Virus record (IMG/VR): IMGVR_UViG_3300009163_000019 | Source of the DNA: a virus | Reading direction: 5' to 3' (one strand) | Length of the DNA stretch: 64,000 nucleotides | Shown: piece by piece, positions 1 through 64,000 of the stretch | Layout of the letters: each line of letters opens with the position of its first letter | Position numbering within the stretch: the first letter of the stretch is position 1 | Made by a program: the position numbers and the translations under genes | Notes under the pieces: model-generated | Database searches by the model: none | The model's input: the letters and a program-made list of their open reading frames with translations, nothing else | What the model was told of the DNA's origin: nothing

Positions 1-522
1 CCATCTATAATATTAGAAGAGTCTAATGTCAATATGATTACGTGCGGAGGACAAGCCTCTATTCCTATGCTTAATTTAATATCTAAATATTGTGATAATT
101 TAGAATATATAGAAGTTGTTTCACAAATTGCCTCTAAGAGTGCAGGCATGGCAACTAGAATTAATGTAGATTCTTATATTCATACAACAGAAAGAGCAAT
201 TAGACAATTTACTGGTTGCGATAATTGTAAAGTTATACTTAATTTAAATCCTGCAGAGCCATGTGTTGATATGCAGACAACAATGTTTATTAAATTTAAA
301 ACAATTGATTTTAATGGTTTAGTTAAAGAGATTTATAAAAAAGTAGAAGAGTTACAAAAGTATATTCCATATTACGAATTAGTCCTTCCACCAGTTATTA
401 ATGATGATGTATTAGTTTTAAGTATTAAAGTGAAAGGATCTGGGGATTATCTTCCTGAATATGCAGGTAATTTAGATATAATTAATTGTGCTGCTATAGA
501 AATAACTAAAAATTTATTTTAA
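1..522 (+). CDS. dmpF: Acetaldehyde dehydrogenase (acylating), DmpF/MhpF family; 5' end lies outside the window
   Basis: Catalytic N-M-I-T-C-G-G-Q-A motif, SKSAG..TR.N.D motif, C-terminal G.GDYLPEYAGNLDI; frame is open from base 1; coupled to the aldolase. Confidence 0.92.
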   Translation, partial: PSIILEESNVNMITCGGQASIPMLNLISKYCDNLEYIEVVSQIASKSAGMATRINVDSYIHTTERAIRQFTGCDNCKVILNLNPAEPCVDMQTTMFIKFKTIDFNGLVKEIYKKVEELQKYIPYYELVLPPVINDDVLVLSIKVKGSGDYLPEYAGNLDIINCAAIEITKNLF

Positions 523-1520
523 TGGGTAAAATAATAATAACAGATTCATCTTTAAGAGATGGCAATCATGCAGTAAAACATACTATAAGTTTAGATAGTA
601 TTAAAAGATATTGCCAATTTGCAGATAGTGCAGAAATTCCAATTGTAGAAGTTGGGCACGGAAATGGATTAGGAGCTTCATCTTTATTAATTGGTCTATC
701 ACCATATACTGATAAACAAATATTAACTACGGCAAGAGAGAACTTAAAAACAAGTAAATTAGGAATACATATTATCCCAGGAATTGCTACTATTAAAAAA
801 GATATAGATCAAGCAATTGATTTAGGTGTAGATGTATTTAGAATTGCTACCCATTGTACTGAAGCAACACTATCCAAATCTCATATTGAATATTTAAGAA
901 ATAAAGATAAAACTGTATTCGGAGTGCTGATGATGAGTGCTTTAGCTGATGTAGAGACGTTGGCTAAAAATGCTAAGATCATGGAAGAGTACGGCGCAGA
1001 TGCCGTTATTATAATGGATTCTACAGGAACATATTTACCTTCTGATGTTAAGGAAAGAATGGATGAATTAAGTTACACTTTAGATATTGATTTTGGTTTT
1101 CATGCACATGATAATTTAGGTTTGGCAACGGCTAATTCATTAGTAGCTGCTCAATGTGGAGCAAAATATATAGACGCTTGTATTAGAGGATTTGGAGCCG
1201 GAGCCGGCAATGCTCATTTAGAAATGTTAATTCCTGTTTTAGAAAAAGCAGATTTTGATATTGATATAGATTTCAAAAAAGTTATTATAGAAGCAGATAG
1301 TGTTATGGATTACTTAGTACCTAGTGCACCAATATCTACACCAGTAAATATATTAACAGGACTAAATAGATTATTTTCAGGATTTGAAAAACCTATTATC
1401 AAAGCGTCTAAATTATTTGGTATTGAATATTCATCTTTAATATTTGAACTTGGAAATAGAAAGTTAGTTGCTGGCCAAGAAGATCTTATATTGGAGGTAG
1501 CACAAAAATTAAAGAAGTGA
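522..1520 (+). CDS. dmpG: 4-hydroxy-2-oxovalerate aldolase, DmpG/MhpE family
   Basis: DSSLRDGNHA, EVGHGNGLG, ATHCTEA, GFHAHDNLGLA, GAGAGN and LVAGQEDLI motifs; directly after dmpF. Confidence 0.95.
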   Translation: MGKIIITDSSLRDGNHAVKHTISLDSIKRYCQFADSAEIPIVEVGHGNGLGASSLLIGLSPYTDKQILTTARENLKTSKLGIHIIPGIATIKKDIDQAIDLGVDVFRIATHCTEATLSKSHIEYLRNKDKTVFGVLMMSALADVETLAKNAKIMEEYGADAVIIMDSTGTYLPSDVKERMDELSYTLDIDFGFHAHDNLGLATANSLVAAQCGAKYIDACIRGFGAGAGNAHLEMLIPVLEKADFDIDIDFKKVIIEADSVMDYLVPSAPISTPVNILTGLNRLFSGFEKPIIKASKLFGIEYSSLIFELGNRKLVAGQEDLILEVAQKLKK

Positions 1521-2335
1521 AAATACTAGTTACAGGAGCTAATGGCTTTATAGCAAAGAATTTAATCCCTGGTTTAAAAGATCACAATGTGATAGAAATT
1601 TCCAGGCAAAATTTAGATTTAAATAATAGAATTGAAGTAGATAGATTTTTTAAATACACTTCATTTGATATAGTAATGCACTGTGCTATATCTGGAGGTA
1701 AAAGAGATATAGTAGATGGTCCTGAAGTTTTATGGGAAAATTTAAGTATGTTTTATAATTTATTAAATAACAAAAGTAAATTTAAAAAACTGATTAACTT
1801 TGCATCAGGAGCAGAACTTGATCGATCACAATCAATTGATCTAGTTTATCCAGATTTTAGAGATAGATATCCTTTAGATTATTATGGTATGTCCAAGAAT
1901 ATTATTTCTAGAATAGTAGACTCAGAAAAAAATATGCACAACATTAGAATATTTAATGTTTTTGGGGATAATGAAAATGATCATAGACTAATTAAATCTA
2001 GTATTAAAAAATATATTAATAAAAAAGATATCATTATACACCAAGATAAATTAATGGATTTTTTTTATATAGAAGATCTAATATCTCTAATTAATTATTA
2101 CATTGATAATAACTCTTTTCCTAAAGATATTAATGCAGTATATAAAACAAAATATTATTTGTCAGAAATAGCAGGAATAATAAATAATTTATCAGACTAT
2201 AAAGTAAATATTAAAATAGAACAGCCAGGTTTTTCTAGTTCATATATAGGAAAGGGAATAATAACAGAAATATTACCTATAAAATTTAAAGGTTTAGAAA
2301 CAGGAATTACAGAAATATATAATAAATTAAAATGA
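1517..2335 (+). CDS. NAD-dependent epimerase/dehydratase/reductase (extended SDR) acting on a nucleotide sugar
   Basis: TGANGFIA Rossmann motif, YGMSK (YxxxK), RIFNVFG. Confidence 0.88.
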   Translation: MKILVTGANGFIAKNLIPGLKDHNVIEISRQNLDLNNRIEVDRFFKYTSFDIVMHCAISGGKRDIVDGPEVLWENLSMFYNLLNNKSKFKKLINFASGAELDRSQSIDLVYPDFRDRYPLDYYGMSKNIISRIVDSEKNMHNIRIFNVFGDNENDHRLIKSSIKKYINKKDIIIHQDKLMDFFYIEDLISLINYYIDNNSFPKDINAVYKTKYYLSEIAGIINNLSDYKVNIKIEQPGFSSSYIGKGIITEILPIKFKGLETGITEIYNKLK

Positions 2336-3615
2336 AAAAAATAAGTTTTATAATCAATGCTTCTAATAATACTTTAGATCATATAAAGTTATTACTTAAA
2401 TCTTTAAAACAAAATCTACACAATAAAGAGCACGAAATCTTAATATTTGTAGATTCAGATAATGAAGGATTGACAGACTATTTAAGAAGTCAAAAATTAA
2501 ATTTTCATGATCTTAAAATAATAACACATAAAATAAAACCTTGTATAGGATACTCTAGGAATAGTAACCTATTAGTTGAACTAGCTAAACACGACATAGT
2601 AAGTTATCTTCAAAGTGATATGGTTATATCTACTAACTATGATCAAGATCTATTATCAGAGATAGAAGATAATTGTATCCTCAGCGCCACCAGAGTCGAA
2701 CCACCATTACATGGTTATTCAGACAAGGTAATTACAATGGATTTCGGAACCGATCCAAATTCATTTAATATGGATTCCTGGAATAGTTATGCAAATAAAA
2801 ATAAAGAGAATAAATCTATAGAATACTTTTTTGCTCCATTTACTTTTTATAAAAAAGTTTGGCTAAGCATAGGAGGATATGATACTCTATTTAGAAGATC
2901 TAGAGAGGATTCAGACTTACTTCAAAGATTTATACAATCTGGTATTAAAATTAAACAAACGTTTAAAGCTAATGTATATCATTTTAGTTGCGTAAGTTCT
3001 AGAGGAAAAAATTGGTTTGATCAGAATAATGAAATAGCAAAAAAAAGAACCGAGCTACAACAGATTGCAGATGGTATTGAGCTAAGAAGATTTATAAAAA
3101 AGTGGGGAGGTTTTAATCACGGAGAAAGCACACTATTAAAATTAGATATGGATCTAGTTATCAAAGATGATCGTGAATTAAATCCAATGTTTTTAGCGCA
3201 AGTAGAAGTTTATTTTTCAAGGGTTTGGCTAAAGACAGAAGAGCATAGAGAAAAGTGCATCAATCTATTTTCAAGAGAACATGATCCTGCAAATGAATTA
3301 TTAGGTTTTACAAATCAAGATTGGGAGGAGTCAAAGAAATTTTATAACCAAACAAATTTTGCTAAAATTTATAATGTAGGTACACCTGAGGATTATAATA
3401 TTAAAGTTGAAGTTGATTTTACTAATGTAGATCCAAAAACAGATGTGTTTATACAAAATGTAACGCGCCTGGGTCAAATTATAGAACCTTATGAACCAGG
3501 AATATATGAACTAGGATCAGCTAAAATAGAGGTCAGGACTGTGGTAAACTTAGCTCAGGATCAAATCGTTATAAATAATCCTCCATTTGATTATTCACTA
3601 TTATCAATAGAATAA
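2332..3615 (+). CDS. Glycosyltransferase, GT2-like (GT-A fold)
   Basis: ISFII N-terminus, LQSDM DxD-like motif, IGGYD...REDSD, VYHF. Confidence 0.82.
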   Translation: MKKISFIINASNNTLDHIKLLLKSLKQNLHNKEHEILIFVDSDNEGLTDYLRSQKLNFHDLKIITHKIKPCIGYSRNSNLLVELAKHDIVSYLQSDMVISTNYDQDLLSEIEDNCILSATRVEPPLHGYSDKVITMDFGTDPNSFNMDSWNSYANKNKENKSIEYFFAPFTFYKKVWLSIGGYDTLFRRSREDSDLLQRFIQSGIKIKQTFKANVYHFSCVSSRGKNWFDQNNEIAKKRTELQQIADGIELRRFIKKWGGFNHGESTLLKLDMDLVIKDDRELNPMFLAQVEVYFSRVWLKTEEHREKCINLFSREHDPANELLGFTNQDWEESKKFYNQTNFAKIYNVGTPEDYNIKVEVDFTNVDPKTDVFIQNVTRLGQIIEPYEPGIYELGSAKIEVRTVVNLAQDQIVINNPPFDYSLLSIE

Positions 3616-3639
3616 GATATTTATATAAAAGATATAATA

Positions 3640-3951
3640 ATGGAAGCTGTAAATCCTAGATTCAATATAACTGTAGCCGGTAAGAAATACGGTTTACAAT
3701 TTGATGTTAACTCCAATCCCACAAAAAAGGGAGTTAAAATGCAGTTCATCCTTGATCAAGAATTTGAAGATCCTAGAGATAAACAAATGCTTGCCAATGA
3801 AATTAGTGTAGCACTACAAAAAAAGTACGGTGCTGCTGGAATTATGATAGACTACGATGACCGCAACCCATTTCGAAATGTTATAGGGTTTATTGTGCCT
3901 TTAAATTCCGTTGCTATGATGCTTATAAAAGCAATGAAAGGCGGAAGTTAA
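3640..3951 (+). CDS. Hypothetical phage protein (putative late gene)
   Basis: Clean ORF preceded by GATATTTATATAAAAGA motif. Confidence 0.6.
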   Translation: MEAVNPRFNITVAGKKYGLQFDVNSNPTKKGVKMQFILDQEFEDPRDKQMLANEISVALQKKYGAAGIMIDYDDRNPFRNVIGFIVPLNSVAMMLIKAMKGGS

Positions 3952-3970
3952 AAAATTAATTAATATAGTT

Positions 3971-4321
3971 ATGAAGAGACCTGTAAGAGCTCTATTTGAA
4001 AATCCACAAGATCTCAGAGCAGAAGATGTGTCAAAATCTGAAATACTAAAAGATCTTTTAAAGAATCATGTACCATTAGCTATTGAGAATGCGATAGTTA
4101 AGAAGAAGATCTATGCTTCTGTATTTGAGATCAATGATTCAAAACAGTTTGTAGAAATTCATAAAAATAATTGGGTACAAGCTTTAGAAACCTGTTTAGT
4201 CTGGTATGTAGAAGACGAAGATTACGAAATGTGTAACCACATAAAAAATCTTATCTTTACTATACAAGATAAAAAAAAATTAAGTAAGATTTCTATACAA
4301 CAAAATAAAAGTAATGGATAG
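3971..4321 (+). CDS. Hypothetical protein with C-terminal EDYEMC (UvrB/C-like) motif
   Basis: ORF in operon; YVEDEDYEMCNHIK. Confidence 0.55.
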   Translation: MKRPVRALFENPQDLRAEDVSKSEILKDLLKNHVPLAIENAIVKKKIYASVFEINDSKQFVEIHKNNWVQALETCLVWYVEDEDYEMCNHIKNLIFTIQDKKKLSKISIQQNKSNG

Positions 4322-4721
4322 TGAATATAAGCAAATACAATTAGGTATAGATTCTATTTTAAATACCAAGACATTTATAAGAAGAAAGAAGAAAACTCAG
4401 TCTGATAAAAAGAGAGAGTTATTTCACCAAGTTATTAATGGAATAGATGAACTAAATAATAGGCAGACTATAATGTATGCTGATCTAGATTTAGATTTTT
4501 CTAATTATGATGAAAAGTATTTTGCAATAATAGATTCTCTATTGTATATAAATTTTGGAAAAGAGTGTATGGATTTAATAGGTTTTTATCTTTATGATAG
4601 AGTCAATATAGATGGAACGATTAATCCTCTAATTGTAAATGATTCAGAAGAATTGATATTAAATAATCCATATGAGTTATGGAATATACTATGTCAAATA
4701 AATCCCAAACTAAGTGAGTAA
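4314..4721 (+). CDS. Hypothetical phage protein
   Basis: Overlapping operon ORF. Confidence 0.55.
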   Translation: MDSEYKQIQLGIDSILNTKTFIRRKKKTQSDKKRELFHQVINGIDELNNRQTIMYADLDLDFSNYDEKYFAIIDSLLYINFGKECMDLIGFYLYDRVNIDGTINPLIVNDSEELILNNPYELWNILCQINPKLSE

Positions 4722-5463
4722 GACTTATAATTTTACTAAAGAGAATATGCAGAAAGGAGTCCGACCAGAAGAATGGTGGCATAAAGGACTTCAATTATCA
4801 GAACAACAAGTAAGGGAAGCTATGGCTAATAGTCGTAGTAATAAAGAAGCTGCTAGATGGTTAGGTATAACTGATATAACATATAAAAAATATGCAAATA
4901 GTTATATTGATGAAACTACAGGAAAAACCCTATTCCAATTACACATGAATCAGTCAGGTAAAGGTATGCCAAAAAATTGGGTAGGAGGTAAATGGAAAAA
5001 AAGTTTAGATGAGATGTTAGTAGAGAATCAACCTATTAATTCTAAAAGAATAGGAAGATTAAAAGAGCTACTAATGATAGATGGCAGACTTGGATATCAA
5101 TGCTCAGCATGTAAATATGCAGAGAAGAGATTAACTGATATGAAAGTTCCTCTATTACTTAATTTTAAAAATAATATAAAGAGTGATTGGAGAATAGAAA
5201 ATCTTCAATGGCTTTGTTATAACTGTCATTTTCTTTTTGTAGGAGATATCTTTAGTAATAAGATGCTACAAAAAGTTGAAGCACTTCCATTACACACAGA
5301 AGGAATGAAAGAAGAAGTTCAAGAAGTTTATCAACTTGATGACTTTTACTATGAACATTTAAAGAAATTAGGCCTAGATAATCAAGGCGATATTTTATTT
5401 AAAGATCCTGATATTGTTGACTTTGAAGATGACAGAGACGAGTTTATTGATATCCGCACATAA
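4714..5463 (+). CDS. HTH plus HNH-like zinc-binding protein
   Basis: SNKEAARWLGIT HTH-like segment; CSAC...ENLQWLCYNCH; the usual first His of HNH is not evident. Confidence 0.65.
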   Translation: MSKTYNFTKENMQKGVRPEEWWHKGLQLSEQQVREAMANSRSNKEAARWLGITDITYKKYANSYIDETTGKTLFQLHMNQSGKGMPKNWVGGKWKKSLDEMLVENQPINSKRIGRLKELLMIDGRLGYQCSACKYAEKRLTDMKVPLLLNFKNNIKSDWRIENLQWLCYNCHFLFVGDIFSNKMLQKVEALPLHTEGMKEEVQEVYQLDDFYYEHLKKLGLDNQGDILFKDPDIVDFEDDRDEFIDIRT

Positions 5464-5611
5464 CTTATTGATAATCAATCACTTGCAACTGATTGATTTC
5501 CAACCACTTATAACTAATTGATTTTCAATCGACAATTTTTGTAAAAGGCTAAAATAAATTTTTTTGTTTCAGCAGAATGGTATAATTTTACCATATAACA
5601 AATCAATCAAG
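5461..5611 (+). promoter_or_regulatory. Promoter module 1: three 25-bp palindromic units plus AAATTTTTTT...TAATTTTA promoter
   Basis: Units at 5461, 5486 and 5511; TAATTTTA at 5583; same architecture at four other loci. Confidence 0.8.
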
Positions 5612-6472
5612 ATGAAAACATTAGTAACAAAACAAAAGTATCTTAATCCAGAAACAGGCAAATTAGTAGGTTATGTTAGAGCTAAGACTTTAGGTCTTAT
5701 TCCTGGATCTATTCCAAAAGAAACAGTAATAGAGTCTAATGAAGACTTTCAAGTTGAGACTGTTCGTATAACAGATCTTGAATTCAATGACAAATTATTT
5801 GTTCCTGTTTCCACTGGAAATAATAACCTAAATAAATTTATCTCTTCAGACGGAGGTTTCATGCCTGCTACAAATATTATCTTAATCGGTACTCCAGGTA
5901 TCGGTAAGTCTACTGTAGGCATGGATATGATCGTTCGTGCTAAACGTCAAGGTAAAAAAGTTTTGTTTATCTCTGGCGAGATGAATAGAATAGACATGTT
6001 TAGATATTGCAGACGCTTTCCTTCTTTTGGTGAACTAGATATTCTTTTTGTATCTGACTACATTAAGTCAAATCCTGTAAAAGCAATAGAGAAAGTTCTT
6101 CAGAATGGTTATGATCTAGTCCTAGTAGATTCTTGGGCTGAAGTATGCAGAACTGTAAAAGACTTTTCTGGAATGAGTACTACTAAAGCCGAGAGTTGGA
6201 TTTTAGATCTTATGGAAAATCATAATGAAGCTAGAAACAATGCAAATCTTCACACATGTTTCTTAATCATTCAACAAGTTACCAAGTCAGGAGAATTTGT
6301 TGGATCTAACAGACTTAAGCACATGACATCCGCTATGCTTGAAATGTATCGTGATCGTGCCGAGGATAAAAATGTTATGGAGTTTAGTAAGAATCGTGTA
6401 GGTAGTGCTGGTGACGGTATCTCCTTCAAAATATCTAAAGACAAAGTAACCTATTCAAAAATTGTAAGATAA
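5612..6472 (+). CDS. RadA/Sms-like RecA-fold ATPase lacking the Zn-finger and Lon domains
   Basis: Walker A GTPGIGKS, ISGEM, Walker B LVLVDS, QVTKSGEFVGSNRLKH, SKNRVG (KNRFG-like); ATG 5612 follows the promoter module. Confidence 0.8.
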   Translation: MKTLVTKQKYLNPETGKLVGYVRAKTLGLIPGSIPKETVIESNEDFQVETVRITDLEFNDKLFVPVSTGNNNLNKFISSDGGFMPATNIILIGTPGIGKSTVGMDMIVRAKRQGKKVLFISGEMNRIDMFRYCRRFPSFGELDILFVSDYIKSNPVKAIEKVLQNGYDLVLVDSWAEVCRTVKDFSGMSTTKAESWILDLMENHNEARNNANLHTCFLIIQQVTKSGEFVGSNRLKHMTSAMLEMYRDRAEDKNVMEFSKNRVGSAGDGISFKISKDKVTYSKIVR

Positions 6473-6483
6473 AAATAAAAGTT

Positions 6484-6978
6484 ATGAATAACATAATCAA
6501 AGAAAAAAAATCAATTACTGATCAAGTAATCAATCAGGGTTCTGCGATCAAATTAAATGGAGATCATAATAACTGTACAGTGTTATCTCTTGCAGCGGCA
6601 ACTAACATGTCTTATGATCGAGCTTACATTGTAGCCGAAAAAATATGGTCTAGAAAAATAAAAAAAGGAGTTAAGACTAAAGAGATATCAAATTTTTTTA
6701 ATACAAATAGCGTTCTAGTAAATGATATTGATCAAAAATTTATTGGTAAAAAAGTCGAAGTTAAAAGTGCCTATCTTTATAAGAAAACCGGTAAAGTAAA
6801 TTTTTGCCAAATGAGTTTAAGTACATTTGCTAAACAATACTCTAAAGGAGTTTATTATATTCTTGTTAGATCTCATGCATTAGTAATAAAAGACGGTGAT
6901 ATTGTAGATCATAAATCTCTTATATTAAAAAATAAGCGTAGAGTTTTAAATGCTTGGAAAATTGAAGAAATAAAATAA
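6484..6978 (+). CDS. Phage hypothetical protein (C...H papain-like signature)
   Basis: NCTVLSLAAAT...HALVIKDG; AAAAGTTATG leader. Confidence 0.5.
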   Translation: MNNIIKEKKSITDQVINQGSAIKLNGDHNNCTVLSLAAATNMSYDRAYIVAEKIWSRKIKKGVKTKEISNFFNTNSVLVNDIDQKFIGKKVEVKSAYLYKKTGKVNFCQMSLSTFAKQYSKGVYYILVRSHALVIKDGDIVDHKSLILKNKRRVLNAWKIEEIK

Positions 6979-6984
6979 AAAGTT

Positions 6985-7251
6985 ATGACAAAAAAAGAAA
7001 TGCACAAAGAAATTAATCAAAGGTTTTATGACTATCTTAATGAGAATTTTACTGAATACGCAATTGATAGTAGCGAAGGATACGGTAGGATCTATTTAAT
7101 TCCTAAATCTGGAAACATAAATAATGCGATCGAGTATCATCAATCAAGACACGATCTATGCTGCGTCAATTGGTCAGAAGAGAAAACAAAAAAAGATGTA
7201 GAGACTATGGAATTATTTCTTAATTATATTTTAAAACAATATAGTATATGA
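6985..7251 (+). CDS. Hypothetical early protein
   Basis: AAAAGTTATG leader. Confidence 0.55.
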   Translation: MTKKEMHKEINQRFYDYLNENFTEYAIDSSEGYGRIYLIPKSGNINNAIEYHQSRHDLCCVNWSEEKTKKDVETMELFLNYILKQYSI

Positions 7252-7499
7252 CACAAATCAAATGGTTCGAGCCACAAGCTTACATGAGTATTAGTAATTC
7301 ACACGGTATGGAAATTATGATCGATGATTCTGCAGAAGAGGTATCTTATAGATATAGTAATGAAGAACCTAACGCAGAAGTATATACTTCAGAAATACAG
7401 TATGATCAAGAAGGAGACGCTTACTTTATGGAATATATGGGCGATCGACATAGCCGAGTAGCTAGATACTTAAGTGATTTTTTAAAAATACAAAAATAA
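7248..7499 (+). CDS. Hypothetical early protein
   Basis: ATGA overlap with the previous ORF. Confidence 0.55.
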   Translation: MTQIKWFEPQAYMSISNSHGMEIMIDDSAEEVSYRYSNEEPNAEVYTSEIQYDQEGDAYFMEYMGDRHSRVARYLSDFLKIQK

Positions 7500-7504
7500 A
7501 AGTT

Positions 7505-7834
7505 ATGACACAAACAGAAATTCAAAAATTAGCAACAGAAATTGTTGGAGACGGACAGCAACCTAATAAGTTTTTTGTATCAATCAATCCTTATTTTGCC
7601 GATGTAAAAAATGAAGGATTTACTCCCCTTGAAGGATTCGGAGATAAAGATTCTAGCATTTATGTATTTGATACTTTAGAAGAAGCTCAAGCTTGTTATG
7701 ACGATAATGAATTAGATCAAGAATACGGAGTTGGCACAGTTACTATAGAAGACAGATTGGTTGGTACACTTAAAGAAAAACAATTAGAACTTTACATGAA
7801 ACCAACATGGATAAATAGAGAATATAATTTTTAA
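7505..7834 (+). CDS. Hypothetical early protein
   Basis: AAATAAAAGTTATG leader. Confidence 0.55.
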   Translation: MTQTEIQKLATEIVGDGQQPNKFFVSINPYFADVKNEGFTPLEGFGDKDSSIYVFDTLEEAQACYDDNELDQEYGVGTVTIEDRLVGTLKEKQLELYMKPTWINREYNF

Positions 7835-7848
7835 TAAAAAAATAAGTT

Positions 7849-8058
7849 ATGAGAATACAAAAAAGCTATTTCCCAGATGAAGTATTAAGTGAGTATGAAT
7901 GGTGTGAAACTTTTAAAGTTGGTAGTAGAAGACAAAAATATGATAAAGAAGATAAATCCCATGAGATGAATTCACAATTTGATTTTTCTAAATATTATTC
8001 TACTGAAGAATCTTATCTTTCTAAGATCTTAAAATATATTAACTTTATTAATATATGA
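7849..8058 (+). CDS. Hypothetical protein
   Basis: AAGTTATG leader. Confidence 0.5.
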   Translation: MRIQKSYFPDEVLSEYEWCETFKVGSRRQKYDKEDKSHEMNSQFDFSKYYSTEESYLSKILKYINFINI

Positions 8059-8375
8059 TAATTGTTCACACATATCAAGTTCCTTTTTTCTGGGTGGACG
8101 ATAAATGTCCTTACGTTATTGAAGACGGAATCAGAAGAGATCTTCCAAGTGGAACTACTAGAAAGGATATCAAGTGGTTCAGAAGACCATATCCAGGAGG
8201 TAAAAATGAAGCATTTAAAATCCAAGTGGATTGGAATGTAGAAGGGGATAAAGATAAGAAATACAAAGTAGCCTTAGATCATAAGACATGGTCCTGCGAT
8301 TGCCACTCTTTCAAATTTAGTGGAAACAAAAGAACTTGTAAGCATATAGATAAGATCAAAGAGGAATATTTATAA
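8055..8375 (+). CDS. SWIM zinc-finger protein
   Basis: WSCDC...CKH (CxC-xn-CxH). Confidence 0.8.
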   Translation: MIIVHTYQVPFFWVDDKCPYVIEDGIRRDLPSGTTRKDIKWFRRPYPGGKNEAFKIQVDWNVEGDKDKKYKVALDHKTWSCDCHSFKFSGNKRTCKHIDKIKEEYL

Positions 8376-8404
8376 CAGAACCGTGTAGCTTTAAAACCTT
8401 TACT

Positions 8405-8998
8405 ATGAATAAAAATGCAAAAGACTTTATTAAATTTGTGAAGTCAGAATGTAAAAGTAATGGAATAAAGTGTGATCTTAGAAATACAAAGTATGTTAAA
8501 TTGTCAGGAAATATAAAGTGCTCAGGATACTTTGACGAAGAAGGTCCTGCACTTGTATGTTCAATGAATAGACCGGACTCACTAGAAATTTTAGCTCACG
8601 AGTTCGGTCACTTTACCCAGTGGATAGAGCAAATAGATCTTTGGAAAGCCGTGAATACTTCCATGCCTCTAGTGGATGGTTGGTTAAGTGGTGAGGAAGT
8701 TCCTAATATAAAAAAGCATTTGGCAGTTTGTAGGGATCTGGAATTGGATAATGAAAAGAGGGCTGTTAAAATTATAAAAAAGTTTGATCTAGATATAGAC
8801 ATAGATCGGTATATCAAAAAGGCTAATGCGTACATATTTTTTTATACTAGATTATTAGCTACTAGAAAGTGGTGTACTCCAAAGAATAGTCCATATAGTA
8901 ATAATAAAATAATAGAAGTTATGCCTACATATTTTAGGCGTGATTACTCTATAATTCCAAAAAAAATAGAAACAATTTTTATTGAGCAAGGAACCTAG
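8405..8998 (+). CDS. Zincin-like metallopeptidase domain protein
   Basis: LAHEFGH motif plus downstream ELDNE. Confidence 0.6.
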   Translation: MNKNAKDFIKFVKSECKSNGIKCDLRNTKYVKLSGNIKCSGYFDEEGPALVCSMNRPDSLEILAHEFGHFTQWIEQIDLWKAVNTSMPLVDGWLSGEEVPNIKKHLAVCRDLELDNEKRAVKIIKKFDLDIDIDRYIKKANAYIFFYTRLLATRKWCTPKNSPYSNNKIIEVMPTYFRRDYSIIPKKIETIFIEQGT

Positions 8999-9000
8999 TT

Positions 9001-9390
9001 ATGAATGAAGTAATAAAACCAACTAGAAAACACGTAAATCAAATATTTGCTTGGTGTATAAAGACTTATGGTAAATCTAAATTTAATAAAGAATTACCTA
9101 TAGTAGAGTTTAGAAAACAGGACTACTATACAGAAGAATGCATGGCATTCTATGATGAAATAGAATCAGTTATATTTGTAAATAAAGATCAGAATGATAA
9201 TATTAATGAACTGGCTAATAGTATCATACATGAGTATGTACACTATAAACAGAATATGAAACACTATCAGATACTAAGTCTGTATCTTCCTGATCATAAA
9301 AATCCTATGGAAATAGAGGCTAATAAAATAGCTAATAGAGATACAAAAAAATGTCTTAAAGAACTATATAATATTCAAAGTATCAAGTAA
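9001..9390 (+). CDS. Small zincin-like (HExxH) protein
   Basis: IIHEYVHYKQ...PMEIEA. Confidence 0.6.
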   Translation: MNEVIKPTRKHVNQIFAWCIKTYGKSKFNKELPIVEFRKQDYYTEECMAFYDEIESVIFVNKDQNDNINELANSIIHEYVHYKQNMKHYQILSLYLPDHKNPMEIEANKIANRDTKKCLKELYNIQSIK

Positions 9391-9407
9391 TTTAGATATT
9401 TATTGAT

Positions 9408-9623
9408 ATGTTATATTATGACGTCCTGGATGAGATAGCAGGTTCATCAGAAATACCAGATGAAATACATCCCCTATTCCATGTTAATCCTAGAGAGGTG
9501 TGGATAGAAATGATGGTTCAGCTTATAGAAAGAGGTGTTGTAAAAAACAGTTATAGTAATTTGCAAAGCTACTCTACTATTTGGGAGGGTATGTTATATA
9601 CTAAATTTAGTACCGTAAATTAA
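9408..9623 (+). CDS. Hypothetical protein
   Basis: Preceded by ATATTTAT motif. Confidence 0.5.
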   Translation: MLYYDVLDEIAGSSEIPDEIHPLFHVNPREVWIEMMVQLIERGVVKNSYSNLQSYSTIWEGMLYTKFSTVN

Positions 9624-9628
9624 ATTAA

Positions 9629-9919
9629 ATGCTTTTACAACAACAGATTAATGATAGTTTCGTTCAGAGTCATTTGATGGAATATGGAATATTAGGATTC
9701 GTAGCTTTTATTTTAGGATATTTTGCTTGGATTCAATATAAAAGGCTTGTTAAAAAGAATGACGATTTAGAAGTTAAAATAGATAGACTACAAATTGAAA
9801 TGATGGGACTTTTAGTTGATGAAAGAGATCGTCTAGCCCAATTAATAAGAGATAATACGGCGGCTCTTCAAGAACTGCAGAAAACTATATTTAAATACAT
9901 GGTTAAAAAAGGAGAGTGA
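9629..9919 (+). CDS. Single-TM coiled-coil membrane protein (holin-like)
   Basis: YGILGFVAFILGYFAW TM segment followed by a coiled coil. Confidence 0.45.
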   Translation: MLLQQQINDSFVQSHLMEYGILGFVAFILGYFAWIQYKRLVKKNDDLEVKIDRLQIEMMGLLVDERDRLAQLIRDNTAALQELQKTIFKYMVKKGE

Positions 9920-10227
9920 TGGATTTCAAAACACGTTCTTTAATTAAAATGGCAGATAAGTTAATTAAATCCCATGATGCTAAAGAACATTTTGATAAAT
10001 CTCAAAAAGAAAAAGACTATATTAAAAAAGTAAGTATACTTAAAGAAATCCTAACTACAGAATATAAATTTGCTAATCAACATAAAGTACTCCATCCAGA
10101 ATATCGGATAAAATTAGAAGTCATTAATAAGCATATAGACTATATAAAGAAGATCCAGAATAATAAAACACTAGATACTTCGGATAAGCAGATCATAGAT
10201 CAATTAATGAACAAGTACAGTGGTTAA
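9916..10227 (+). CDS. Hypothetical protein
   Basis: Overlapping operon ORF. Confidence 0.5.
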   Translation: MMDFKTRSLIKMADKLIKSHDAKEHFDKSQKEKDYIKKVSILKEILTTEYKFANQHKVLHPEYRIKLEVINKHIDYIKKIQNNKTLDTSDKQIIDQLMNKYSG

Positions 10228-10398
10228 CTAACTACAAAGAATAATTTTTTTATTGGAATTAAATAGCTTAATTTTATTTTGAAATAAAAATAATATTATG
10301 AGCACTATTGACATAGTTGCAATTGTAACTATACTAGTTAATTCAGTAATAGTTATAGGAGTTCTTGCATCTAAAAATGATAAAAAAAAGTAAACATT

Positions 10399-10701
10399 AT
10401 GAAAGATATTTTTTACGACATTAGTGATTTTATATGGTCCAAAGAAAATAATTCATTTTATGCAGAAGCACCTTATCTTTATCCATTGGGAGATTATCAT
10501 TCTGCTTTTCCAAACGGTAAAAGTAAATTCTATATAAAGAATTTTAAGACTAATGACTTTCGTTCATTTATTTTTCAAGAAGAAAATATTGCTTACTATA
10601 TTTTAGATCAAGAAGAAGACTACACTATAGAAGAAACTATCTGGACATACAAAAGTGAGGACGGTATTCTCTGTCAAATATCCATTCCAACCGCTCCGTA
10701 G
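10399..10701 (+). CDS. Hypothetical protein
   Basis: Clean ORF. Confidence 0.5.
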   Translation: MKDIFYDISDFIWSKENNSFYAEAPYLYPLGDYHSAFPNGKSKFYIKNFKTNDFRSFIFQEENIAYYILDQEEDYTIEETIWTYKSEDGILCQISIPTAP

Positions 10702-10702
10702 C

Positions 10703-10854
10703 ATAACTGATTGATTTTCAACACTTTATAACTAATTGACTATCAACAAGTTATAACTAGTTGATTACCAATAAAAACTTTTAGAAAAGACTAAAATAAA
10801 TTTTTTTATTTGAAAAATTTGTTATAATTTTACTATATAACAAATCAATCAAGT
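10703..10854 (+). promoter_or_regulatory. Promoter module 2: three 25-bp palindromic units plus promoter
   Basis: Units at 10704, 10729 and 10754; TAATTTTA at 10825. Confidence 0.82.
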
Positions 10855-11199
10855 ATGACTATTAAGATCTTCGTTTTTAACTACCTTACGCATGAGACAA
10901 TTATTGACAACACTATTGAAGTAAATGGTGACTATGCCGTAGCAGAAGCCAATCATAAGGCTTTTAGCAAAATGTATCCAGATTGTCAAGTTAACTTTGT
11001 TATTGACAAAGACAATTTCATATTCGCTCCTCCGTATAATATGACACAGGACGAGATCGCTTACGATGAAGGTCGCATGACTTGGAACGAGTACGTAGGT
11101 AAGTGATATAACGGTGCTTTAGAAAGCGATAACGATATGAGAGACACTACCAACTATGAAGACATGGCACACACTGCATTTTATTCACAAAATCTATAA
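10855..11199 (+). pseudogene. Early gene paralogous to 12272..12664, with an in-frame TGA at 11104 (83 aa if it stops, 114 aa if read through)
   Basis: Frame continues 30 sense codons to TAA 11197-11199; K-*-Y aligns with K-W-Y of the paralog. Confidence 0.45.
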
Positions 11200-11210
11200 A
11201 AATAAAAGTT

Positions 11211-11438
11211 ATGAAAATCAATTTATCTAAAATCAAAATCGGAAAGCGCTATGTCTTCAATGTATATTATGATTATGGAGCTGGCAGCGGTTCTCAAGGT
11301 AGTTATAATATTATTGGTGAAGTTAAAGAGATCAATGCTGAGTTCATTAGAGTTATACCTATGGAGAATATAGAAGAAGGAAATAGAAGGTCTGTTAAAT
11401 TAAGAGGCGGATCTATAACTGAAGTAAAAACCTGCTAA
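11211..11438 (+). CDS. Hypothetical early protein
   Basis: AAAATAAAAGTTATG leader. Confidence 0.55.
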   Translation: MKINLSKIKIGKRYVFNVYYDYGAGSGSQGSYNIIGEVKEINAEFIRVIPMENIEEGNRRSVKLRGGSITEVKTC

Positions 11439-11450
11439 AAAATAAAAGTT

Positions 11451-11642
11451 ATGTTATACACAAAAAGAGACTTACAAAATTTAGACACGATCGAACAAGC
11501 TTGGGACGGAGACGAACTTAAGATAGAAGAGCAAGGATATAGAGTATGGCTTACGCATCCTGAAAATAGACAGTGGAATGGCGACTACACTGTAGAGACT
11601 TTAGTAAACGGTAAATGGGAACAGACAAATTATTCATTCTAA
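11451..11642 (+). CDS. Hypothetical early protein
   Basis: AAAATAAAAGTTATG leader. Confidence 0.55.
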   Translation: MLYTKRDLQNLDTIEQAWDGDELKIEEQGYRVWLTHPENRQWNGDYTVETLVNGKWEQTNYSF

Positions 11643-11655
11643 AAAAATAAAGGTT

Positions 11656-11955
11656 ATGAAGTTTAAACAAAATTCAATCGCGTCAGCAGGTACTTCTTTT
11701 TTCGGTACCACTTTAAATGCTTCAGTTAATGAATTAATACAGATCTTTGGCAAGCCTACTATTGAAGATAATACAGGAGAAGACAAAGTAAATTTTGAGT
11801 GGGATATTGAATGCCAGGATGGAACTGTGTTTACTGTATATGATTGGAAAGAATACAGATCTATCGGTCTAGATGAACAAATAGAGTGGCATATAGGTGG
11901 AATGAGTGAAGCAGATACAGAAAAAGCAAAAAGAGAGATTAATAATTTAAAATAA
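11656..11955 (+). CDS. Conserved phage hypothetical protein (DKV..EW...YDWK...WHIGG type)
   Basis: Motif pattern typical of phage early genes; leader present. Confidence 0.6.
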   Translation: MKFKQNSIASAGTSFFGTTLNASVNELIQIFGKPTIEDNTGEDKVNFEWDIECQDGTVFTVYDWKEYRSIGLDEQIEWHIGGMSEADTEKAKREINNLK

Positions 11956-11960
11956 AAGTT

Positions 11961-12176
11961 ATGATTAAGAAAAAGAAACAAAATTCAAAAATAGAAATCG
12001 ATTTAACAGGGCCAGATGGCAACGCATTTGTATTAATTGGTAAAGCCAGTAATTTAGCTAAACAGTTAGGACTGGATCAGAAAGCAATTCAAGCTGAGAT
12101 GATGAGCGGTGACTATGAAAATTTAGTCAAAGTATTTGATAATCATTTTGGATCGTTTGTAACATTGTATAGATAA
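11961..12176 (+). CDS. Conserved phage hypothetical protein (DLTGPDGNAF...SGDY type)
   Basis: Motif pattern typical of phage small genes; leader present. Confidence 0.6.
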   Translation: MIKKKKQNSKIEIDLTGPDGNAFVLIGKASNLAKQLGLDQKAIQAEMMSGDYENLVKVFDNHFGSFVTLYR

Positions 12177-12271
12177 TAAAAAAATAAAAGTTATGCAGGT
12201 TACAACAATTCCAATTATAGTTTATCCAAATTTTCCTAAAGAAATTAATACAATACATTTAAATTAAAGTT

Positions 12272-12664
12272 ATGACTAAAAATTTTACAATAGCTAAACA
12301 AACTCAAGACACTTCTAAATTAACGCTTTGCACTTTAACAATCAAAGATTGGTACACAGCTAAAACTAAAATGAAAAAGATTATGCCTAAAGATCCTGAA
12401 AAGGCATTAATTATTCATAGTAAGCTAAATCCAGATTCTATAGTTACCATAACTTGGGATAGTAAAGGTAAGCCAATGAGTAAGACATTAGTTCCAGATA
12501 ATATGAGACGTGATCAGGATCTCGTGGATGAGCTAGAAATGGAGGTTGAATACTTCACAAAGAAGTGGTATGGTAAGATCAGTAAGGCTAAAATGGCTCA
12601 AATTCAAGCAGAAATTGAATCAGAAACACAACTTATTGATAATGAATCAGTTGTAATGGGTTGA
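12272..12664 (+). CDS. Hypothetical early protein, paralog of the 10855 gene
   Basis: Shared SK..PD..V / P.NM..D....DE..M / KWY pattern. Confidence 0.55.
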   Translation: MTKNFTIAKQTQDTSKLTLCTLTIKDWYTAKTKMKKIMPKDPEKALIIHSKLNPDSIVTITWDSKGKPMSKTLVPDNMRRDQDLVDELEMEVEYFTKKWYGKISKAKMAQIQAEIESETQLIDNESVVMG

Positions 12665-12781
12665 TTTTCAATCAGATATAACTAGTTGATTACCAATAAA
12701 AACTTTTGGAAAAGACTAAAATAAATTTTTTTATCTCGTAGAATTGTCATAATTTTACTATGAAACAAAACAATAAAGGTT
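12629..12781 (+). promoter_or_regulatory. Promoter module 3: three 25-bp units (first two overlap the upstream CDS end) plus promoter
   Basis: Units at 12629, 12654 and 12679; TAATTTTA at 12750. Confidence 0.78.
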
Positions 12782-13663
12782 ATGAATAATCAAATTATCC
12801 TCTCTGCTCTAGAATCTCAATTAGCTTCTAAACAATCTGAATTAGAATCACACGCAACATTAATATCAGAGCCCGCTTCAAAAGCACTTACTCAAAATGT
12901 TTTACAGTCTCTTCGTGAAAATGTATCTACTCTTATTCCTAATATTAAGATTAGCACAAGTCGTCTAGAGATCATGAGATTTTCAGAGCCAAATTCCTAC
13001 AGGTCTTCTGTTACAGTTTATTTAGAAAGCAGTTGGAGATCTGAATACAAGACTCTAGATATTGAAATGAATTGGTATGGATCAAGAGCGAATTTGAAAG
13101 ACGAGAATACACTTAATGATGTTCAAGTTTTTGGTGCAGTTGCGGCTAAGCTTGCATGGATCGAATATGAATTCATAAATAATTGGAGACCTGCTATCAT
13201 GGAAATTGATAAAATACCACAAAATATAGAAAATGAAATTCGCCAAATTAATTACAGTATTCAATCAGTAAAAAATCAAATGAGAAATGACGGAATTGAT
13301 AGCTATAAAAAAGAGGGATTTGTTTGTACTCTTACTACAACTTTGAATATATCAAGAGATTGGGAAGCGGAAGGAAATCCATACCAATTACAATCAAGTA
13401 TTCCTAATATAAAGCTATCAACAGGTCGAGGTAAGTGGGACTACGTTTACGCTAAGTCTTTCAAAGTTTTAAAAACTAATAAGTACAAGACTACTTTAGA
13501 AATAACTCAGAGCGATGATAGAGTTATAGAGCGCACAATTACGGCTAGATCTTTCGATCAATTCATTTCTGAAGTTTACGATTGGCAGACAGATAAAGCT
13601 AAAGTGCACAATGATAAAATTACAGAAAGATTCAATACTCAATATGCTAAACAATCTGCATAA
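12782..13663 (+). CDS. Hypothetical early protein with coiled-coil segments
   Basis: 293-aa ORF immediately after the promoter module. Confidence 0.6.
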   Translation: MNNQIILSALESQLASKQSELESHATLISEPASKALTQNVLQSLRENVSTLIPNIKISTSRLEIMRFSEPNSYRSSVTVYLESSWRSEYKTLDIEMNWYGSRANLKDENTLNDVQVFGAVAAKLAWIEYEFINNWRPAIMEIDKIPQNIENEIRQINYSIQSVKNQMRNDGIDSYKKEGFVCTLTTTLNISRDWEAEGNPYQLQSSIPNIKLSTGRGKWDYVYAKSFKVLKTNKYKTTLEITQSDDRVIERTITARSFDQFISEVYDWQTDKAKVHNDKITERFNTQYAKQSA

Positions 13664-13683
13664 TTAATTATAAAATAAAAGTT

Positions 13684-14070
13684 ATGAAAAAAATAAGTAG
13701 GAAGAAGTCCTTAGTGGACTACATGATAGAGAATGGAAACAATTTTAGGTATACCGACATGATAAAATATCTTGTTAAAATATGCAGAAAAAAAGAATAT
13801 GAGTGGCAATACGATAGAGGATTTTATGCAGCAAACTTTGGTTTTAGTGGATATATTACTCGAGGTTGTGGAACTTGCGGCGTCTATAAAAATCCTACAG
13901 GTAAGTGGAGTGCTAAGTATTATACAGAAGAAGAAATTACTTTGTATAAAATTAAAAGGCTTGTAACCCCGGCATTCAGTAAAGTATTAAATAGTTTTTC
14001 AGATAGACAAAAAAGAGATAGCGTAAGATTAGATCTTATTAAAAAATTAGCTAAACTAGTTAAAAAATAA
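13684..14070 (+). CDS. Hypothetical basic protein
   Basis: AAAATAAAAGTTATG leader. Confidence 0.5.
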   Translation: MKKISRKKSLVDYMIENGNNFRYTDMIKYLVKICRKKEYEWQYDRGFYAANFGFSGYITRGCGTCGVYKNPTGKWSAKYYTEEEITLYKIKRLVTPAFSKVLNSFSDRQKRDSVRLDLIKKLAKLVKK

Positions 14071-14073
14071 ATT

Positions 14074-14280
14074 ATGAATACTAAATATTGTAAAGTTTGT
14101 CAAAAAGAAATCCACCCTAAACGTGTAGCATTAGGATATGGAACTACATGCGTAGATCATAGTAGTGCAGAAAGATATACAGGTATTGTAGCTGCAGGAT
14201 CTAAGAATGACTTTGAAGTTCAGATCGTTAAAGATCCAGAGATCGGTAGGCAACTTGTTCAATTATCAAATATTTATTAA
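14074..14280 (+). CDS. TraR/DksA-like zinc-finger protein
   Basis: CKVCQKEIHPKRVALG..TCVDH. Confidence 0.65.
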   Translation: MNTKYCKVCQKEIHPKRVALGYGTTCVDHSSAERYTGIVAAGSKNDFEVQIVKDPEIGRQLVQLSNIY

Positions 14281-14289
14281 AAAAGTAAA

Positions 14290-14565
14290 ATGAATTATTT
14301 AAGCCCAGTAGAATATAGTAAAAAAATGAAAGCCTTAATGGAAGACGAGTCTACTCCTATGGAAGAGACAATTCCTGTAAAAGGAGAGAAGACTATGAAA
14401 GAAAGACTTTCAGAACTTTCTCCTGATGAGACAACTAAACTTCAAGAATATATTGCTAGTATCAAAGAGATCAAGAAAGCTATTCACGAATTAATAAATA
14501 AAGAATCTGTAGAAGAGAGCGGAGGCAATATGTCTTCAGGATTAGTACTTCCTGAAGAAGAATAA
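14290..14565 (+). CDS. Acidic hypothetical protein (putative late/virion)
   Basis: ATATTTAT motif upstream. Confidence 0.5.
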   Translation: MNYLSPVEYSKKMKALMEDESTPMEETIPVKGEKTMKERLSELSPDETTKLQEYIASIKEIKKAIHELINKESVEESGGNMSSGLVLPEEE

Positions 14566-14575
14566 AAATAAAATA

Positions 14576-14923
14576 ATGGTTATGCAAAATTTAGTTTCAG
14601 GAATATTTTTTGGAGTCATAGGACAAGTACTCTCTTTTTTTCAATTACAAGCAGGAATAAGATTCGGTTGGACTGAGAAATGGAGTTGGGCTCTAATGCT
14701 ACTTGGTTTTCCAATTAGCTGGTCTTTCATGAAAAGTGTACAATACTTCATCAATGCATTCGATGGAGAGATCTATCCAAGTAGGATATTAGGATTTGCT
14801 GTAGGTATCATTGTCTTTAGTATTATGGGATGGTTTCTATTTAGAGAAGGAATCACACCTAAAACAGGAGTGTGCTTACTATTAAGTTTGTGCATTATTC
14901 TTATTCAAATACTTTGGAAATAG
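14576..14923 (+). CDS. Four-TM membrane protein, SMR/DMT-like topology
   Basis: Four hydrophobic helices; FLFREGITPK. Confidence 0.6.
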   Translation: MVMQNLVSGIFFGVIGQVLSFFQLQAGIRFGWTEKWSWALMLLGFPISWSFMKSVQYFINAFDGEIYPSRILGFAVGIIVFSIMGWFLFREGITPKTGVCLLLSLCIILIQILWK

Positions 14924-14971
14924 ATTATTTTTTACCACAATTATTATTTAATTTTATATAAATAAGTTATT

Positions 14972-15709
14972 TTGAAAACTGTAGTTTTTGGAGATATACA
15001 TGGTAGATCAAATTGGAAATTAGCGGTTCATAAAGAGAATCCTGATAGAGTTATTTTTATAGGTGACTACTTTGATTCATTTGAATTTTCCGGAGTAGAA
15101 CAAATTGATAATTTCAAACAAATTATTCAGTATAAAACAGATAATCCACAAGTTGAAGTTGTGATGTTGATTGGTAATCACGATCATCATTACTTTCCTG
15201 AAATTGGTTATACTGGGACTAGTGGTTATCAAGCAGGAGTTGGTCATTCAATTACTCAAGTTATAGATGAAAATAGACACCACCTACAAATGGCTTATGG
15301 TTTTGGAGATTATCTATTCACTCATGCTGGAGTTAGTCCTGTGTTCATGGATCAAGTATTTGGTTCTGATGATTGGAGTAAGGAGAGTATTGTAGTTGAT
15401 TTGAATGAATTATTTAGGTACAAACCTAAAGCATTTCTATTTAATGGTTTTGAGTCAAGTGGAGATAGTCCATCACAAACACCAATTTGGATTAGACCTA
15501 GATCATTAATGTCTTCAAATAAAAAACACCCTAAAGGATTAAAGAAAGATTATATTCAAATTGTAGGTCATACTCAAATGAATAAACTTGATTTAATTGG
15601 AAGTGATAAATTTACAGGTGGTAGATATTATTTCATTGACACAATGGATACATCAGGAGAATATTTGGTTATTCAAGATAACAATCTTATCGTTAACTCA
15701 GTAAAATAA
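14972..15709 (+). CDS. Calcineurin-like metallophosphoesterase
   Basis: GDIHG, GDYFD, GNHD, HAG and GHT motifs. Confidence 0.92.
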   Translation: MKTVVFGDIHGRSNWKLAVHKENPDRVIFIGDYFDSFEFSGVEQIDNFKQIIQYKTDNPQVEVVMLIGNHDHHYFPEIGYTGTSGYQAGVGHSITQVIDENRHHLQMAYGFGDYLFTHAGVSPVFMDQVFGSDDWSKESIVVDLNELFRYKPKAFLFNGFESSGDSPSQTPIWIRPRSLMSSNKKHPKGLKKDYIQIVGHTQMNKLDLIGSDKFTGGRYYFIDTMDTSGEYLVIQDNNLIVNSVK

Positions 15710-15714
15710 AAGTT

Positions 15715-16137
15715 ATGTATTTTATATTATTAATGCTAATAAATTTTAGTGTAGAGACAAAGTCATTAGATCTTAATAAAGAAAATTTATGGATCGCAAT
15801 AAAAAATTCTAACATAGATCATCCAGATATTGCTTATGCACAAGCTATACTTGAATCAGGTAATCTAAAAAGTAGATTAGTTAAAACTAATAACAATCTA
15901 TTTGGAATGAAAAAACCTAGCATTAGAAAAACTACTGCTATTGGAACAAAATATAAGTACGCTAAATATAGTAGTTGGATATCTTCTGTAGAAGACTATA
16001 AACTTTGGCAAGATCATTTGTTTAGAAAAAAAATAATGAGTAGAAAAGAATATATGAAGTACTTACAAATTAGATATTCTGAAACCCCAACATATATTAA
16101 TAGGGTTATGAAAATAGTTAATCAAAATAAAATATAA
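15715..16137 (+). CDS. GH73 glucosaminidase-family peptidoglycan hydrolase with N-terminal signal
   Basis: AQAILESG, NNLFGMK, Y..YSSW..SVEDY, YSE...Y. Confidence 0.85.
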   Translation: MYFILLMLINFSVETKSLDLNKENLWIAIKNSNIDHPDIAYAQAILESGNLKSRLVKTNNNLFGMKKPSIRKTTAIGTKYKYAKYSSWISSVEDYKLWQDHLFRKKIMSRKEYMKYLQIRYSETPTYINRVMKIVNQNKI

Positions 16138-16141
16138 GGTT

Positions 16142-16351
16142 ATGGATAGAATTGAAATGTTATATGACAATATGGATAGCTTCGATAAACAGCAGATGTC
16201 TGAGTATCTAATGAAAGACGGATATCCAGAACCATATACACATACAGCAGAATTTAAATATCAAAATGAAATTTTAAAGTTGTATGATAAATGGAATATG
16301 CTTACTCAAGAAGAAGAGGAAACGATTTTAAAAATAGCAAATAAATTTTAA
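16142..16351 (+). CDS. Hypothetical protein
   Basis: AAGGTTATG leader. Confidence 0.5.
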   Translation: MDRIEMLYDNMDSFDKQQMSEYLMKDGYPEPYTHTAEFKYQNEILKLYDKWNMLTQEEEETILKIANKF

Positions 16352-16520
16352 TAATGTTAGTTGTAGATCTTGTAGAAAGTGTAGAAAGTTTATATTCTAA
16401 TATGCCTGATAAAAGAAAAAGAAAAGAGTATCAAGATTGGAAGGTTCAAATAAATAAAATTATAGACGATATAAATAAGTTATGTAAATTTAAAATGTAT
16501 AATCAAATAAAATAAAAATC

Positions 16521-16751
16521 ATGGCAGTTAGTAAAAAACCAAGAAAAAAAGCAGCTCAACAAGAAGTACTTACAGTAAAACCAATTCAGCAGGCATTATG
16601 GTATCCTATTGATTGGGATAAAGTAAAGACCTTAACAGATTTAAAATTTATAATTAAGAATATGGGTTTAGGTTGCGCTGATGATTCTCCAAATTATGCC
16701 GAATTAAAAAAGTATTTATCCGATTCTCCATTAGCGCGTAATAATGGTTAA
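16521..16751 (+). CDS. Hypothetical protein
   Basis: Clean ORF with A-rich leader. Confidence 0.5.
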   Translation: MAVSKKPRKKAAQQEVLTVKPIQQALWYPIDWDKVKTLTDLKFIIKNMGLGCADDSPNYAELKKYLSDSPLARNNG

Positions 16752-16779
16752 TACCTTAATAAATAAAATAAAAATTAGT

Positions 16780-17052
16780 ATGGCAGATTTTTCTAAACAA
16801 TACTGTGAAATATATGATCATGGATTTTCATGGGATTTTGATATTGAAGAAATAGCAGATGAATTGGATCCCGGTTATATGAACAATGTTATTTGTGAAG
16901 GCTTTGGTTTCGACGCAATAGGTAAAGAGAAATCAGGAGAGATTGTACTTCACTTTAGAGATTGGGAAACAGGAAAAAAATCTTGGGTTAGCTATAAAGA
17001 TTTTATAAATAAACAAAAATTAAGTATTAATGAACAGTTGGGTAGATCCTAG
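16780..17052 (+). CDS. Phage hypothetical protein (MADFSKQYC...ICEGFG)
   Basis: Likely start at the internal ATG after an A-rich leader. Confidence 0.55.
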   Translation: MADFSKQYCEIYDHGFSWDFDIEEIADELDPGYMNNVICEGFGFDAIGKEKSGEIVLHFRDWETGKKSWVSYKDFINKQKLSINEQLGRS

Positions 17053-17209
17053 AATTAGTAGGATAATAGAATTAGAGTTAGAAATAACAGACGCAGTATC
17101 TAAAGGACATAAAGCTGCAGATAGCGATAAGTTTAAAGAGCATAGAGAAGAGCTAAAGCGTTTAAGAGAGGAACTAAAGTCGGAGCGGCGCGCGCAAGGG
17201 CGGCGGTAA
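17030..17209 (+). CDS. Small hypothetical protein (59 aa, not in the ORF track)
   Basis: MNSWVDPRISRIIELELE...SERRAQGRR*. Confidence 0.45.
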   Translation: MNSWVDPRISRIIELELEITDAVSKGHKAADSDKFKEHREELKRLREELKSERRAQGRR

Positions 17210-17261
17210 AATTTCGCGAGGGCCTCAAAAGTCATAAATACAAATATACAATATACAAACT

Positions 17262-17603
17262 ATGAAATGGGAATCCTTTGAAAAAATAATGTTAACCTAT
17301 AAGCGTGCCTTATCGGATATGGATGCACTTTATAAGATTGGTTTAGACCTATCCGAAGGCCCGTACGACCTCATGAGCCACATGTACGTCTTGTTTAATG
17401 AATCTATGGGGATCCAATATAACCCTCATGGCGTGGACTGGATTGATTGGTACATATTCGAAACCGACTGGCAAAAGAAAGGGAATTACGAAGCCTATAA
17501 TGAGAAGAAAGAACTCATTGCCCAAGACTTAAAAGGCCTGTGGGAACTACTTGAATCAGATTATCGGAATGATCAAAAACCAGAAATGCCACTAGACTTA
17601 TGA
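17262..17603 (+). CDS. Hypothetical protein
   Basis: DWIDWYIFE motif; clean ORF. Confidence 0.55.
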   Translation: MKWESFEKIMLTYKRALSDMDALYKIGLDLSEGPYDLMSHMYVLFNESMGIQYNPHGVDWIDWYIFETDWQKKGNYEAYNEKKELIAQDLKGLWELLESDYRNDQKPEMPLDL

Positions 17604-17845
17604 AAAACAAAAAGCCACAAGACTACATAATCAGATACAGAGATGTCGACCCTTACACTATGCATATCGATGGCGAGGGTGAAACATGCAGGACCGATAG
17701 CCGTGTCGGAGCGGAAAGGATTATTGAAGCCTTAACAGAGTTTAATACAAAGTCTAAACACGGCAGGCCAAATAGAGAGTACTACATAGAGGTTAAGGAA
17801 AGCCGTGGACCAATAGAAAAGCCCAATCCCTGGTGGACTTGGTAA
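17600..17845 (+). CDS. Hypothetical protein
   Basis: ATGA overlap. Confidence 0.5.
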   Translation: MKNKKPQDYIIRYRDVDPYTMHIDGEGETCRTDSRVGAERIIEALTEFNTKSKHGRPNREYYIEVKESRGPIEKPNPWWTW

Positions 17846-17943
17846 TTAAATAACCTGGTCTACCGACGTATAGTAAAAAGGAATATTACTATACAGTTTG
17901 TCGGGCGAAATAAAGATTATATATTCATTGCAAATAAAAAATT

Positions 17944-18162
17944 ATGATTGAATATCAAGAAATAATCGAAGGTAATTTAAAAGCAGTTAAAGACACAAGC
18001 GATTTTGGAAGTCCTAATAAATGGAACCTACACGTTAAAACCGTCAATGGATGGTATGATTCAGTTCAATGGATGAGTGTATGGCGCATTCAAGAATTCT
18101 TTAAAACAAAACTACCCGTTTACAAAGAGGTAGAGAAGCAAGTTGACTATGAATTAGAATAA
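17944..18162 (+). CDS. Hypothetical protein
   Basis: A-rich leader. Confidence 0.5.
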   Translation: MIEYQEIIEGNLKAVKDTSDFGSPNKWNLHVKTVNGWYDSVQWMSVWRIQEFFKTKLPVYKEVEKQVDYELE

Positions 18163-18172
18163 ATTAAAAAAT

Positions 18173-18418
18173 ATGACACCACAAGAAAAAGCATTAGAAC
18201 TATACAACAAGTATCTTCCATACGCTGATGAATATATCTACCCAGAACAAGCAGCAAAGGAGTTATGTATGATAACAGTGGATGAAATAATTGAAAGTAG
18301 AAAAGATGATAGCATGTTTGGTGATACATTGTTATCTACAAGCAGTGAGTATTATACACCACACCCAATGTACATAACTTATTGGTTACAAGTAAAACAA
18401 GAAATAGAAAAGCTATGA
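18173..18418 (+). CDS. Small phage protein (MTP.EKA.EL...YW..VKQEI type)
   Basis: Similar to the C-terminal half of the 20749 ORF. Confidence 0.55.
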   Translation: MTPQEKALELYNKYLPYADEYIYPEQAAKELCMITVDEIIESRKDDSMFGDTLLSTSSEYYTPHPMYITYWLQVKQEIEKL

Positions 18419-18576
18419 AGCTATACAAAGAATACAACAACTTTTTTATCACACCTTGTATAAAGATCTACTACGATACATACTTTGAAGGTGGGTTAAT
18501 ATGTTTAGATTTGGAATTTACATGGTTAATGTGGACAGTTAGCTTTAGTATTATAAAAGAAAGTATATAAGATCAA

Positions 18577-18801
18577 ATGACAGTAAAAGAACTAATAGAG
18601 AACCTACAAACTCTAGATCCAGAACTCAGAGTCTTTGTTGAAGGGTATGAGGGTGGCTACAATGATGTTAGCTTTAATCCAAACATAAGTAAGTTTGTAC
18701 TTGATTACCACTCAGATTGGTATTATGGAGTACATGAGATCATTGATGCGTGTTCCCAAGAAGAAGGAGAGTATCATACTGTGGACGGAATAGTGTTATA
18801 A
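18577..18801 (+). CDS. Small phage protein (MTVKELIE.L...GYEGG type)
   Basis: Common phage motif. Confidence 0.55.
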   Translation: MTVKELIENLQTLDPELRVFVEGYEGGYNDVSFNPNISKFVLDYHSDWYYGVHEIIDACSQEEGEYHTVDGIVL

Positions 18802-18915
18802 AAATATATACTATAGATGAAAATAATTTTGGCTTGTTTATTATTAAATTGTATTTTTATGTCATATTTGCTTGCTAGAACACACAACGGTGATGATATA
18901 ATGTAAAGTAATAAT

Positions 18916-19000
18916 AGTCAGGTAGCGGAAATGGTAGACGCATGCATCCCGTAAGATTTGCATTCCACTGAGATTACTGGTTCGACTCCAGTCCTGACTA
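18916..19000 (+). tRNA. tRNA-like gene with non-canonical anticodon arm (GTA in loop; Tyr-like or pseudo-tRNA)
   Basis: Acceptor AGTCAGG/CCTGACT+A, D-arm GCG-GAAATGGTAGA-CGC, T-arm ACTGG-TTCGACT-CCAGT; anticodon arm irregular; no encoded CCA. Confidence 0.7.
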
Positions 19001-19063
19001 CTCTGGATTTAAATAGCTTCCATCTCATGGGGATTTAGTATATTTAATAAATAAATAAAGGTT

Positions 19064-19957
19064 ATGAATCTAGGATACGCTTGCATAAACATGACGCTAG
19101 GCAAAGCTGTGACTACGAATCGTGGTATGGTTAAAAAAACATTTCTCGCCAAGGGCCCGGACTGGGTATCTGAGTTGGCACTCGCCAATTCTCGGGACAT
19201 CATCAAAATTCTAGAGTGGAATAGACTTAGAGGTATAAAACTATTTCGCTTGACATCTGCCCTTATCCCTTGGGGAGATAGTCTAGATCTTACACAATTA
19301 AAAGACTACGAAGAGATCCGGTCTGAACTTAAAAAGGCAGGTGACTTTGCAAGAGAACACGGTATCCGGATCACTACGCATCCTGGTCCATTCAATGTAC
19401 TTCTTTCACCAAATGAAGCTGTAGTTGAAAAGACTATTCAAGATCTGGAAATGCATGGCAAGATATTTGATATGATAGGACTTGATAAGTCACCATATAA
19501 CAAGATCAATATACATTGTAATGGTGTTTATGGAGATAAGCCGGCAGCCATGGATAGATTTTGCCTAAATTTTTCTCGTCTATCCGAATCAGTTAGATCA
19601 AGGCTTACTGTAGAGAACGATGATAAGGCAAGTATGTATTCTGTTATAGACCTTATGTACATACACAAAAAGATTGGAACACCTATTGTATTTGATTATC
19701 ACCACCATGGTTTTTGTACTGGTGATCTTACTGAGGAGGAGGCTTTAAAGTTGGCAGCTGAGACTTGGCCTGAAGGGATTAAGCAGCTTGTTCACTATTC
19801 AGAATCAAAAGCTCTACATGAAGGGAATACCAAACTTAAACCTCAAGCACATTCAGACTATATTAATTCACTTCCGAATACCTATGGTCTAGATCTAGAT
19901 ATTATGATTGAGGCAAAAGCAAAAGAGTTAGCAATCTTACCATTCATTAAAAAATAA
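19064..19957 (+). CDS. uvsE: UV DNA damage endonuclease UvsE/UVDE
   Basis: LGYACIN, HPGPFNVL.SP, NIHCNG.YG, RLTVENDD, VFDYHHH, HYSES, AHSDY, IEAKAKE. Confidence 0.95.
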   Translation: MNLGYACINMTLGKAVTTNRGMVKKTFLAKGPDWVSELALANSRDIIKILEWNRLRGIKLFRLTSALIPWGDSLDLTQLKDYEEIRSELKKAGDFAREHGIRITTHPGPFNVLLSPNEAVVEKTIQDLEMHGKIFDMIGLDKSPYNKINIHCNGVYGDKPAAMDRFCLNFSRLSESVRSRLTVENDDKASMYSVIDLMYIHKKIGTPIVFDYHHHGFCTGDLTEEEALKLAAETWPEGIKQLVHYSESKALHEGNTKLKPQAHSDYINSLPNTYGLDLDIMIEAKAKELAILPFIKK

Positions 19958-20128
19958 AACAATCCGTATGAAAAAGAAAAATTTAAGTTTTTTAGTTATA
20001 GTAATAATATTATTTAGTAGTTGTTACACATCAGTGTCTACTGTGGGTAATTGTAAATATTATTATCGTAGACCAATAGGTAGTTTACATAGGATAAATG
20101 CACCTCGATTCTAAACAAATAATAAACT

Positions 20129-20464
20129 ATGAACAAAGAAGAACAAAAAAAAATTATTATAGAAGTTATGGATGCGGATGCTAAAGATGGATTGTACGAA
20201 AAAGAAGATAAAACATTTAAACAAAAAAGTAAATGGACCAAAGTGAATAACAAACAACAAACAGCAGTAGAATGGTTATTCACTCAATTATATGAAAAGT
20301 TTGAAATGAAAGGTGATGGAGAAAAGATGAATAAAATACTTAACAAAGCTAAAGAAATGGAGAAAGAGCAGATAGTAAATGCTTATGAATGTGGTTGGAT
20401 TAATGGTGATTTGAAGAAAGCTCCGCGTTTTGGTAAGGATTATTATAATACTTTAAATAAATAA
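20129..20464 (+). CDS. Small phage protein (QTAVEWL...AKEMEKEQI type)
   Basis: Paralogous to the two downstream ORFs. Confidence 0.55.
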   Translation: MNKEEQKKIIIEVMDADAKDGLYEKEDKTFKQKSKWTKVNNKQQTAVEWLFTQLYEKFEMKGDGEKMNKILNKAKEMEKEQIVNAYECGWINGDLKKAPRFGKDYYNTLNK

Positions 20465-20518
20465 TATGAACTACTGGTTAATACAAGCAATTGTTAAACA
20501 AATTAAAGCTGAGAAGAA

Positions 20519-20722
20519 ATGAAAACGGCAATGAAAGAATTAATTGAGTATCTTGATCCTATACACAGTGGAATAAAAGATAAGGCAACTGAATTACTTG
20601 AAAAAGAAAAGAAACAGATGCTAGATGCTATGCGCTATGCTCTTGATGAGGATGGGCATAATGGATCATGGATTTTTAATTTTATAGAATCATATTATAA
20701 AAAAATGTACGAAAATGAGTAA
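20519..20722 (+). CDS. Small phage protein (KTAM.ELI...LEKEK.Q type)
   Basis: Paralog of the 20129 ORF. Confidence 0.55.
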   Translation: MKTAMKELIEYLDPIHSGIKDKATELLEKEKKQMLDAMRYALDEDGHNGSWIFNFIESYYKKMYENE

Positions 20723-20748
20723 ACTGTGATTGATATTTATAGTAAAAG

Positions 20749-21171
20749 TTGAATAAATCCGCTCTTCACAAATTACAAGACTTAGTTAAGGAAGAGTATA
20801 AGAAATCCTCAAGAATATTAGCTCCTTGGCTATTAACAGTAATAACTACACTAAAAACAGAAGAGCGAAATCAAATAATAGAAGCCTTTGAATCCGGGCA
20901 ATTTGATCAAGAAAAAACAGGTGAAAATTATTGGGAATCTAAGTATAATCCAATATCATTATCACCAGCAGAAATGGCAGACTCTATAATAAAGTTATAT
21001 AATCAAAATCCAGAAGATCCATATATAGATTACGATCCACTTGCAAGATCGTACGCTAAAATAGCAGTGGGTAGTATAATAGAAGCCATAAACGAGTTAC
21101 CTATTCATGATGAGTCTATCCAAATAAATGAAAGAATAGAATATTGGACTCAAGTAAAAGATTTTATATAA
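20749..21171 (+). CDS. Fusion of two small phage domain types
   Basis: N-half resembles 20129/20519, C-half resembles 18173; TTG start after ATATTTAT. Confidence 0.5.
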   Translation: MNKSALHKLQDLVKEEYKKSSRILAPWLLTVITTLKTEERNQIIEAFESGQFDQEKTGENYWESKYNPISLSPAEMADSIIKLYNQNPEDPYIDYDPLARSYAKIAVGSIIEAINELPIHDESIQINERIEYWTQVKDFI

Positions 21172-21206
21172 TAAATTATTAAAGATATTTATATAAAAGA
21201 TAATTT

Positions 21207-21323
21207 ATGGCAAGATCAAAGAAAACCTGGAGACCAATGAAATCTAGAAAAAATGGTCTCAAGCATCGAGACAGGATAAATGAGAATAATAAGATACTAA
21301 AAAGATTAAAAGAGATCCACTAA
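21207..21323 (+). CDS. 38-aa highly basic peptide (not in the ORF track)
   Basis: MARSKKTWRPMKSRKNGLKHRDRINENNKILKRLKEIH; GATATTTATATAAAAGA upstream, hairpin plus T-run downstream. Confidence 0.6.
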   Translation: MARSKKTWRPMKSRKNGLKHRDRINENNKILKRLKEIH

Positions 21324-21339
21324 AAACGGATCTTTTTTT
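21308..21339 (+). terminator. Probable intrinsic terminator
   Basis: AGATCC...GGATCT followed by a T-run. Confidence 0.45.
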
Positions 21340-21367
21340 ATTTAAATGAATTGTCTTATTTTTGATT

Positions 21368-21844
21368 ATGAGCAAATTAAAATATACATTAGAACAATTT
21401 AGATGGATTAAAGTGCTATTTAGTCCGTTTAAACCATTTACTGTTAAATGGTATATAGGTAAAACACAAATAGGTACTCCATATTTCTTACCTAGAAAAT
21501 GGGTTAATCGTAAACCAGTACCACTTAAAATTGGATTCAGTTACTGTGGTTTAGGGTGGAAAACAAAATGGACATCTACTGATTTTAGATATGAATGGGG
21601 TCCTGTATTTTCATTTGTATTCTTTGGTTATCAAGTAGCGTTAATGATAGGTCACAAGAATGTTAGTCATTATTGGGAAGCCTGGTTATATTACGAATAT
21701 GCTACAGATAAAACAAAATCAAAACGTGAACGAATAGAACAATGTAGGAAAGAATTTTCACAAATATGGACAACACATAAGCATGATGAAGAGCCAAAAA
21801 CAATAGACTATTATACTAAAATACTTAAATCAAAATATCTATGA
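21368..21844 (+). CDS. Hypothetical Trp-rich phage protein
   Basis: ORF after a promoter-like element. Confidence 0.55.
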   Translation: MSKLKYTLEQFRWIKVLFSPFKPFTVKWYIGKTQIGTPYFLPRKWVNRKPVPLKIGFSYCGLGWKTKWTSTDFRYEWGPVFSFVFFGYQVALMIGHKNVSHYWEAWLYYEYATDKTKSKRERIEQCRKEFSQIWTTHKHDEEPKTIDYYTKILKSKYL

Positions 21845-22140
21845 CACGAGTAGAACAAAAAGGAAATAAGGAGAGACTTATACTAAAGGAATTAATTGAT
21901 AAAATGTTTGAAATAGCAGGCCATCCTCTAAAGTTTGAAGATGTAGAAGGTAGAACTGATAATTGGTTTCAACAATACACTATGACTGAAGCTCAAAATG
22001 AGGAGTGGCGAAATTGGGGTACTAAATTTCTAAGTAAGAAACGTCGTTTTGGTATGAAGTTAGCGGATCGTGAAATGAGAATGTTAGATTTGTATTGTGG
22101 ATTGAGTATATCGGATAGTAGATTTGCAAAAGAATTATGA
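21841..22140 (+). CDS. Hypothetical phage protein
   Basis: ATGA overlap. Confidence 0.55.
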   Translation: MTRVEQKGNKERLILKELIDKMFEIAGHPLKFEDVEGRTDNWFQQYTMTEAQNEEWRNWGTKFLSKKRRFGMKLADREMRMLDLYCGLSISDSRFAKEL

Positions 22141-22754
22141 TAATACACACAATGTGGATAGGATCCGAGATCCCTATTAAATATCATAGTAACTTAGATA
22201 AATTCAGGATGTTAAATCCCGGCTTTCAACACATGCATTGGGGAGAGAATGATATAATCAGTATTTTTAAATATTTTAATCTAATAGAATTATATAATTC
22301 AATGCCTAGTTTTATAACTAAATTCAATTTGGCAAAGTATGCAATACTAGATAAATTCGGTGGGATATTCACAGACTTAGATATACAGTGGAAAAAATCA
22401 TTTATTGAAATTATGAATGATCAGGAGTTTAATGATATAGATATATTATTAACACATCCAGTAGATACAGCACATTATTATATAAATGATCAAGCCGTTA
22501 ATCTTTTAGATGATCCATTTATTATAGCCAGACCAAACCTACTTAGCCAATGTCTTGACTTTAGATTTAAAAGAGAGTTAAGAATAGATCCCGAAACAAA
22601 AGCCGTCCATAAAGCAGAACCTATAGGTCCTTTCTTATTAACAGAGTGGATTTATGCTAATCAAATAAAGCATAGAGCATTTAGCCAAACTGCATTTTTA
22701 AGTCTAAATGGTTTTTACGGATACCACGAACAATTAGATCTATGGAATAAATAA
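22137..22754 (+). CDS. GT32-like DxD glycosyltransferase (Gly_transf_sug)
   Basis: IIHTMWIG, NPGFQHMHW, KYAIL..FGGIFTDLD, IGPFLLT. Confidence 0.85.
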   Translation: MIIHTMWIGSEIPIKYHSNLDKFRMLNPGFQHMHWGENDIISIFKYFNLIELYNSMPSFITKFNLAKYAILDKFGGIFTDLDIQWKKSFIEIMNDQEFNDIDILLTHPVDTAHYYINDQAVNLLDDPFIIARPNLLSQCLDFRFKRELRIDPETKAVHKAEPIGPFLLTEWIYANQIKHRAFSQTAFLSLNGFYGYHEQLDLWNK

Positions 22755-22780
22755 AAAGATATTTATATAAAAGAATCTCA

Positions 22781-23473
22781 ATGAAACTCAGTAAGATACT
22801 AGAAGGAGAATATGGAAATATATTATTTGGAGATAAAGATGATCCTGCAAAATTTGCTAAAATGCAAGGCGTGAAACCTGGCTCAGAACCAGATTTACCG
22901 GAAGAAAAAAAACTATTACTTCTATTAAAAAAATGGACAGTAAATCCTGCACATTCTATACAAGATCTTTATAAAATTAGAGGGAAGCTAAAATCATTAG
23001 CAAACGAATATCCAAAAATATTAAAACCTAGTACTCCAAATGGTACTATAATTTATAGAGGATTAACAAGTACAAATCCCCAAATAGAATCTCAAGTAAA
23101 AGCTTCAAATCCAGAAGATTGGATAAAAGCAGGTCGTTTATATATTTTAAAAACTCCCATAAAATATATTCCAAGAAGCGATATTCAGTCTTGGTCAACA
23201 AGGATGGAAACAGGCATGTACTCCTTTGGGCAAGGAGGAATGTTAATATCTAAGCAAAACGAAGAATACATGATGAATCAAGAAGCGCTATCTATACTAT
23301 ATCCATTGAGTGAAGACGAGATACTTCACTTTGGAAAAAACTATGATCAAAATGTATATTTTGCAGGTATTGACATATCAAATACAATAAGAAAATATAG
23401 TAAAAAATTAGCAAATGTAAAATCTGTATCTGACAGAAGTAAAGATTTGGATATGAAATCTATAATTAAATAA
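22781..23473 (+). CDS. Putative R-S-E clade ADP-ribosyltransferase with MKLSKILE leader
   Basis: IYRGL...QSWST...EDEIL motifs in the expected order; late-type motif upstream. Confidence 0.6.
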   Translation: MKLSKILEGEYGNILFGDKDDPAKFAKMQGVKPGSEPDLPEEKKLLLLLKKWTVNPAHSIQDLYKIRGKLKSLANEYPKILKPSTPNGTIIYRGLTSTNPQIESQVKASNPEDWIKAGRLYILKTPIKYIPRSDIQSWSTRMETGMYSFGQGGMLISKQNEEYMMNQEALSILYPLSEDEILHFGKNYDQNVYFAGIDISNTIRKYSKKLANVKSVSDRSKDLDMKSIIK

Positions 23474-23483
23474 AATAATCTCA

Positions 23484-24647
23484 ATGAAACTCAGTAAAAT
23501 ATTAGAATCTATCCTAGATGAATTAAACGTCCCAAAACCTGAGGATGCATATAAATTCTATAAAATAACAAAAAAGGATCTAGGATATGGTACCATGCAC
23601 ACTTATGTGTATGAAAATGTAAATGGAGATCTAATGGAAATCTCTAACATGGTAACAAAACATCCAAAAGAACCTGGTAAATCAATATACTTGGCTTTTA
23701 AGAAATATGAAGGACCTGGATCTGATGAGGAAGAATACGATAATGAAGAAGAAGAGGAAAGGAAATATTCTGAGAAGACAGGAGCCGGTGACCTGATTAA
23801 GGTATTGGCAACTGTGGTACAGTCTGTAAAGAATACCATGAATAAAGAGGGTGGTGAAAATAAGATATATGCCATAAAGTTTAGCCCATCAGATAATAAA
23901 AGGGCTAACATATATCTACACTATATAAAAACCCTGTTCCCTGACTTCAAAGAAGAGAAAGGAGTGGAGGCTAAATTTACAACCTTTGTTAATAAGAATT
24001 TTAAGCCAAAGGTAATCTCAGAAATAGGAGATGCATCAGCTGAAGGATATAGTCTGTCAAAACCAAATATCAAAGGACCAATAAATAAGGCATTAGACAA
24101 GATAAACAGTAGCGAAAGCAAAAGAAAATACGGAGGAGAGGAACCATTCAAAGTAAGATACACTGCCTCTGTAGGAACCAATAAATACCTTATAGACATA
24201 TCAGGAATGGTAAGTAATGTAACTCCAGGCACTGTCCCAAGATTTACTTATCTGTTTAATCCAGATGGAACTAGAAAACCAGGAAAGCTAGATATAAGAG
24301 TAGACTTTGATATGAAAAGGGATTCTAAAAAAGATGCCTTTACTTCAACAGAACTAAACGAACAGTACAAAGTATTATCCGCAGTATTTAATTCTGTTAT
24401 TGACTTTGTAAACCAAACAGAAGCCACTACACCAGTAGATCAGATACTTATGTATCCATCAAACGATAAAGGAACAGATACTGCAAGCAATTCTAAGAGA
24501 GGAAGATTCTATATGGTTTATATACAAAAGAATATCTCTAAACTTCCCGATCCAAGCATGTGGGACGTAAACCTTAACATGAGTGATAACTACATAGACT
24601 TAAGTAGAATCCCTCCAATGCCAACAAAGAAAACAAAGAAGAAATAA
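23484..24647 (+). CDS. MKLSKILE-leader protein with two copies of an unknown domain
   Basis: Internal VISEIGDAS; repeated KV..[TA]V....[VI]...PS...R...Y..YI pattern. Confidence 0.6.
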   Translation: MKLSKILESILDELNVPKPEDAYKFYKITKKDLGYGTMHTYVYENVNGDLMEISNMVTKHPKEPGKSIYLAFKKYEGPGSDEEEYDNEEEEERKYSEKTGAGDLIKVLATVVQSVKNTMNKEGGENKIYAIKFSPSDNKRANIYLHYIKTLFPDFKEEKGVEAKFTTFVNKNFKPKVISEIGDASAEGYSLSKPNIKGPINKALDKINSSESKRKYGGEEPFKVRYTASVGTNKYLIDISGMVSNVTPGTVPRFTYLFNPDGTRKPGKLDIRVDFDMKRDSKKDAFTSTELNEQYKVLSAVFNSVIDFVNQTEATTPVDQILMYPSNDKGTDTASNSKRGRFYMVYIQKNISKLPDPSMWDVNLNMSDNYIDLSRIPPMPTKKTKKK

Positions 24648-25130
24648 ATGAAACTAACCAAGATACTAAAGGAAGTAATATCAGAGATAGGAGACGCATC
24701 TAAAGAACCATACCCATTTAAAAAAGATATGGATGATATGGATGAAAGAAAATACACATTTTTTACAGACTCTGGATTTGAATATGAAGTTAGGGTAGAA
24801 ACTATAGGAGGAAGTCCTATGGAACCTGTAATAGCAAGGGTAGGATTTGGTGTAATAGATGGGACTGATGATATATCTTATGTGAAACAGACAGGAGAGA
24901 ATGATGTATATAAAATAATGGCAACAGTAACTGCAATAGTAAAGCAGGATCTTAAATCTAATGATGCTGATGTTATAGAGTTTTCTTCAAGTAAAAGAAG
25001 GAATAAGGGTGTGGATGAAGATCCAATGTCTAATGTAAGAACACAACTCTACTCAAGATATATTAAAGGCCAATTCCCTAATGCTGAGGTTCAATTTGAT
25101 GATTATGGAGATGTAAGGGTAAGATTATAA
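24648..25130 (+). CDS. MKLTKIL-leader protein with one copy of the same domain
   Basis: VISEIGDAS; KIMATV...R.QLY.RYIK..FP. Confidence 0.6.
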   Translation: MKLTKILKEVISEIGDASKEPYPFKKDMDDMDERKYTFFTDSGFEYEVRVETIGGSPMEPVIARVGFGVIDGTDDISYVKQTGENDVYKIMATVTAIVKQDLKSNDADVIEFSSSKRRNKGVDEDPMSNVRTQLYSRYIKGQFPNAEVQFDDYGDVRVRL

Positions 25131-25139
25131 TAAATAATA

Positions 25140-25715
25140 ATGAAACTAACTAAGATATTAGAAGGAATACTAAAAGAGAATCTACTCCAGTTTTATCATG
25201 GATCTACAGATAAGAATCTAGCAGGTAAGAATGGAATACATGTAGGATCTAAACTTGCAGCAACTCAAGCACTCCAAGCAAGAATAGGAGTTCCTGCTGA
25301 AGGTGAATGGGATGGTACAAGAGAATACGGTAAGACTAAACTAGCAGGAAAGAAAACCTTAGATAGAAGAGAAAAGGAATTAGGATATTTCTTAAAAACA
25401 GGATATAATACTCAATCTGAAGTACCTGAAGTACCTGAAGAAGATTATTACCCTGAAGACAGAGGTAAATTGCCAACTTATTCGGATGGTACACATATAA
25501 GTTTAGACTCTAAACCTATAATATTTCCTGTGAAGATCAAAGGACCGATGAATAATACCGTAAGAAACCCGAAGACAGATATGGCAGCAAACTCACTCAT
25601 GATGAGAGGACTAAGGAAAGGAAATGCCCGAAACGGATTCTATTATATAAATGATGGAGAAGATGAAGGATCAATATCTGCTGTAGTACCAAATAAAGAT
25701 TGGTTAAGTTATTAA
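25140..25715 (+). CDS. Putative ADP-ribosyltransferase-like protein (ART-PolyVal-like) with MKLTKILE leader
   Basis: FYHGS...GIHVGS..AA...GFYYIN.GED.GS.S.VV. Confidence 0.55.
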   Translation: MKLTKILEGILKENLLQFYHGSTDKNLAGKNGIHVGSKLAATQALQARIGVPAEGEWDGTREYGKTKLAGKKTLDRREKELGYFLKTGYNTQSEVPEVPEEDYYPEDRGKLPTYSDGTHISLDSKPIIFPVKIKGPMNNTVRNPKTDMAANSLMMRGLRKGNARNGFYYINDGEDEGSISAVVPNKDWLSY

Positions 25716-25957
25716 AACGACTGGCTCAAGAAATAATAAAGGATATAATAAACACCAGAATGATAGATAAGAATATGGGTAATAAGAAAACCTCAACCCC
25801 TAATACTAATATAGAAAGTAAACCATTAACCCCAAAGGATAGAGAAGCCATAAGCCTGTGGATACTAAAGGCCAAACAAGACAAGGCACAAAGCTGGCTC
25901 GGTAAATGGTATTGGCAAATACGAATAGATAAGGAAAAGAATAAGAAGCAGGGCTAG
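25700..25957 (+). CDS. Hypothetical basic protein (start uncertain)
   Basis: ORF ending in a terminator hairpin. Confidence 0.4.
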   Translation: MVKLLKRLAQEIIKDIINTRMIDKNMGNKKTSTPNTNIESKPLTPKDREAISLWILKAKQDKAQSWLGKWYWQIRIDKEKNKKQG

Positions 25958-25972
25958 AAGGATCTAGCCTTT
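25952..25972 (+). terminator. Intrinsic terminator
   Basis: GGCTAGA-AGGA-TCTAGCC-TTT. Confidence 0.55.
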
Positions 25973-26042
25973 CTCATTTTATGTGAATCTGGATATAAGA
26001 GAATAAAGATATACTAAGAAAAAAAGAGTAGCCATAAAATAT

Positions 26043-26095
26043 AAAGTGTAGAAGGGTGTTAGAATGTGTCAATTTGTGTTAGAAAGTGTAGAAAC
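26043..26095. repeat. Five GTGT(T/A)(A)GAA-type units at exact 10-bp period
   Basis: GTGT at 26046, 26056, 26066, 26076 and 26086 in a non-coding gap. Confidence 0.75.
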
Positions 26096-26135
26096 TAGAA
26101 TCTATAGGAAGTAGCCGTATCCTGCCCGCGTCACC

Positions 26136-26281
26136 TAAGTGATTGATTATCAACGGGTTAGGAATTATAAATAAAGATATACATAACTGATTGGTTACCA
26201 ATAAAAACTTTCAAAAATAGTTACTCTAAAATTTTTTTATCTGACGGATTTGTCTTAATTTTACTATGTAACAAATCAATA
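26136..26281 (+). promoter_or_regulatory. Promoter module 4: two palindromic units plus promoter
   Basis: Units at 26136 and 26184; TAATTTTA at 26256. Confidence 0.72.
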
Positions 26282-26590
26282 ATGACTATGGACAGAATGA
26301 CTATCCGCCTTACCTCCTCTAGATCTTATGCAAGACTTGCTAAAGCAGTAATTGACATGAATAAGAATATCTATGGCAATGAGATCTTTGCCGAAGACAG
26401 GATCGAATTTAAAGATGCTTATGATGCTGATGGGAACCTAACCCACTTTGAGATCACGGGAACAGCATTAGATATGTTCCAGATCGGCCTAAGATATGGA
26501 CACATGGAAGAAAGGGAACACCTATCACCTTATTTAAGAGATATCTACAAAGACATCTTTACTCCTACACCAGAAACCATTGCACAGTAA
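26282..26590 (+). CDS. Hypothetical early protein
   Basis: Directly after the promoter module. Confidence 0.55.
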   Translation: MTMDRMTIRLTSSRSYARLAKAVIDMNKNIYGNEIFAEDRIEFKDAYDADGNLTHFEITGTALDMFQIGLRYGHMEEREHLSPYLRDIYKDIFTPTPETIAQ

Positions 26591-26612
26591 TTAAAAAATA
26601 AAAATATATAAT

Positions 26613-26825
26613 ATGAAGATGAATGAATTAAAGAGGCTAGCGACAATGACTAGCACACAGTATCAGACAGAGAATCCTAATTATGAACCAATGTTCCCTG
26701 CCGGTTGGGAAGCCGATAAGAATTGGCCAGACCTATCAGTGAATAACTATGACAGCTTCAGATCTACCCAGATCCAGATCGATGACTATCAAGAACGTAT
26801 GGCTGGCTGCTACGATACAGAATAA
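26613..26825 (+). CDS. Hypothetical protein
   Basis: A-rich leader. Confidence 0.5.
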   Translation: MKMNELKRLATMTSTQYQTENPNYEPMFPAGWEADKNWPDLSVNNYDSFRSTQIQIDDYQERMAGCYDTE

Positions 26826-26917
26826 AAGTGTGGCACTTAGAAGATCGGCAATAACAGGTTCAAAAGATTGTCTTATATTTACTATATAACAATTAGCAAT
26901 AAACAAAACAAACAGTT

Positions 26918-27163
26918 ATGCAAAATTCAAACAGGCCTTCGAGCTACCAAAAGTTGACTTACATCCAAAAGGTAAGTCGTATTAATCGCAAGCTCCGTAC
27001 TGGAGACATCACAACCGTAGCTGAGACTACCGGTTTTTCTACTACTCACGTATCTGACGTGATCTCTGGTAAGTACTTCAACGACAAGATCGTTAATGAA
27101 GCTTACGACATGACGCGTGGTCGTCTGTCAAATGCTGTTAAGCTTACTAGCTTAGAGGCATAG
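26918..27163 (+). CDS. Small HTH DNA-binding protein
   Basis: ITTVAETTGFSTTHVSDVISG HTH pattern; own promoter-like element and terminator. Confidence 0.65.
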   Translation: MQNSNRPSSYQKLTYIQKVSRINRKLRTGDITTVAETTGFSTTHVSDVISGKYFNDKIVNEAYDMTRGRLSNAVKLTSLEA

Positions 27164-27189
27164 TCTATTCACTTTTATGATTTGTTACC

Positions 27190-27219
27190 GGCCTGGGGTT
27201 TCTACCCTGGGCCTTTTTT
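27190..27219 (+). terminator. Intrinsic terminator
   Basis: GGCCTGGGGT-TTCT-ACCCTGGGCC-TTTTTT. Confidence 0.8.
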
Positions 27220-27372
27220 ATAACCCATTGATACTCAATACTTTATAACCCATTGATTTCCAATGCTTTATAACTAGTTGATTGCCAATAAAAACTTTTG
27301 GAAAACACTAAAATAAATTTTTTTATGTCACCGGAATGGCTTAATTTTACTATATAACAAATCAATAACAGT
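27220..27372 (+). promoter_or_regulatory. Promoter module 5: three 25-bp units plus promoter
   Basis: Units at 27221, 27246 and 27271; TAATTTTA at 27342. Confidence 0.82.
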
Positions 27373-27795
27373 ATGACACAGATTATCAACACAACAAACA
27401 TTCAAGAAATTGACTTTATCACAGGTAGAACAGGAGAGTACAGAGCTATATCAAAGGTTAGAGCCGGGTTCATGGTAGTGGTTGAAGATCTAGGGATCCA
27501 AAATAAATGGTCTACAGGAGCCGAGTGGAAGAAGGCTATCGATGTTTTCAGAAGCTTTAAGAAAGGTGCACTCCAAACAATCCAATTCCGTGCAGAAGGT
27601 ACAGATCATTGGTTGACTGTATTCGCCAAAGCAGGTACTAAGATTAAGATCATGGATGCTCAGATGTTCAGAGATATGGAAGTTGGAGACATCAATCAAA
27701 ATTGGAGTAACACTAATCTCTGTGATCAGAAACAATATGCCATGGTAAATGCCAAGACTTGGGCAAGTAAAGCATTTGTTAAGAATGCTGCCTAA
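27373..27795 (+). CDS. Hypothetical early protein
   Basis: Directly after the promoter module. Confidence 0.55.
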   Translation: MTQIINTTNIQEIDFITGRTGEYRAISKVRAGFMVVVEDLGIQNKWSTGAEWKKAIDVFRSFKKGALQTIQFRAEGTDHWLTVFAKAGTKIKIMDAQMFRDMEVGDINQNWSNTNLCDQKQYAMVNAKTWASKAFVKNAA

Positions 27796-27862
27796 CTCTA
27801 AAGATAAATTTTTTACTCTCAAAATAAAGTCTTATATTACATTATAAATTAAAATAAAGGTT

Positions 27863-28666
27863 ATGTCAAAATTATCAATGTCAGCTATCAGTCCTATCAG
27901 TTTAGAAACAGCAAGAGAACAAGCACCAGCTATCTTCGCAACCTCACCGGCTCCTACAATCAAGAGTCCTAAGTATCAGTTCACACCTACCTTCGAGGTT
28001 ATTGACCACATGAAAAACATGGGGTACGAGTTAACAGCTGCTAAGCAGTCTAGATCTGGAGTAGACCTTCGTAAGAATTGGGGTATCCACATCACTGAGT
28101 TCCAACATCCTGATCTCTACATCAAGGATCCTCAAGGTGATATCGAGGCACGTCCAACAGTTGTACTAATCAACTCTCACGATGGTACACGCCCACTTCA
28201 ATTTGAGATGGGTCTCTTCCGTCTTGTATGTTCTAATGGTCTGATCATCAAAGACAAAGACTTGGGATCATTCCGTGAAAGGCACACTAAGTACAACTTC
28301 CAAGAGGTTAAGGACCTGATCGATTCAAAGGTGTCTGGACTTCAAGATGTTGTGGGTAAGATAAGCCAATGGAATATGGTAGAGATGACAGACAAACAAA
28401 GGTATCAGTTTGCTGTAGAAGCCTTGGCCTTAAGATTGAATACCGATCGTCAGCCTGAACAGTACGAGGTACTAGATATCCTTAACGCTAAACGTAAGGT
28501 AGATGCCCAACCTACACTATGGCACACCTACAATACCGTACAGGAGAACCTGATCAAAGGCGGCTTCCAATTGAACAACCGTCAGGCTAGGGCTATCAAA
28601 AACCCTGTAGAGGATCTAGTTCTTAACCAAGGCCTATGGCAGTTGGCTGATGCTTACGCTAACTAA
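27863..28666 (+). CDS. DUF932/DUF945 family protein
   Basis: APAIFA, Y.F.PT, LINSHDGT, GLFRLVCSNGL, LW..YN.VQENLIKGG, LN..LW. Confidence 0.88.
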   Translation: MSKLSMSAISPISLETAREQAPAIFATSPAPTIKSPKYQFTPTFEVIDHMKNMGYELTAAKQSRSGVDLRKNWGIHITEFQHPDLYIKDPQGDIEARPTVVLINSHDGTRPLQFEMGLFRLVCSNGLIIKDKDLGSFRERHTKYNFQEVKDLIDSKVSGLQDVVGKISQWNMVEMTDKQRYQFAVEALALRLNTDRQPEQYEVLDILNAKRKVDAQPTLWHTYNTVQENLIKGGFQLNNRQARAIKNPVEDLVLNQGLWQLADAYAN

Positions 28667-28673
28667 TCTGGTT

Positions 28674-28830
28674 AGAGTGGCGAGGTGCTAGTGCCTTACT
28701 AGTGCCTTGCTCTCGACCTTTAGCATCGAGCTAGCATGATGGCAAAGGGATAGTTCTTGTAGATAGGGGCTTGCTGGCAGGGGGCCCCGCGTTGACCCAT
28801 CCTGCACACCGGGGAAATTCCCAAAACCCC
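28674..28830 (+). other. GC-rich intergenic element with a G.U-containing hairpin (candidate structured RNA or terminus signal)
   Basis: 13-bp stem 28680-28692/28698-28710 in which all three non-Watson-Crick pairs are G.U. Confidence 0.4.
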
Positions 28831-28854
28831 ATAAAATATAAATATAAATTTACA

Positions 28855-29067
28855 ATGGATAATAATATAATAGACTCACTAAAGCGCTTAAGAGAAAACA
28901 CGACCTTCATAGAGTTTGATGATATCCTTAATAATATAAAAAGAGCAAATGATCTTGGTGATCTAGATCGATACCTAGATTCAGTAGAATTTCTAATAGA
29001 TGCTAAAAATTGTGATCTAGCCGAAGCCTTTGAAAAAGCAATTGTTGATCTCATTTCAGAACCGTAA
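28855..29067 (+). CDS. Hypothetical protein (start revised to ATG 28855)
   Basis: A-rich leader before MDNNII. Confidence 0.5.
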   Translation: MDNNIIDSLKRLRENTTFIEFDDILNNIKRANDLGDLDRYLDSVEFLIDAKNCDLAEAFEKAIVDLISEP

Positions 29068-29098
29068 GCGATTTTTAAATATATAAAAAATAAAAGTT

Positions 29099-29392
29099 AT
29101 GTCAAAGAAACTATTTGAAAAGGTCTATCCGTTTGGATTCGAAGTTAATAAGTTTGAAGGAGATCGGAACTACACTATTACCGGAAATCTTAGAAGAGAG
29201 TATTGCTTTAAGGAATACGGTAGTAACTATGATGTTGAGGAACATATACAGGAGCATATAAATTGTGAAGGGATCGGTTTTGATTCAGAGTTCAGCCAGT
29301 TTTTCGCTTATGCGGATACAGAAGAGAGAGCCATACAGTTTTGTGAAGATATCCAGGCTTGGTTTGGGAATATAAAAGAGTTAGTAGGTTAA
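29099..29392 (+). CDS. Hypothetical phage protein
   Basis: AAAATAAAAGTTATG leader; FDSE..QFFAY. Confidence 0.55.
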   Translation: MSKKLFEKVYPFGFEVNKFEGDRNYTITGNLRREYCFKEYGSNYDVEEHIQEHINCEGIGFDSEFSQFFAYADTEERAIQFCEDIQAWFGNIKELVG

Positions 29393-29421
29393 TAATTAAA
29401 TAAAAACAAAAACAGAATAAC

Positions 29422-29565
29422 ATGAGCGAATTCAGAGTCATTTCAACAGTCAGTCTTGAGAATTTTTCAGAAGTAGTAACAAAGTATCTACAACAGGGTT
29501 TTGAGCTTTGGGGAGATCCATTCTTTGCTAATGGTAATTTTTGCCAGGCTATAACTAAAAAGTAA
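29422..29565 (+). CDS. DUF1737-like small protein (47 aa, not in the ORF track)
   Basis: F...V..YL.QGFEL.GDP......FCQA. Confidence 0.6.
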   Translation: MSEFRVISTVSLENFSEVVTKYLQQGFELWGDPFFANGNFCQAITKK

Positions 29566-29568
29566 TAT

Positions 29569-29730
29569 ATGTCAAAATTACTTATAACAATCTTGGTTAT
29601 TTGCCTAATCAGTACGATTGCTATATTTGCCTTTGTTAGATCCGGTGAATGGTTAGTGGAAAAGTTCCCCCATTCCGGGTTTAGCAGATGGTGGAGAAGA
29701 AACGTAGTAGATAGAGATCCTTGGGAATAA
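29569..29730 (+). CDS. Small membrane protein (53 aa, not in the ORF track)
   Basis: N-terminal TM segment; FSRWWRRNV. Confidence 0.5.
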   Translation: MSKLLITILVICLISTIAIFAFVRSGEWLVEKFPHSGFSRWWRRNVVDRDPWE

Positions 29731-29753
29731 TAAAATAATAAAAAATAAAAGTT

Positions 29754-29996
29754 ATGGAAGTTTTAGAATTGATAAAGCAATTGAGTAAGGAAGAGATCCG
29801 TGAGTTATTAGGCTACCTAGAGCAACTCAATGAAGCAGGCCTTATAGAAGAATTTATCTACAAAGTGGATCCGGAAAGGGTAGCCGAGACTATGTATTAT
29901 GCCTATTATGATCTCATGATCGATTCCGAAACCGGGAAATGGAAGCCCGAATTCCAAAAGCTATTCCCAAGCCCGGGGAAAGATCCAATCTATTAA
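29754..29996 (+). CDS. Hypothetical protein
   Basis: AAAATAAAAGTTATG leader. Confidence 0.5.
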   Translation: MEVLELIKQLSKEEIRELLGYLEQLNEAGLIEEFIYKVDPERVAETMYYAYYDLMIDSETGKWKPEFQKLFPSPGKDPIY

Positions 29997-30094
29997 AAAG
30001 AATAAATATGAATTTATGGTTCAATTTGTGATCATTTGGTATCTAGTATTCGCAGGCACACTATTTGTACTAGAATGTTACCGATTCTTTAAAG

Positions 30095-30379
30095 ATGGCT
30101 ATAATGAAGAAAACTAAACACTATTTTTTAAAAAGCTTTAAATCCGAATTTATGAAAAAAGAGAAGATTGACTACACACCTCATTTCTTGACACATGTTC
30201 CAGGAGGCCGGAGGTTAGATATCGTATACCAATCAGGTAAAACCTTTAGACAGAATAACTGCCACTATCCAGAAAGGTACGTTAGGACTTTAATAGATAA
30301 ACCTGAATTGGAACCAGTTCGTGAGGCATACTATAATGGAAAACCTTTTTACTTCAATGGTAAATTCAATTTCTCATGA
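30095..30379 (+). CDS. Hypothetical protein (start possibly 30152)
   Basis: ORF track. Confidence 0.45.
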   Translation: MAIMKKTKHYFLKSFKSEFMKKEKIDYTPHFLTHVPGGRRLDIVYQSGKTFRQNNCHYPERYVRTLIDKPELEPVREAYYNGKPFYFNGKFNFS

Positions 30380-30548
30380 AGAGGCGAGATCGATTAAATA
30401 GGCTAGAGGATCTAGGGTTTTATATAGCCATGATGTTTACCTCTATAATAATAGGTTTCTTTATACTAGGTGCCATTGGAAAGATAGCCTCACTTTTTTG
30501 GTAATTGATAAATTTGTATATATGATATTTTAGGGCCCCTTCAAAAAC

Positions 30549-30845
30549 GTGCTTTTTATGACATTCATAATTGTTTTACTTGCTGCAAGTATTATTATTG
30601 GTATAGCTTATTGTCTTAGAAAATTTCTATGGTATATAACTTGGTTTCTATTTAGTCTAGCTATGCTAGGGCTTCCTGCCATGTTCATAGATCTTGAGAT
30701 TGGCTTATCAATGATAATCTATGGCTTAGTTATATTGCTAGGAACCTGGCTACTCATATACGCGTCTGCGGCTATTGTTGCCTTTGTTGCTATACCTATC
30801 GCTATTCTTGTAGCTTTTTTTAAAAGCATTTTTAAAATACGCTAA
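30549..30845 (+). CDS. Multi-TM hydrophobic membrane protein
   Basis: Almost entirely hydrophobic. Confidence 0.5.
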   Translation: MLFMTFIIVLLAASIIIGIAYCLRKFLWYITWFLFSLAMLGLPAMFIDLEIGLSMIIYGLVILLGTWLLIYASAAIVAFVAIPIAILVAFFKSIFKIR

Positions 30846-30871
30846 TATTTATTAATAATAAAAATAATATA

Positions 30872-31123
30872 ATGAGTAAGAAATTTAACTATGAAGTATA
30901 CCTGAGAAACAATCCTCTACTTTCAGAAGCTTCGGGAGAAGACGAAACAAGCTCCGAGTGGCAAGAGGGCAGGATGATGATGATAGGTGGAGATAAAATA
31001 GGCAGCGCAGTAGAAGATCTATTACAAAATAAGTACGCTCCTGAAGACATTTTAAAACTGTGTCAAAAGATCGTAGATCAAAAACAGAAGCGCATGCAAG
31101 ATTATCAAAACAAATTAAAGTAG
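30872..31123 (+). CDS. Putative late/internal virion protein
   Basis: ATATTTAT upstream; FNYEVYLRNNPLLSE leader resembles that of the next gene. Confidence 0.5.
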   Translation: MSKKFNYEVYLRNNPLLSEASGEDETSSEWQEGRMMMIGGDKIGSAVEDLLQNKYAPEDILKLCQKIVDQKQKRMQDYQNKLK

Positions 31124-31174
31124 AAAAATTCCGAGTTTTTTACTAAAAAGAATTGACTATATAAAAATAATATA

Positions 31175-32647
31175 ATGGCAGAAAATTTTGATATTGCAAA
31201 ATTCCTTAAAGAGAACGCTTTGGGTTCTTATGGAATCTTAGGTAATTATGTAGACCTTAAACCTCTTAAAGAAGATGATGGATCAGGTTTTTCTGGAAAG
31301 ATCAGTTTAGATTATTATGATCATCCAAGTATCACTAACTCATTTCAAAAAAGAGCAGTTAAAGCATTTCAGAAGTACATAGCATCTGAATTTAATGGCA
31401 CTGCTACTGTATTAAAAGATTCTTTTGATGAGATCATTTTCCAATTATCAGGTCTTCAAGGAGTTTCTTCTATCGAAGATGTTATAAGCGCATACAAAAA
31501 AATGAGAGCCGACGAAATGAATAAAGATTTTCTAGATTCAGGTGGTCCTTTTTCAATTCTAGCCTCTTGGATGGTATCTAAACCAGAAAAATATGTTACT
31601 GATGATTCTGATGATGATAAAGGTTGGGGTAATGATGACGATTCTGAGAACAAGAGTTCTTATGTCACTGATTGGTCTGACGACGAAAAAGGTTGGGGCG
31701 ATGATGAATTTATAGTAGAAAAAAAAAGTGAAAGCAAGGATAAAAAAGTAGATGTTTATAATGCTGATGAGATTATTTACATGGGAGAAGAACCACTAAT
31801 GGTGGATAAAAAAACTACTATCAAAAAAGGAGACGCCTTAGATTCAGATAAGTTAGTAGATGATGACACTAAATATAGAAGAGCCATACTCAGTGTCGAT
31901 GGTCCACAGTTTAAATACAAAAATCAAATGTATATTTTATATGATATAGATCCAGAAGATGATCGTTATGGTTTTGATGACGATGATGATTATGAATCAG
32001 GAGGAAGAAGCATTCATTTGACTAAATCATTAGATGAAAAGAAAGAAGACCTTGGTGGTTGGGATGGTAATAAAAAGTATAATCAATATAATGGTCAATA
32101 TGATGATGAATTTGGGCCTGCTATTGCCAACGAAAATGTAGAACAAGAAGGATTTGATCGTATGATGGGTCTTATAGATCAATCAGTTGTATCTAAACTT
32201 CCACTTCTAAAAAAGGCTGTAGATAAAGCTAGATCTAAAGGACTAAGTGATGATGCTATATTCAATATGCTATCTAGTAATTCTTTAGTTAGTAAATCAA
32301 TCGGTGATTTAATTGATGATGGATTTGATTCTCAAGATATTGTAGATTTTTTCGCTACTGATTTTAATATGATGGAAGAAGGCGAAGGTGAATATATAAG
32401 TGCAAAAAACTTTGATTATATGTCGGATGATCAATTAGATGCCGCCGAAGCATCAGGAGATCTTAAACCAAGTACAGATTCGATTGGTCCAAATGAAGAT
32501 GTGGATACAGATGTTGATAAAATGAAAGTGTGGGGAGTATATCATAGCATACTAGAATTTTTGAGAGATAAAATAAGTACTGATAAATTAAATCAGAGTG
32601 AGGTTGATCAATTAAGAACAAAGTTAGAAGACTTCTTTAAACGATAA
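31175..32647 (+). CDS. Large acidic putative internal virion protein
   Basis: FDIAKFLKEN leader, Asp-rich, internal YVTD.SDD.KGWG.D repeat. Confidence 0.55.
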   Translation: MAENFDIAKFLKENALGSYGILGNYVDLKPLKEDDGSGFSGKISLDYYDHPSITNSFQKRAVKAFQKYIASEFNGTATVLKDSFDEIIFQLSGLQGVSSIEDVISAYKKMRADEMNKDFLDSGGPFSILASWMVSKPEKYVTDDSDDDKGWGNDDDSENKSSYVTDWSDDEKGWGDDEFIVEKKSESKDKKVDVYNADEIIYMGEEPLMVDKKTTIKKGDALDSDKLVDDDTKYRRAILSVDGPQFKYKNQMYILYDIDPEDDRYGFDDDDDYESGGRSIHLTKSLDEKKEDLGGWDGNKKYNQYNGQYDDEFGPAIANENVEQEGFDRMMGLIDQSVVSKLPLLKKAVDKARSKGLSDDAIFNMLSSNSLVSKSIGDLIDDGFDSQDIVDFFATDFNMMEEGEGEYISAKNFDYMSDDQLDAAEASGDLKPSTDSIGPNEDVDTDVDKMKVWGVYHSILEFLRDKISTDKLNQSEVDQLRTKLEDFFKR

Positions 32648-32687
32648 GATATTTAAAAATACTAAAAACCCTTGCAACCCATATATT

Positions 32688-32713
32688 AAGGCCCTACTAG
32701 TTAGGGCTTTTTT
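32688..32713 (+). terminator. Intrinsic terminator at the strand convergence
   Basis: GCCCTA-CTAGT-TAGGGC-TTTTTT. Confidence 0.75.
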
Positions 32714-32726
32714 ATTATATGAGCAC

Positions 32727-32748
32727 AAAAAAGCCAGCAAAAGCTGGC
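32727..32748 (-). terminator. Intrinsic terminator of the minus-strand block
   Basis: GCCAGC-TTTT-GCTGGC-TTTTTT on the minus strand. Confidence 0.75.
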
Positions 32749-32782
32749 CTCTTATTAATATAAAATTAATAAAGAATTAAAA

Positions 32783-32950
32783 CTAAGCGGCTTTCTTTTT
32801 AGACGCTACTGACCATGCAGCTCCTGCAAGAGTCATTATGCCTCCTAGGATTTCTTGAAATAACGCATCGTCAACTAGGCCTTTTGCAACGATAATACCG
32901 CCAACAAAAGTTAATGCATGTCTAATTAGACCTAAAGTTTGATCTTTCAT
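32783..32950 (-). CDS. Pam3-gp28-like putative holin (55 aa, not in the ORF track)
   Basis: MKDQTLGLIRHALTFVGGIIVAKG..D...QEILGGIMTLAGAAWSVASKK; two TM segments; late-type motif upstream. Confidence 0.7.
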   Translation of the reverse strand: MKDQTLGLIRHALTFVGGIIVAKGLVDDALFQEILGGIMTLAGAAWSVASKKKAA

Positions 32951-33007
32951 ATTATTTTTTTTAGTTAAAAATATGTACCCTTGGTACTATAATAAATATC
33001 TTGATTT

Positions 33008-33460
33008 CTATTCTAAGTCTTTTCTATAGAATCTTCCTTGTATATTATCATTATATGAATCTATACGAAGCACATCTAATTTCATTTGCCAGTAAACTTC
33101 CCAATAAGTAAGTTGTTTTTTAGAAAAACAGAGTTGTAAGATCTCTCTAGTAAATATTTCATTACCTAATTCTTTTCTTTCTAAATTTAGAGTCTTATTA
33201 CTTCCATAATAACTTAGCCAATCGCTTTCTTTTACCACTTTCTTTTTACGTGGGACGCGCCCAGGTTTGATCCAGGCCTCGATTTCCTTTTTGGTTAGTA
33301 TTTTATTATTATTGTTATATAAGACCTTTCTACCTATGTAGAATCGATTTGTAATAATGTTTGTGACCTTATATATAAAACCGACTGTATTCTCTGGAAA
33401 GTCTTCTACTTTGGTAAACTCTCTGTAGCTTCCTAAATTATCATGATGTAACCACTTCAT
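33008..33460 (-). CDS. GIY-YIG nuclease, T4 endonuclease II (DenA)-like
   Basis: GFIYKVTN...FYIGRK...SDW.SYYGS...FTREIL...E...YNDNI. Confidence 0.8.
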   Translation of the reverse strand: MKWLHHDNLGSYREFTKVEDFPENTVGFIYKVTNIITNRFYIGRKVLYNNNNKILTKKEIEAWIKPGRVPRKKKVVKESDWLSYYGSNKTLNLERKELGNEIFTREILQLCFSKKQLTYWEVYWQMKLDVLRIDSYNDNIQGRFYRKDLE

Positions 33461-33469
33461 AAATCTTTA

Positions 33470-33772
33470 TTAACTATCCCATCTGATAACAAAAGTCATA
33501 TCTGTATTTTGTGGGATAGGATATGGCCTAGATAATTTTCCTACTATTAATAATTCATCTTGTGCATTATATAAGCCAACAGTAGTTGTATAAGGATGAA
33601 AATCAGATCCTGTTACTGCGTCTATATAAGATCCTGAGCTGCCTGCTTTATTTGCACTAGGATTTAAAGTATAGTTAAAATCATTTTCATTTATTTGGCA
33701 TCTTACTTCATTTTGATAAATGGTAGATTCAGCTACAAAAGATAGTGTATATGGTACTGGTGGGAATGGCAT
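33470..33772 (-). CDS. Baseplate/tail structural protein, stand-alone C-terminal domain
   Basis: FNYTLNPS...TTVGLYN..DELL.VGKLS.P...FVIRWD, paralogous to the C-terminus of 46704..47735. Confidence 0.7.
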   Translation of the reverse strand: MPFPPVPYTLSFVAESTIYQNEVRCQINENDFNYTLNPSANKAGSSGSYIDAVTGSDFHPYTTTVGLYNAQDELLIVGKLSRPYPIPQNTDMTFVIRWDS

Positions 33773-33786
33773 ACTGTATATAAATA

Positions 33787-36267
33787 TTAGTTTTCCCTTC
33801 TTTCTTCAGGAGTATAGTGGGCTATTCTATTATGATTTACAGGACTAGCTAATAAAACAGCAGGTTTTAAATTTTCTTTTTTAGTTTCTTGAAACATATA
33901 ACTCATCCAAGTCTGTTCATAAGGACGAGCCCATGTAGTATCTAAAAACATTTTTTGGTTTCCTTTCTTTCCTGCAATAGTTGGCCAGTTGCAATAGTAA
34001 ATATCCCCTGTAATATAACTAAGACCATCTACAACTTCTATTTTATCAAATTTAGTTTTAGGAGAATTTGGATCAAGACCTGTTGTTGGTAGTTCATTAT
34101 ATTCAGGCCAAAATTCATTTCTTATTTGTTGTGGAACATTATACCAAGATACTTGAATATTATTATCCATATAAACTTCTGTATACGATAATTTTAAAAA
34201 ATCAATATCAGAAGAATCTATAATTTTTAATACTTTATCATATAGATCTGAAATATATGTTCTGAAACCGTTTCTACAAATTCCATTAACAGGTTCGTGT
34301 ATTCCCATATCGTCTTCTAAAAAGATATAATAATCACTATCTGATTCTTGAAAGTGTTGTGCGGCTCTAAATCTACCTCCATTAATACCAGTATTTTCAT
34401 TTGTTATGATGTGTTCAAAATTATACTTTTTACAAATTTCTGCATTAGCTAATCTAGCTTCATCATTAGTAGAATTATCTATTAAAATATTTCTAGTATT
34501 TGTTATCCATTTAGGATGTTTAAGCCAGGTATTTATTGTATGTTCTACTTGATGAGGAAAATTAAATGTCAACATGTAAAGCGACATTTTTAATTTAGAA
34601 GGATCAGTATTTTTTTTAATAAACCGAATTTTTTCCTCTGGTACGGGTTCTAACTCTACAGTATCATTTAATAGAGCTTGTATAAATTTAACTATTAATC
34701 CATTATCATCTAATGCATATCTTCTATATGTTTGAGGTTCTAAGTAAGACATTACGGTAAACAGACTTTCTTCTGTACCCATATAGCCTTCACTAATAGA
34801 TCTATCTAATAAAGAATAGTACATCGCATTAGCCTCATTTATAACTTCTTTTCTACCTCCAAATAATCCGCCTCTACAGACATATTCTACTTTTTTAGCA
34901 GCATAACGATTAATTGCTTGAAAATCAAATCCATGAATTTCATCAGCAGCCTGATAAGGATAAGTTAAAAATAAAAATGAATCTAAATGTGGAATTATTT
35001 TATCTAATGCTCTATTATCTGAAAAAAACTTTTCATATACTGTATTAGTAATTCCTGCATCTAACCAAATAAAATATTTAGTATCAAATGGATTCCATAT
35101 AGTAACATCATTTAATAAAAACATTTTTGATTGTACTATAGGATTATACCATTCTAAAACAGCTTGAGGACTTTGCTTAAGCCAACCGCCTTCCCCGGTT
35201 TTATTATACCAATCTGGATTAGTTCTTATTGATTGGGTTTTATCCCAAAAAGGTGCATATATATTTTTTACATCTTCTAATTCATATATTTTTACAGTAG
35301 TATTTTTTTTGTCTCTAATTTCCCAAATTAAATGTTCATATTTACTTTCTATGTAAATAAACATATTAACAGGAATTTCTAAAAATTTTTTAAAATGCTC
35401 TATGTAATGATCAAAATCCCTAACAGGTCTTCCTATATTCCACAAACCCGTAACTACAGTTAAGTCTTTATTATTTACCTCTATTTTAGAACGATTTTCT
35501 GTTAAATATTTTAATAACTGCTGAGATTCTTCTGTAGATAGTGTTTTTGTTTTTTCTATAATATCTGATAATTTTGATTCTTTATTTTTATCGCTACCTT
35601 TAATTTCATCCCAAATATTTTTATCTACAGCATCAATATCTTGCCCAATTTCAATTACATAGCCATTATCAATTAATTTTTGTTTAGTTAATTCTTTTTC
35701 TTCATCTGTTAAATTTATATATTCTAAACGAATAAACTTAGGTTTATATTTATTAAAATCTAATTGTTTTAAAATATTCCAATCATATCCTTCAACATCA
35801 CATATTAAAATATCAAATTTTTCAATATTATGTTTATTCATTAAAGAGTTTAAAGTTAATGTAGGAACTTTTATATCTATTCCAAAATTCTTTTTTACAT
35901 CTATATCTCTTTGATAATCTGTTCCAAAACCGTTTTTTAGTGGATATAAAGCACTCATACCTTTATAACCCGGATGTAGATTTTCTTTTTCTATTGCTAT
36001 TTTTGGAATAGTTAACATTTCTACTTCGCCATCTATTTCTGTAATAGCACATTGTTCAAATGCATAATTTTCCCTATCTCTAAAGTTATATTTTAATTCA
36101 GTAAATATTTCTGGAATTGGTTCTACTAATAACGCAGGCCATCTATACATGTCTAGAAAACCTCTTGTATCATCAAAATTTATTCCATCCATGGCTCCTA
36201 TTTGAACTACAAATGTATCTTTATGATTTTTACCTATATGATGTAAAGTTTTTGATATTATATCCAT
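33787..36267 (-). CDS. Three-domain fusion: FkbM methyltransferase + HtrL/YibB (WlaTC)-like GT + GT-A domain
   Basis: VQIGAMDG/LVEP/DVEGYD; TVVTGLWNIGR...WLDAGI...GGLFGG...GTEE; LIDNS...NTGINGGR...FLEDD. Confidence 0.78.
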   Translation of the reverse strand: MDIISKTLHHIGKNHKDTFVVQIGAMDGINFDDTRGFLDMYRWPALLVEPIPEIFTELKYNFRDRENYAFEQCAITEIDGEVEMLTIPKIAIEKENLHPGYKGMSALYPLKNGFGTDYQRDIDVKKNFGIDIKVPTLTLNSLMNKHNIEKFDILICDVEGYDWNILKQLDFNKYKPKFIRLEYINLTDEEKELTKQKLIDNGYVIEIGQDIDAVDKNIWDEIKGSDKNKESKLSDIIEKTKTLSTEESQQLLKYLTENRSKIEVNNKDLTVVTGLWNIGRPVRDFDHYIEHFKKFLEIPVNMFIYIESKYEHLIWEIRDKKNTTVKIYELEDVKNIYAPFWDKTQSIRTNPDWYNKTGEGGWLKQSPQAVLEWYNPIVQSKMFLLNDVTIWNPFDTKYFIWLDAGITNTVYEKFFSDNRALDKIIPHLDSFLFLTYPYQAADEIHGFDFQAINRYAAKKVEYVCRGGLFGGRKEVINEANAMYYSLLDRSISEGYMGTEESLFTVMSYLEPQTYRRYALDDNGLIVKFIQALLNDTVELEPVPEEKIRFIKKNTDPSKLKMSLYMLTFNFPHQVEHTINTWLKHPKWITNTRNILIDNSTNDEARLANAEICKKYNFEHIITNENTGINGGRFRAAQHFQESDSDYYIFLEDDMGIHEPVNGICRNGFRTYISDLYDKVLKIIDSSDIDFLKLSYTEVYMDNNIQVSWYNVPQQIRNEFWPEYNELPTTGLDPNSPKTKFDKIEVVDGLSYITGDIYYCNWPTIAGKKGNQKMFLDTTWARPYEQTWMSYMFQETKKENLKPAVLLASPVNHNRIAHYTPEERREN

Positions 36268-36268
36268 A

Positions 36269-37882
36269 TTATTTTGTTATGTAATAATTTTCTATTACTA
36301 GTCCGTCTAATTGTGTATTATTTAATATTTCAAATGCGTCTTTTATTGAAGAAAGTATAGGTTTACCATCTACATTAAATGATGTATTTAGTAGTACGCC
36401 TATACCGGTTTCTTCTTCAAATTTTGTTATTAAATTATATAACCATTCATTTTGTTCTTTTGTTACTGTTTGTACTCTAGCAGTACCATCAACATGTGTT
36501 ATTGATGGTAATTTATCTTTCCATTCCTCTTTTACTTTTGGACAAAAACTCATCCATCTAGATTCTTTATTCCATTCAAAATATTTATTTACATCTTCTA
36601 ATCTAACTACAGGAGCAAATGGTCTATACCACTCTCTATGTTTTACTTTTTCATTTAATATAGATTTCATTTCAGGAATAGTCGGATTACAAATAATACT
36701 TCTATTTCCTAAAGCTCTCGGTCCATGTTCTGATCTTCCTCTTGCAACACCGATTATTTTTCCATTAATAAGATCTTTAACTAAATCCTCTTCTTTTAGA
36801 TTATGAGAAGTAAAAAATATCTTATTATTTTGAATATAATCAGGTAATAAATCTAAGTCAAGTAAATTTGTACCAGAATAAGTACTATCAAAAGGTTTTT
36901 CAGGTTTTAAATTATCTAATATCATACCTAAACCTATTCCACAATCATTAGGATCAGGTCCAACAAATACTTCTTTATTAAATTCATTAACTAATCTGGT
37001 ATTTAATAAAATATTTAATCCACAACCTCCTGCTAAACATATTGGATATTCTTTATATTTTTCCATTTGAGGAATAGCAACTTCTAAAAAACAATCTTCA
37101 AAAGCTTTTTGAGATGTTGCAGCAATATCGTATGCTAATTGTCCTGTTAATCTATCAGTTATAGAAAATTCTACTCCTATAATATCACCTAAAACTTTTA
37201 TTTTATCAAAATAATTTCCTCCATTAGGATCACTCTTATAAAAATTTATAAAGTGTGGAAGCCACTCTTCATTTATTTTTCCATAAGATGATAGTCCCAT
37301 TATTTTTCCTGAATAAACTAAATTACCCATTCCTAAATCTTCAAATCTAATATCATTTAAGTAATGAGCAAATATCATATAAGGAAATCCTAAATCATAT
37401 CCGATATAATGAAGATTTAAAATTGGATTAATTACGCTTTGAATTTGCTCAGGAGATTTTCCTCTTTCACAAGTATAAACATTAAATTTTCCATCGTTTC
37501 CTCCACCATCAAAAGAAAATATTAGTGCTTTTTCAAAAGGAGATTGATAAAAAGATCCTGCGGCATGAGATAAATGATGTTTACATTCTATATAATTTTT
37601 TGCGGGTATAAATTTATGTAAATAATAAAGTTCATGTATAACTATATCAGTGTTTATATAATAGCAATTATCAAATTCTTCAATATTATATTTATTCATT
37701 ATCCATTTAGGAATATATTCGGCTAAAAATACTATGTCTAAAACTTTTGGACAATAATATTGAGCTAATCCAGAATTTTTATAATTTAAAAATCTTTCAA
37801 CTTCTAAAACTAATTCTATTTTGCCGTCTATTTCTAAAACATACGACGCATTATGAGAACCATAAAAAGATATATTTACCAT
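36269..37882 (-). CDS. O-carbamoyltransferase, NodU/CmcH/TobZ family
   Basis: HHLSHA, DGGG, GKIMGL, AGGCGLN, EHGPRALGNRS, KHREWYRPFAP, HVDGTARVQTV, LNTSFN. Confidence 0.95.
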   Translation of the reverse strand: MVNISFYGSHNASYVLEIDGKIELVLEVERFLNYKNSGLAQYYCPKVLDIVFLAEYIPKWIMNKYNIEEFDNCYYINTDIVIHELYYLHKFIPAKNYIECKHHLSHAAGSFYQSPFEKALIFSFDGGGNDGKFNVYTCERGKSPEQIQSVINPILNLHYIGYDLGFPYMIFAHYLNDIRFEDLGMGNLVYSGKIMGLSSYGKINEEWLPHFINFYKSDPNGGNYFDKIKVLGDIIGVEFSITDRLTGQLAYDIAATSQKAFEDCFLEVAIPQMEKYKEYPICLAGGCGLNILLNTRLVNEFNKEVFVGPDPNDCGIGLGMILDNLKPEKPFDSTYSGTNLLDLDLLPDYIQNNKIFFTSHNLKEEDLVKDLINGKIIGVARGRSEHGPRALGNRSIICNPTIPEMKSILNEKVKHREWYRPFAPVVRLEDVNKYFEWNKESRWMSFCPKVKEEWKDKLPSITHVDGTARVQTVTKEQNEWLYNLITKFEEETGIGVLLNTSFNVDGKPILSSIKDAFEILNNTQLDGLVIENYYITK

Positions 37883-38871
37883 TATTTTATGTGTAATAAT
37901 TTTAAACCGTGTGATAACCTATTTTCAGGACTACAATAATCTAAATAATATTGTCTTGCATTTTTAGCTATATAATTTAAAAACTCTGCGTCTTCTTTAA
38001 CTTCTAAAAATCTATCTATATAAGCTTTTATATAATTTTCTCCACCTAATCTATCTAAGCCATTATTATAAGGTAAATTATATTTAGCTCTATCTATTGC
38101 AATATAATGATAATTTGGTATTAATGGAGGATTTAATTGAGTCATATATTCAACTCTTAAAAATGGAACACCTATTGCCATATATTCCATTTCTCTATAT
38201 GAGTATTCCGCAGTAGTTCCAATTGCTAATCCTATTTTATGTTTTATTAATTCCTCAAAGTATGTTCCCATTCTTTTTGGCGTTAAGTCTTTATTCAAAT
38301 ATCCTAATTCTGATAATTTAACAGGATCAAATCTTTGAGTAGTATATAGCATGAATAGCTTATCTTCTAAATCAGAACTTGGAATATTTTTTCTTTTGGT
38401 ATATATATCCTCTAAATTAATTCTATCTGGATTTATTATATCATTTGTAGAATTATCTTGGACAGGATAAAAAACTGTTTGAGAAACTGTAAAATTATAA
38501 TCGGATAGATTCATATTGTCTTTACCTGTTTCTATAACTTTATTAAACCAATTATAAAATTGAGTTATTAATAATAAATCATTTTTATTATTTCTTTTAA
38601 CAAATACATCTTCCCAAATTTTAGTATAATGTTCACTATAACTTATTCCTTTTAATATATCATTTTCTTTATCATATATTAATAATTCACAGTCTGCCAT
38701 TTCATAATCAAATTCTTCAATATACATTGTAATACCTCCTGGACCTGGATAATTAGTTTTTCTTATGACTTCTGCACCATATTCTTTTTTGTAATATTCT
38801 ACAATTTCTTTAAATAATCCTTGCCAACTACTATATGCATAGCTAACATTTTCAAAATAATAAATTACCAT
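37882..38871 (-). CDS. Putative GT-B glycosyltransferase (Glyco_trans_1_2/GT90-like C-terminus)
   Basis: KIGLAI.....SYREMEYMAIGVP...LIPNYHYI...IAKNARQYY. Confidence 0.65.
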   Translation of the reverse strand: MVIYYFENVSYAYSSWQGLFKEIVEYYKKEYGAEVIRKTNYPGPGGITMYIEEFDYEMADCELLIYDKENDILKGISYSEHYTKIWEDVFVKRNNKNDLLLITQFYNWFNKVIETGKDNMNLSDYNFTVSQTVFYPVQDNSTNDIINPDRINLEDIYTKRKNIPSSDLEDKLFMLYTTQRFDPVKLSELGYLNKDLTPKRMGTYFEELIKHKIGLAIGTTAEYSYREMEYMAIGVPFLRVEYMTQLNPPLIPNYHYIAIDRAKYNLPYNNGLDRLGGENYIKAYIDRFLEVKEDAEFLNYIAKNARQYYLDYCSPENRLSHGLKLLHIK

Positions 38872-38887
38872 AAATTATATATTAAAT

Positions 38888-40156
38888 TTAAATTGTGTGT
38901 TCTACTCTTTCTGCCCAACCAATTTCTTTACTATAACCCCAATAAACTACTCTAGTTGGTGTTTTATCAGTTAAAAAATACTCTTCATAGTGAATATTTT
39001 TTCCTTCCTCAATAAACTGCCTCAATTCTTCCCCGGTTATAAATTTATTATTTATTGAATTACCATTTGTATCATCAAATGCTACTAGTATATATTCATA
39101 ATCATTTCTTAAAAAATCTTTACGTTCTACTGTAACTAAGTAATAAAATGACTTATTAAAACTATATTCCCATAAATCATTATCATTAATAAGAGGATTA
39201 GGTGGATAATGATTATCTAAAGAGTATTGCTGAACAGACATTTTTTTAAAATTAAATCCAGCATATTTTTCATAATCTCTTAAAGATCTAACTGTTCCTA
39301 AATCATAGCCTGTTAAATCTATATTAGGATCTTCTTCTGTTCCTAATAAAACCCGTATTTTTTTTCTAGCTAATTCTTGTTTATTCCACCAATCTACTCC
39401 TAATTTTGCATCGTCATCCCACTTTAACATTCCTGATCTCTCTTCACGCATAGTTGAATGCCAAACAACTAATCTATGTGGATGAAATAAATCATATCCG
39501 TGAGTATATGATCTTACTGTTAAGTTTAATTCTTCACCTGAAAAATATATATCTGGATCGTGTCTTATTTCTTTTGCCCACTCTGATCTTGCAAAACAAA
39601 AGTGTCCTGATAAAAATCTACTCATCGGAGGTTCTGTCATATCTTGCCAGCCAGTAAGTAATCCAGGTCTTATGAATATTGTTCCATGTGGATAGAAACA
39701 TACAAATTGTTGTTGCCAGGGCTCCATTGTGCGGCCACCAGGATCATTAAAAGGTGTATACAATGGTAGATAGGCAGCTAATATAGGTTTATAACCACGA
39801 GCCTCTAAACCACTATGCATATCTATTAGAGTTTCATCCCAATCTTTAGCAAATCTATGATGTGAATCTAATTGACAAACATAGTCTTCATCTGTTAATA
39901 ATTTCTCATTTATAATAGATCTAGCCCAAGGAAGTCCTTGAGCCTCATTATATAAACATTCATAGATTTTAAAACGTTTATCATTTTTAAATTCTGATAA
40001 ATCGTCGAATCCATCTTCTGGATGATATTGTCTGCAGATACCAAAGTGTATTCTTTTTGGGTGTTTTGCATTTAATAAAGCATCTTTAATAGTAGGAATT
40101 AATTCAGGATCTCTGTAAGCTGGTAAATGTACCAGTATTGTTTTTTTATTATTCAT
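38888..40156 (-). CDS. GT60-like polypeptide/hydroxyproline alpha-GlcNAc transferase (Pfam GlcNAc type), paralog B
   Basis: AYRDPEL, QLDSHHRF..DWD..L, YLP.Y, FLSGHFCF, HDP.IYFSGEE, YTHGYDLFHP, VWH. Confidence 0.85.
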   Translation of the reverse strand: MNNKKTILVHLPAYRDPELIPTIKDALLNAKHPKRIHFGICRQYHPEDGFDDLSEFKNDKRFKIYECLYNEAQGLPWARSIINEKLLTDEDYVCQLDSHHRFAKDWDETLIDMHSGLEARGYKPILAAYLPLYTPFNDPGGRTMEPWQQQFVCFYPHGTIFIRPGLLTGWQDMTEPPMSRFLSGHFCFARSEWAKEIRHDPDIYFSGEELNLTVRSYTHGYDLFHPHRLVVWHSTMREERSGMLKWDDDAKLGVDWWNKQELARKKIRVLLGTEEDPNIDLTGYDLGTVRSLRDYEKYAGFNFKKMSVQQYSLDNHYPPNPLINDNDLWEYSFNKSFYYLVTVERKDFLRNDYEYILVAFDDTNGNSINNKFITGEELRQFIEEGKNIHYEEYFLTDKTPTRVVYWGYSKEIGWAERVEHTI

Positions 40157-41405
40157 ATTCTATAACTTGTTCAATTCTTTCCATCCAACCTTTTGATTTT
40201 GTGTGAGGCCAAACTCTCCAAGAATGCGCTTTTCGATTATCTTCATACTCTCTCCAAATATGAATAAATTGATCATTACTGTCTTGATTAATTAATCCAC
40301 GTATTTCATTTTCATCACAATCTCTTCTATATAAATCATTTCCATCTTCGTCTAAAAATGCAACTGCAAATTGATCATAATCAGATTCTATAAGTGATCC
40401 CTTATAAATATCAATACAATGTTTTATCTTACTCGCTAACCCAGACTCATAATCCCCTTTAATTGGAGGAAAATCATTATTAAGAGTTTCTTTGTGTATC
40501 TGTCTTGTAGAAAATTTTAATCCGGCATATCTTTCATAAGCATCTAAAGTTTCAATATAACCAAAATAATTCGGAGCTAAAGCTCTTCTAGTGCAAGAAG
40601 AACAACCAGGATCCATTCCCATTAATTTTCTATATCTTGCATAAGATGCATCATCTCTTTCTTTCCAATCATTAGAATCATCCCAATGTTTTTTCTTTCC
40701 TTCTCTTGTATATTCATGCCATATAACAGGCCTATGTGGAGAAAATAAATTATATCCAAAAGTAAAAGCTCTAGCAGCTAAAGAACTTTCTTCTCCATGA
40801 AAATATAATTCAGGATCATAAGGAACTTCTATTGGAAATGAACCTAATGTAAAAATAAAATGAGCAGATATAAATCTTGCAGGAAAAGGTTCTTTATGAT
40901 CTTGCCAATTTGGAATATGGTGAGGAGCTAAAAATATAGCTCCCGCAGGCATGAATCTATCTATATTTAAACCCCACACTTCATGAACTCTTGCATTCGG
41001 ATCATTATTAGGAAAATATCCAGGTACATAAGCAGATAATAAAGGTTTTTTATATCCTTTACATTGTAAATAGTGTATATAATCTTTTAAAGTTATATCC
41101 CAGTCTTGTAAAAATCTATGATGTGAATCTAATTGTAAATAATATTCCTGATCTGTATAATGTTTTTGAATTTCTGCACGCATCCAACAAACACCTTTAG
41201 CTTCTTTATATGGAATATCTAAAATAATAAATCTAGAATCATTTTTATATTCATCTAGATTATCCCAAGTATCTTCTTCTGAATGTTGCCAACCAATACA
41301 AATAGTAAAATTTTCTGGATTAACACAATTAGTTAATAAATCTTTTATAGTAGGAAGTAATTCTGGATCTCTATAAGCTGCTATCGAAACAAAAATTCTT
41401 GACAT
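40149..41405 (-). CDS. GT60-like polypeptide/hydroxyproline alpha-GlcNAc transferase, paralog A
   Basis: IFVSIAAYRDPEL, LQLDSHHRF..DWD, EVPYDPELYFHGEE, AFTFGY.LFSP, IWHEY; start at MSRIFV. Confidence 0.88.
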   Translation of the reverse strand: MSRIFVSIAAYRDPELLPTIKDLLTNCVNPENFTICIGWQHSEEDTWDNLDEYKNDSRFIILDIPYKEAKGVCWMRAEIQKHYTDQEYYLQLDSHHRFLQDWDITLKDYIHYLQCKGYKKPLLSAYVPGYFPNNDPNARVHEVWGLNIDRFMPAGAIFLAPHHIPNWQDHKEPFPARFISAHFIFTLGSFPIEVPYDPELYFHGEESSLAARAFTFGYNLFSPHRPVIWHEYTREGKKKHWDDSNDWKERDDASYARYRKLMGMDPGCSSCTRRALAPNYFGYIETLDAYERYAGLKFSTRQIHKETLNNDFPPIKGDYESGLASKIKHCIDIYKGSLIESDYDQFAVAFLDEDGNDLYRRDCDENEIRGLINQDSNDQFIHIWREYEDNRKAHSWRVWPHTKSKGWMERIEQVIEYE

Positions 41406-41406
41406 A

Positions 41407-41447
41407 ACGTAAATATACAAAATTTATTTGATATAAAAAAATTTATT
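41407..41447 (-). promoter_or_regulatory. Early/middle-type promoter in front of the glycosylation genes
   Basis: AAATAAATTTTTT...TATATTTA on the minus strand, same architecture as the early promoters. Confidence 0.5.
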
Positions 41448-44400
41448 TTAACATGGACCTGCGGCTATATTTGCTGTAAATCCTCTAGTAGGTGTTGCAG
41501 AATTTACAGCAGCTGTACACGTACCTCCTGCTGTAGGACAAGTACTGTTTGCAGATATACCACAATTATAAGGACTTCTATCTGCATTATTCACTAATTG
41601 AACTAATGCTGAATCACCTGCATTTAATATGAATGAAGCTCTAAATCCGCAAGTAGAAACAGCAAATGCGGCTCCTACAGGAGTATAATTAAATCCACCA
41701 TCTGTTGAATATTCAAATTGAACAAAAGTTGCATTATCACTAGTTTTACCATATAAATTAACAGTAAATGGACCAGACGTAGACGGAGTTACACTAGGAG
41801 TTCTAGTTGGCGTTGGTGATGGTGAAGGACAAGCCGCTATACTTTGAATCAATCCACTACCTCCTGTTACTGTACCATAATTCGTTCCATTAGAATAGAA
41901 TCCGTTATTTACTGTATTAGATCCTATTGAATCCATAGCATTTGTTTTATATAGAATCATACCAGCTTGAAATGCTGAGGTATACGAATAATATGTTGTT
42001 AAAGTTTCTGTTGCTGTACATGCAGTTAATCCACTTGATGCATTATAGTATAACGCATAAGAATATACTACTCTACTAGGACTAGGAGTATTACTAGGTG
42101 TTATACTAGGAGTTATACTAGGTGTTACTGTTCTAGTAGGAGTTATACTAGGAGTTATACTAGGTGTTTTACTAGGTGTTACTGTTCTAGTAGGAGTTAT
42201 ACTAGGAGTTATACTAGGTGTTACTGTTCTAGTAGGAGTTATACTAGGAGTTACACTAGGTGTTGTTGATCTAGTAGTACTTACACTAGGAGTCGGTACC
42301 GCTGTACAATCTTGAACATTAGTTATATTTCCTGCTCCATCCATTTCAACAGCGTATGTGACACCACTTCTAGTAATATAGTGCCATGTAGTTCCTAAAT
42401 ATTTATTAGCCGGATTTAAAGTATCAGTAGTATATATAATGCCTCCTATTGCAGGAACATTATAAGATGAATTCATCCATACAGGAAGGGACGCTCCAGC
42501 ATTAGCGCAAGCTAATGTAGATGTTGCGTATGCTGTATTATTAATTAAATATGCAACAGGTGCCGCAGTAACACTAGGAGTTACGCTAGGAGTTATACTA
42601 GGTGTAATACTAGGAGTTCTACTAGGTGTTACGCTAGGAGTGCCGCTAACGCTAATTGACGGAGTAGGTGCAGGAGTACACGCTATATTTACTGTATATG
42701 TATCAGTTTTTGGATCAGCAGGATTATATGTTCCTGTTTCAACTAATAAGTAATATGTTATACTATTATTATAAGTAAAATCTAAATATCCAGTAGGTGA
42801 TCCGAATGTATTAGGCGTTGGAAGGGTTGGACAATCCCAATCAGGCGCGGAATAACAAAAATCAGATCCTACCCAACTTGAAGAAACGGCAGTTGCTATG
42901 CCATTTTCATAGACTGTAAATCTATTAGGCCTTTCATAAGCTTGATAAAAAAGTGATATTGCACTTCCATTAGGAGTAGATGAAAAATCTAAACAATAAA
43001 ATTCCTGATGGTAATCATTACCACTATATCCTCCTGATATAATATCTCCACAATCATTTGGACATCCACCTGGACCATATGCCGATCTTGTAGGACTTAC
43101 AGAAGGTGTATTAGTTGCTGTGGGAGTGGGGGGTGGTGTACAAATAACTCTTATATAATAAGCATCTGTTATTCCAATATCCTCACAAATATCAACTATC
43201 ACATAATATGTTCTTGAACTATTGTATGTAAATGTTGTATCTACAGGGTTTATGTCAATAGGAGTACAAGGGGAACTAGGTGCTGATGATGGTGATCCTA
43301 ACCATCCAGTTGTAAATATCGGTGATGGATTTACGCTATCATACAATGTAAATCTGTCAGGCCTATCTCTTCCATCAAATTGTATATATATAGAAGAACC
43401 ATTTGCCGTAGATGTTAAATCAAGATTTACTTGTTGTTGTGATGCATTATTAGGACTATAAGAACCTATATAACTACCTCCACAACTTAATACTGGATTT
43501 GGTGTTGTTGAAGGTGTTATAGTAATACTAGGTGTTGTACTAACTGTTATACTAGGTGTTATGCTAGGAGTTCTACTAGGTGTAATAGTAATACTAGGAG
43601 TAATACTAGGAGTAATACTCGGTGTTATGCTAGGTGTTACGCTAGGAGTTCTACTAGGCGTTGCGGTTACACTAGGTGTTGCAGTTACTGTTGGTGTAAC
43701 ACTTATACTAGGTGTTGCTGTTATACTAGGTGTTGCTGTTACTGTTGGAGTAATAGTTATACTAGGTGTTATACTAACAGTAATACTAGGTGTTACGCTA
43801 GGTGTTATGCTAGGAGTTACACTAGGTGTTATTGATATGCTAGGTGTTACGCTAGGTGTTATGCTAGGTGATACACTAGGAGTTACACTAATACTGGTAG
43901 TAATGCTAGGAGTTATACTAGGAGTTACACTAGGAGTTATACTAATACTGGTAGTGATGCTAGGTGTTATGCTAGGTGTTACACTAGGTGTTATTGATGT
44001 AGTAGTAGTAATGCTAGGAGTTATACTAGGTGTAATACTTGGCGTAATGCTAGGTGTTATACTAGGGGTAACTGTTGCTGTTACACTAGTAGTAATACTA
44101 GGAGTTATACTAGGTGTTACGCTAACAGATATACTAGGAGTTATACTTGGAGTTACACTAGTAGTAATACTAGGAGTTACGCTAGGTGTTATGCTAGGAG
44201 TTACTGATATACTAGGTGTTACACTAGGAGTCATTGTTATAGTTACACCTGGTGTTGATGTTGGACTAGCTGTCAAAGTTATAGTAGGAGTAATACTTAT
44301 GCTAGGTGTTGCTGTTACTGTTGGCGTAATAGTTATACTAGGCGTTGCTGTTACACTAGGTGTTGCAGTTATACTAGGTGTAATACTAATACTAGGCGTT

Positions 44401-45413
44401 GCTGTTACACTAGGCGTTGCTGTTACACTAGGTGTAATACTTATGCTAGGTGTAGATGTTACAGTTGGTGTAATAGTTATACTAGGCGTTGCTGTTAAAC
44501 TAGGTGTAATACTTATACTAGGTGTAGATGTTACAGTTGGCGTAATAGATATACTAGGCGTTGCTGTTACACTAGGCGTTGCTGTTACACTAGGTGTAAT
44601 ACTTATGCTAGGTGTTACACTAGGAGTCATTGTTATAGTTACACCTGGTGTTGATGTTGGGCTAGCTGTCAAAGTTATAGTAGGTGTAATACTTATGCTA
44701 GGTGTAATAGTTACTGTCGGGGTAATAGTTACACTAGGTGTTGCTGTTACAGTTGGTGTAATAGTTATACTAGGCGTTGCTGTTACACTAGGTGTAGGTG
44801 TTACCGTTGGTGTAATAGTTATACTAGGAGTCGCAGTCATACTAGGTGTTGTTGTTACTGTTGGACTAATACTTACACTAGGTGTTGCGGTTACTGTTGG
44901 AGTAATACTTATACTAGGTGTTGCAGATACTGTTGGACTAATACTTACACTAGGTGTAGATGTTACCGTTGGTGTAATAGTTATACTAGGTGTTGCTGTT
45001 ACAGTTGGTGTTATGCTAGGAGTTACACTAGGTGTTATTGATATAGTAGTAGTAATACTAGGAGTTATACTAGGTGTAATACTAGGAGTTACGGTAACAG
45101 ATATACTAGGAGTTATACTAACAGTTATACTAGGTGTAATACTCGGTGTTATAGAAACAGTAACAGATGGAGTAGGACTCGGAGCAACTATATATCTAAT
45201 TACTTGATTATTACCTGAACAAAATTCTTGATTTATTAATTTTACATAAACACTATTATCATTTATAGTTACTGTATAACCTGCTAATAAAGTATCAATT
45301 GAAACATTTGCCTGGATTAATACATCTGGACCACTATAACTTGTACCGTAATACAAATTAAACGGCCCTACCGAATCTCCATATGTACTTCCTAATGTTA
45401 TTAATACTTGCAT
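41448..45413 (-). CDS. Mucin-like Thr-Pro-Ser repeat virion/fibre protein with Cys-rich globular domains
   Basis: ~560-aa TPS(I/V)/TPTVT tract, further TPS linkers between duplicated Cys-containing beta domains; located in the baseplate module. Confidence 0.8.
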   Translation of the reverse strand: MQVLITLGSTYGDSVGPFNLYYGTSYSGPDVLIQANVSIDTLLAGYTVTINDNSVYVKLINQEFCSGNNQVIRYIVAPSPTPSVTVSITPSITPSITVSITPSISVTVTPSITPSITPSITTTISITPSVTPSITPTVTATPSITITPTVTSTPSVSISPTVSATPSISITPTVTATPSVSISPTVTTTPSMTATPSITITPTVTPTPSVTATPSITITPTVTATPSVTITPTVTITPSISITPTITLTASPTSTPGVTITMTPSVTPSISITPSVTATPSVTATPSISITPTVTSTPSISITPSLTATPSITITPTVTSTPSISITPSVTATPSVTATPSISITPSITATPSVTATPSITITPTVTATPSISITPTITLTASPTSTPGVTITMTPSVTPSISVTPSITPSVTPSITTSVTPSITPSISVSVTPSITPSITTSVTATVTPSITPSITPSITPSITPSITTTTSITPSVTPSITPSITTSISITPSVTPSITPSITTSISVTPSVSPSITPSVTPSISITPSVTPSITPSVTPSITVSITPSITITPTVTATPSITATPSISVTPTVTATPSVTATPSRTPSVTPSITPSITPSITPSITITPSRTPSITPSITVSTTPSITITPSTTPNPVLSCGGSYIGSYSPNNASQQQVNLDLTSTANGSSIYIQFDGRDRPDRFTLYDSVNPSPIFTTGWLGSPSSAPSSPCTPIDINPVDTTFTYNSSRTYYVIVDICEDIGITDAYYIRVICTPPPTPTATNTPSVSPTRSAYGPGGCPNDCGDIISGGYSGNDYHQEFYCLDFSSTPNGSAISLFYQAYERPNRFTVYENGIATAVSSSWVGSDFCYSAPDWDCPTLPTPNTFGSPTGYLDFTYNNSITYYLLVETGTYNPADPKTDTYTVNIACTPAPTPSISVSGTPSVTPSRTPSITPSITPSVTPSVTAAPVAYLINNTAYATSTLACANAGASLPVWMNSSYNVPAIGGIIYTTDTLNPANKYLGTTWHYITRSGVTYAVEMDGAGNITNVQDCTAVPTPSVSTTRSTTPSVTPSITPTRTVTPSITPSITPTRTVTPSKTPSITPSITPTRTVTPSITPSITPSNTPSPSRVVYSYALYYNASSGLTACTATETLTTYYSYTSAFQAGMILYKTNAMDSIGSNTVNNGFYSNGTNYGTVTGGSGLIQSIAACPSPSPTPTRTPSVTPSTSGPFTVNLYGKTSDNATFVQFEYSTDGGFNYTPVGAAFAVSTCGFRASFILNAGDSALVQLVNNADRSPYNCGISANSTCPTAGGTCTAAVNSATPTRGFTANIAAGPC
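43500..45190 (-). repeat. Coding tandem-repeat tract of 12- and 18-bp units, with a ~98-bp duplication (44212-44309 / 44608-44705)
   Basis: Recurring CTAGG(T/A)GT units; the duplicate copies differ at two positions. Confidence 0.9.
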
Positions 45414-45434
45414 TTAATTTAAATACTTTTTTTA

Positions 45435-46697
45435 TTATAGTATATTGCTACATTGATTATATCCTGTTATTCTATATACTTTTCCATTTACTGTAATATC
45501 TTGTGGACTAGATGTTATATTAGTTCCATTTAATGATAATACAGAAGGTTTCCAACTATTTGCCGTGTAAATTCCAGATCCATTATCGCATATAGGATTA
45601 CTATCATAAAATTGAGGATATGCAGATCCTGAAGGTATAAATAATTCAGTACTTAATGAATTATAGAATACATCAGTTCTAAATATACAGGCTCCTAAAT
45701 TAGTTCCATTACAACTTGTACCTGTGTATTTTATTATTTGTCCTGTTATAGTTAAATCGTCAGCTATAGATCCAGAAGTTATTTCTCCTGTAACCTTGAC
45801 ATCACCAGATCCATTATTAAATCCATAAACTAATATTTTAGCTTGTATAATAGAATTAGAAGTTGATGGTGTTACTGTTACAGTAGGAGTTTGTGTTACT
45901 GTTGGTGTTATAGTTATACTTGGCGTTATACTAGGGGTTATACTAACAGTTGTACTTGGTGTTTTACTAACTGTCTTACTAGGTGTCTTACTAGGAGTTG
46001 TAGTTTTAGTTGGTGTTATACTAGGAGTAATACTCGGTGTTTTACTTGGTGTTACAGTAGGTGTTTGAGTAAGTCCTGGTGTTATAGAAATTGTTACACT
46101 TGGACTAGGAGACGCAGCTATTATTGTAGATAGTGTAAAATCAAAACTAGGATCTGCTACTAAACATACATAATCTTCATTTGTAAATGTAATAATTCCT
46201 TGTGCATATAAAACATTTCCTACATGAACATTATTATTAAATGTGTCTACTATATTACCATTACCATCATCTATAATATTATAACTAGTTCCATCAGTAG
46301 AAGCAATATTAACTGTTCTTCTACTCATTTGTTCTCCAAACTGTCTTGATGGAATTGCAAAAAATCCTATATTACTTCCAGTAGCAGAAGGAAAATATCG
46401 ATTATCATCATCTAAACTACCCGATGCTCCTGTAGATTGTATAGAAGGATCCCAATAAGAAGCGGATCCTATAATAGATCCAGTTATATAATTTTGATAA
46501 TAAAGTTGCTTTATTACAGCATACTTATTTCTCTTAATAAAGGGTAACCCAGGAGAAGGTGAAACTATATTCGTACCCCTATTAGTAGTTATTCCGTAGT
46601 CCAGTAAAGACTGACTCGCATAGGTAGCAGAATATTTTACTTTTATAGGAGCCGAAGATATATCCGATTTTTTTATGGTATTCTTCGATCTGCTCAT
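45435..46697 (-). CDS. Baseplate/tail structural protein N-terminal part + TPS tract + Cys-rich domain
   Basis: DDGNGN...HVGNVLYAQGIITFT, then ~85-aa TPS tract; lacks the C-terminal domain seen in the upstream paralog. Confidence 0.65.
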   Translation of the reverse strand: MSRSKNTIKKSDISSAPIKVKYSATYASQSLLDYGITTNRGTNIVSPSPGLPFIKRNKYAVIKQLYYQNYITGSIIGSASYWDPSIQSTGASGSLDDDNRYFPSATGSNIGFFAIPSRQFGEQMSRRTVNIASTDGTSYNIIDDGNGNIVDTFNNNVHVGNVLYAQGIITFTNEDYVCLVADPSFDFTLSTIIAASPSPSVTISITPGLTQTPTVTPSKTPSITPSITPTKTTTPSKTPSKTVSKTPSTTVSITPSITPSITITPTVTQTPTVTVTPSTSNSIIQAKILVYGFNNGSGDVKVTGEITSGSIADDLTITGQIIKYTGTSCNGTNLGACIFRTDVFYNSLSTELFIPSGSAYPQFYDSNPICDNGSGIYTANSWKPSVLSLNGTNITSSPQDITVNGKVYRITGYNQCSNIL

Positions 46698-46703
46698 TTA
46701 ATT

Positions 46704-47735
46704 TTACCAATCTAATTTTACTCTAATTAAAGCCTCTTTAGTAAAGTCTTTTGTCAAAGGTTTAGATAATTTAGCTACTGCTACTAATTCATTATTATCA
46801 TTATACATACCTACAGATGTTGGAAATGTCTGTGGACTATTAATAAAGTTTGAGTATATTAATGTACCAGATCCTGATATAAATGAAGGATTGGTTGTAT
46901 AATTATATTCTCCATTTTTAATTCTTACAAAAATATAATCAGAAGATATAGTTTCTTGAGAATTTAATTGGAAATAAGCGCCTCTATTAATTGCTTGGAA
47001 AATAAGTTCTTGATTTGCATTAGCCGCTTGAGCAGTTGCTGCAGTACTTAAAGTATATCCTAATCCACCTGCATTTGCCGGTAAGCTAATAGCCTTTGGA
47101 TTTAAAACAATTAATCCAAGATCTGGGAGCATTAAACCATAACTACCTGAGGCAGTATATCCTTTAGCAGAAGCTCCTGATAATAGTGGACTATTTACAG
47201 CACTACCATTAGAACCTGAGATAATATCATAAACTCTTCCACCATCTACATAATTAACGATACTAACATCATTAGAATTATCTGTAAGAGTTAAAACATT
47301 TGTTCCATTACTAAGTCTTAGATTAAAAGTACCAGGGAAAAGACTCTCTTTATACTTATTTCTATCAACAGGAATTGCAATTAAATCAATTGAAGAGGTA
47401 TTACCAGCTCCAAAATTTACAGCGCTTTCTGCATCTCCATAAATTAAATTTCTATACTGACCAAAAGTAATTCTTGTCGGAGTATTTGCTAAAACTAAAT
47501 TATTAAGAGGAGCAGATCCTGATCCTAAAGCATGTCCGTAAGCAAATGAAAATTGTATAGAAGAAGTAGTTGCTGTTACTGGCGCATTATATACATCTAA
47601 GTAATTGCTTCCAGTATTTGCTGCTGATGCTGTATAAAATGAAGATAATATAGTAGCACCATTACTCCAAGCCGGGGCTGTAACGGAATCAGATGATACT
47701 ACAAAATCTGTTGGGTCTAATCTTGTAAATGACAT
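46704..47735 (-). CDS. Baseplate/tail structural protein
   Basis: FVRIKN.EYNY..NPSF...VGMYNDNNELVAVAKLSKP...VKLDW; module context. Confidence 0.7.
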   Translation of the reverse strand: MSFTRLDPTDFVVSSDSVTAPAWSNGATILSSFYTASAANTGSNYLDVYNAPVTATTSSIQFSFAYGHALGSGSAPLNNLVLANTPTRITFGQYRNLIYGDAESAVNFGAGNTSSIDLIAIPVDRNKYKESLFPGTFNLRLSNGTNVLTLTDNSNDVSIVNYVDGGRVYDIISGSNGSAVNSPLLSGASAKGYTASGSYGLMLPDLGLIVLNPKAISLPANAGGLGYTLSTAATAQAANANQELIFQAINRGAYFQLNSQETISSDYIFVRIKNGEYNYTTNPSFISGSGTLIYSNFINSPQTFPTSVGMYNDNNELVAVAKLSKPLTKDFTKEALIRVKLDW

Positions 47736-47746
47736 ATCTTATTTTA

Positions 47747-48406
47747 TTATTGATTTACTTTTGTAATAGTTACAGGAATACTAATTCTAGCACCAGAATC
47801 ACGACCAACAACAATCAGTGTTGTATATAATGAAGTATTAGCTCCAAATAATGTATTAACAGTAGTTGCACTTATGTTAATAGTTGTTCCAATTACTGTT
47901 TTACTTACATTCGTACCAATAGTTGCGGTAGAATTTAAACTAGTTGCTTCAGCAGTATTAATACCGACTCCATTAAATGAACTCATAGTTCTAACATCAC
48001 CAATAGTAGCCACATATCCTGATTGCTCAAATGTAGATGTAGCTCCTAAATAGTTTAAAGTCTGTGGAGTTATAGAAAGAGAAGCACCTTGGCGAATAAC
48101 AATTGCGGTATATCCAAGATCTAGTACAGGTATTTTAGCTGTTCCTCTAGGAAGCGTAATTAACTTATACTTCATTATTTCTGTATCATTAGGATATGCT
48201 TGAAGTATTGGCATGGCTTCTATAGCCTCACCATAAAAAGCAGATCCAGAAGGATGATTTGGATTATATAAAGTGTAATCTATCTCGTCATCAGCTAAAG
48301 AGAATTGAGTAATTCTAAATGATCCATCATTACGAGCTAAAAGCTCTCTACCTTTCTTAGTTAGGATGGCATCAACAATTACTGAGGAATTTTGTAAATA
48401 TGACAT
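47747..48406 (-). CDS. Conserved virion structural protein
   Basis: VDAILTKKGRELLA...ITQFSLADDEIDY; ATATTTAT upstream. Confidence 0.7.
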   Translation of the reverse strand: MSYLQNSSVIVDAILTKKGRELLARNDGSFRITQFSLADDEIDYTLYNPNHPSGSAFYGEAIEAMPILQAYPNDTEIMKYKLITLPRGTAKIPVLDLGYTAIVIRQGASLSITPQTLNYLGATSTFEQSGYVATIGDVRTMSSFNGVGINTAEATSLNSTATIGTNVSKTVIGTTINISATTVNTLFGANTSLYTTLIVVGRDSGARISIPVTITKVNQ

Positions 48407-48446
48407 AAAAAATGGGCTTTTAAATAAATATATCTAATTTTGTTTT

Positions 48447-51400
48447 TTATTGTATTAAATTCTGCTGTTTTAAAGCTTTTACTGTATTACCAGCATTTGC
48501 TTGAACAACTTCATCTATATATTGAGGAAATAATAAACCATTTTCAACTAAAGTAGAATCTTTTGGATTATATCTAAGCATAACATTAGTTTCGTCAGGT
48601 AGATGTTTCCATACAACATACCTACACGCACGGAATGGTGAACCAGTAAAGGCATCTATAGGAACTCCGGAACCAGAGGATAGAAGTGCTCCATCTATAG
48701 ACCTGTCTACTTCAGCTATTAATCTAGATCCAGTAACGCCAGATCCTGTAAATATAATATTTTTTATACTATATTCAAATCTTTCATCCCAACCAAGAGA
48801 GGATGTATTATATAGAGATATTCTATCTCCAACATTTAAAGTAAATGGAGTTATCACCCTTTCTAATGGAGATGTACTCCAGTAATCATCAGAAGTTGAA
48901 TTATATACCAATCCATAATCATAATAATATGCTATAGCCGAATCAAATACTATTTGTTTAGATTGAGATAAATAATATAAACAGTTTTGAGATGCACTAA
49001 CATTAGTAGTTAAAATAGTAGTAGTAAAAGTTGTACCACCTCCGCCTCCTCCTCGTTGCTCAATGCCATCAATATATTTTGTACATGTCCGACTAAATCC
49101 AGAGTTTGACCATCTAGCATTTGGATCAGTTTCTAGACTACATCCACTACCTAATCCAGAGGGTGTTAATACACTTGTATCACTAGCAATTGTTGTTCCG
49201 TCCGATGTTTGCCCAGTATTAATACTTAATACTCTTTCTGTTAATGTTCCGCATGTACCATTTGAACTCATAGCAGCCATAATATACACATAAACATCAA
49301 AAGTCACAGCTTGAGGAGTAGACGCTCCATTAGGATGGTATGAGGCACTTACGCCGGAAAAATAAATAGATTCAGAACCATTGTCTTGTTCGCAAACATA
49401 GTATCCTACTCTCCAGTTACTAGATTTTAATTCAGGAGAATTAGGATCTATACCACCGCCGCTACTACCTTGTATTATTATTGGTATTGGAGTATCTAAA
49501 CTAAATGATTGTGTTGTAGTAGATCTAGAACCACTTACTTGATGTAGTATTGGTAAATATCTAAATCCGCCTTCATATATTGTGGTAGTAGGATTATTTA
49601 CTAGTTGCTGAGAAAATGGATTTCTTTCATCATATTCAAATAGGGAGATATTTGAAGTCTCTCCTGATTTATATATATTCTGAACAGAAAATATGTTATT
49701 ATTTGCTTTAGTAAGATCTAATACATTTTGATTATTATCAATAACATATTTTATTTGTGCATTAGATCTTTTCGGTAAAAACATAGATGATGAATAGATA
49801 TCAACTAAATAAGCGTATTGATATTTTATCTTATCTATTGCAGCTGTTTTACCATAAGAATCATCTCCTACTGTATAAGTTGTATAAGTTGCACTCACAG
49901 TTTGTGATCCTTTATATCTAGGAAGTATAGATCTTTCTAAAAAGTAATTATAATCCTGAACATAAGCATATGGGCTCATAGGATTTGTATAATCCGCATA
50001 ATTATTTATCTGTGAATTATTTAGAGATCCTGTTATTATATTAAAATTAACAGGCTTTGATTGATCTGCCGTGTAGTCTAGATCTAATAAATAAAGAGAC
50101 CTTACAGAACTAGTAACATTTTGATATAGAGCTCCTCTAGAAACAGTAACAACACCTGATGATGTTGCAGGAAGATTTGAATTTTCTGATTGATCAAAAG
50201 CATCTCCAGTAGTAACTACTATTTCTGATCCTGCTAATTCTCCTGTATATTGTTCATAGTTTTGAGAACTAGTATAAGCAACATTACCTAAAGGTGTAGT
50301 AATTAAGCCTGTCCAATAAGTAGATCCAGATAGCGCGCCTCCTGTAGATCCTTCTACATAAAGCATATCTATAGATTGTGAATAGTTCATATTAAGACTC
50401 ATGCTAGGCTCATATCTTGCATACTTATTCCTTTCTAGCATATGAGATTTTACAATTATACCTGTAGATAGATTTGCTCTAGCAGGTACAAAGTCTTTAA
50501 TCATTTTGAATAAAGAGTTATTGTAAAATTTAATTAATCTTATATATTCCCAAACACTACTAGGTTGTGTATAGTTTGCAAAATAGGCATTACTTGCACT
50601 AACTAGTGGCGCATATGATGATGATTGTTGATATCCTGGGCTTCCTATTAATTGATTAATATCAAAAAATCCTTGAGATGCAGTTATATTTGTATTAATA
50701 GTATCTGCTGGTGAAAATCCTACTTCAATATTTGTACTATTAACTCTATGATCTTTATCATAAAATTGTAAAGTAGCATAAGGTGAAAGTAATGATGAGG
50801 ATAAAGCTAAGCTGCCAGATACATTCCCATTACTTCCAGTAGAAATATTTATTTTGTAATCCGTTGTATCTAAATCAAATGCGCCATCAACAGAATCAAT
50901 TGGATTACCACCAAATTCTCTAACGGTTAAAATTTCTTCAGGAATACCAAAAGTACTGATTAGGGCTTTTATACCTCTTTGTGTACCTTTTGTTTTAAGT
51001 AAATACGGTAAGTTATGATATAATCTTTTATATAATTCATCTTGAATAGTAGCCGCAGGAAGTGTAGTTAAACTTGAAGTAACATAATTGGTTATAAGTT
51101 CAGATCCAGTTGGAGGCAATAATCCACCATCAGTATTAATACCAAACAACGTATAGTACAGGTTATCAGATACATTTGAATTAGTATATAATTGCATTCC
51201 AAAACCCTTTAGAGCGTCAGAAACAATGTCTAATGATATACCAGTATCAGGATTATTAGTTGCATTATATCGATTAGAAAGGTCTTTATAATATATCCAA
51301 ATATTATCAAAATGCTGTCCTATCATATCTAGGAAAGTAATATATGGAGTATTACTAGAATCATCTAATAAATACTGCGGGATACTATTATGCAGTAAGT

Positions 51401-52652
51401 CTTTATTTGTGCTATCATAATAAGAAGCCGAGAATAGTAAAGATTGAGTTGTTGCTGTTGGAACAATAGACTCACTTCCTAAAAAATTAGCGGCTTCTGA
51501 TGAAGTTACTGAATATAATTGATATGGCTGAGTTGTTGTTGATTTAGGCCATGTCCAACTAGAAGAATTAAAATATAAAAAATATTCGTAGGTATCAAAT
51601 TTTTGTATAATATTATTTATAGAAGACTCTATATATCCTATAGAAGACGATACTATTAGTTGATTTCCTGACCCACCAGTTATTGATTGTTGTTGTATTA
51701 TTTGATTATTATAAGATTCTATTAATCCTAATTTATAAACAAAATTATTTACCCTTTCTGTAGCACTTGAAAAATGAATAAAATTGCTAAAATTACTATA
51801 ATCAACATTTATTTCGACAGACTTATCTTGATAATAACTAAGTAGTTTTTGATAAGAAGAACTTATATTACTAGATAATAAATTATTATAATTATAATAT
51901 GGCGTAGTTTGTCCATTTTTATTATTTATAACAACATTAAAATTTGGACCTCTTAAAGAATTTTCATTTTGTGTAGATTCTGCTTGAACTTGAATATTTA
52001 CATCAAAGCTAACAGATTCAGCTACTTTATCTACTATCCATAATTGAGTTTTTAAATCATAATCTGGAGATAATGGTGCATATAATTTAATTAAAAGATA
52101 ACCGCCATCTTCGTCTTCTGTGTATGCTACATTGTCTGCAATTATTATTTCATTATTTCCAAAATTAAGATAAAATACAGGATAATAATTTTTAGTTCCA
52201 ATATATGCTTGATACTGATTAAATCCATTTTTAATATCGGAATTACTTAATACTTGAGAAGCTAATTTTAATTCTGTTCTTGAAGTTGATATTTCTTTTA
52301 TCCAAAAGAATCTGCCAAATGCAGAGTTAAATAATCTTTTATGGAAATGATACTGTATATTTAAATTTCCTCTATTAAACCCTCTATTTTTTAAATCCGT
52401 TTCTGGATCTAATGTAAGACTGGGATAGGTATTATTTTTAGGATTAGCTGTTAAATATGGATAATAATCTGAGGCATCATAATCAAAGTCTAATAATTGT
52501 TTATTTTCATCATATATATATAACTCTAAATAATCATTTGTTGCTCCAAATTGTGTATTAATATAATCTGAAGTAACTAATTGTCTATCTAATGTAGATA
52601 AATTCTGTCTCTCTGTTCCTTGCCCTGCATATGTTATATTAACTAATTCCAT
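48447..52652 (-). CDS. Large baseplate wedge-like protein
   Basis: IPQYL...FLDMIGQHFD...LLKTKGT..GIKALI..FG...VPARA. Confidence 0.7.
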   Translation of the reverse strand: MELVNITYAGQGTERQNLSTLDRQLVTSDYINTQFGATNDYLELYIYDENKQLLDFDYDASDYYPYLTANPKNNTYPSLTLDPETDLKNRGFNRGNLNIQYHFHKRLFNSAFGRFFWIKEISTSRTELKLASQVLSNSDIKNGFNQYQAYIGTKNYYPVFYLNFGNNEIIIADNVAYTEDEDGGYLLIKLYAPLSPDYDLKTQLWIVDKVAESVSFDVNIQVQAESTQNENSLRGPNFNVVINNKNGQTTPYYNYNNLLSSNISSSYQKLLSYYQDKSVEINVDYSNFSNFIHFSSATERVNNFVYKLGLIESYNNQIIQQQSITGGSGNQLIVSSSIGYIESSINNIIQKFDTYEYFLYFNSSSWTWPKSTTTQPYQLYSVTSSEAANFLGSESIVPTATTQSLLFSASYYDSTNKDLLHNSIPQYLLDDSSNTPYITFLDMIGQHFDNIWIYYKDLSNRYNATNNPDTGISLDIVSDALKGFGMQLYTNSNVSDNLYYTLFGINTDGGLLPPTGSELITNYVTSSLTTLPAATIQDELYKRLYHNLPYLLKTKGTQRGIKALISTFGIPEEILTVREFGGNPIDSVDGAFDLDTTDYKINISTGSNGNVSGSLALSSSLLSPYATLQFYDKDHRVNSTNIEVGFSPADTINTNITASQGFFDINQLIGSPGYQQSSSYAPLVSASNAYFANYTQPSSVWEYIRLIKFYNNSLFKMIKDFVPARANLSTGIIVKSHMLERNKYARYEPSMSLNMNYSQSIDMLYVEGSTGGALSGSTYWTGLITTPLGNVAYTSSQNYEQYTGELAGSEIVVTTGDAFDQSENSNLPATSSGVVTVSRGALYQNVTSSVRSLYLLDLDYTADQSKPVNFNIITGSLNNSQINNYADYTNPMSPYAYVQDYNYFLERSILPRYKGSQTVSATYTTYTVGDDSYGKTAAIDKIKYQYAYLVDIYSSSMFLPKRSNAQIKYVIDNNQNVLDLTKANNNIFSVQNIYKSGETSNISLFEYDERNPFSQQLVNNPTTTIYEGGFRYLPILHQVSGSRSTTTQSFSLDTPIPIIIQGSSGGGIDPNSPELKSSNWRVGYYVCEQDNGSESIYFSGVSASYHPNGASTPQAVTFDVYVYIMAAMSSNGTCGTLTERVLSINTGQTSDGTTIASDTSVLTPSGLGSGCSLETDPNARWSNSGFSRTCTKYIDGIEQRGGGGGGTTFTTTILTTNVSASQNCLYYLSQSKQIVFDSAIAYYYDYGLVYNSTSDDYWSTSPLERVITPFTLNVGDRISLYNTSSLGWDERFEYSIKNIIFTGSGVTGSRLIAEVDRSIDGALLSSGSGVPIDAFTGSPFRACRYVVWKHLPDETNVMLRYNPKDSTLVENGLLFPQYIDEVVQANAGNTVKALKQQNLIQ

Positions 52653-52990
52653 TACATTAATTGATTAATATTTGTGAATGTCTGATTAAGATCTAATAAT
52701 TGTTGGCGTAGTGAATTAATTTCTTCTATTAAAGCCTGTTTTTCTGCATCTATTACAGATCCTCCTATATATTGTTGACTTCTTTCTACTAAATATATAT
52801 GAGAATTTATGTCTCCTTCAACAGGTATATTAAAAAATAATTCATCATAATATCTAAAAAAATCATCTACTGATATAGCTGCTTGAGTGTCTACTACTAC
52901 AGGAGTTATTAATTCTGTAAAACGAGTATCAATAGCTTTTGAATAAGTATTAAGACCATAAATTTGTTTTATTAAATCTACATTTGCCAT
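52652..52990 (-). CDS. Structural-module hypothetical protein
   Basis: IDT.F.EL...FF..YD.LF..IP; translationally coupled. Confidence 0.6.
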   Translation of the reverse strand: MANVDLIKQIYGLNTYSKAIDTRFTELITPVVVDTQAAISVDDFFRYYDELFFNIPVEGDINSHIYLVERSQQYIGGSVIDAEKQALIEEINSLRQQLLDLNQTFTNINQLM

Positions 52991-54111
52991 TATCTAACTA
53001 CTTTAAAAATTAAATCATTATCTATATCATAAGATTCACCATCAGACATTACTGTTCTTATAAGTACTTTATAATATCTTTCTGGTTCAAGGCCTGACAT
53101 ATATAAGTAAAAATAACTATTTGTTCCATCGCAACTTATTTTAGTAAACGATGTATCAAAATCTATAACCATATCATTGTTTTTAGCATCTTGAATAGCC
53201 CAATAAGAAGTTTCAGGAAGTGCTTTATTTGTTGTATAAAAAGAAGATGTTGTAAATGTTCTAGGAGGGTATTTATCCCTCGCATTAATTATCATTTTAT
53301 ATTTACCAGTTCCATATTTGTAATTAGATATATTATTACCTAATGTTATTACATTATCAGAATTATCAATAACTGATAAAGTACCAGTATTATAAGAACT
53401 ATCGTCCCACTTCATTTCAATAGTAGGTGGATAAATAGTATGTGTATCTACTGAAAAGAAACTTAACGCTATGTAACTATTTGGATTTTGTTCTATTGAA
53501 TTTGGGTGTTTTATAATAAATCCATAATTAGGAAAATTATTAAACCAAGCATCTACTATAGGTTGAACATTTACATTTATATCTTTATTATCTTTATAAC
53601 TAAAAGATTGTGTGTAAACTGTGCCTTCCCAAGAACCTCCACCAGGAGTTAAATAATAAGAACCTGAAACCCCAAAAGAGTTATATCCCCAGTTATTACT
53701 TGCAGATGTAAAAGATCCAGTACTATACCAACAACAACCATTTCTAGTTTCTGGTACATCCGCGGCTTTTCCCGTTCCCATAGTCCAAGAATCATGAACT
53801 TGGGCAATTTGTAAACTATAACTAGTATTTAAGTTTTCAGCATTTGCTAAATATAATCTTAAATTTGCTTGCCAAGAGCCAGTTCTAAATGATTTAAGTG
53901 TTTGTAAATCATTATTATCAAATAATATTAATGATCTTCTTAAGTCATCACTTAATAAAGGTTCTGTTGGAACAGATTCTACAAAATAATTTAAAGGTGT
54001 AGATGAATTTTTTACCGATACCTCAAGTATTTCATCTAATCCAGCGTTTAAAGCAGGATGACTAGAATATATAGAAGCGTCAGCTGAGGCAAATATTTTA
54101 TATACGGCCAT
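52990..54111 (-). CDS. Virion protein, DNRLRE-like domain
   Basis: DASIYS...N.GLDEILE, RSLILFD, W.MGTG, NYGFIIK, FFS.DTHTIYPP. Confidence 0.65.
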   Translation of the reverse strand: MAVYKIFASADASIYSSHPALNAGLDEILEVSVKNSSTPLNYFVESVPTEPLLSDDLRRSLILFDNNDLQTLKSFRTGSWQANLRLYLANAENLNTSYSLQIAQVHDSWTMGTGKAADVPETRNGCCWYSTGSFTSASNNWGYNSFGVSGSYYLTPGGGSWEGTVYTQSFSYKDNKDINVNVQPIVDAWFNNFPNYGFIIKHPNSIEQNPNSYIALSFFSVDTHTIYPPTIEMKWDDSSYNTGTLSVIDNSDNVITLGNNISNYKYGTGKYKMIINARDKYPPRTFTTSSFYTTNKALPETSYWAIQDAKNNDMVIDFDTSFTKISCDGTNSYFYLYMSGLEPERYYKVLIRTVMSDGESYDIDNDLIFKVVR

Positions 54112-54121
54112 TTTTTTATTT

Positions 54122-55978
54122 TTATAATGTTACTACTCTACCTTGAATATCAGTATCAGGATATTTAACCTCAAATATAGAAGGATCTAATGACGGATAT
54201 ATTACGTTATTTAAAGTACCTGCAGAAATATCATAAGCATACTTAGAATATCCGCTAGCTTCTCCTGTTTTATTTATTATTTTAACATCTTTTACAGTTT
54301 GAACACCTTCTACTTGATCTAATGTTGAATATAGATCACCTAATATAATAGGCTGATTTATTTGCCAATTATCCGTATTAAAGAAGTTTTGCACTTGAAT
54401 TAAACATCTAGCAATAACATCCTGACTTGTATAGTTGGGTCTTATAATGATATCAAAATTACAACCTATGTTTATAATATATCCAGGTTTCATATTGATA
54501 GCATCAGTCATCATTCTATAATCAAAAAGATACGTTTGTATATTTTTTAAAAGAGCAGGAGATGGATCTGCTAATTGTCCTGCATTGTTTAATCCTAGAA
54601 CATATAGACTAATTAGCATTTGATCTTTCTGACTAACGTCAGCATCCATGTATTTATTATATGTTGCGTCATCCTTTGTTACATAAGCCTTAGATACCTT
54701 TCCATATTGTCCAGGCATACTAAGAGTCCTAGCCAAATAATCTTGTTGAGTAACAGCTCTTAATTGAGTAGGAAATTCATTTGCAATATTAAATCTTAAT
54801 TCTTGAACTGAATCACCATCTCCGCCCCCAACTGCAGGACTTGGATTATTTACTGCTATAGTATTTTGATACGTAGTATTTCCTGATACTGTATATGATG
54901 CTACTTGATTTAATTGATTTGATAAAGCATTTGCACTAGCTCCACCGCCTACTAAATAATTAAAAGTAATAGTTGTATTTTTAGGAGCTATACCATATGT
55001 TTGTGTAGTTACAAAATTTGTTGGATCAAATGAACTGGATAATTGACTAAGACCGCCGGCTGTTAATCCTACACTGATGCTACTAGGATTCGGAATTACT
55101 GCTGTATCTGCCACTGAATTTATACCAGCACCAAATTCTATTTCTAAAGATCCGTCAGTTCTAAATCTTGAAACAAAACGTCTAGGAACCTGTAGTTTTT
55201 GAATTATATAAGGTACTTGATTTGAATATTGATATAAACTAGGATAGTTTGTAGCCGTATTTTGAACTGGTGTTAATATATAATCTTGTGCTAAATAAGG
55301 AACTTCATACCATGTATTACCATCTGAATCTACAGCATTTAATATAGATATTATTGAGCTATCTTGAATAGTTATTGTAGAAAATCTTTTAGGAGAAGAA
55401 AATGTAGCCGGATAAGTTTTTACTTGTCCTGATAATGCTTGTGCTGTTTTCTTTAACAAGTAAGATATTGCGTTACCAGTGCCATCTACATTATAAACTT
55501 CTATAGTTGTAGGATCATAAGATGATGATGTGCTAAAATCTACTTTTTGTGGAATAAAAAATAAAACAGAACTATTAACATTTGATTTTATTTGCATTCC
55601 TTGATTTATAGTCATAGCATAAGAAAAATCAGGAACCTCATCTATACCAGAAGTAAGTGACGGTACTTGTTGATAAACATCAATATCTACTATAGCAGCA
55701 GAAGTTACTTTAGGTCTATATCCCATCATATATGCTAGGGAATATAAATTATTTTTTTGTTTAGCATATTGTAAAAAAGTTTCTTGAAGTTGATTATCTA
55801 AATAAAAAGACATAACGTCTCCTACATAAGAAGCCATTTCAATAAACATACTACCAGGACTAGCTTGTGTAAAGTCATTATATACTGTCGGATAGTATGC
55901 TTTTGCATATTCTATCAAATCAGATTTGAAAGAACTAAAGTCTTTATTTAAATACTTAATATCTATTTCGTTAGCCAT
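54122..55978 (-). CDS. Baseplate wedge subunit, T4 gp6 / BaseplateJ-like
   Basis: DF...K..L..Y, YVGDV.SFYLD, IEFG.G, Y.VGGG..AN, GGGD.DS, QLRAVT..DY. Confidence 0.88.
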   Translation of the reverse strand: MANEIDIKYLNKDFSSFKSDLIEYAKAYYPTVYNDFTQASPGSMFIEMASYVGDVMSFYLDNQLQETFLQYAKQKNNLYSLAYMMGYRPKVTSAAIVDIDVYQQVPSLTSGIDEVPDFSYAMTINQGMQIKSNVNSSVLFFIPQKVDFSTSSSYDPTTIEVYNVDGTGNAISYLLKKTAQALSGQVKTYPATFSSPKRFSTITIQDSSIISILNAVDSDGNTWYEVPYLAQDYILTPVQNTATNYPSLYQYSNQVPYIIQKLQVPRRFVSRFRTDGSLEIEFGAGINSVADTAVIPNPSSISVGLTAGGLSQLSSSFDPTNFVTTQTYGIAPKNTTITFNYLVGGGASANALSNQLNQVASYTVSGNTTYQNTIAVNNPSPAVGGGDGDSVQELRFNIANEFPTQLRAVTQQDYLARTLSMPGQYGKVSKAYVTKDDATYNKYMDADVSQKDQMLISLYVLGLNNAGQLADPSPALLKNIQTYLFDYRMMTDAINMKPGYIINIGCNFDIIIRPNYTSQDVIARCLIQVQNFFNTDNWQINQPIILGDLYSTLDQVEGVQTVKDVKIINKTGEASGYSKYAYDISAGTLNNVIYPSLDPSIFEVKYPDTDIQGRVVTL

Positions 55979-55981
55979 TTT

Positions 55982-56395
55982 TTACATATTTTGTATAGTC
56001 AATACAACTGAATCATTTTCATTTGATCTTAATAATCGATAACTAAATTTTATATTTATTGAATTATAATCAGGTTCACCTATGATATCTAATTGAACTA
56101 CTTTAATTTGTGGAAAGTAATTTTCCATTTGTGTCATTATAGATTGCCTTAAGTCTTCAAATGTATACTGATCTATCTGTTCAAACAATCTAGATCTCAA
56201 TCCGGCACCAAATGTAGGATTAAATGGCCTTTCTCTAGGATCAGTAAGTAAATAATTTATTATATTATATTTAGTCTGTTCCTTAGTTGTGTATATAGAT
56301 TGAAATACAGCATCTGACGAGAATGGTATTTTAACACCTATTCCTGTTGATGGTTTAAGATCTAAAGGCGATATTTTTTTTAATCCGTATGCCAT
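55982..56395 (-). CDS. Baseplate gp25/GPW-like protein
   Basis: NIINYLLT...ERPFNP.FG.GL...LFE. Confidence 0.88.
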   Translation of the reverse strand: MAYGLKKISPLDLKPSTGIGVKIPFSSDAVFQSIYTTKEQTKYNIINYLLTDPRERPFNPTFGAGLRSRLFEQIDQYTFEDLRQSIMTQMENYFPQIKVVQLDIIGEPDYNSINIKFSYRLLRSNENDSVVLTIQNM

Positions 56396-56847
56396 TAAAT
56401 TTGTCCTTGTGCTTTAAGTTTTGACATTAATCCACTAAAATCAGGTACTTCATTTATTTGAACTGCATCTAAATTTGAACTGGCTCTAGCTGTTCCAAGC
56501 ATACCTTCTACAGATCCTACGCTAACCTCAGCTGGCTGAAATACCATAGTTGGACTAACATGATCAGTACTAAATGACATCATATTATCTGAAACCATAT
56601 CCATTGCGGTCTCATTCAATAGGCTTGCCATAGGATTATTTCCTTGGAATTTAACACCCGCAACAGGATTAGACCTTTGTGTATTAAGTGTACCAGGTAT
56701 CTTTGTTTTAACCTCTTCTTGTAAAGCTTTTTGCCTATCTATATAAGCAGGTTGTTTTGTCTCCTTTAATATTTTAGGGAGTTCTTCTTTTAGAACCGCA
56801 CGGAGTTCTTCTCTGATTAGTTTTCTTAATAATTCTACTTGTGCCAT
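56395..56847 (-). CDS. Hypothetical late protein
   Basis: LRKLIREEL..VLKEE; ATATTTAT upstream. Confidence 0.55.
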   Translation of the reverse strand: MAQVELLRKLIREELRAVLKEELPKILKETKQPAYIDRQKALQEEVKTKIPGTLNTQRSNPVAGVKFQGNNPMASLLNETAMDMVSDNMMSFSTDHVSPTMVFQPAEVSVGSVEGMLGTARASSNLDAVQINEVPDFSGLMSKLKAQGQI

Positions 56848-56865
56848 ATGTTATAAATATTATTT

Positions 56866-58902
56866 TTAACCGTTTTTAAGTTTCTTTATTTGGTCGTCTA
56901 TCTCTTTTATTTTTTTTAGTGAGGCGGCAGTAATTATTGGATTTAAACTAACAGCTATTGCTGCTATAAGTTTTTTCTTCTCTGTTTCTAGTTCTTCTAC
57001 TTTTAATTTATTATTTTCAACTTGTTTTTCTTTAATAATACTATTTGAGTATTTACCATTTGGGTCTGTCTTTTTTAGATCTTTTATAAACTGCTCATTA
57101 TTTTTAATCATTTGCTTCCTCATTCTTCTTCTAAGAGCCTTTCCTCCTGGAAGATTATTAACAAAAGCATTTAAACCTAGACCCTGATCAGGATCTTCAT
57201 TATCAGGATCATCTAATCCTGAATTTAGGCTACTTAGTCCTAAATCATCAATATTAATGTCTATATCTCCTACATAATTAAGTGACTCATTCATAGTTTC
57301 TATGTCTTCAGCACCAAGAGAGCTGAATTGTGATTTAACAAATCCATTAGATACTAATAAAACTTTTACTTCATTTATTATTATTTCGTCTAATGATGCA
57401 AATGTTGGAGTAGATTGAACTACTAGGACTCCATTTAAATCTAAAGCTATTCCGTATCTTCTTTTTAAAGGAATACCTTCATCGTTTATTTGCTCGTCTA
57501 CTATTTTAATTTGATATGTTCCAAAATTTCTGTTAAGCCTTTCTTTATTTGATTCATATTCAGATACAAATTTTTGTAGTGAATTTGCAGTTTCAACTAA
57601 ATTATTAATAGTATCTTTAATTTCTTCAGCTAAAGCAGGATCTATATTATCACAATTTTCTATATTTAATAAAATTAATTCTAGCTTTCCTATTATATTT
57701 GCCATTCCAGATATAAGAGTAATAGCAAATAAAGAAATATAACTTAATACAGAATTAATCTGTCCTAATCTTCTTATAAGTTTTCTATTTCCTAATTCTG
57801 TTATTGTATCTTGAAATTTACTTGAAAATCCTGTAGTTACTCCTACAGTTGTTACTATATTACCTATTGGAAGTGCTAATAAAAATGCTTTAATAGTATT
57901 AAATATTTGTATTAAAAACATTAATAATTTAATAATAAACTGAGCTGAACTTATATATCCTAAAATTTTTCTACCTACTGAATTAATATTATTAGCAGTC
58001 TTTAATATTGATTTTAGTAACGGTATTAATTTATTTACAGGTATTAATTTACTTAGTTTAGCTATCTCATCAGAAACTGCACCTCCTGTAAAAGTATCGG
58101 CAAGACTTATAACAGAGGATACATTATTTAAACCTTGTATAGCAATAGCAACCCCTCTAATTTTATCTACTGTATTTATAATCTTTTGAAGTTCTGAATT
58201 AGGGATTTGTCTAAGATCAGTATACTTATTAAATACTCCTAATGAGTTTTGTAAAAAGTTATTAAACGTAGAAATTTGTGGATATGCAGTAGATAGATCT
58301 GGATCATTTAGTCCTGTCCCTGGATCTATTAATTCTTTAAATGAATTTGATATCTCTTTTGTTAAAGCATAAAGACCTAATTTACTATTTGGATTTTTTG
58401 CGTCTCCATACTGAGTATAATAATCGTCTATATATGATTGAATTTGAAATGCTTTATTTTGTATAAACCACTTTTTTTTACCTAAAGAATCAGTAGGTAT
58501 TTGAGCTTTTGGATCAAATTTAGTACCAGCAGGTATTTCATTTATAGCATAATTTATTAGATTACAGAAATCAACACCGGCAACTATTTCAAGAAGTTTA
58601 ATTATTCCTTTATCTAATGCTTTTTTAATAGGATTAATCTCATTTTCTTTAACAGTATACGATCCATATAATATTTGATTTGTTTTTACCTGTGCCTTAA
58701 TTATAAAATTTCTTGTTACTCCAATTGCTTTTTCTAATCCTTTAGCATAAGTTATGTTTATATCTTTTGCATCTCTACTTAGTGCTACTACAGGAGTTTT
58801 TTTTGCAGTTTCTAAAACCGCAGGATTTAGTTTAGTAGCTACACTAGTAGGAGCACTAACTTTAGTTTTATTTGTAATTGGTATTGTTACTTTTTCTGCC
58901 AT
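56866..58902 (-). CDS. Large helical virion-module protein with hydrophobic segments
   Basis: Likely start MAEKVT; RRYGIA...FAS..EII..EVK. Confidence 0.55.
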   Translation of the reverse strand: MAEKVTIPITNKTKVSAPTSVATKLNPAVLETAKKTPVVALSRDAKDINITYAKGLEKAIGVTRNFIIKAQVKTNQILYGSYTVKENEINPIKKALDKGIIKLLEIVAGVDFCNLINYAINEIPAGTKFDPKAQIPTDSLGKKKWFIQNKAFQIQSYIDDYYTQYGDAKNPNSKLGLYALTKEISNSFKELIDPGTGLNDPDLSTAYPQISTFNNFLQNSLGVFNKYTDLRQIPNSELQKIINTVDKIRGVAIAIQGLNNVSSVISLADTFTGGAVSDEIAKLSKLIPVNKLIPLLKSILKTANNINSVGRKILGYISSAQFIIKLLMFLIQIFNTIKAFLLALPIGNIVTTVGVTTGFSSKFQDTITELGNRKLIRRLGQINSVLSYISLFAITLISGMANIIGKLELILLNIENCDNIDPALAEEIKDTINNLVETANSLQKFVSEYESNKERLNRNFGTYQIKIVDEQINDEGIPLKRRYGIALDLNGVLVVQSTPTFASLDEIIINEVKVLLVSNGFVKSQFSSLGAEDIETMNESLNYVGDIDINIDDLGLSSLNSGLDDPDNEDPDQGLGLNAFVNNLPGGKALRRRMRKQMIKNNEQFIKDLKKTDPNGKYSNSIIKEKQVENNKLKVEELETEKKKLIAAIAVSLNPIITAASLKKIKEIDDQIKKLKNG

Positions 58903-58903
58903 T

Positions 58904-59335
58904 TTATCTTGTAAATGTATTTTTAGATAAAATTGATTCAGCAATTAACGCATTTTGAAAACTTTGTGCGGTTCCAATTAATAATTTACCAGCTCCTGCT
59001 ATATCACTCATTGTGGGTCCTAAATTTTCTGAAGATGCCTTACTTAAATTTCCTCCTATTTGTATAAGACTGTTTAAAAGAATTTGTAATTGTATAGTTA
59101 ATGTTCTTCCTAATATAACAGGTTCACCTAATACTTTTGCTTCGTGGCCTAATTCTATATTAGGTGAATCTACTTTAACTCCATCTATAGCATCAAGATT
59201 TATTGTCTTAGTAGATGATAAAGATACAGCTTGTTTTCCAAATAAGAATATCGCATCTGATTTAGAATGCAATGTTACCCTATCAGAAGATATTATAATT
59301 TGATTACCTTTATATGGAAATTCTGGTTTAAACAT
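58904..59335 (-). CDS. Baseplate spike (gp5-like) C-terminal part
   Basis: GNQIIISSDRV...I.LG.....EPVILG. Confidence 0.6.
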   Translation of the reverse strand: MFKPEFPYKGNQIIISSDRVTLHSKSDAIFLFGKQAVSLSSTKTINLDAIDGVKVDSPNIELGHEAKVLGEPVILGRTLTIQLQILLNSLIQIGGNLSKASSENLGPTMSDIAGAGKLLIGTAQSFQNALIAESILSKNTFTR

Positions 59336-60234
59336 TATTTATTACTATTTTCATCTTGAAACTGTGCTGATATTACTTCATCAGATATAGGAGGTTTTGC
59401 TATTTGTAATACTGGTTGTATTATAGGATTTATAATTCCTCTAAATGATCTAAGAGGGAATAAATTAATGTCCTCTAAATTTATTTCTTGTCCTGCGGTT
59501 AAATATATAGATGATTTATCTTTATTTATATCTTCTACTATAGGATCAAATTTAGTTATTGTTTTACGCTCTCCTTGACCATTAACAATAATAGTTATAG
59601 GATCTCCATTGTTACCTGAATTAGACCAATTATTACTTTTTTTCATTACTGGAACTGTACTTCCAAATCTTATAGACTGTCCAAATCTAGCCTGTAAAAT
59701 AGTATCCCCTTCAAAAGGTTGTAAATTTTTTACTTCTTGATTTTCTTCAAATGTATATCCAAGAGGTAAACTACGACCTTTAGTTTTTGATCCAGGATAT
59801 CCGGCCTGATTAGAAAACTGTTTTAAATATTGCGCATATTCAGACATATTAGGGAATGCTGAATGATTAGCATGATTCCATAATTGATATGGAGGAAAAT
59901 AGAAAAATTGTTGATTAGAAGCCTTATCATTTAATTTTTCTGTAGGTCCCAATAATATAAGAACTATCTCATTTACTATCGGGTATTGTTTTAAAAAATT
60001 AAATATTGGCCATGCTGGTTCAGATACTTCTTCAGATTTTGAGGTTCCTAATGGAGAATATAATAATTCATATTTTATTTTCCCTATATCAGCAGGACTA
60101 CCATAATCAGGATCTTTTTGTTTAGTATCACCTTTATATGGCCCTAAAACAATAGATTTTACTCTTCCAACTTGTAAAAAGTGGCCCTCGGATTTTCCAT
60201 TCTCTTGTAATTGTGGTCCAAATATATATCCCAT
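59335..60234 (-). CDS. Baseplate hub/spike (gp5-like) N-terminal part
   Basis: YPIVNEIV, LQPFEGD.I...RFGQSIRFGS, SSIYLT. Confidence 0.6.
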   Translation of the reverse strand: MGYIFGPQLQENGKSEGHFLQVGRVKSIVLGPYKGDTKQKDPDYGSPADIGKIKYELLYSPLGTSKSEEVSEPAWPIFNFLKQYPIVNEIVLILLGPTEKLNDKASNQQFFYFPPYQLWNHANHSAFPNMSEYAQYLKQFSNQAGYPGSKTKGRSLPLGYTFEENQEVKNLQPFEGDTILQARFGQSIRFGSTVPVMKKSNNWSNSGNNGDPITIIVNGQGERKTITKFDPIVEDINKDKSSIYLTAGQEINLEDINLFPLRSFRGIINPIIQPVLQIAKPPISDEVISAQFQDENSNK

Positions 60235-60596
60235 TATGCGCTAGGTAGTTGTTTAGGATCTTTAACTTTTAATGTTGTAACCTCACTAAAGAGTTGCTCT
60301 ATGTCCTTTTCAGTAAGTATTCCGCTATCTTCAGCACCATCTTTTTTAGAATCAGCAGAGTCTTTTTGAAATACGGTAAGTAGCTTCATTAGTACTTCGT
60401 CATTCTTTAAGCTAGAATCAAAGAAGCCTTTTAATAGAGGAACAATAACAATAGCGTCTCCGGCTGTTTCGATCATATCTGTTAGCCTCAAAATCTCGTC
60501 TCGTAGTGTTTTATCTTGATTTTTGTGCTTGTTATATACCTCTTCCACGAGGTCTGCGATGGTTTTATCTTTAAATAGTACTTTATCTAATTCCAT
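60234..60596 (-). CDS. Conserved hypothetical late protein
   Basis: VPLLK...D...KND..L.KL; ATATTTAT upstream. Confidence 0.55.
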   Translation of the reverse strand: MELDKVLFKDKTIADLVEEVYNKHKNQDKTLRDEILRLTDMIETAGDAIVIVPLLKGFFDSSLKNDEVLMKLLTVFQKDSADSKKDGAEDSGILTEKDIEQLFSEVTTLKVKDPKQLPSA

Positions 60597-60614
60597 GACT
60601 TTTAGAATAAATAT

Positions 60615-61370
60615 TTAGTAATCATTATTTTCTAAATAGTTGTCAAGGATTCGTTTATATATAGTTTTTAGGCGCTTTATTACTTTGGTTATTGTATTAG
60701 ATTGTGCGTCTGTCATCTCTTTTACATAAATAAAGACCGCTTTTTTATTAAAAATGTCTATATTTTCTCTTTTTTTAAATATTTCTAGTATTGCATCAGC
60801 TATTTTAAGTTCATCATTCTTTTCAAAAAGTTCTAGTAAATTATCGTCTACGTATTTAATAAATAGCTCGACAATCTCTAATTTATCCAATTCCGGTTCA
60901 GGTTCTTTAACAATAATACTATTTACAAGAGCATTATCGTCATTTTGTTCGCCTATTTCTGCCTTAGATACTAACTTTTTATAGTTTTTTTGATTATAAA
61001 TGATCAAATATCTCTTAGCAATAGTGCCAAAATAAGAATATGCCTTACCTTTTGATTGATCATAAAGGTCTAATTTTTGTAAAAGAAAAGAAATAACCTC
61101 ATATTTTAAATCCTCAATATTATCAACCTCTGTATAATAGAATTTAAATGTATGTATAATATTTTCTACTAATTTATAAAACCCATAATGGATATCTTGA
61201 TTATAAATCTTGTTTCTTTCCGCTAAAGAACCACTCTTTCTATATCTAAGAATAGCTTCCTCAGTTTCAGAAGTAAAATAATTATTTTTTACCTTTGGTT
61301 TTCTTTTCCTAGGCTCTCCTTTTTTAGTTAACAGTAAAATCTCTTCCTCATTTCCTAATTTTGCTTCCAT
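60615..61370 (-). CDS. Phage sigma factor, T4 gp55-like (late transcription)
   Basis: NYFT..., KLVENII, EDLK.E...F...KL..YD..KG.KAYSYFGTIAKRY (region-2-like); no region-4 HTH evident. Confidence 0.65.
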   Translation of the reverse strand: MEAKLGNEEEILLLTKKGEPRKRKPKVKNNYFTSETEEAILRYRKSGSLAERNKIYNQDIHYGFYKLVENIIHTFKFYYTEVDNIEDLKYEVISFLLQKLDLYDQSKGKAYSYFGTIAKRYLIIYNQKNYKKLVSKAEIGEQNDDNALVNSIIVKEPEPELDKLEIVELFIKYVDDNLLELFEKNDELKIADAILEIFKKRENIDIFNKKAVFIYVKEMTDAQSNTITKVIKRLKTIYKRILDNYLENNDY

Positions 61371-61371
61371 A

Positions 61372-61644
61372 TTAAGAGTCTATAAATTGATTAATTGATG
61401 TTTGCATAGTTTTGACATTTTCCATAAGTAGTAAAAACTCAGGATCTGATTGAACCCATAACTTAGAGTCTATTTGCTCAGCCGCCTTATTAATATCTCT
61501 CATGGATTCTTTAATTCCATTAATAAAAGTTTGCTGATTCAAAACTATTGCTTCTAATTTTTTATTTTTTTGAAATAAATTCCAAATTATGTATCCTATT
61601 ACGGATACTATCCATATTGATATTGAAAAGATTAGTGTTGTCAT
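61372..61644 (-). CDS. Single-TM membrane protein
   Basis: N-terminal TM segment plus coiled coil. Confidence 0.55.
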   Translation of the reverse strand: MTTLIFSISIWIVSVIGYIIWNLFQKNKKLEAIVLNQQTFINGIKESMRDINKAAEQIDSKLWVQSDPEFLLLMENVKTMQTSINQFIDS

Positions 61645-62282
61645 ATTTTATTTATTTGTAGTTCTACTTTACTTGCCATCAAATCTGCTTGATGTAGAAT
61701 AAAAGCAATATTAGATCTTAATTCATTATCTTTATTATAGGTAATGTAGTAAGCTTTATTAGATTCCTCATATAAACCGTCATGAAGTTTAATAGCAAGA
61801 TACTCATTTTGAGTTACTGGAACACCTGCTTTTTGAAGATAGAATAAACTCCTATCTGCAACTCTCATGTATGTTATATTAGGATTGTATTTATATATTG
61901 CTCCTTGTTTTTCTATATGCCATTGGGAATCATTAGGAAGATACATAGGTTCATCATTAGTTCCTAGCTTGCCTAGATCATGATTAATAGCTGAAAATAC
62001 TAATTCTTCTGTACTATAATCTTTTTTCTGGCCAAATCTATCCCATACCTTTTCAAATACTAAAGAAGCCTCAACAACTCTTATAACATGATCAATATAT
62101 CCACCAGCAAATGCATTATGATGATCTAATTTAGTAGATGCAGGAGAAGTAACTAATGTTTCTTCAATAGATTTATAAAAATCAATAAGTTTATCTTTTC
62201 TACTATCACTAATGTATTTTGTAATAATTGAATAGAACTTATTCAGATTTTCTAACATCTGTTCAGGTTGTAATTGTTTCAT
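61641..62282 (-). CDS. HD-domain phosphohydrolase
   Basis: PAS...HH.AF.GGY..H, HDLGK, HDG, LHQAD. Confidence 0.88.
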   Translation of the reverse strand: MKQLQPEQMLENLNKFYSIITKYISDSRKDKLIDFYKSIEETLVTSPASTKLDHHNAFAGGYIDHVIRVVEASLVFEKVWDRFGQKKDYSTEELVFSAINHDLGKLGTNDEPMYLPNDSQWHIEKQGAIYKYNPNITYMRVADRSLFYLQKAGVPVTQNEYLAIKLHDGLYEESNKAYYITYNKDNELRSNIAFILHQADLMASKVELQINKI

Positions 62283-62291
62283 AACTATTTT

Positions 62292-62471
62292 TTAAAATGA
62301 ATCTTGCTCAGTATTAATTAAAACTTCTATTTCTTTTAGTTTAGTTTCTATTTTATCTATTTGAACAGAAAACTCTTCTCTAGGTCTATTATCAGAAAGC
62401 ATAGCTTTTTGAACATTTATAAAATTTGCTATCTCAAAAAACTTTTTTAAAATTAATTGTTTATTTCTCAT
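62292..62471 (-). CDS. Small hypothetical protein (59 aa, not in the ORF track)
   Basis: MRNKQLILKK...INTEQDSF*. Confidence 0.5.
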   Translation of the reverse strand: MRNKQLILKKFFEIANFINVQKAMLSDNRPREEFSVQIDKIETKLKEIEVLINTEQDSF

Positions 62472-62475
62472 AATG

Positions 62476-62799
62476 CTAATTTAATTTATTTTTTATATAA
62501 TGTAACATACTATCTATAGAGTGCATAGGAATTCCTGTTACTCCACCATCAAAATCTTTATATTTGCTAATCATTTCATAAGAATTAGCAATATATAAGA
62601 TCTCTAGAATTCTATCTTCTTTATCTGTTATTAGTATCATAGGATATTCTTCGATACCAAGTAAAGTTTCTAATGAATCACATTGATTAGGATTATCTTC
62701 ACAATTAGTAAATTTATAGATAATATTATTATTGGACAACTCTTTTTTTAATTTATTGCATCTACTGCAATCTTGTAATGTTATCAATTGTATTTTCAT
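62476..62799 (-). CDS. Glutaredoxin/thioredoxin-like protein
   Basis: CSRC active site, YP cis-Pro motif. Confidence 0.75.
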   Translation of the reverse strand: MKIQLITLQDCSRCNKLKKELSNNNIIYKFTNCEDNPNQCDSLETLLGIEEYPMILITDKEDRILEILYIANSYEMISKYKDFDGGVTGIPMHSIDSMLHYIKNKLN

Positions 62800-62966
62800 G
62801 TATCTATATCATTAAATTCATTATCTATTTTTTCCATTATCAAATACCATGCTTTTTTTTCGTCTTCTTCCATAGAATCATAATTCATAGACAAATATAT
62901 ATATAAAGCTTGTAATTGATCTTCTGTTAATTTATTTCCTTCTATTTCTATATCTTCTATTTTCAT
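62796..62966 (-). CDS. Small acidic hypothetical protein (56 aa, not in the ORF track)
   Basis: MKIEDIEIEG...NDIDT*; ATGA overlap. Confidence 0.5.
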   Translation of the reverse strand: MKIEDIEIEGNKLTEDQLQALYIYLSMNYDSMEEDEKKAWYLIMEKIDNEFNDIDT

Positions 62967-63227
62967 AATAGGCTAGTTTAAAGGTATTAGGCCTTTATTT
63001 AGAGTAGGATTGACTTTGTTTTTCATTGATAGTTTATATTTAAAACCCTTTAGCGGACTAAACCGTCGGATATTGCCGATATTATTTTAAAACTTATTTA
63101 TCAATTTTATTTATATACCTGAAGCATTATGCTTAGTCTTAGCTCCTGGTAGCCAATTTATTACTTATTCTAAAACTCACTCATGGAATTTAACCAAGCT
63201 ATGGTATAGAACCTAAGTATATGGCAT

Positions 63228-63319
63228 TAATACAACTAATATACAACAAATAATTGAAATAAAAAAATTTATTTTGATAAATATTTTTTTATATGGTTTT
63301 TTTATCTTATATTAGTATA
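63228..63319. promoter_or_regulatory. Back-to-back divergent promoters
   Basis: ATTTTTTT...TATATTAG on both strands. Confidence 0.5.
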
Positions 63320-64000
63320 ATGGAGAATGAACTTTTAGTTTTAGGTTTATTAGAATCTGTCCTTGGTAAAGGAAAAGGATCAAAAACAACCATGGACTAT
63401 GCTTTTTATTGCCCAGTTTGTAAACATAAGAATCCTAAACTTATTGTTAATATCAAATCTGGACAGTATAATTGCTGGACATGCCATCCACCTACTAAAG
63501 GTAAAACACCAGTATCACTTTTTAAAAAAATAGATGCTCCAAATGACAGGCTATTAGAAATGAAGAGCTATTTTAAAGGAGATAATACCAAGATTGATAC
63601 CACAAAATCAGATAAAGTAACCTTACCAGAAGAATTTATATCTTTATCTAATCCAGATAAAACATTAGAGACTAGACATGCATTATCTTACATAAAGAAA
63701 AGAGGAATTACAGAAAATGATATTAAAAAATATGGAATAGGGTATTGTAAGACCGGAAGATATAGAAACAGAATAATAGTTCCATCTTATGATAAATCAG
63801 GAGTCTTAAATTATTTTATTGCTAGATCATTTGAATCTGATCCTAGTAGAAAATATGATGCTCCTACATGTAATAAGACAGAAATAATTGGATTAGAGTA
63901 TTTTATTAATTGGTCCGTTCCTGTTATTCTTTGTGAAGGAATATTTGATGCAATATCTATTAAAAGAAATGCTATTCCTTTATTTGGTAAGACGATTACT
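63320..64000 (+). CDS. DNA primase (T4 gp61/DnaG-like), 3' end outside the window
   Basis: CPVCKH...NCWTC zinc finger, Y..KRGI, IGYC, RIIVPSYD, YFIARS, TOPRIM LCEGIFDAI. Confidence 0.92.
   Translation, partial: MENELLVLGLLESVLGKGKGSKTTMDYAFYCPVCKHKNPKLIVNIKSGQYNCWTCHPPTKGKTPVSLFKKIDAPNDRLLEMKSYFKGDNTKIDTTKSDKVTLPEEFISLSNPDKTLETRHALSYIKKRGITENDIKKYGIGYCKTGRYRNRIIVPSYDKSGVLNYFIARSFESDPSRKYDAPTCNKTEIIGLEYFINWSVPVILCEGIFDAISIKRNAIPLFGKTIT

What the first reader, a model, noticed from the sequence alone, without database searches (positions are those of the whole stretch)
22758..25715. Late cassette of four proteins sharing an MKL(S/T)KIL(E/K) leader, including two different ADP-ribosyltransferase-like domains
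Seen: four adjacent genes begin MKLSKILEG, MKLSKILES, MKLTKILKE and MKLTKILEG, with near-identical DNA around the start, behind GATATTTATATAAAAGA; after the leader the bodies fall into three unrelated types. The first has YRG/SWS/ExE motifs (R-S-E ART) and the last has YHG/GIH/Y.N..ED motifs (ART-PolyVal-like). Established: T4 internal proteins share a short N-terminal capsid-targeting sequence removed after Glu by the prohead protease, and T4 Alt is a packaged, injected ART. Inference: a modular array of head-packaged, co-injected host-takeover or anti-defence effectors, with the shared leader also allowing cassette shuffling.
Basis: partly seen in the sequence, partly recalled or inferred. 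Interest (0 to 1): 0.8.

Follow-up and report, generated by a model that had tools for sequence, protein, structure and literature searches.

The report
Leader-tagged phage head cargo cassette
An uncultured Flavobacterium-type myovirus has four neighbouring genes for unrelated proteins, two with ADP-ribosylating-toxin folds, that all start with the same short tag resembling phage T4's "load into the head, then clip" signal; they are probably injected with the DNA, which extends known T4 biology, but this is untested.

Summary
Four adjacent + strand genes (22781-25715) begin MKL(S/T)KIL(E/K): 4 DNA matches against 0.02 expected.

- Gene 1 has an R-S-ExE ADP-ribosyltransferase (ART) fold, with R93 and E180 invariant in 55 homologues.
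- Genes 2 and 3 carry DUF6934; gene 2 is a tandem fusion of two such units.
- Gene 4 has an ART fold with H-H-(E/D) motifs. It is near Pfam ART-PolyVal in fold and motifs but is not a member.

The domains of genes 1 and 4 also occur inside giant polyvalent phage proteins. The same leader type sits on all three families in other uncultured phages: 39%, 85% and 10% of homologues, against 1.6% of all ORFs (almost all of them cassette genes). It matches the T4 capsid-targeting pattern and ends in (L/I)-x-E.

T4-type prohead protease genes occur in 7 of 15 related records, including all three linear records at least 90% complete. Cassette content differs between close relatives. One relative lacks exactly the 663 nt between two copies of a leader-derived repeat.

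Packaging, cleavage, injection and enzyme activity are inferred, not shown. The phage's own head genes lie outside the window.

This scan has reported the same theme on other DNA. Verdict: a new variant of a known kind.

The parts
22758..22773 (+). Promoter-like motif GATATTTATATAAAAG (core ATATTTAT), ending 8 nt before the g1 start
   Evidence: There are three exact copies in the window, all on the + strand. The core is found in sense orientation in 11 of 50 upstream 40-nt windows, including virion-module genes starting at 33772, 48406, 56847 and 60596. Its reverse complement is found in 0, and it ranks first among 56 same-composition 8-mers.
22781..23473 (+). g1, 230 aa: leader MKLSKILE plus an R-S-ExE ADP-ribosyltransferase-fold body with no Pfam family
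   Evidence: AF2 pLDDT is 92.6 and residues 1-7 are below 50. The VIA-wide top 50 are almost all ARTs: Vis Z 5.4, ART2.2, HopU1, C3, VIP2. R93 and E180 are invariant; Y92, G94, Q136, S137, W138 and E178 are nearly invariant in 55 sequences. 369 representatives at E<=1e-3.
23484..24647 (+). g2, 387 aa: leader plus two tandem DUF6934-like units
   Evidence: Pfam DUF6934 E 6.5e-6. BLASTP to g3 covers the N half, and there is a second match at VISEIGDAS, residues 176-193.
24012..24037 (+). Internal copy of the leader-derived repeat (encodes VISEIGDAS): junction of the two g2 units and a candidate I-S-E cut site
   Evidence: Direct repeat D4, 88% identical to 24675-24700, spacing 663 nt. The relative G001 lacks exactly this 663 nt.
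24648..25130 (+). g3, 160 aa: leader MKLTKILKEVISE plus a DUF6934 body that begins IGDASKEPY
   Evidence: Pfam DUF6934 E 7.9e-7, above the cut-off. Of 54 homologues, 46 carry the leader. Alternative leaders all end hydrophobic-x-E directly before IGDAS.
24675..24700 (+). Second copy of the VISEIGDAS repeat, in the g3 leader
25140..25715 (+). g4, 191 aa: leader MKLTKILEGILKE plus an ART-fold body (YHG / GIH / Y.N..ED) with no Pfam family
   Evidence: More than 280 homologues. The body is conserved from F18, while the N-terminal 15-30 residues vary by lineage. AF2 pLDDT is 87. VIA-wide hits are almost all ART fold: RES, AcrIF11, NatT, ParT, diphtheria toxin, PARPs, Z<=5.0. Weak BFVD and Atlas leads point to ART-PolyVal.
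25760..25957 (+). Small leaderless ORF (65 aa) between g4 and the terminator; kept downstream of the cassette in G001
25950..25971 (+). Terminator-like hairpin that probably ends the transcription unit
   Evidence: 9-pair stem with 4 GC pairs, followed by a T-rich tail

Best explanation
The four genes form one transcription unit, from a phage promoter-like motif at 22758 to a hairpin at 25950. Its products carry a lineage-specific version of the T4 capsid-targeting sequence. The proposed mechanism is as follows.

1. The 8-13-residue amphipathic leader (MKL-S/T-K-I-L-E/K, followed in g2-g4 by a second hydrophobic-x-E at residue 13) docks each protein to the scaffolding core of the prohead.
2. 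A T4 gp21-type (Peptidase_S77) prohead protease then cuts after Glu in I-L-E, L-K-E or I-S-E. This releases the mature bodies inside the head. It also probably splits g2 at its internal I-S-E|IGDAS junction.
3. The bodies leave with the DNA at infection.

g1 is most likely an active R-S-ExE mono-ADP-ribosyltransferase, playing the role of T4 Alt. g4 is an ART-fold, NAD-using enzyme of an H-H-(E/D) type, close to the ARTs of polyvalent proteins. The DUF6934 proteins are further cargo of unknown activity, possibly partners of g4. The shared leader and its DNA also serve as recombination joints that swap cargo between related phages.

Shown here: the genes, the leader, the folds and conserved catalytic-type residues, the spread of the leader over unrelated families, the protease in relatives, and the cassette variation. 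Inferred: docking, cleavage, injection, enzyme activity and targets.
For: Leader. It gives 4 hits against 0.02 expected, with synonymous differences between copies.
- A strict leader pattern is found on 62/157 g1-family, 46/54 g3-family and 12/120 g4-family proteins, against 20/1241 ORFs in all loci. Nearly all of those 20 are cassette genes.
- Other lineages have their own shared leader on neighbours of the g4 homologue. Examples are MKL+D/EIL in L008/L009 and MKRLxEIIxE in L015, where one tagged protein is a Pfam ADPrib_exo_Tox ART at E 1.5e-14.
- MIKLKDIL.E occurs on g1 homologues and on unrelated proteins.
- The widespread 10-residue form M-I-K-L-K-D-I-L-x-E has hydrophobic residues at positions 4, 7 and 8 and Glu at 10. 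T4's MKTYQEFIAE has the same layout: residues 4 and 7 target, and 8 and 10 direct processing by gp21 at L/I-X-E (PMC9026906, PMC8442874).
- In the g3 family, three different leaders all end hydrophobic-x-E directly before the conserved IGDAS.
- The leader is disordered or a separate helix in the models.

Protease. Peptidase_S77 occurs in 7 of 15 records that carry g1 or g4 homologues, including all three linear records at least 90% complete.

Folds. See; conserved residues.

Domain context. Both ART-like domains recur inside 860-3400 aa polyvalent proteins alongside ART-PolyVal, GNAT and SprT. That class is predicted to be head-packaged and injected (PMC5512222, PMC9503650).

Shuffling. Cassette content differs in G001, L001 and L002. 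G001 lacks exactly the 663 nt between the two VISEIGDAS repeats.

Timing. The ATATTTAT upstream motif is shared with virion-module genes.
Against: - There are no virion proteomics or expression data. No cultured phage has a homologue of g1, g2 or g4.
- The phage's own protease and head genes are outside the window and the genome is not held.
- Structural matches are weak: VIA Z<=5.4 and Foldseek E>=0.01. The tool notes that a best Z of 7-8 is typical for unmatched models. The case rests on how uniform the hit lists are and on the motifs.
- No sequence-level link to known ARTs was found.
- (L/I)-x-E is short and common by chance.
- Only 10% of g4 homologues carry the strict leader. In G004 and G005 the g4 leader is not shared with other ORFs.
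- The cassette lies among small, early-looking + strand genes.
Confidence: 0.58

Rival explanations
1. The shared start is only a by-product of tandem duplication and recombination, or a shared translation-initiation region. On this view it has no targeting role, and the proteins act in the infected cell without being packaged.
For: g1 and g2 share 46 nt at 89%, including upstream DNA. Recombination at leader-derived repeats clearly happens. AAA as second codon and A-rich starts are common in low-GC phages.
Against: The copies differ at synonymous sites while the peptide is kept. The same peptide pattern heads three unrelated families across hundreds of diverged metagenomic proteins, whose bodies are only 30-60% identical. 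Different lineages replace the whole leader but keep the hydrophobic-x-E end at the same junction.
Confidence: 0.13
2. The leader is a functional amphipathic helix with another purpose. It could be a docking tag for a phage or host complex, a membrane or chaperone handle, or a degron that times effector activity. On this view the proteins are intracellular effectors made during infection, like T4 ModA and ModB.
For: The g4 model shows residues 3-14 as a helix. T4 itself has non-packaged ARTs (PMC9503650). The cassette lies outside the virion module.
Against: The pattern matches the CTS and gp21 layout position by position (PMC9026906). The body domains recur in polyvalent, virion-associated proteins. 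S77 protease is present in the relatives. The upstream motif is shared with virion genes. The leader is too short and too polar to be a Sec or lipoprotein signal (read directly from the sequence).
Confidence: 0.17
3. The proteins are packaged but mainly structural. On this view they are internal head, core or DNA-condensing proteins like T4 IPII and IPIII, and the ART-like folds are catalytically dead.
For: DUF6934 has no known activity. T4 internal proteins are abundant, small and highly diverse (PMC3012670). The structural Z-scores are low.
Against: The full R-S-ExE set of g1 is invariant or nearly so over 55 diverged sequences. H20, H34, N171 and D175 of g4 are invariant in 30. Conservation of this kind is typical of active enzymes.
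Confidence: 0.1

Closest known systems
[quoted passage not shown]
   Same: Both are short N-terminal tags on otherwise unrelated small proteins. Hydrophobic residues sit at the targeting positions and the tag ends in (L/I)-x-E. The tagged genes are adjacent and their set varies between relatives (PMC3012670, PMC9026906, PMC8442874).
   Different: The tag sequence differs and is one residue shorter here (MKL.KIL.E). g2-g4 have a second site at residue 13. The cargo is enzymes and DUF6934 rather than small basic internal proteins. The host is probably Bacteroidota. Nothing has been tested experimentally.
T4 Alt, a head-packaged and injected R-S-E ADP-ribosyltransferase
   Same: g1 has an R-S-ExE ART fold behind a cleavable-looking N-terminal leader, in a myovirus whose relatives carry an S77 protease.
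   Different: There is no sequence similarity to Alt/VIP2: Pfam ADPrib_exo_Tox is not hit and hhalign finds nothing. g1 is 230 aa, against about 680 aa for Alt (own knowledge). The target is unknown.
Polyvalent proteins of phages and their ART-PolyVal domain (Iyer et al. 2017, PMC5512222)
   Same: The body domains of g1 and g4 occur as modules of 860-3400 aa polyvalent proteins next to ART-PolyVal, GNAT and SprT. g4 shares the YHGS and N-(E/D)-G motifs, and its weak structural neighbours are ART-PolyVal domains.
   Different: Here the domains are separate small genes, each with its own leader, rather than one giant polypeptide. g4 is not matched by the Pfam model and co-occurs with it as a distinct domain.
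C3 / VIP2 / Vis / ART2.2-type R-S-E mono-ADP-ribosyltransferases
   Same: The fold matches, and so does the order of motifs on the strands: Arg at the end of beta1 (90-95), S-x-S on beta2 (135-139) and ExE just before beta5 (180-184).
   Different: Z is only 4-5.4 and identity 10-14%. The serine motif is Q-S-W-S/T rather than S-T-S.
Ejection (E) proteins of phiKZ and SPN3US, processed by gp21-like proteases after S/A-X-E
   Same: Many head-internal proteins are cleaved after Glu by a diverged S77 protease and then ejected (PMC9026906, PMC7411985).
   Different: Those phages show no short common N-terminal tag, and their cleavage motif differs.

Membership tests
T4-type CTS / internal-protein system | A short common N-terminal peptide on otherwise unrelated proteins | tested here: met
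T4-type CTS / internal-protein system | The tag ends in the prohead protease motif (L/I)-x-E | tested here: met
   The sequence shows I-L-E8 (g1, g2, g4), L-K-E9 (g3), and L-D-E13, I-S-E13 and L-K-E13 (g2, g3, g4). The junction is conserved across the g3 family. The motif definition comes from PMC9026906.
T4-type CTS / internal-protein system | The genome encodes a gp21-type (Peptidase_S77) prohead protease | tested here: inconclusive
   It is absent from the window and the whole genome is not held. It is present in 7 of 15 related records that carry g1 or g4 homologues.
T4-type CTS / internal-protein system | The proteins are present in virions with the tag removed, and the tag is sufficient for encapsidation | not testable with these tools
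   This needs virion mass spectrometry and a leader-reporter fusion.
R-S-E clade ADP-ribosyltransferases (g1) | ART fold | tested here: met
   Model pLDDT is 92.6. The VIA-wide list is almost wholly ARTs, led by R-S-E members, with Z 5.4-4.0 and 125-146 residues aligned. Foldseek is weak but points the same way.
R-S-E clade ADP-ribosyltransferases (g1) | Conserved Arg, Ser motif and (E/Q)-x-E on beta1, beta2 and beta5 | tested here: met
   R93 and E180 are invariant; S137 and E178 are at least 90% conserved in 55 sequences.
Pfam ADPrib_exo_Tox (PF03496) / Alt-VIP2 family (g1) | Match to the family profile | tested here: not met
   No Pfam hit at E<=1. hhalign against a genuine member finds nothing.
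Pfam ART-PolyVal (PF18760) (g4) | Match to the family profile | tested here: not met
   No hit at E<=1. In the L014 giant protein the g4-like domain (about residues 265-431) and ART-PolyVal (955-1077) are separate. hhalign aligns only the VYHGS stretch, probability 1%.
ART superfamily fold, H-type clade (g4) | ART fold with His on beta1 and an acidic residue before the last core strand | tested here: met
   pLDDT is 87. VIA-wide: RES, AcrIF11, NatT, ParT, diphtheria toxin and PARPs, Z 5.0-3, spanning model residues 9-191. H20, H34, N171 and D175 are invariant. The Z values are low, so this counts as met at fold level only.
DUF6934 (PF22028) (g2, g3) | Match to the family profile above the curated cut-off | tested here: met
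   g3 scores 29.6 bits against a cut-off of 27. g2 scores 26.6 bits, just under. Most g3 homologues carry a precomputed PF22028.
Polyvalent proteins (Iyer 2017) | Several disparate effector domains in one large polypeptide | tested here: not met
   g1-g4 are separate genes of 160-387 aa. Only their domains recur in polyvalent proteins elsewhere.

The most novel reading that the evidence does not exclude
The M(I)KL.(D/K)IL.E tag may be a capsid-loading address shared across lineages of uncultured T4-like phages. If so, the injected protein repertoire of such phages could be read directly from sequence. That repertoire would include two uncatalogued ART-fold families and DUF6934. DUF6934 is fused to the g4-type ART in a 482-kb phage, so it may be that ART's partner. 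In this reading the same cargo exists in two packaging formats: leader-tagged single genes, and domains of giant polyvalent proteins. The two formats would interconvert by recombination at the leader-encoding DNA.
Probability: 0.4. Interest if true: 0.72.

Novelty: new variant of a known kind. Interest (0 to 1): 0.55.

Why it matters
If the tag works as in T4, it gives a sequence-only way to list the proteins that large uncultured phages inject at the first moment of infection. That is the stage at which host take-over and anti-defence are decided. It would add two widespread ART-fold families, with more than 280 and more than 369 clusters and no Pfam model, to the candidate injected effectors, together with DUF6934. 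It would also link single-gene cargo to polyvalent proteins as two forms of one strategy. Finally, it would offer a natural tag for loading foreign proteins into the capsids of Bacteroidota phages.

Tried and rejected
Searches that found nothing:
- tblastn of g1, g2 and g4 against 50,697 cultured phage records gave no match.
- blastn of 21-27 kb found only a 127-nt stretch at 74% in Flavobacterium phage vB_FspM_immuto.
- Pfam gave no hit for g1 or g4 at E<=1, and PHROGs none at E<=0.1.
- Profile searches of PDB sequences with A1, A2 and A3 gave only chance hits.
- hhalign found nothing useful for A1 against ART-PolyVal (one and three sequences) or for A3 against an ADPrib_exo_Tox protein.
- Foldseek against the PDB gave nothing at E<=0.001 for either model.
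- A protease search of the window gave no hits.
- A local DUF6934 HMM found members only in the closest relatives.

Other checks:
- In G004 and G005 no other ORF shares the leader of the g4 homologue at 5 or more of 10 residues. Only looser F/L-x-E type N-termini were seen nearby.
- The sigma-70 consensus scan was not above shuffled expectation.
- A secretion-signal reading was rejected, because the leader has no hydrophobic core.

Tools unavailable:
- No G000 genome is held.
Full report
**Observation.** The + strand carries four closely spaced ORFs:
- g1, 22781-23473, 230 aa
- g2, 23484-24647, 387 aa
- g3, 24648-25130, 160 aa
- g4, 25140-25715, 191 aa

The gaps between them are 10, 0 and 9 nt. 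The four start MKLSKILEG, MKLSKILES, MKLTKILKE and MKLTKILEG. A degenerate DNA pattern for this start hits only these four places in 64 kb, against 0.02 expected. The copies differ at synonymous positions, so it is the peptide that is conserved. Only g1 and g2 also share upstream DNA: 46 nt at 89%.

In g2, g3 and g4 a second hydrophobic-x-E follows at residues 11-13 (LDE, ISE, LKE). After that, similarity between the genes ends.

**Setting.** The window has about 30% GC. Its only DNA match among cultured phages is a short stretch of Flavobacterium phage vB_FspM_immuto. The minus-strand half encodes baseplate wedge-type proteins and glycosylation genes. The whole genome is not held. The nearest record, G001, is a 16.8-kb fragment that contains the cassette.

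**Transcription unit.**
- The 16-mer GATATTTATATAAAAG ends 8 nt before g1. It has two more exact copies, both on the + strand.
- Its core ATATTTAT lies in sense orientation in 11 of 50 upstream 40-nt windows, against 0 for its reverse complement. It ranks first of 56 same-composition 8-mers, whose mean is 1.2.
- Four of those windows precede minus-strand virion-module genes. This makes a shared phage promoter class plausible, probably late. It does not prove timing.
- A terminator-like hairpin lies at 25950-25971.

**g1.**
- It has no Pfam or PHROG family.
- An exhaustive profile search found 369 cluster representatives at E<=1e-3.
- In 55 diverged members R93 and E180 are invariant. Y92, G94, Q136, S137, W138, E178, H183 and G185 are at least 90% conserved.
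- The AlphaFold model has pLDDT 92.6 and a disordered leader, residues 1-7.
- Arg sits at the end of strand 90-95, the Ser motif on strand 135-139, and ExE just before strand 180-184. This is the canonical R-S-ExE layout.
- Foldseek gives only weak hits, but to cholera toxin A1, TreX, SpvB, ExoS and C3.
- The independent VIA-align search of 48,161 chains returns a list made almost wholly of ARTs. It is led by Vis (Z 5.4, 135 aligned), an ART-ARH toxin, ART2.2, HopU1, Tre1, C3 and VIP2.
- The Z values are low. The argument rests on how uniform the list is, together with the invariant triad.

**g4.**
- More than 280 homologues were found.
- The body is conserved from F18 at 55-89% identity. The N-terminal 15-30 residues change completely between lineages.
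- Invariant residues include H20, G21, G32, H34, G36, N171 and D175.
- The model has pLDDT 87. It matches RES, AcrIF11, NatT, ParT, MbcT, diphtheria toxin and PARP catalytic domains at Z 5.0-3. One further hit is a domain of the cyanophage A4 pre-ejectosome.
- Foldseek against the PDB is not significant.
- Against viral models, the weak top hits repeatedly include ART-PolyVal-like proteins and giant uncultured-phage proteins. The protein atlas gives the same weak lead.
- The Pfam ART-PolyVal model does not match g4.
- In one giant protein (L014) the g4-like domain and a genuine ART-PolyVal domain sit about 500 residues apart.
- Profile comparison aligns only the YHGS stretch.
- g4 is therefore a separate ART-fold family. 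It is a neighbour of ART-PolyVal, not a member.

**g2 and g3.**
- g3 is a DUF6934 protein at 29.6 bits, above the cut-off. g2 scores just below it.
- g2 consists of two g3-like units. The second begins VISEIGDAS, the same nine residues that follow the first eight of g3.
- The encoding 26-nt repeats lie 663 nt apart.
- In 54 g3 homologues the body always begins IGDAS(K/R)(E/Q)PY. It is preceded by one of at least three different leaders, each ending hydrophobic-x-E.

**The leader as a module.**
- A strict pattern (M, 0-2 residues, K/R, hydrophobic, two residues, two hydrophobic, 0-1 residue, E) fits 39% of g1-family, 85% of g3-family and 10% of g4-family proteins. It fits 1.6% of 1,241 ORFs in the window and loci, and nearly all of those are cassette genes.
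- Other lineages have their own shared leader on the genes around the g4 homologue:
  - L008/L009: MKL+D/EIL..E on four proteins.
  - L015: MKRLxEIIxE on the g4 homologue, on a weak GNAT match, and on a Pfam ADPrib_exo_Tox ART at E 1.5e-14.
  - L013: its own shared leader.
- MIKLKDIL.E heads g1 homologues and unrelated proteins of 154, 260 and 332 aa elsewhere.
- That 10-residue form has hydrophobic residues at 4, 7 and 8 and Glu at 10. This is the layout of the T4 CTS MKTYQEFIAE (PMC8442874). In the CTS, residues 4 and 7 direct targeting, and residues 8 and 10 direct processing by gp21 at L/I-X-E (PMC9026906).

**Protease and packaging context.**
- Peptidase_S77 genes occur in 7 of 15 related records that carry g1 or g4 homologues. 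These include all three linear records at least 90% complete. In one 27-kb fragment the protease gene lies about 10 kb from the g1 homologue.
- The window itself has none. Earlier notes place the head module beyond its end; I could not check this.
- The g1 and g4 domains recur inside polyvalent proteins with ART-PolyVal, GNAT and SprT domains. That class is argued to be head-packaged and injected (PMC5512222). Head-packaged ARTs are held to be common in myoviruses (PMC9503650).

**Cassette plasticity.**
- G001 has g1. It also has a 327-aa gene that equals the N half of g2 joined at V(M/I)SEIGDAS to the g3 body, at 97-98% identity. This is exactly the window sequence minus the 663 nt between the two repeats.
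- G001 then has four leaderless small genes and a different DUF6934 variant with the leader. It has no g4.
- L001 has a DUF6934 variant plus g4. L002 has a g2 variant plus g4.
- In a 482-kb record, DUF6934 and the g4 domain are fused in one 333-aa protein.

**Reading.** The best explanation is a T4-style system of capsid targeting followed by clipping. It would load an R-S-E ART, an ART-fold enzyme of a new family, and DUF6934 proteins into the head for injection. The leader DNA would double as a recombination joint (confidence about 0.58).

The rivals are a functionless recombination scar, a tag for another intracellular purpose, and packaged but non-enzymatic internal proteins. The first fits poorly with peptide-level conservation across unrelated, diverged families. 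The third fits poorly with the invariant catalytic-type residues. No experiment excludes any of them.

**Novelty.** The principle is known: the T4 CTS, Alt, and polyvalent ARTs. This scan has also reported leader-tagged ART arrays on other DNA. The new elements are:
- the particular tag and its breadth;
- two uncatalogued ART-fold families;
- DUF6934 as candidate cargo, and its link to g4;
- a documented recombination event at the tag.

Noticed in passing
L013:9521-10519 (record G007, 482 kb): One 333-aa protein joins a DUF6934 domain (N-terminal) to the g4-type ART-fold domain (C-terminal). In the window, L001 and L002 the same two domains are encoded by adjacent genes. This hints at a functional pair.
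   Followed up: partly
L036 (G001) 13509-14792: Four small leaderless genes (80, 188, 70 and 73 aa) are inserted between the DUF6934 genes of the nearest relative. Two of them resemble small genes elsewhere in L001 and L002 (the ...AMEKEQRIKDYNAGYDDAQCNHVND type).
   Followed up: no
L016, L018-L020, L023, L024, L027: g4 homologues of another lineage all start MPKDALGHGSNP(R/Q)G, a quite different conserved N-terminus. The one larger record of this lineage that was searched (G016, 84 kb, 80% complete) has no S77 protease hit. This may be a different loading signal.
   Followed up: no
window 12740-12781, 26240-26281, 26876-26917, 27331-27372: A second upstream motif class (TTGTCTTAATTTTACTATnTAACAAA) precedes several + strand genes just downstream of the cassette and at 12.7 kb. 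It is probably another promoter class.
   Followed up: no
window 22137-22754: The gene directly upstream of the cassette is a DXD glycosyltransferase (Pfam Gly_transf_sug, E 1.9e-10). It is kept in the same place in G001.
   Followed up: no
model of g4 against PDB 9k3a_B: A domain of the cyanophage A4 pre-ejectosome protein (residues 1418-1598) is among the weak structural matches of g4: Z 3.5, 103 residues aligned. A solved ejection protein may therefore carry a similar ART-like module.
   Followed up: no
L059:12139-13134, L071:811-1590: Unannotated proteins of 332 and 260 aa carry the MIKLK.IL.E leader followed by WHFTS or LYHFT motifs. These may be further ART-like cargo families. Neither has a Pfam hit.
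   Followed up: partly

Follow-up and report, generated by a model that had tools for sequence, protein, structure and literature searches.

Gene content and location of the locus

The window (the whole 64,000-nt stretch of DNA analysed here) comes from an uncultured, freshwater-type, Immutovirus-like myovirus, whose genome probably measures 160 to 185 kb and which is therefore probably not a jumbo phage. Positions 33787-46697 on the minus strand form a single tightly packed run of seven co-directional genes, all confirmed, with intergenic gaps of -8 to +42 nt. The run sits within the late structural block. The earlier note, made from the same DNA, had placed these genes in the baseplate module; they lie instead distal to the baseplate genes, at the site where Flavobacterium phage immuto encodes its tail fibre and tail spikes. 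This site, the fibre slot, is hypervariable, and the gene run fills it here. No transmembrane segments were found in any of the seven proteins (maximum KD19 1.42), which is compatible with glycosylation in the cytoplasm, the compartment in which phage proteins fold. A periplasmic O-glycosylation system of the host presumably could not act on them. Elsewhere, the phage carries other sugar genes, namely those for a DmpG-like aldolase and an NAD epimerase, a GT2/7C-like gene and a GT32-like gene.

TPS-rich proteins P0001 and P0002

The 1,321-aa protein P0001 (41448..45413, minus strand) was characterised by translation, tract scanning and an AF2 model. Its TPS-rich tracts span aa 76-644, 756-779, 912-952, 1036-1116, and 1191-1219, approximately 744 residues in total, in line with the earlier estimate of well over 600. 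The main tract of 569 residues consists to 94% of T, P, S, I, and V (70% T+P+S; 18% Pro) and includes only 2 charged residues. The words TPS, TPSI, TPSV, and PTVT occur in it 99, 60, 29, and 12 times, respectively, the last of these having already been noticed as recurrent. At the DNA level, it is built of tandem arrays with periods of 12, 36, 54, and 216 and is therefore no chance feature. Mucin-type initiating transferases prefer Ser or Thr residues with Pro nearby, at position -1, +1 or +3, and such a Pro is found at 87% of the Ser/Thr residues of this stalk. At the same time, Pro, Ile or Val occupies every second residue, which is atypical compared to classical mucins, and the stalk could be a plain unglycosylated linker.

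The P0001 protein consists of a 75-aa N-terminal domain, the 569-aa (T/S)-(P/I/V) stalk, two paralogous β-sandwich modules of ~125 aa, two modules of ~85 aa, and a Cys-rich C-terminal module. TPS linkers of 24 to 81 aa space the modules in a beads-on-a-string layout. The AF2 model (pLDDT 88) is all-β and resembles GOLD, collagen-binding/PPC, and CBM folds only weakly (E ~1e-3, TM 0.4 to 0.5). Judging from the gene position, P0001 is a candidate virion protein.

The second TPS protein, P0002 (420 aa; 45435..46697, minus strand), precedes P0001 and combines an N-terminal domain of ~190 aa with a TPS tract at aa 206-283, revealed by translation and tract scanning as previously described for this gene, and a C-terminal domain of ~140 aa. 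Its N terminus shares 37 to 67% identity with the product of the first slot gene in eight related loci (L002, L005, L008, L061, L063, L064, L068, and L071), and it has a weak match to phrog_15511.

GT60 family glycosyltransferases

Two paralogous genes, GT60a (418 aa; 40149..41405, minus strand) and GT60b (422 aa; 38888..40156, minus strand), follow directly. The assignment of both to GT60, proposed earlier from the sequence, is borne out by profile searches: they match PF11397 (CAZy GT60) with 208.3 and 171.1 bits against a cutoff of 21 (E = 3e-61 and 6e-50), and GT60a also matches phrog_24687 (E = 8e-141). The two proteins are 38% identical, their reading frames share 8 nt where GT60a ends and GT60b starts, and the a/b order of the pair is kept in most related loci. 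The most likely start of GT60a is the ATG at 41405, which yields a protein of 418 aa, similar in length to its homologues, rather than the TTG at 41420 assumed previously.

GT60a consists of the PF11397 GT-A catalytic domain and a C-terminal α/β domain of ~100 aa. A ricin-type lectin domain was not found in it, and its C-terminal 124 aa give only a subthreshold match to DUF7671. All 53 relatives compared conserve residues D93-x-H95 and H230, and GT60b has the same invariant residues. The DxH...His arrangement is the metal/UDP site common to GT60 and GT27, suggesting that these residues bind the metal. In a structure search, the AlphaFold model of GT60a (pLDDT 93.9) retrieved only polypeptide GalNAc transferases (ppGalNAc-Ts) from animals and Toxoplasma among its top ~50 matches in the PDB, with E values of ~1e-10. 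As the earlier note correctly stated, characterised GT60 enzymes attach GlcNAc to Thr of mucin-like repeats or to the Hyp of Skp1 (PMC8724618, PMC9472816). Homologues of GT60a number 4216 in metagenomes, and the family is represented in Immutovirus-like phages (160 kb), jumbo phages (385 kb), and giant-virus MAG contigs.

Predicted tailoring enzymes

P0005 (329 aa; 37882..38871, minus strand) had been described as a GT-B gene. It gave no match in Pfam, PHROG or NCBIfam; its ESM-Atlas structure neighbours come from Glyco_trans_1_2, GT90, RXYLT1, and GT4 clusters (TM 0.60 to 0.65), and P0005 is on this basis a putative glycosyltransferase of the GT-B fold. Its presence in the cassette varies: 10 of 57 related loci encode it (among them L007, L008, L010, L012, L015, L031, and L037-L039).

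P0006 (537 aa; 36269..37882, minus strand) is an O-carbamoyltransferase of the NodU/CmcH type, as previously proposed. Both its N-terminal (PF02543; 82.9 versus 24 bits; E = 4e-23) and C-terminal (PF16861; 222.6 versus 27 bits; E = 3e-66) domains score above the Pfam cutoffs, and it matches phrog_1601 (E = 2e-125). Against the NodU model, it reaches 152.6 of the required 1000 bits (E = 2e-44), which excludes it from the NodU equivalogs.

P0007 (826 aa; 33787..36267, minus strand) had been called an FkbM-HtrL-GT fusion, of which Pfam and NCBIfam profiles uphold the first two parts. An FkbM methyltransferase domain at aa 22-192 is above the cutoff in both PF05050 (51.9 versus 22.7 bits) and TIGR01444 (45.3 versus 37.7 bits). 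The HtrL/YibB-like domain at aa 268-514 passes PF09612 (54.8 versus 24.1 bits) and falls far below the NCBIfam equivalog cutoff (55.9 versus 264.9 bits). The C-terminal segment at aa 562-654 fails the GT2 cutoff (PF00535; 19.6 to 21.1 versus 23.3 bits) and is referred to as GT2-like only. To our knowledge, no activity has been assigned to the HtrL/YibB family. The combined HtrL and GT2-like part is a near-constant partner of GT60, adjoining it in most of the 57 loci.

The fibre slot in related phages

Downstream of P0007, a 100-aa ORF (33470..33772, minus strand) corresponds, by comparison with relatives, to the detached C-terminal domain of an ancestral slot gene. In three relatives (L063, L065, and L071), a single gene of 280 to 374 aa unites a P0002-like N terminus with the domain encoded by this ORF. 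In the window and in five other loci (L061, L064, L068, L075, and L078), 1 to 11.7 kb of variable genes separate the two halves, and the ORF marks the far boundary of the insertion. The slot of a close relative that lacks GT60 (L068) encodes the same β-sandwich modules with no TPS linker. In yet another relative (L115), the same slot contains a P4H-type 2OG-Fe(II) oxygenase (PF13640) directly before a fusion gene in which a protein-O-fucosyltransferase-like domain is joined to two GT60 domains. The P4H-type 2OG oxygenase, protein-O-fucosyltransferase, and GT60 families each include characterised enzymes with protein substrates.

Co-occurrence of GT60 and TPS-repeat genes

Association between the two gene types, which the earlier note had proposed to test, was found in related and distant phages, both within the slot and across genomes. 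In a small sample of 70 relatives, related to each other and anchored on a 219-aa neighbour gene, 10 slots have both GT60 and a TPS gene, 58 have neither, and 2 are discordant, one in each direction (Fisher p = 3e-10). Both discordant cases are short contigs: the 13.6-kb contig L115 has GT60 with no TPS tract, and the 26-kb contig L098 encodes a 930-aa TPS protein with no GT60. Each trait changes ~7 times on the anchor tree; in an independent-pairs test limited to well-supported branches, 3 pairs changed the same way versus 1 the opposite way.

At the genome level, TPS-repeat ORFs are found in 10 of 12 GT60-positive contigs versus 0 of 7 GT60-negative contigs or genomes, both TPS-negative GT60-positive contigs being merely 17 to 21% complete. 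Among complete genomes alone, the counts are 4/4 and 0/5, respectively. One GT60-positive genome (G011) has a lone weak TPS match (E = 5e-7). In the complete genome G002, the cassette is located ~45 kb or more away from the fibre slot and is directly preceded by a TPS ORF that spans the contig ends. A TPS gene stands directly before GT60 at two different genomic sites. Such co-occurrence and co-movement are not proof of an enzyme-substrate relation.

Proposed pathway and alternative explanations

The phage most likely sugar-coats its own fibres, because long Thr-Pro-Ser stalks in the tail-fibre position directly precede enzymes of a mucin-initiating family. We accordingly favour, with moderate confidence, a phage-encoded cytoplasmic protein O-glycosylation cassette that would travel with its own substrates, the TPS stalks being the putative acceptors. 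P0002 and P0001, with their long (Thr/Ser)-(Pro/Ile/Val) stalks, would be produced late in infection in the tail-fibre position. The two soluble GT60 enzymes would then move the first sugar, by family precedent an α-linked HexNAc, from the host UDP-sugar pool to stalk hydroxyls. This sugar might be extended by the HtrL-like and GT2-like domains together with the putative GT-B-like enzyme, and the glycan might be O-methylated by the FkbM domain and O-carbamoylated by the NodU/CmcH-type enzyme. The predicted product is a stiffened, protease-resistant glycosylated stalk, up to ~140 to 175 nm long if extended, which would keep the β-sandwich binding modules off the baseplate. A role as a bottle-brush spacer, shield or adhesin is speculation. 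In this scheme, the identity of each sugar, the acceptor residue (Thr/Ser or hydroxyproline), the order of the steps, and the incorporation of the proteins into virions are likewise predictions.

An unlikely alternative is that the cassette serves as an auxiliary or host-takeover module and changes envelope glycans of the host (LPS core, O-antigen or capsule) or makes a free polysaccharide, with the TPS tracts as nearby unglycosylated linkers; its purpose could be a superinfection block or progeny release. PHROG indeed assigns both the GT60 and the carbamoyltransferase family to the category "moron, auxiliary metabolic gene and host takeover", HtrL/YibB takes its name from a gene of the Escherichia coli LPS-core cluster, TPS ORFs are missing within 10 kb of many GT60 loci, and the sugar genes elsewhere in the phage (DmpG-like aldolase, NAD epimerase, GT2/7C-like, and GT32-like) would fit as well. 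However, all proteins of the cassette are soluble, and it includes no membrane-bound or polyprenyl-phosphate-linked enzyme, flippase or polymerase. A late fibre operon would also be an unusual place for host-takeover genes, GT60 follows TPS genes genome-wide even when the two are not adjacent, and the characterised GT60 members (PMC8724618) and the nearest solved folds are all protein modifying.

Another reading is that the cassette glycosylates other virion proteins (capsid, sheath, tube or globular fibre domains), the TPS stalks not being the main acceptors. Mycobacteriophage glycans reside on the C termini of capsid and tail-tube subunits, according to Freeman et al. 2023 as reported in PMC12619734, and the Schiff-positive bands of Xanthomonas phage XacN1 (see below) come with no protein assignment. 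This option is nevertheless quite unlikely: it leaves unexplained both the joint gain and loss of TPS-repeat genes with GT60 and the TPS gene directly before GT60 at two genomic sites, and the precedent for GT60 is Thr/Pro-rich repeats.

Slightly less probable still is glycosylation of the stalks via hydroxyproline, as in Skp1 and plant extensins, with GT60 acting like Gnt1; the prolyl 4-hydroxylase that it requires would have to lie in another part of the genome. Searches of the cassette and of the scanned ORFs of the 64-kb window detected no 2OG oxygenase, and such an enzyme is not usual among the many cassettes examined, which argues against this variant in spite of the 18% Pro content of the stalk and of the PF13640 oxygenase directly before the GT60 fusion in L115. 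The Hyp-specific Gnt1 does belong to GT60, as the references of PMC8724618 indicate. Finally, an anti-restriction role through modification of phage DNA, with hypermodified bases that are glycosylated or carbamoylated, is highly improbable: DNA glucosylation is the best-known role of phage glycosyltransferases (PMC12619734), but the 64-kb window showed no genes for a hydroxymethylase or for base modification, the PF11397 fold resembles that of peptide-acceptor enzymes, and the cassette is located in a late fibre operon in association with TPS genes.

Relation to known glycosylation systems

Self-glycosylation of the stalks would have close parallels in protists. The GT60 enzymes of that group (Dictyostelium pp-αGlcNAcT, Trypanosoma cruzi TcOGNT1/2, and the Skp1 enzyme Gnt1) share with the phage proteins the PF11397 GT-A domain, the DxH motif, and the lack of a ricin-type lectin domain. 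Characterised members act on mucin-like repeats that are rich in Thr and contain Pro, and Gnt1 is cytoplasmic and soluble, as are the phage enzymes. In contrast to the protist enzymes, the phage ones are viral, form a conserved a/b pair, contain an extra C-terminal domain of ~100 aa, and would act, if at all, in the bacterial cytoplasm. They are coupled to HtrL/GT2-like, carbamoyl-, and methyltransferases, whereas protists extend the glycan with Gal, Galf or sialic acid.

The animal and apicomplexan GT27 enzymes, which prefer Ser/Thr near Pro, are the nearest solved structures to GT60a (Foldseek E ~1e-10) and have the same DxH...H layout of the metal site. However, they share just 10 to 14% identity with the phage enzymes, which lie outside the GT27 family, and they are Golgi type II membrane proteins with a ricin lectin domain.

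Among phages, Che8- and Corndog-type mycobacteriophages glycosylate proteins of their own virions with glycosyltransferases encoded beside structural genes, as Freeman et al. 2023 are cited in PMC12619734 and PMC12582341. Other enzyme families are involved there, and the sugars are attached to short C-terminal tails of capsid and tail-tube subunits, in contrast to hundreds of TPS-repeat residues in fibre-slot proteins here; the mycobacteriophage glycans have been measured, whereas those of the phage in the window are predicted. Virus-encoded, host-independent, cytoplasmic glycosylation of structural proteins is also a feature of chlorovirus PBCV-1 and Mimivirus, but these are giant viruses of eukaryotes with N-linked or bacillosamine/rhamnose-type glycans and other glycosyltransferase families.

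On a broader scale, the data might reflect a widespread phage-borne, GT60-initiated O-glycosylation pathway that builds mucin-like stalks on tail appendages in the bacterial cytoplasm and moves between phages as a unit of substrate plus enzymes. Its variants with a prolyl hydroxylase and a fucosyltransferase-like domain would mirror the eukaryotic Skp1 pathway. We regard the case for this generalisation as evenly balanced; if it is true, viruses possibly carried GT60 enzymology between bacteria and protists.

The core cassette is shared by Xanthomonas phage XacN1, which differs in being a 385-kb jumbo phage of a gammaproteobacterium and in having a single GT60. Its GT60 (ORF334), carbamoyltransferase (ORF333), and HtrL/GT2 protein (ORF330) are 36%, 47%, and 38% identical, respectively, to their counterparts in the window. 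The authors of the XacN1 study did not recognise the GT60 family, the mucin-type relation or the PT/TPS tracts as candidate acceptors (PMC5852040). They observed at least two Schiff-positive bands in virions, with no protein assignment (Suppl. Fig. S4), and proposed phage glycosyltransferases as the makers of these glycoproteins (PMC5852040). These bands are the sole evidence, and an indirect one, bearing on dense O-glycans on such repeats. XacN1 has many ORFs with PT/TPS linkers, and its cassette is located beside large structural ORFs that contain PT linkers.

Gene organization of the fibre slot

The minus strand between positions 33008 and 48406 carries a single dense run of co-directional genes, with intergenic gaps of −8 to +42 nt. 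At its upstream end is a 219-aa gene (47747-48406), followed by a 343-aa gene (46704-47735) and the genes for two proteins with Thr-Pro-Ser (TPS) tracts, P0002 (45435-46697) and P0001 (41448-45413). Next come the enzyme genes GT60a (40149-41405; ATG start, 418 aa, the same length as in all homologues), GT60b (38888-40156), P0005 (37882-38871), P0006 (36269-37882), and P0007 (33787-36267), and then a 100-aa ORF (33470-33772) and a 150-aa gene (33008-33460). The baseplate wedge genes (54122-55978; phrog_219) lie further upstream. No convincing internal terminator splitting the run was found; a sigma-70 promoter scan returned fewer sites than in shuffled sequences and carries no information. None of the seven cassette proteins has a transmembrane segment.

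In the syntenic region of the Flavobacterium phage immuto, a tail fibre and tail spikes occupy the interval bounded by the 219/343-aa genes on one side and the 150-aa end gene on the other. In the simplest relatives (loci L063, L065, and L071), a P0002-like N terminus and the domain equivalent to the 100-aa ORF, which forms the C-terminal part, are fused in one gene of 280 to 374 aa. In the window and in other relatives, the two halves of this first slot gene are set apart by 1 to 11.7 kb of variable cargo. The synteny and the split first gene therefore identify the TPS proteins and the enzyme genes as cargo of one hypervariable fibre slot.

The whole form of the first slot gene consists of an N-terminal adaptor and a C-terminal domain of ~90 aa, which also terminates the 343-aa gene and several fibre-slot proteins of the Microcystis phage Mel-JY01. 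In almost every relative, the slot ends with the 150-aa gene. This gene matches phrog_447 (“NAD synthetase”; E value of 7e-32) and, more weakly, the homing-endonuclease families phrog_314 and phrog_7363; this nuclease-like gene at the slot edge might promote cargo exchange.

The baseplate wedge protein shares 46% identity with that of immuto (160 kb) and 44% with that of Mel-JY01, and related IMG/VR contigs judged complete are 160 to 185 kb long. The phage is probably not a jumbo phage. The record closest to it is G001, a 17-kb fragment that lacks GT60.

TPS-tract proteins

The main tract of P0001 comprises 569 residues (aa 76 to 644), 94% of which are T, P, S, I, or V, with only two charged residues. 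P, I, V, A, L, or M follows 89% of its Ser/Thr residues, and 87% of them have Pro at position −1, +1, or +3. Four shorter tracts space the globular modules of the protein. The tract DNA consists of tandem arrays with periods of 12, 36, 54, and 216. GC skew is +0.18 to +0.22 over the TPS stretch (42000-46000), reversed in sign relative to its surroundings, with values of −0.11 to −0.23 over the enzyme genes (34 to 42 kb) and about −0.03 at 46 to 50 kb. A 548-aa plus-strand ORF (43561-45207) was rejected as a gene, as it is the antisense of the TPS repeat, which contains no stops.

Domain-by-domain Pfam searches with P0001 and P0002 gave no match, and in the ESM Atlas the P0001 modules matched only unannotated viral clusters, below 0.9. 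A fold search with one module returned weak matches of a generic beta-sandwich type (GOLD, collagen-binding, and CBM domains), too weak and generic for a lectin or CBM label to be adopted. That the modules serve in binding is a guess.

Enzymes of the cassette

GT60a and GT60b match PF11397 (CAZy family GT60) far above the cutoff, and D93-x-H95 and H230 do not vary across 53 aligned relatives from phages. The AlphaFold model of GT60a (pLDDT of 93.9) has polypeptide GalNAc-transferases as all of its best ~50 PDB matches, including GalNAc-T1, -T2, -T4, -T7, -T10, and -T12, Toxoplasma T3, and Drosophila PGANT9. Profile and structure bear out the earlier note, which had called both genes GT60-like from the sequence alone. 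A phmmer search of PDB sequences with GT60a gave no match, and in this comparison the fold search alone is informative. Published work places GT60 among the polypeptide alpha-GlcNAc-transferases, which in Dictyostelium and T. cruzi initiate glycans of the mucin type (PMC8724618, PMC9472816); the cytoplasmic Skp1 Hyp-GlcNAc-transferase is also a member (PMC8724618, reference list).

P0006, a NodU/CmcH carbamoyltransferase, contains both carbamoyltransferase domains. In the fusion protein P0007, FkbM and HtrL_YibB score above the cutoff, which a GT2-like domain narrowly misses. P0005 has no profile match; its GT-B-type neighbors in the ESM Atlas are structural only.

Distribution of the cassette

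A megablast search of 50,697 phage records with the GT60 pair gave no match, and tblastn matched only four phages, all of them jumbo phages of Xanthomonas or Stenotrophomonas. The cassette is present in the cultured phages XacN1, Xoo-sp13, and Stenotrophomonas CM1/RAS14. XacN1 has the same core, with GT60 (ORF334), carbamoyltransferase (ORF333), and HtrL/GT2-like (ORF330) genes adjoining large ORFs with PT linkers; it also encodes many TPS-type tracts, in ORFs beside the tail sheath genes. Its virions show at least two Schiff-positive bands, not assigned to proteins, and the authors proposed phage glycosyltransferases as their makers (PMC5852040). Literature searches linking GT60 or PF11397 with phages found no relevant paper.

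In IMG/VR, relatives of GT60a are found in at least 57 loci. One or two GT60 copies are paired with an HtrL/GT2-like module in nearly all of these; the carbamoyltransferase and the GT-B-like gene are variable members. Relatives with 39 to 40% identity to GT60a also occur in L048 and L049, which are GVMAG contigs (binned giant-virus MAGs), so that the family is represented both in tailed phages and in putative Nucleocytoviricota bins. In the slot of the relative L115 (4263-10682), a P4H-type 2OG-Fe(II) oxygenase (PF13640) precedes a 1,205-aa fusion of a protein-O-fucosyltransferase-like domain (PF10250) with two GT60 domains, followed by a carbamoyltransferase. This gene set resembles the Skp1 hydroxylation-glycosylation pathway.

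Co-occurrence of GT60 and TPS tracts

The earlier note had offered co-occurrence of GT60 with TPS-repeat genes as a check on its proposal, and such co-occurrence is indeed found. The 219-aa gene served as the anchor for collecting 70 relatives with a slot readable end to end, in which TPS tracts of at least 60 aa were scored. In this small, mutually related sample, both traits are present in 10 slots and absent from 58, with 2 discordant (Fisher p of 3e-10). The anchor tree implies about 7 changes of each trait; an independent-pairs test on it is not significant, the well-supported pairs being too few. The 2 discordant slots are those of L098 and L115, sister taxa represented by short contigs with completeness of 16% and 8%, respectively. 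L124 has the look of a TPS-only locus, yet its complete 183-kb genome, G002, encodes the cassette far from the fibre slot (GT60a-GT60b-CmcH-HtrL/GT2...GT-B; L150:1-11545 and L151:8349-9412). Immediately ahead of this relocated cassette is a further TPS ORF, which extends over the contig ends.

At the genome level, the TPS-repeat query matches 10 of 12 GT60-positive contigs and none of the 7 GT60-negative ones; among complete genomes, the respective counts are 4 of 4 and 0 of 5, in samples that are again small and related. These matches come from HMMER searches of the genomes, as tblastn with the repeat was empty because of low-complexity masking. In the close relative L068, a 185-kb contig whose slot has no GT60, an 854-aa slot protein (11730-14294) contains P0001-type beta-sandwich modules and no TPS linker.

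Proposed function

Strong as the GT60-TPS association is, it is no proof that the tracts are substrates. The explanation we favor, with reasonable though incomplete confidence, is that the cassette is a self-contained kit for O-glycosylation in the cytoplasm and acts on the TPS stalks of the phage itself. GT60a and GT60b would initiate the glycans, the HtrL/GT2-like and GT-B-like enzymes would extend them, and FkbM and CmcH would cap them. This would make P0001 a long, glycosylated stalk bearing beta-sandwich modules; from its residue count, the stalk might reach roughly 140 to 175 nm if extended. The same enzymes could instead modify the host envelope, which seems unlikely; still less probable are other virion proteins as the acceptors and, a little behind these, glycosylation linked to Hyp. 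DNA modification is very improbable.

Glycosylation of phage virions is already known in general, from mycobacteriophages and from the suggestion made for XacN1. To our knowledge, it has been measured only in mycobacteriophages, where the enzymology is different. Initiation of mucin-type glycans by GT60/GT27 is considered a feature of eukaryotes. The window and its relatives contribute a probably non-jumbo lineage, the cargo structure of the fibre slot, gains and losses between close relatives, a cassette at a different site in G002, and the P4H/FucT variant of L115. If the proposed glycosylation of TPS stalks is correct, the kit would modify hundreds of Thr/Ser residues inside the bacterial cytoplasm and would account for a large, abundant family of unannotated phage genes. 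It would also give a new view of fibre length, stiffness, protease resistance, and antigenicity in environmental phages, provide soluble enzymes for producing mucin-like glycoproteins in bacteria, and have implications for how eukaryotic GT60 and GT27 arose. Since cultured phages with the cassette exist, the idea is directly testable.

Other sugar-related genes

A second sugar-related cluster is found on the plus strand at the start of the window (1-3615). Its first gene, truncated at the edge of the window, encodes an acetaldehyde-dehydrogenase dimerization domain (34-522). It is followed by genes for a DmpG/HMGL-like aldolase that also matches NeuB weakly (522-1520), an NAD-dependent epimerase/dehydratase (1517-2335), and a GT2 plus Glyco_transf_7C-like transferase of 427 aa (2332-3615). 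The cluster may provide an uncommon sugar or consume one. A 205-aa GT32-like glycosyltransferase (22137-22754, plus strand; PF04488 DXD region, E value of 2e-10) is among the at least seven glycosyltransferase-like domains in the 64-kb window. ARAGORN also predicts a tRNA-like gene (18916-19001, plus strand) with an undetermined two-base anticodon (“gt”).
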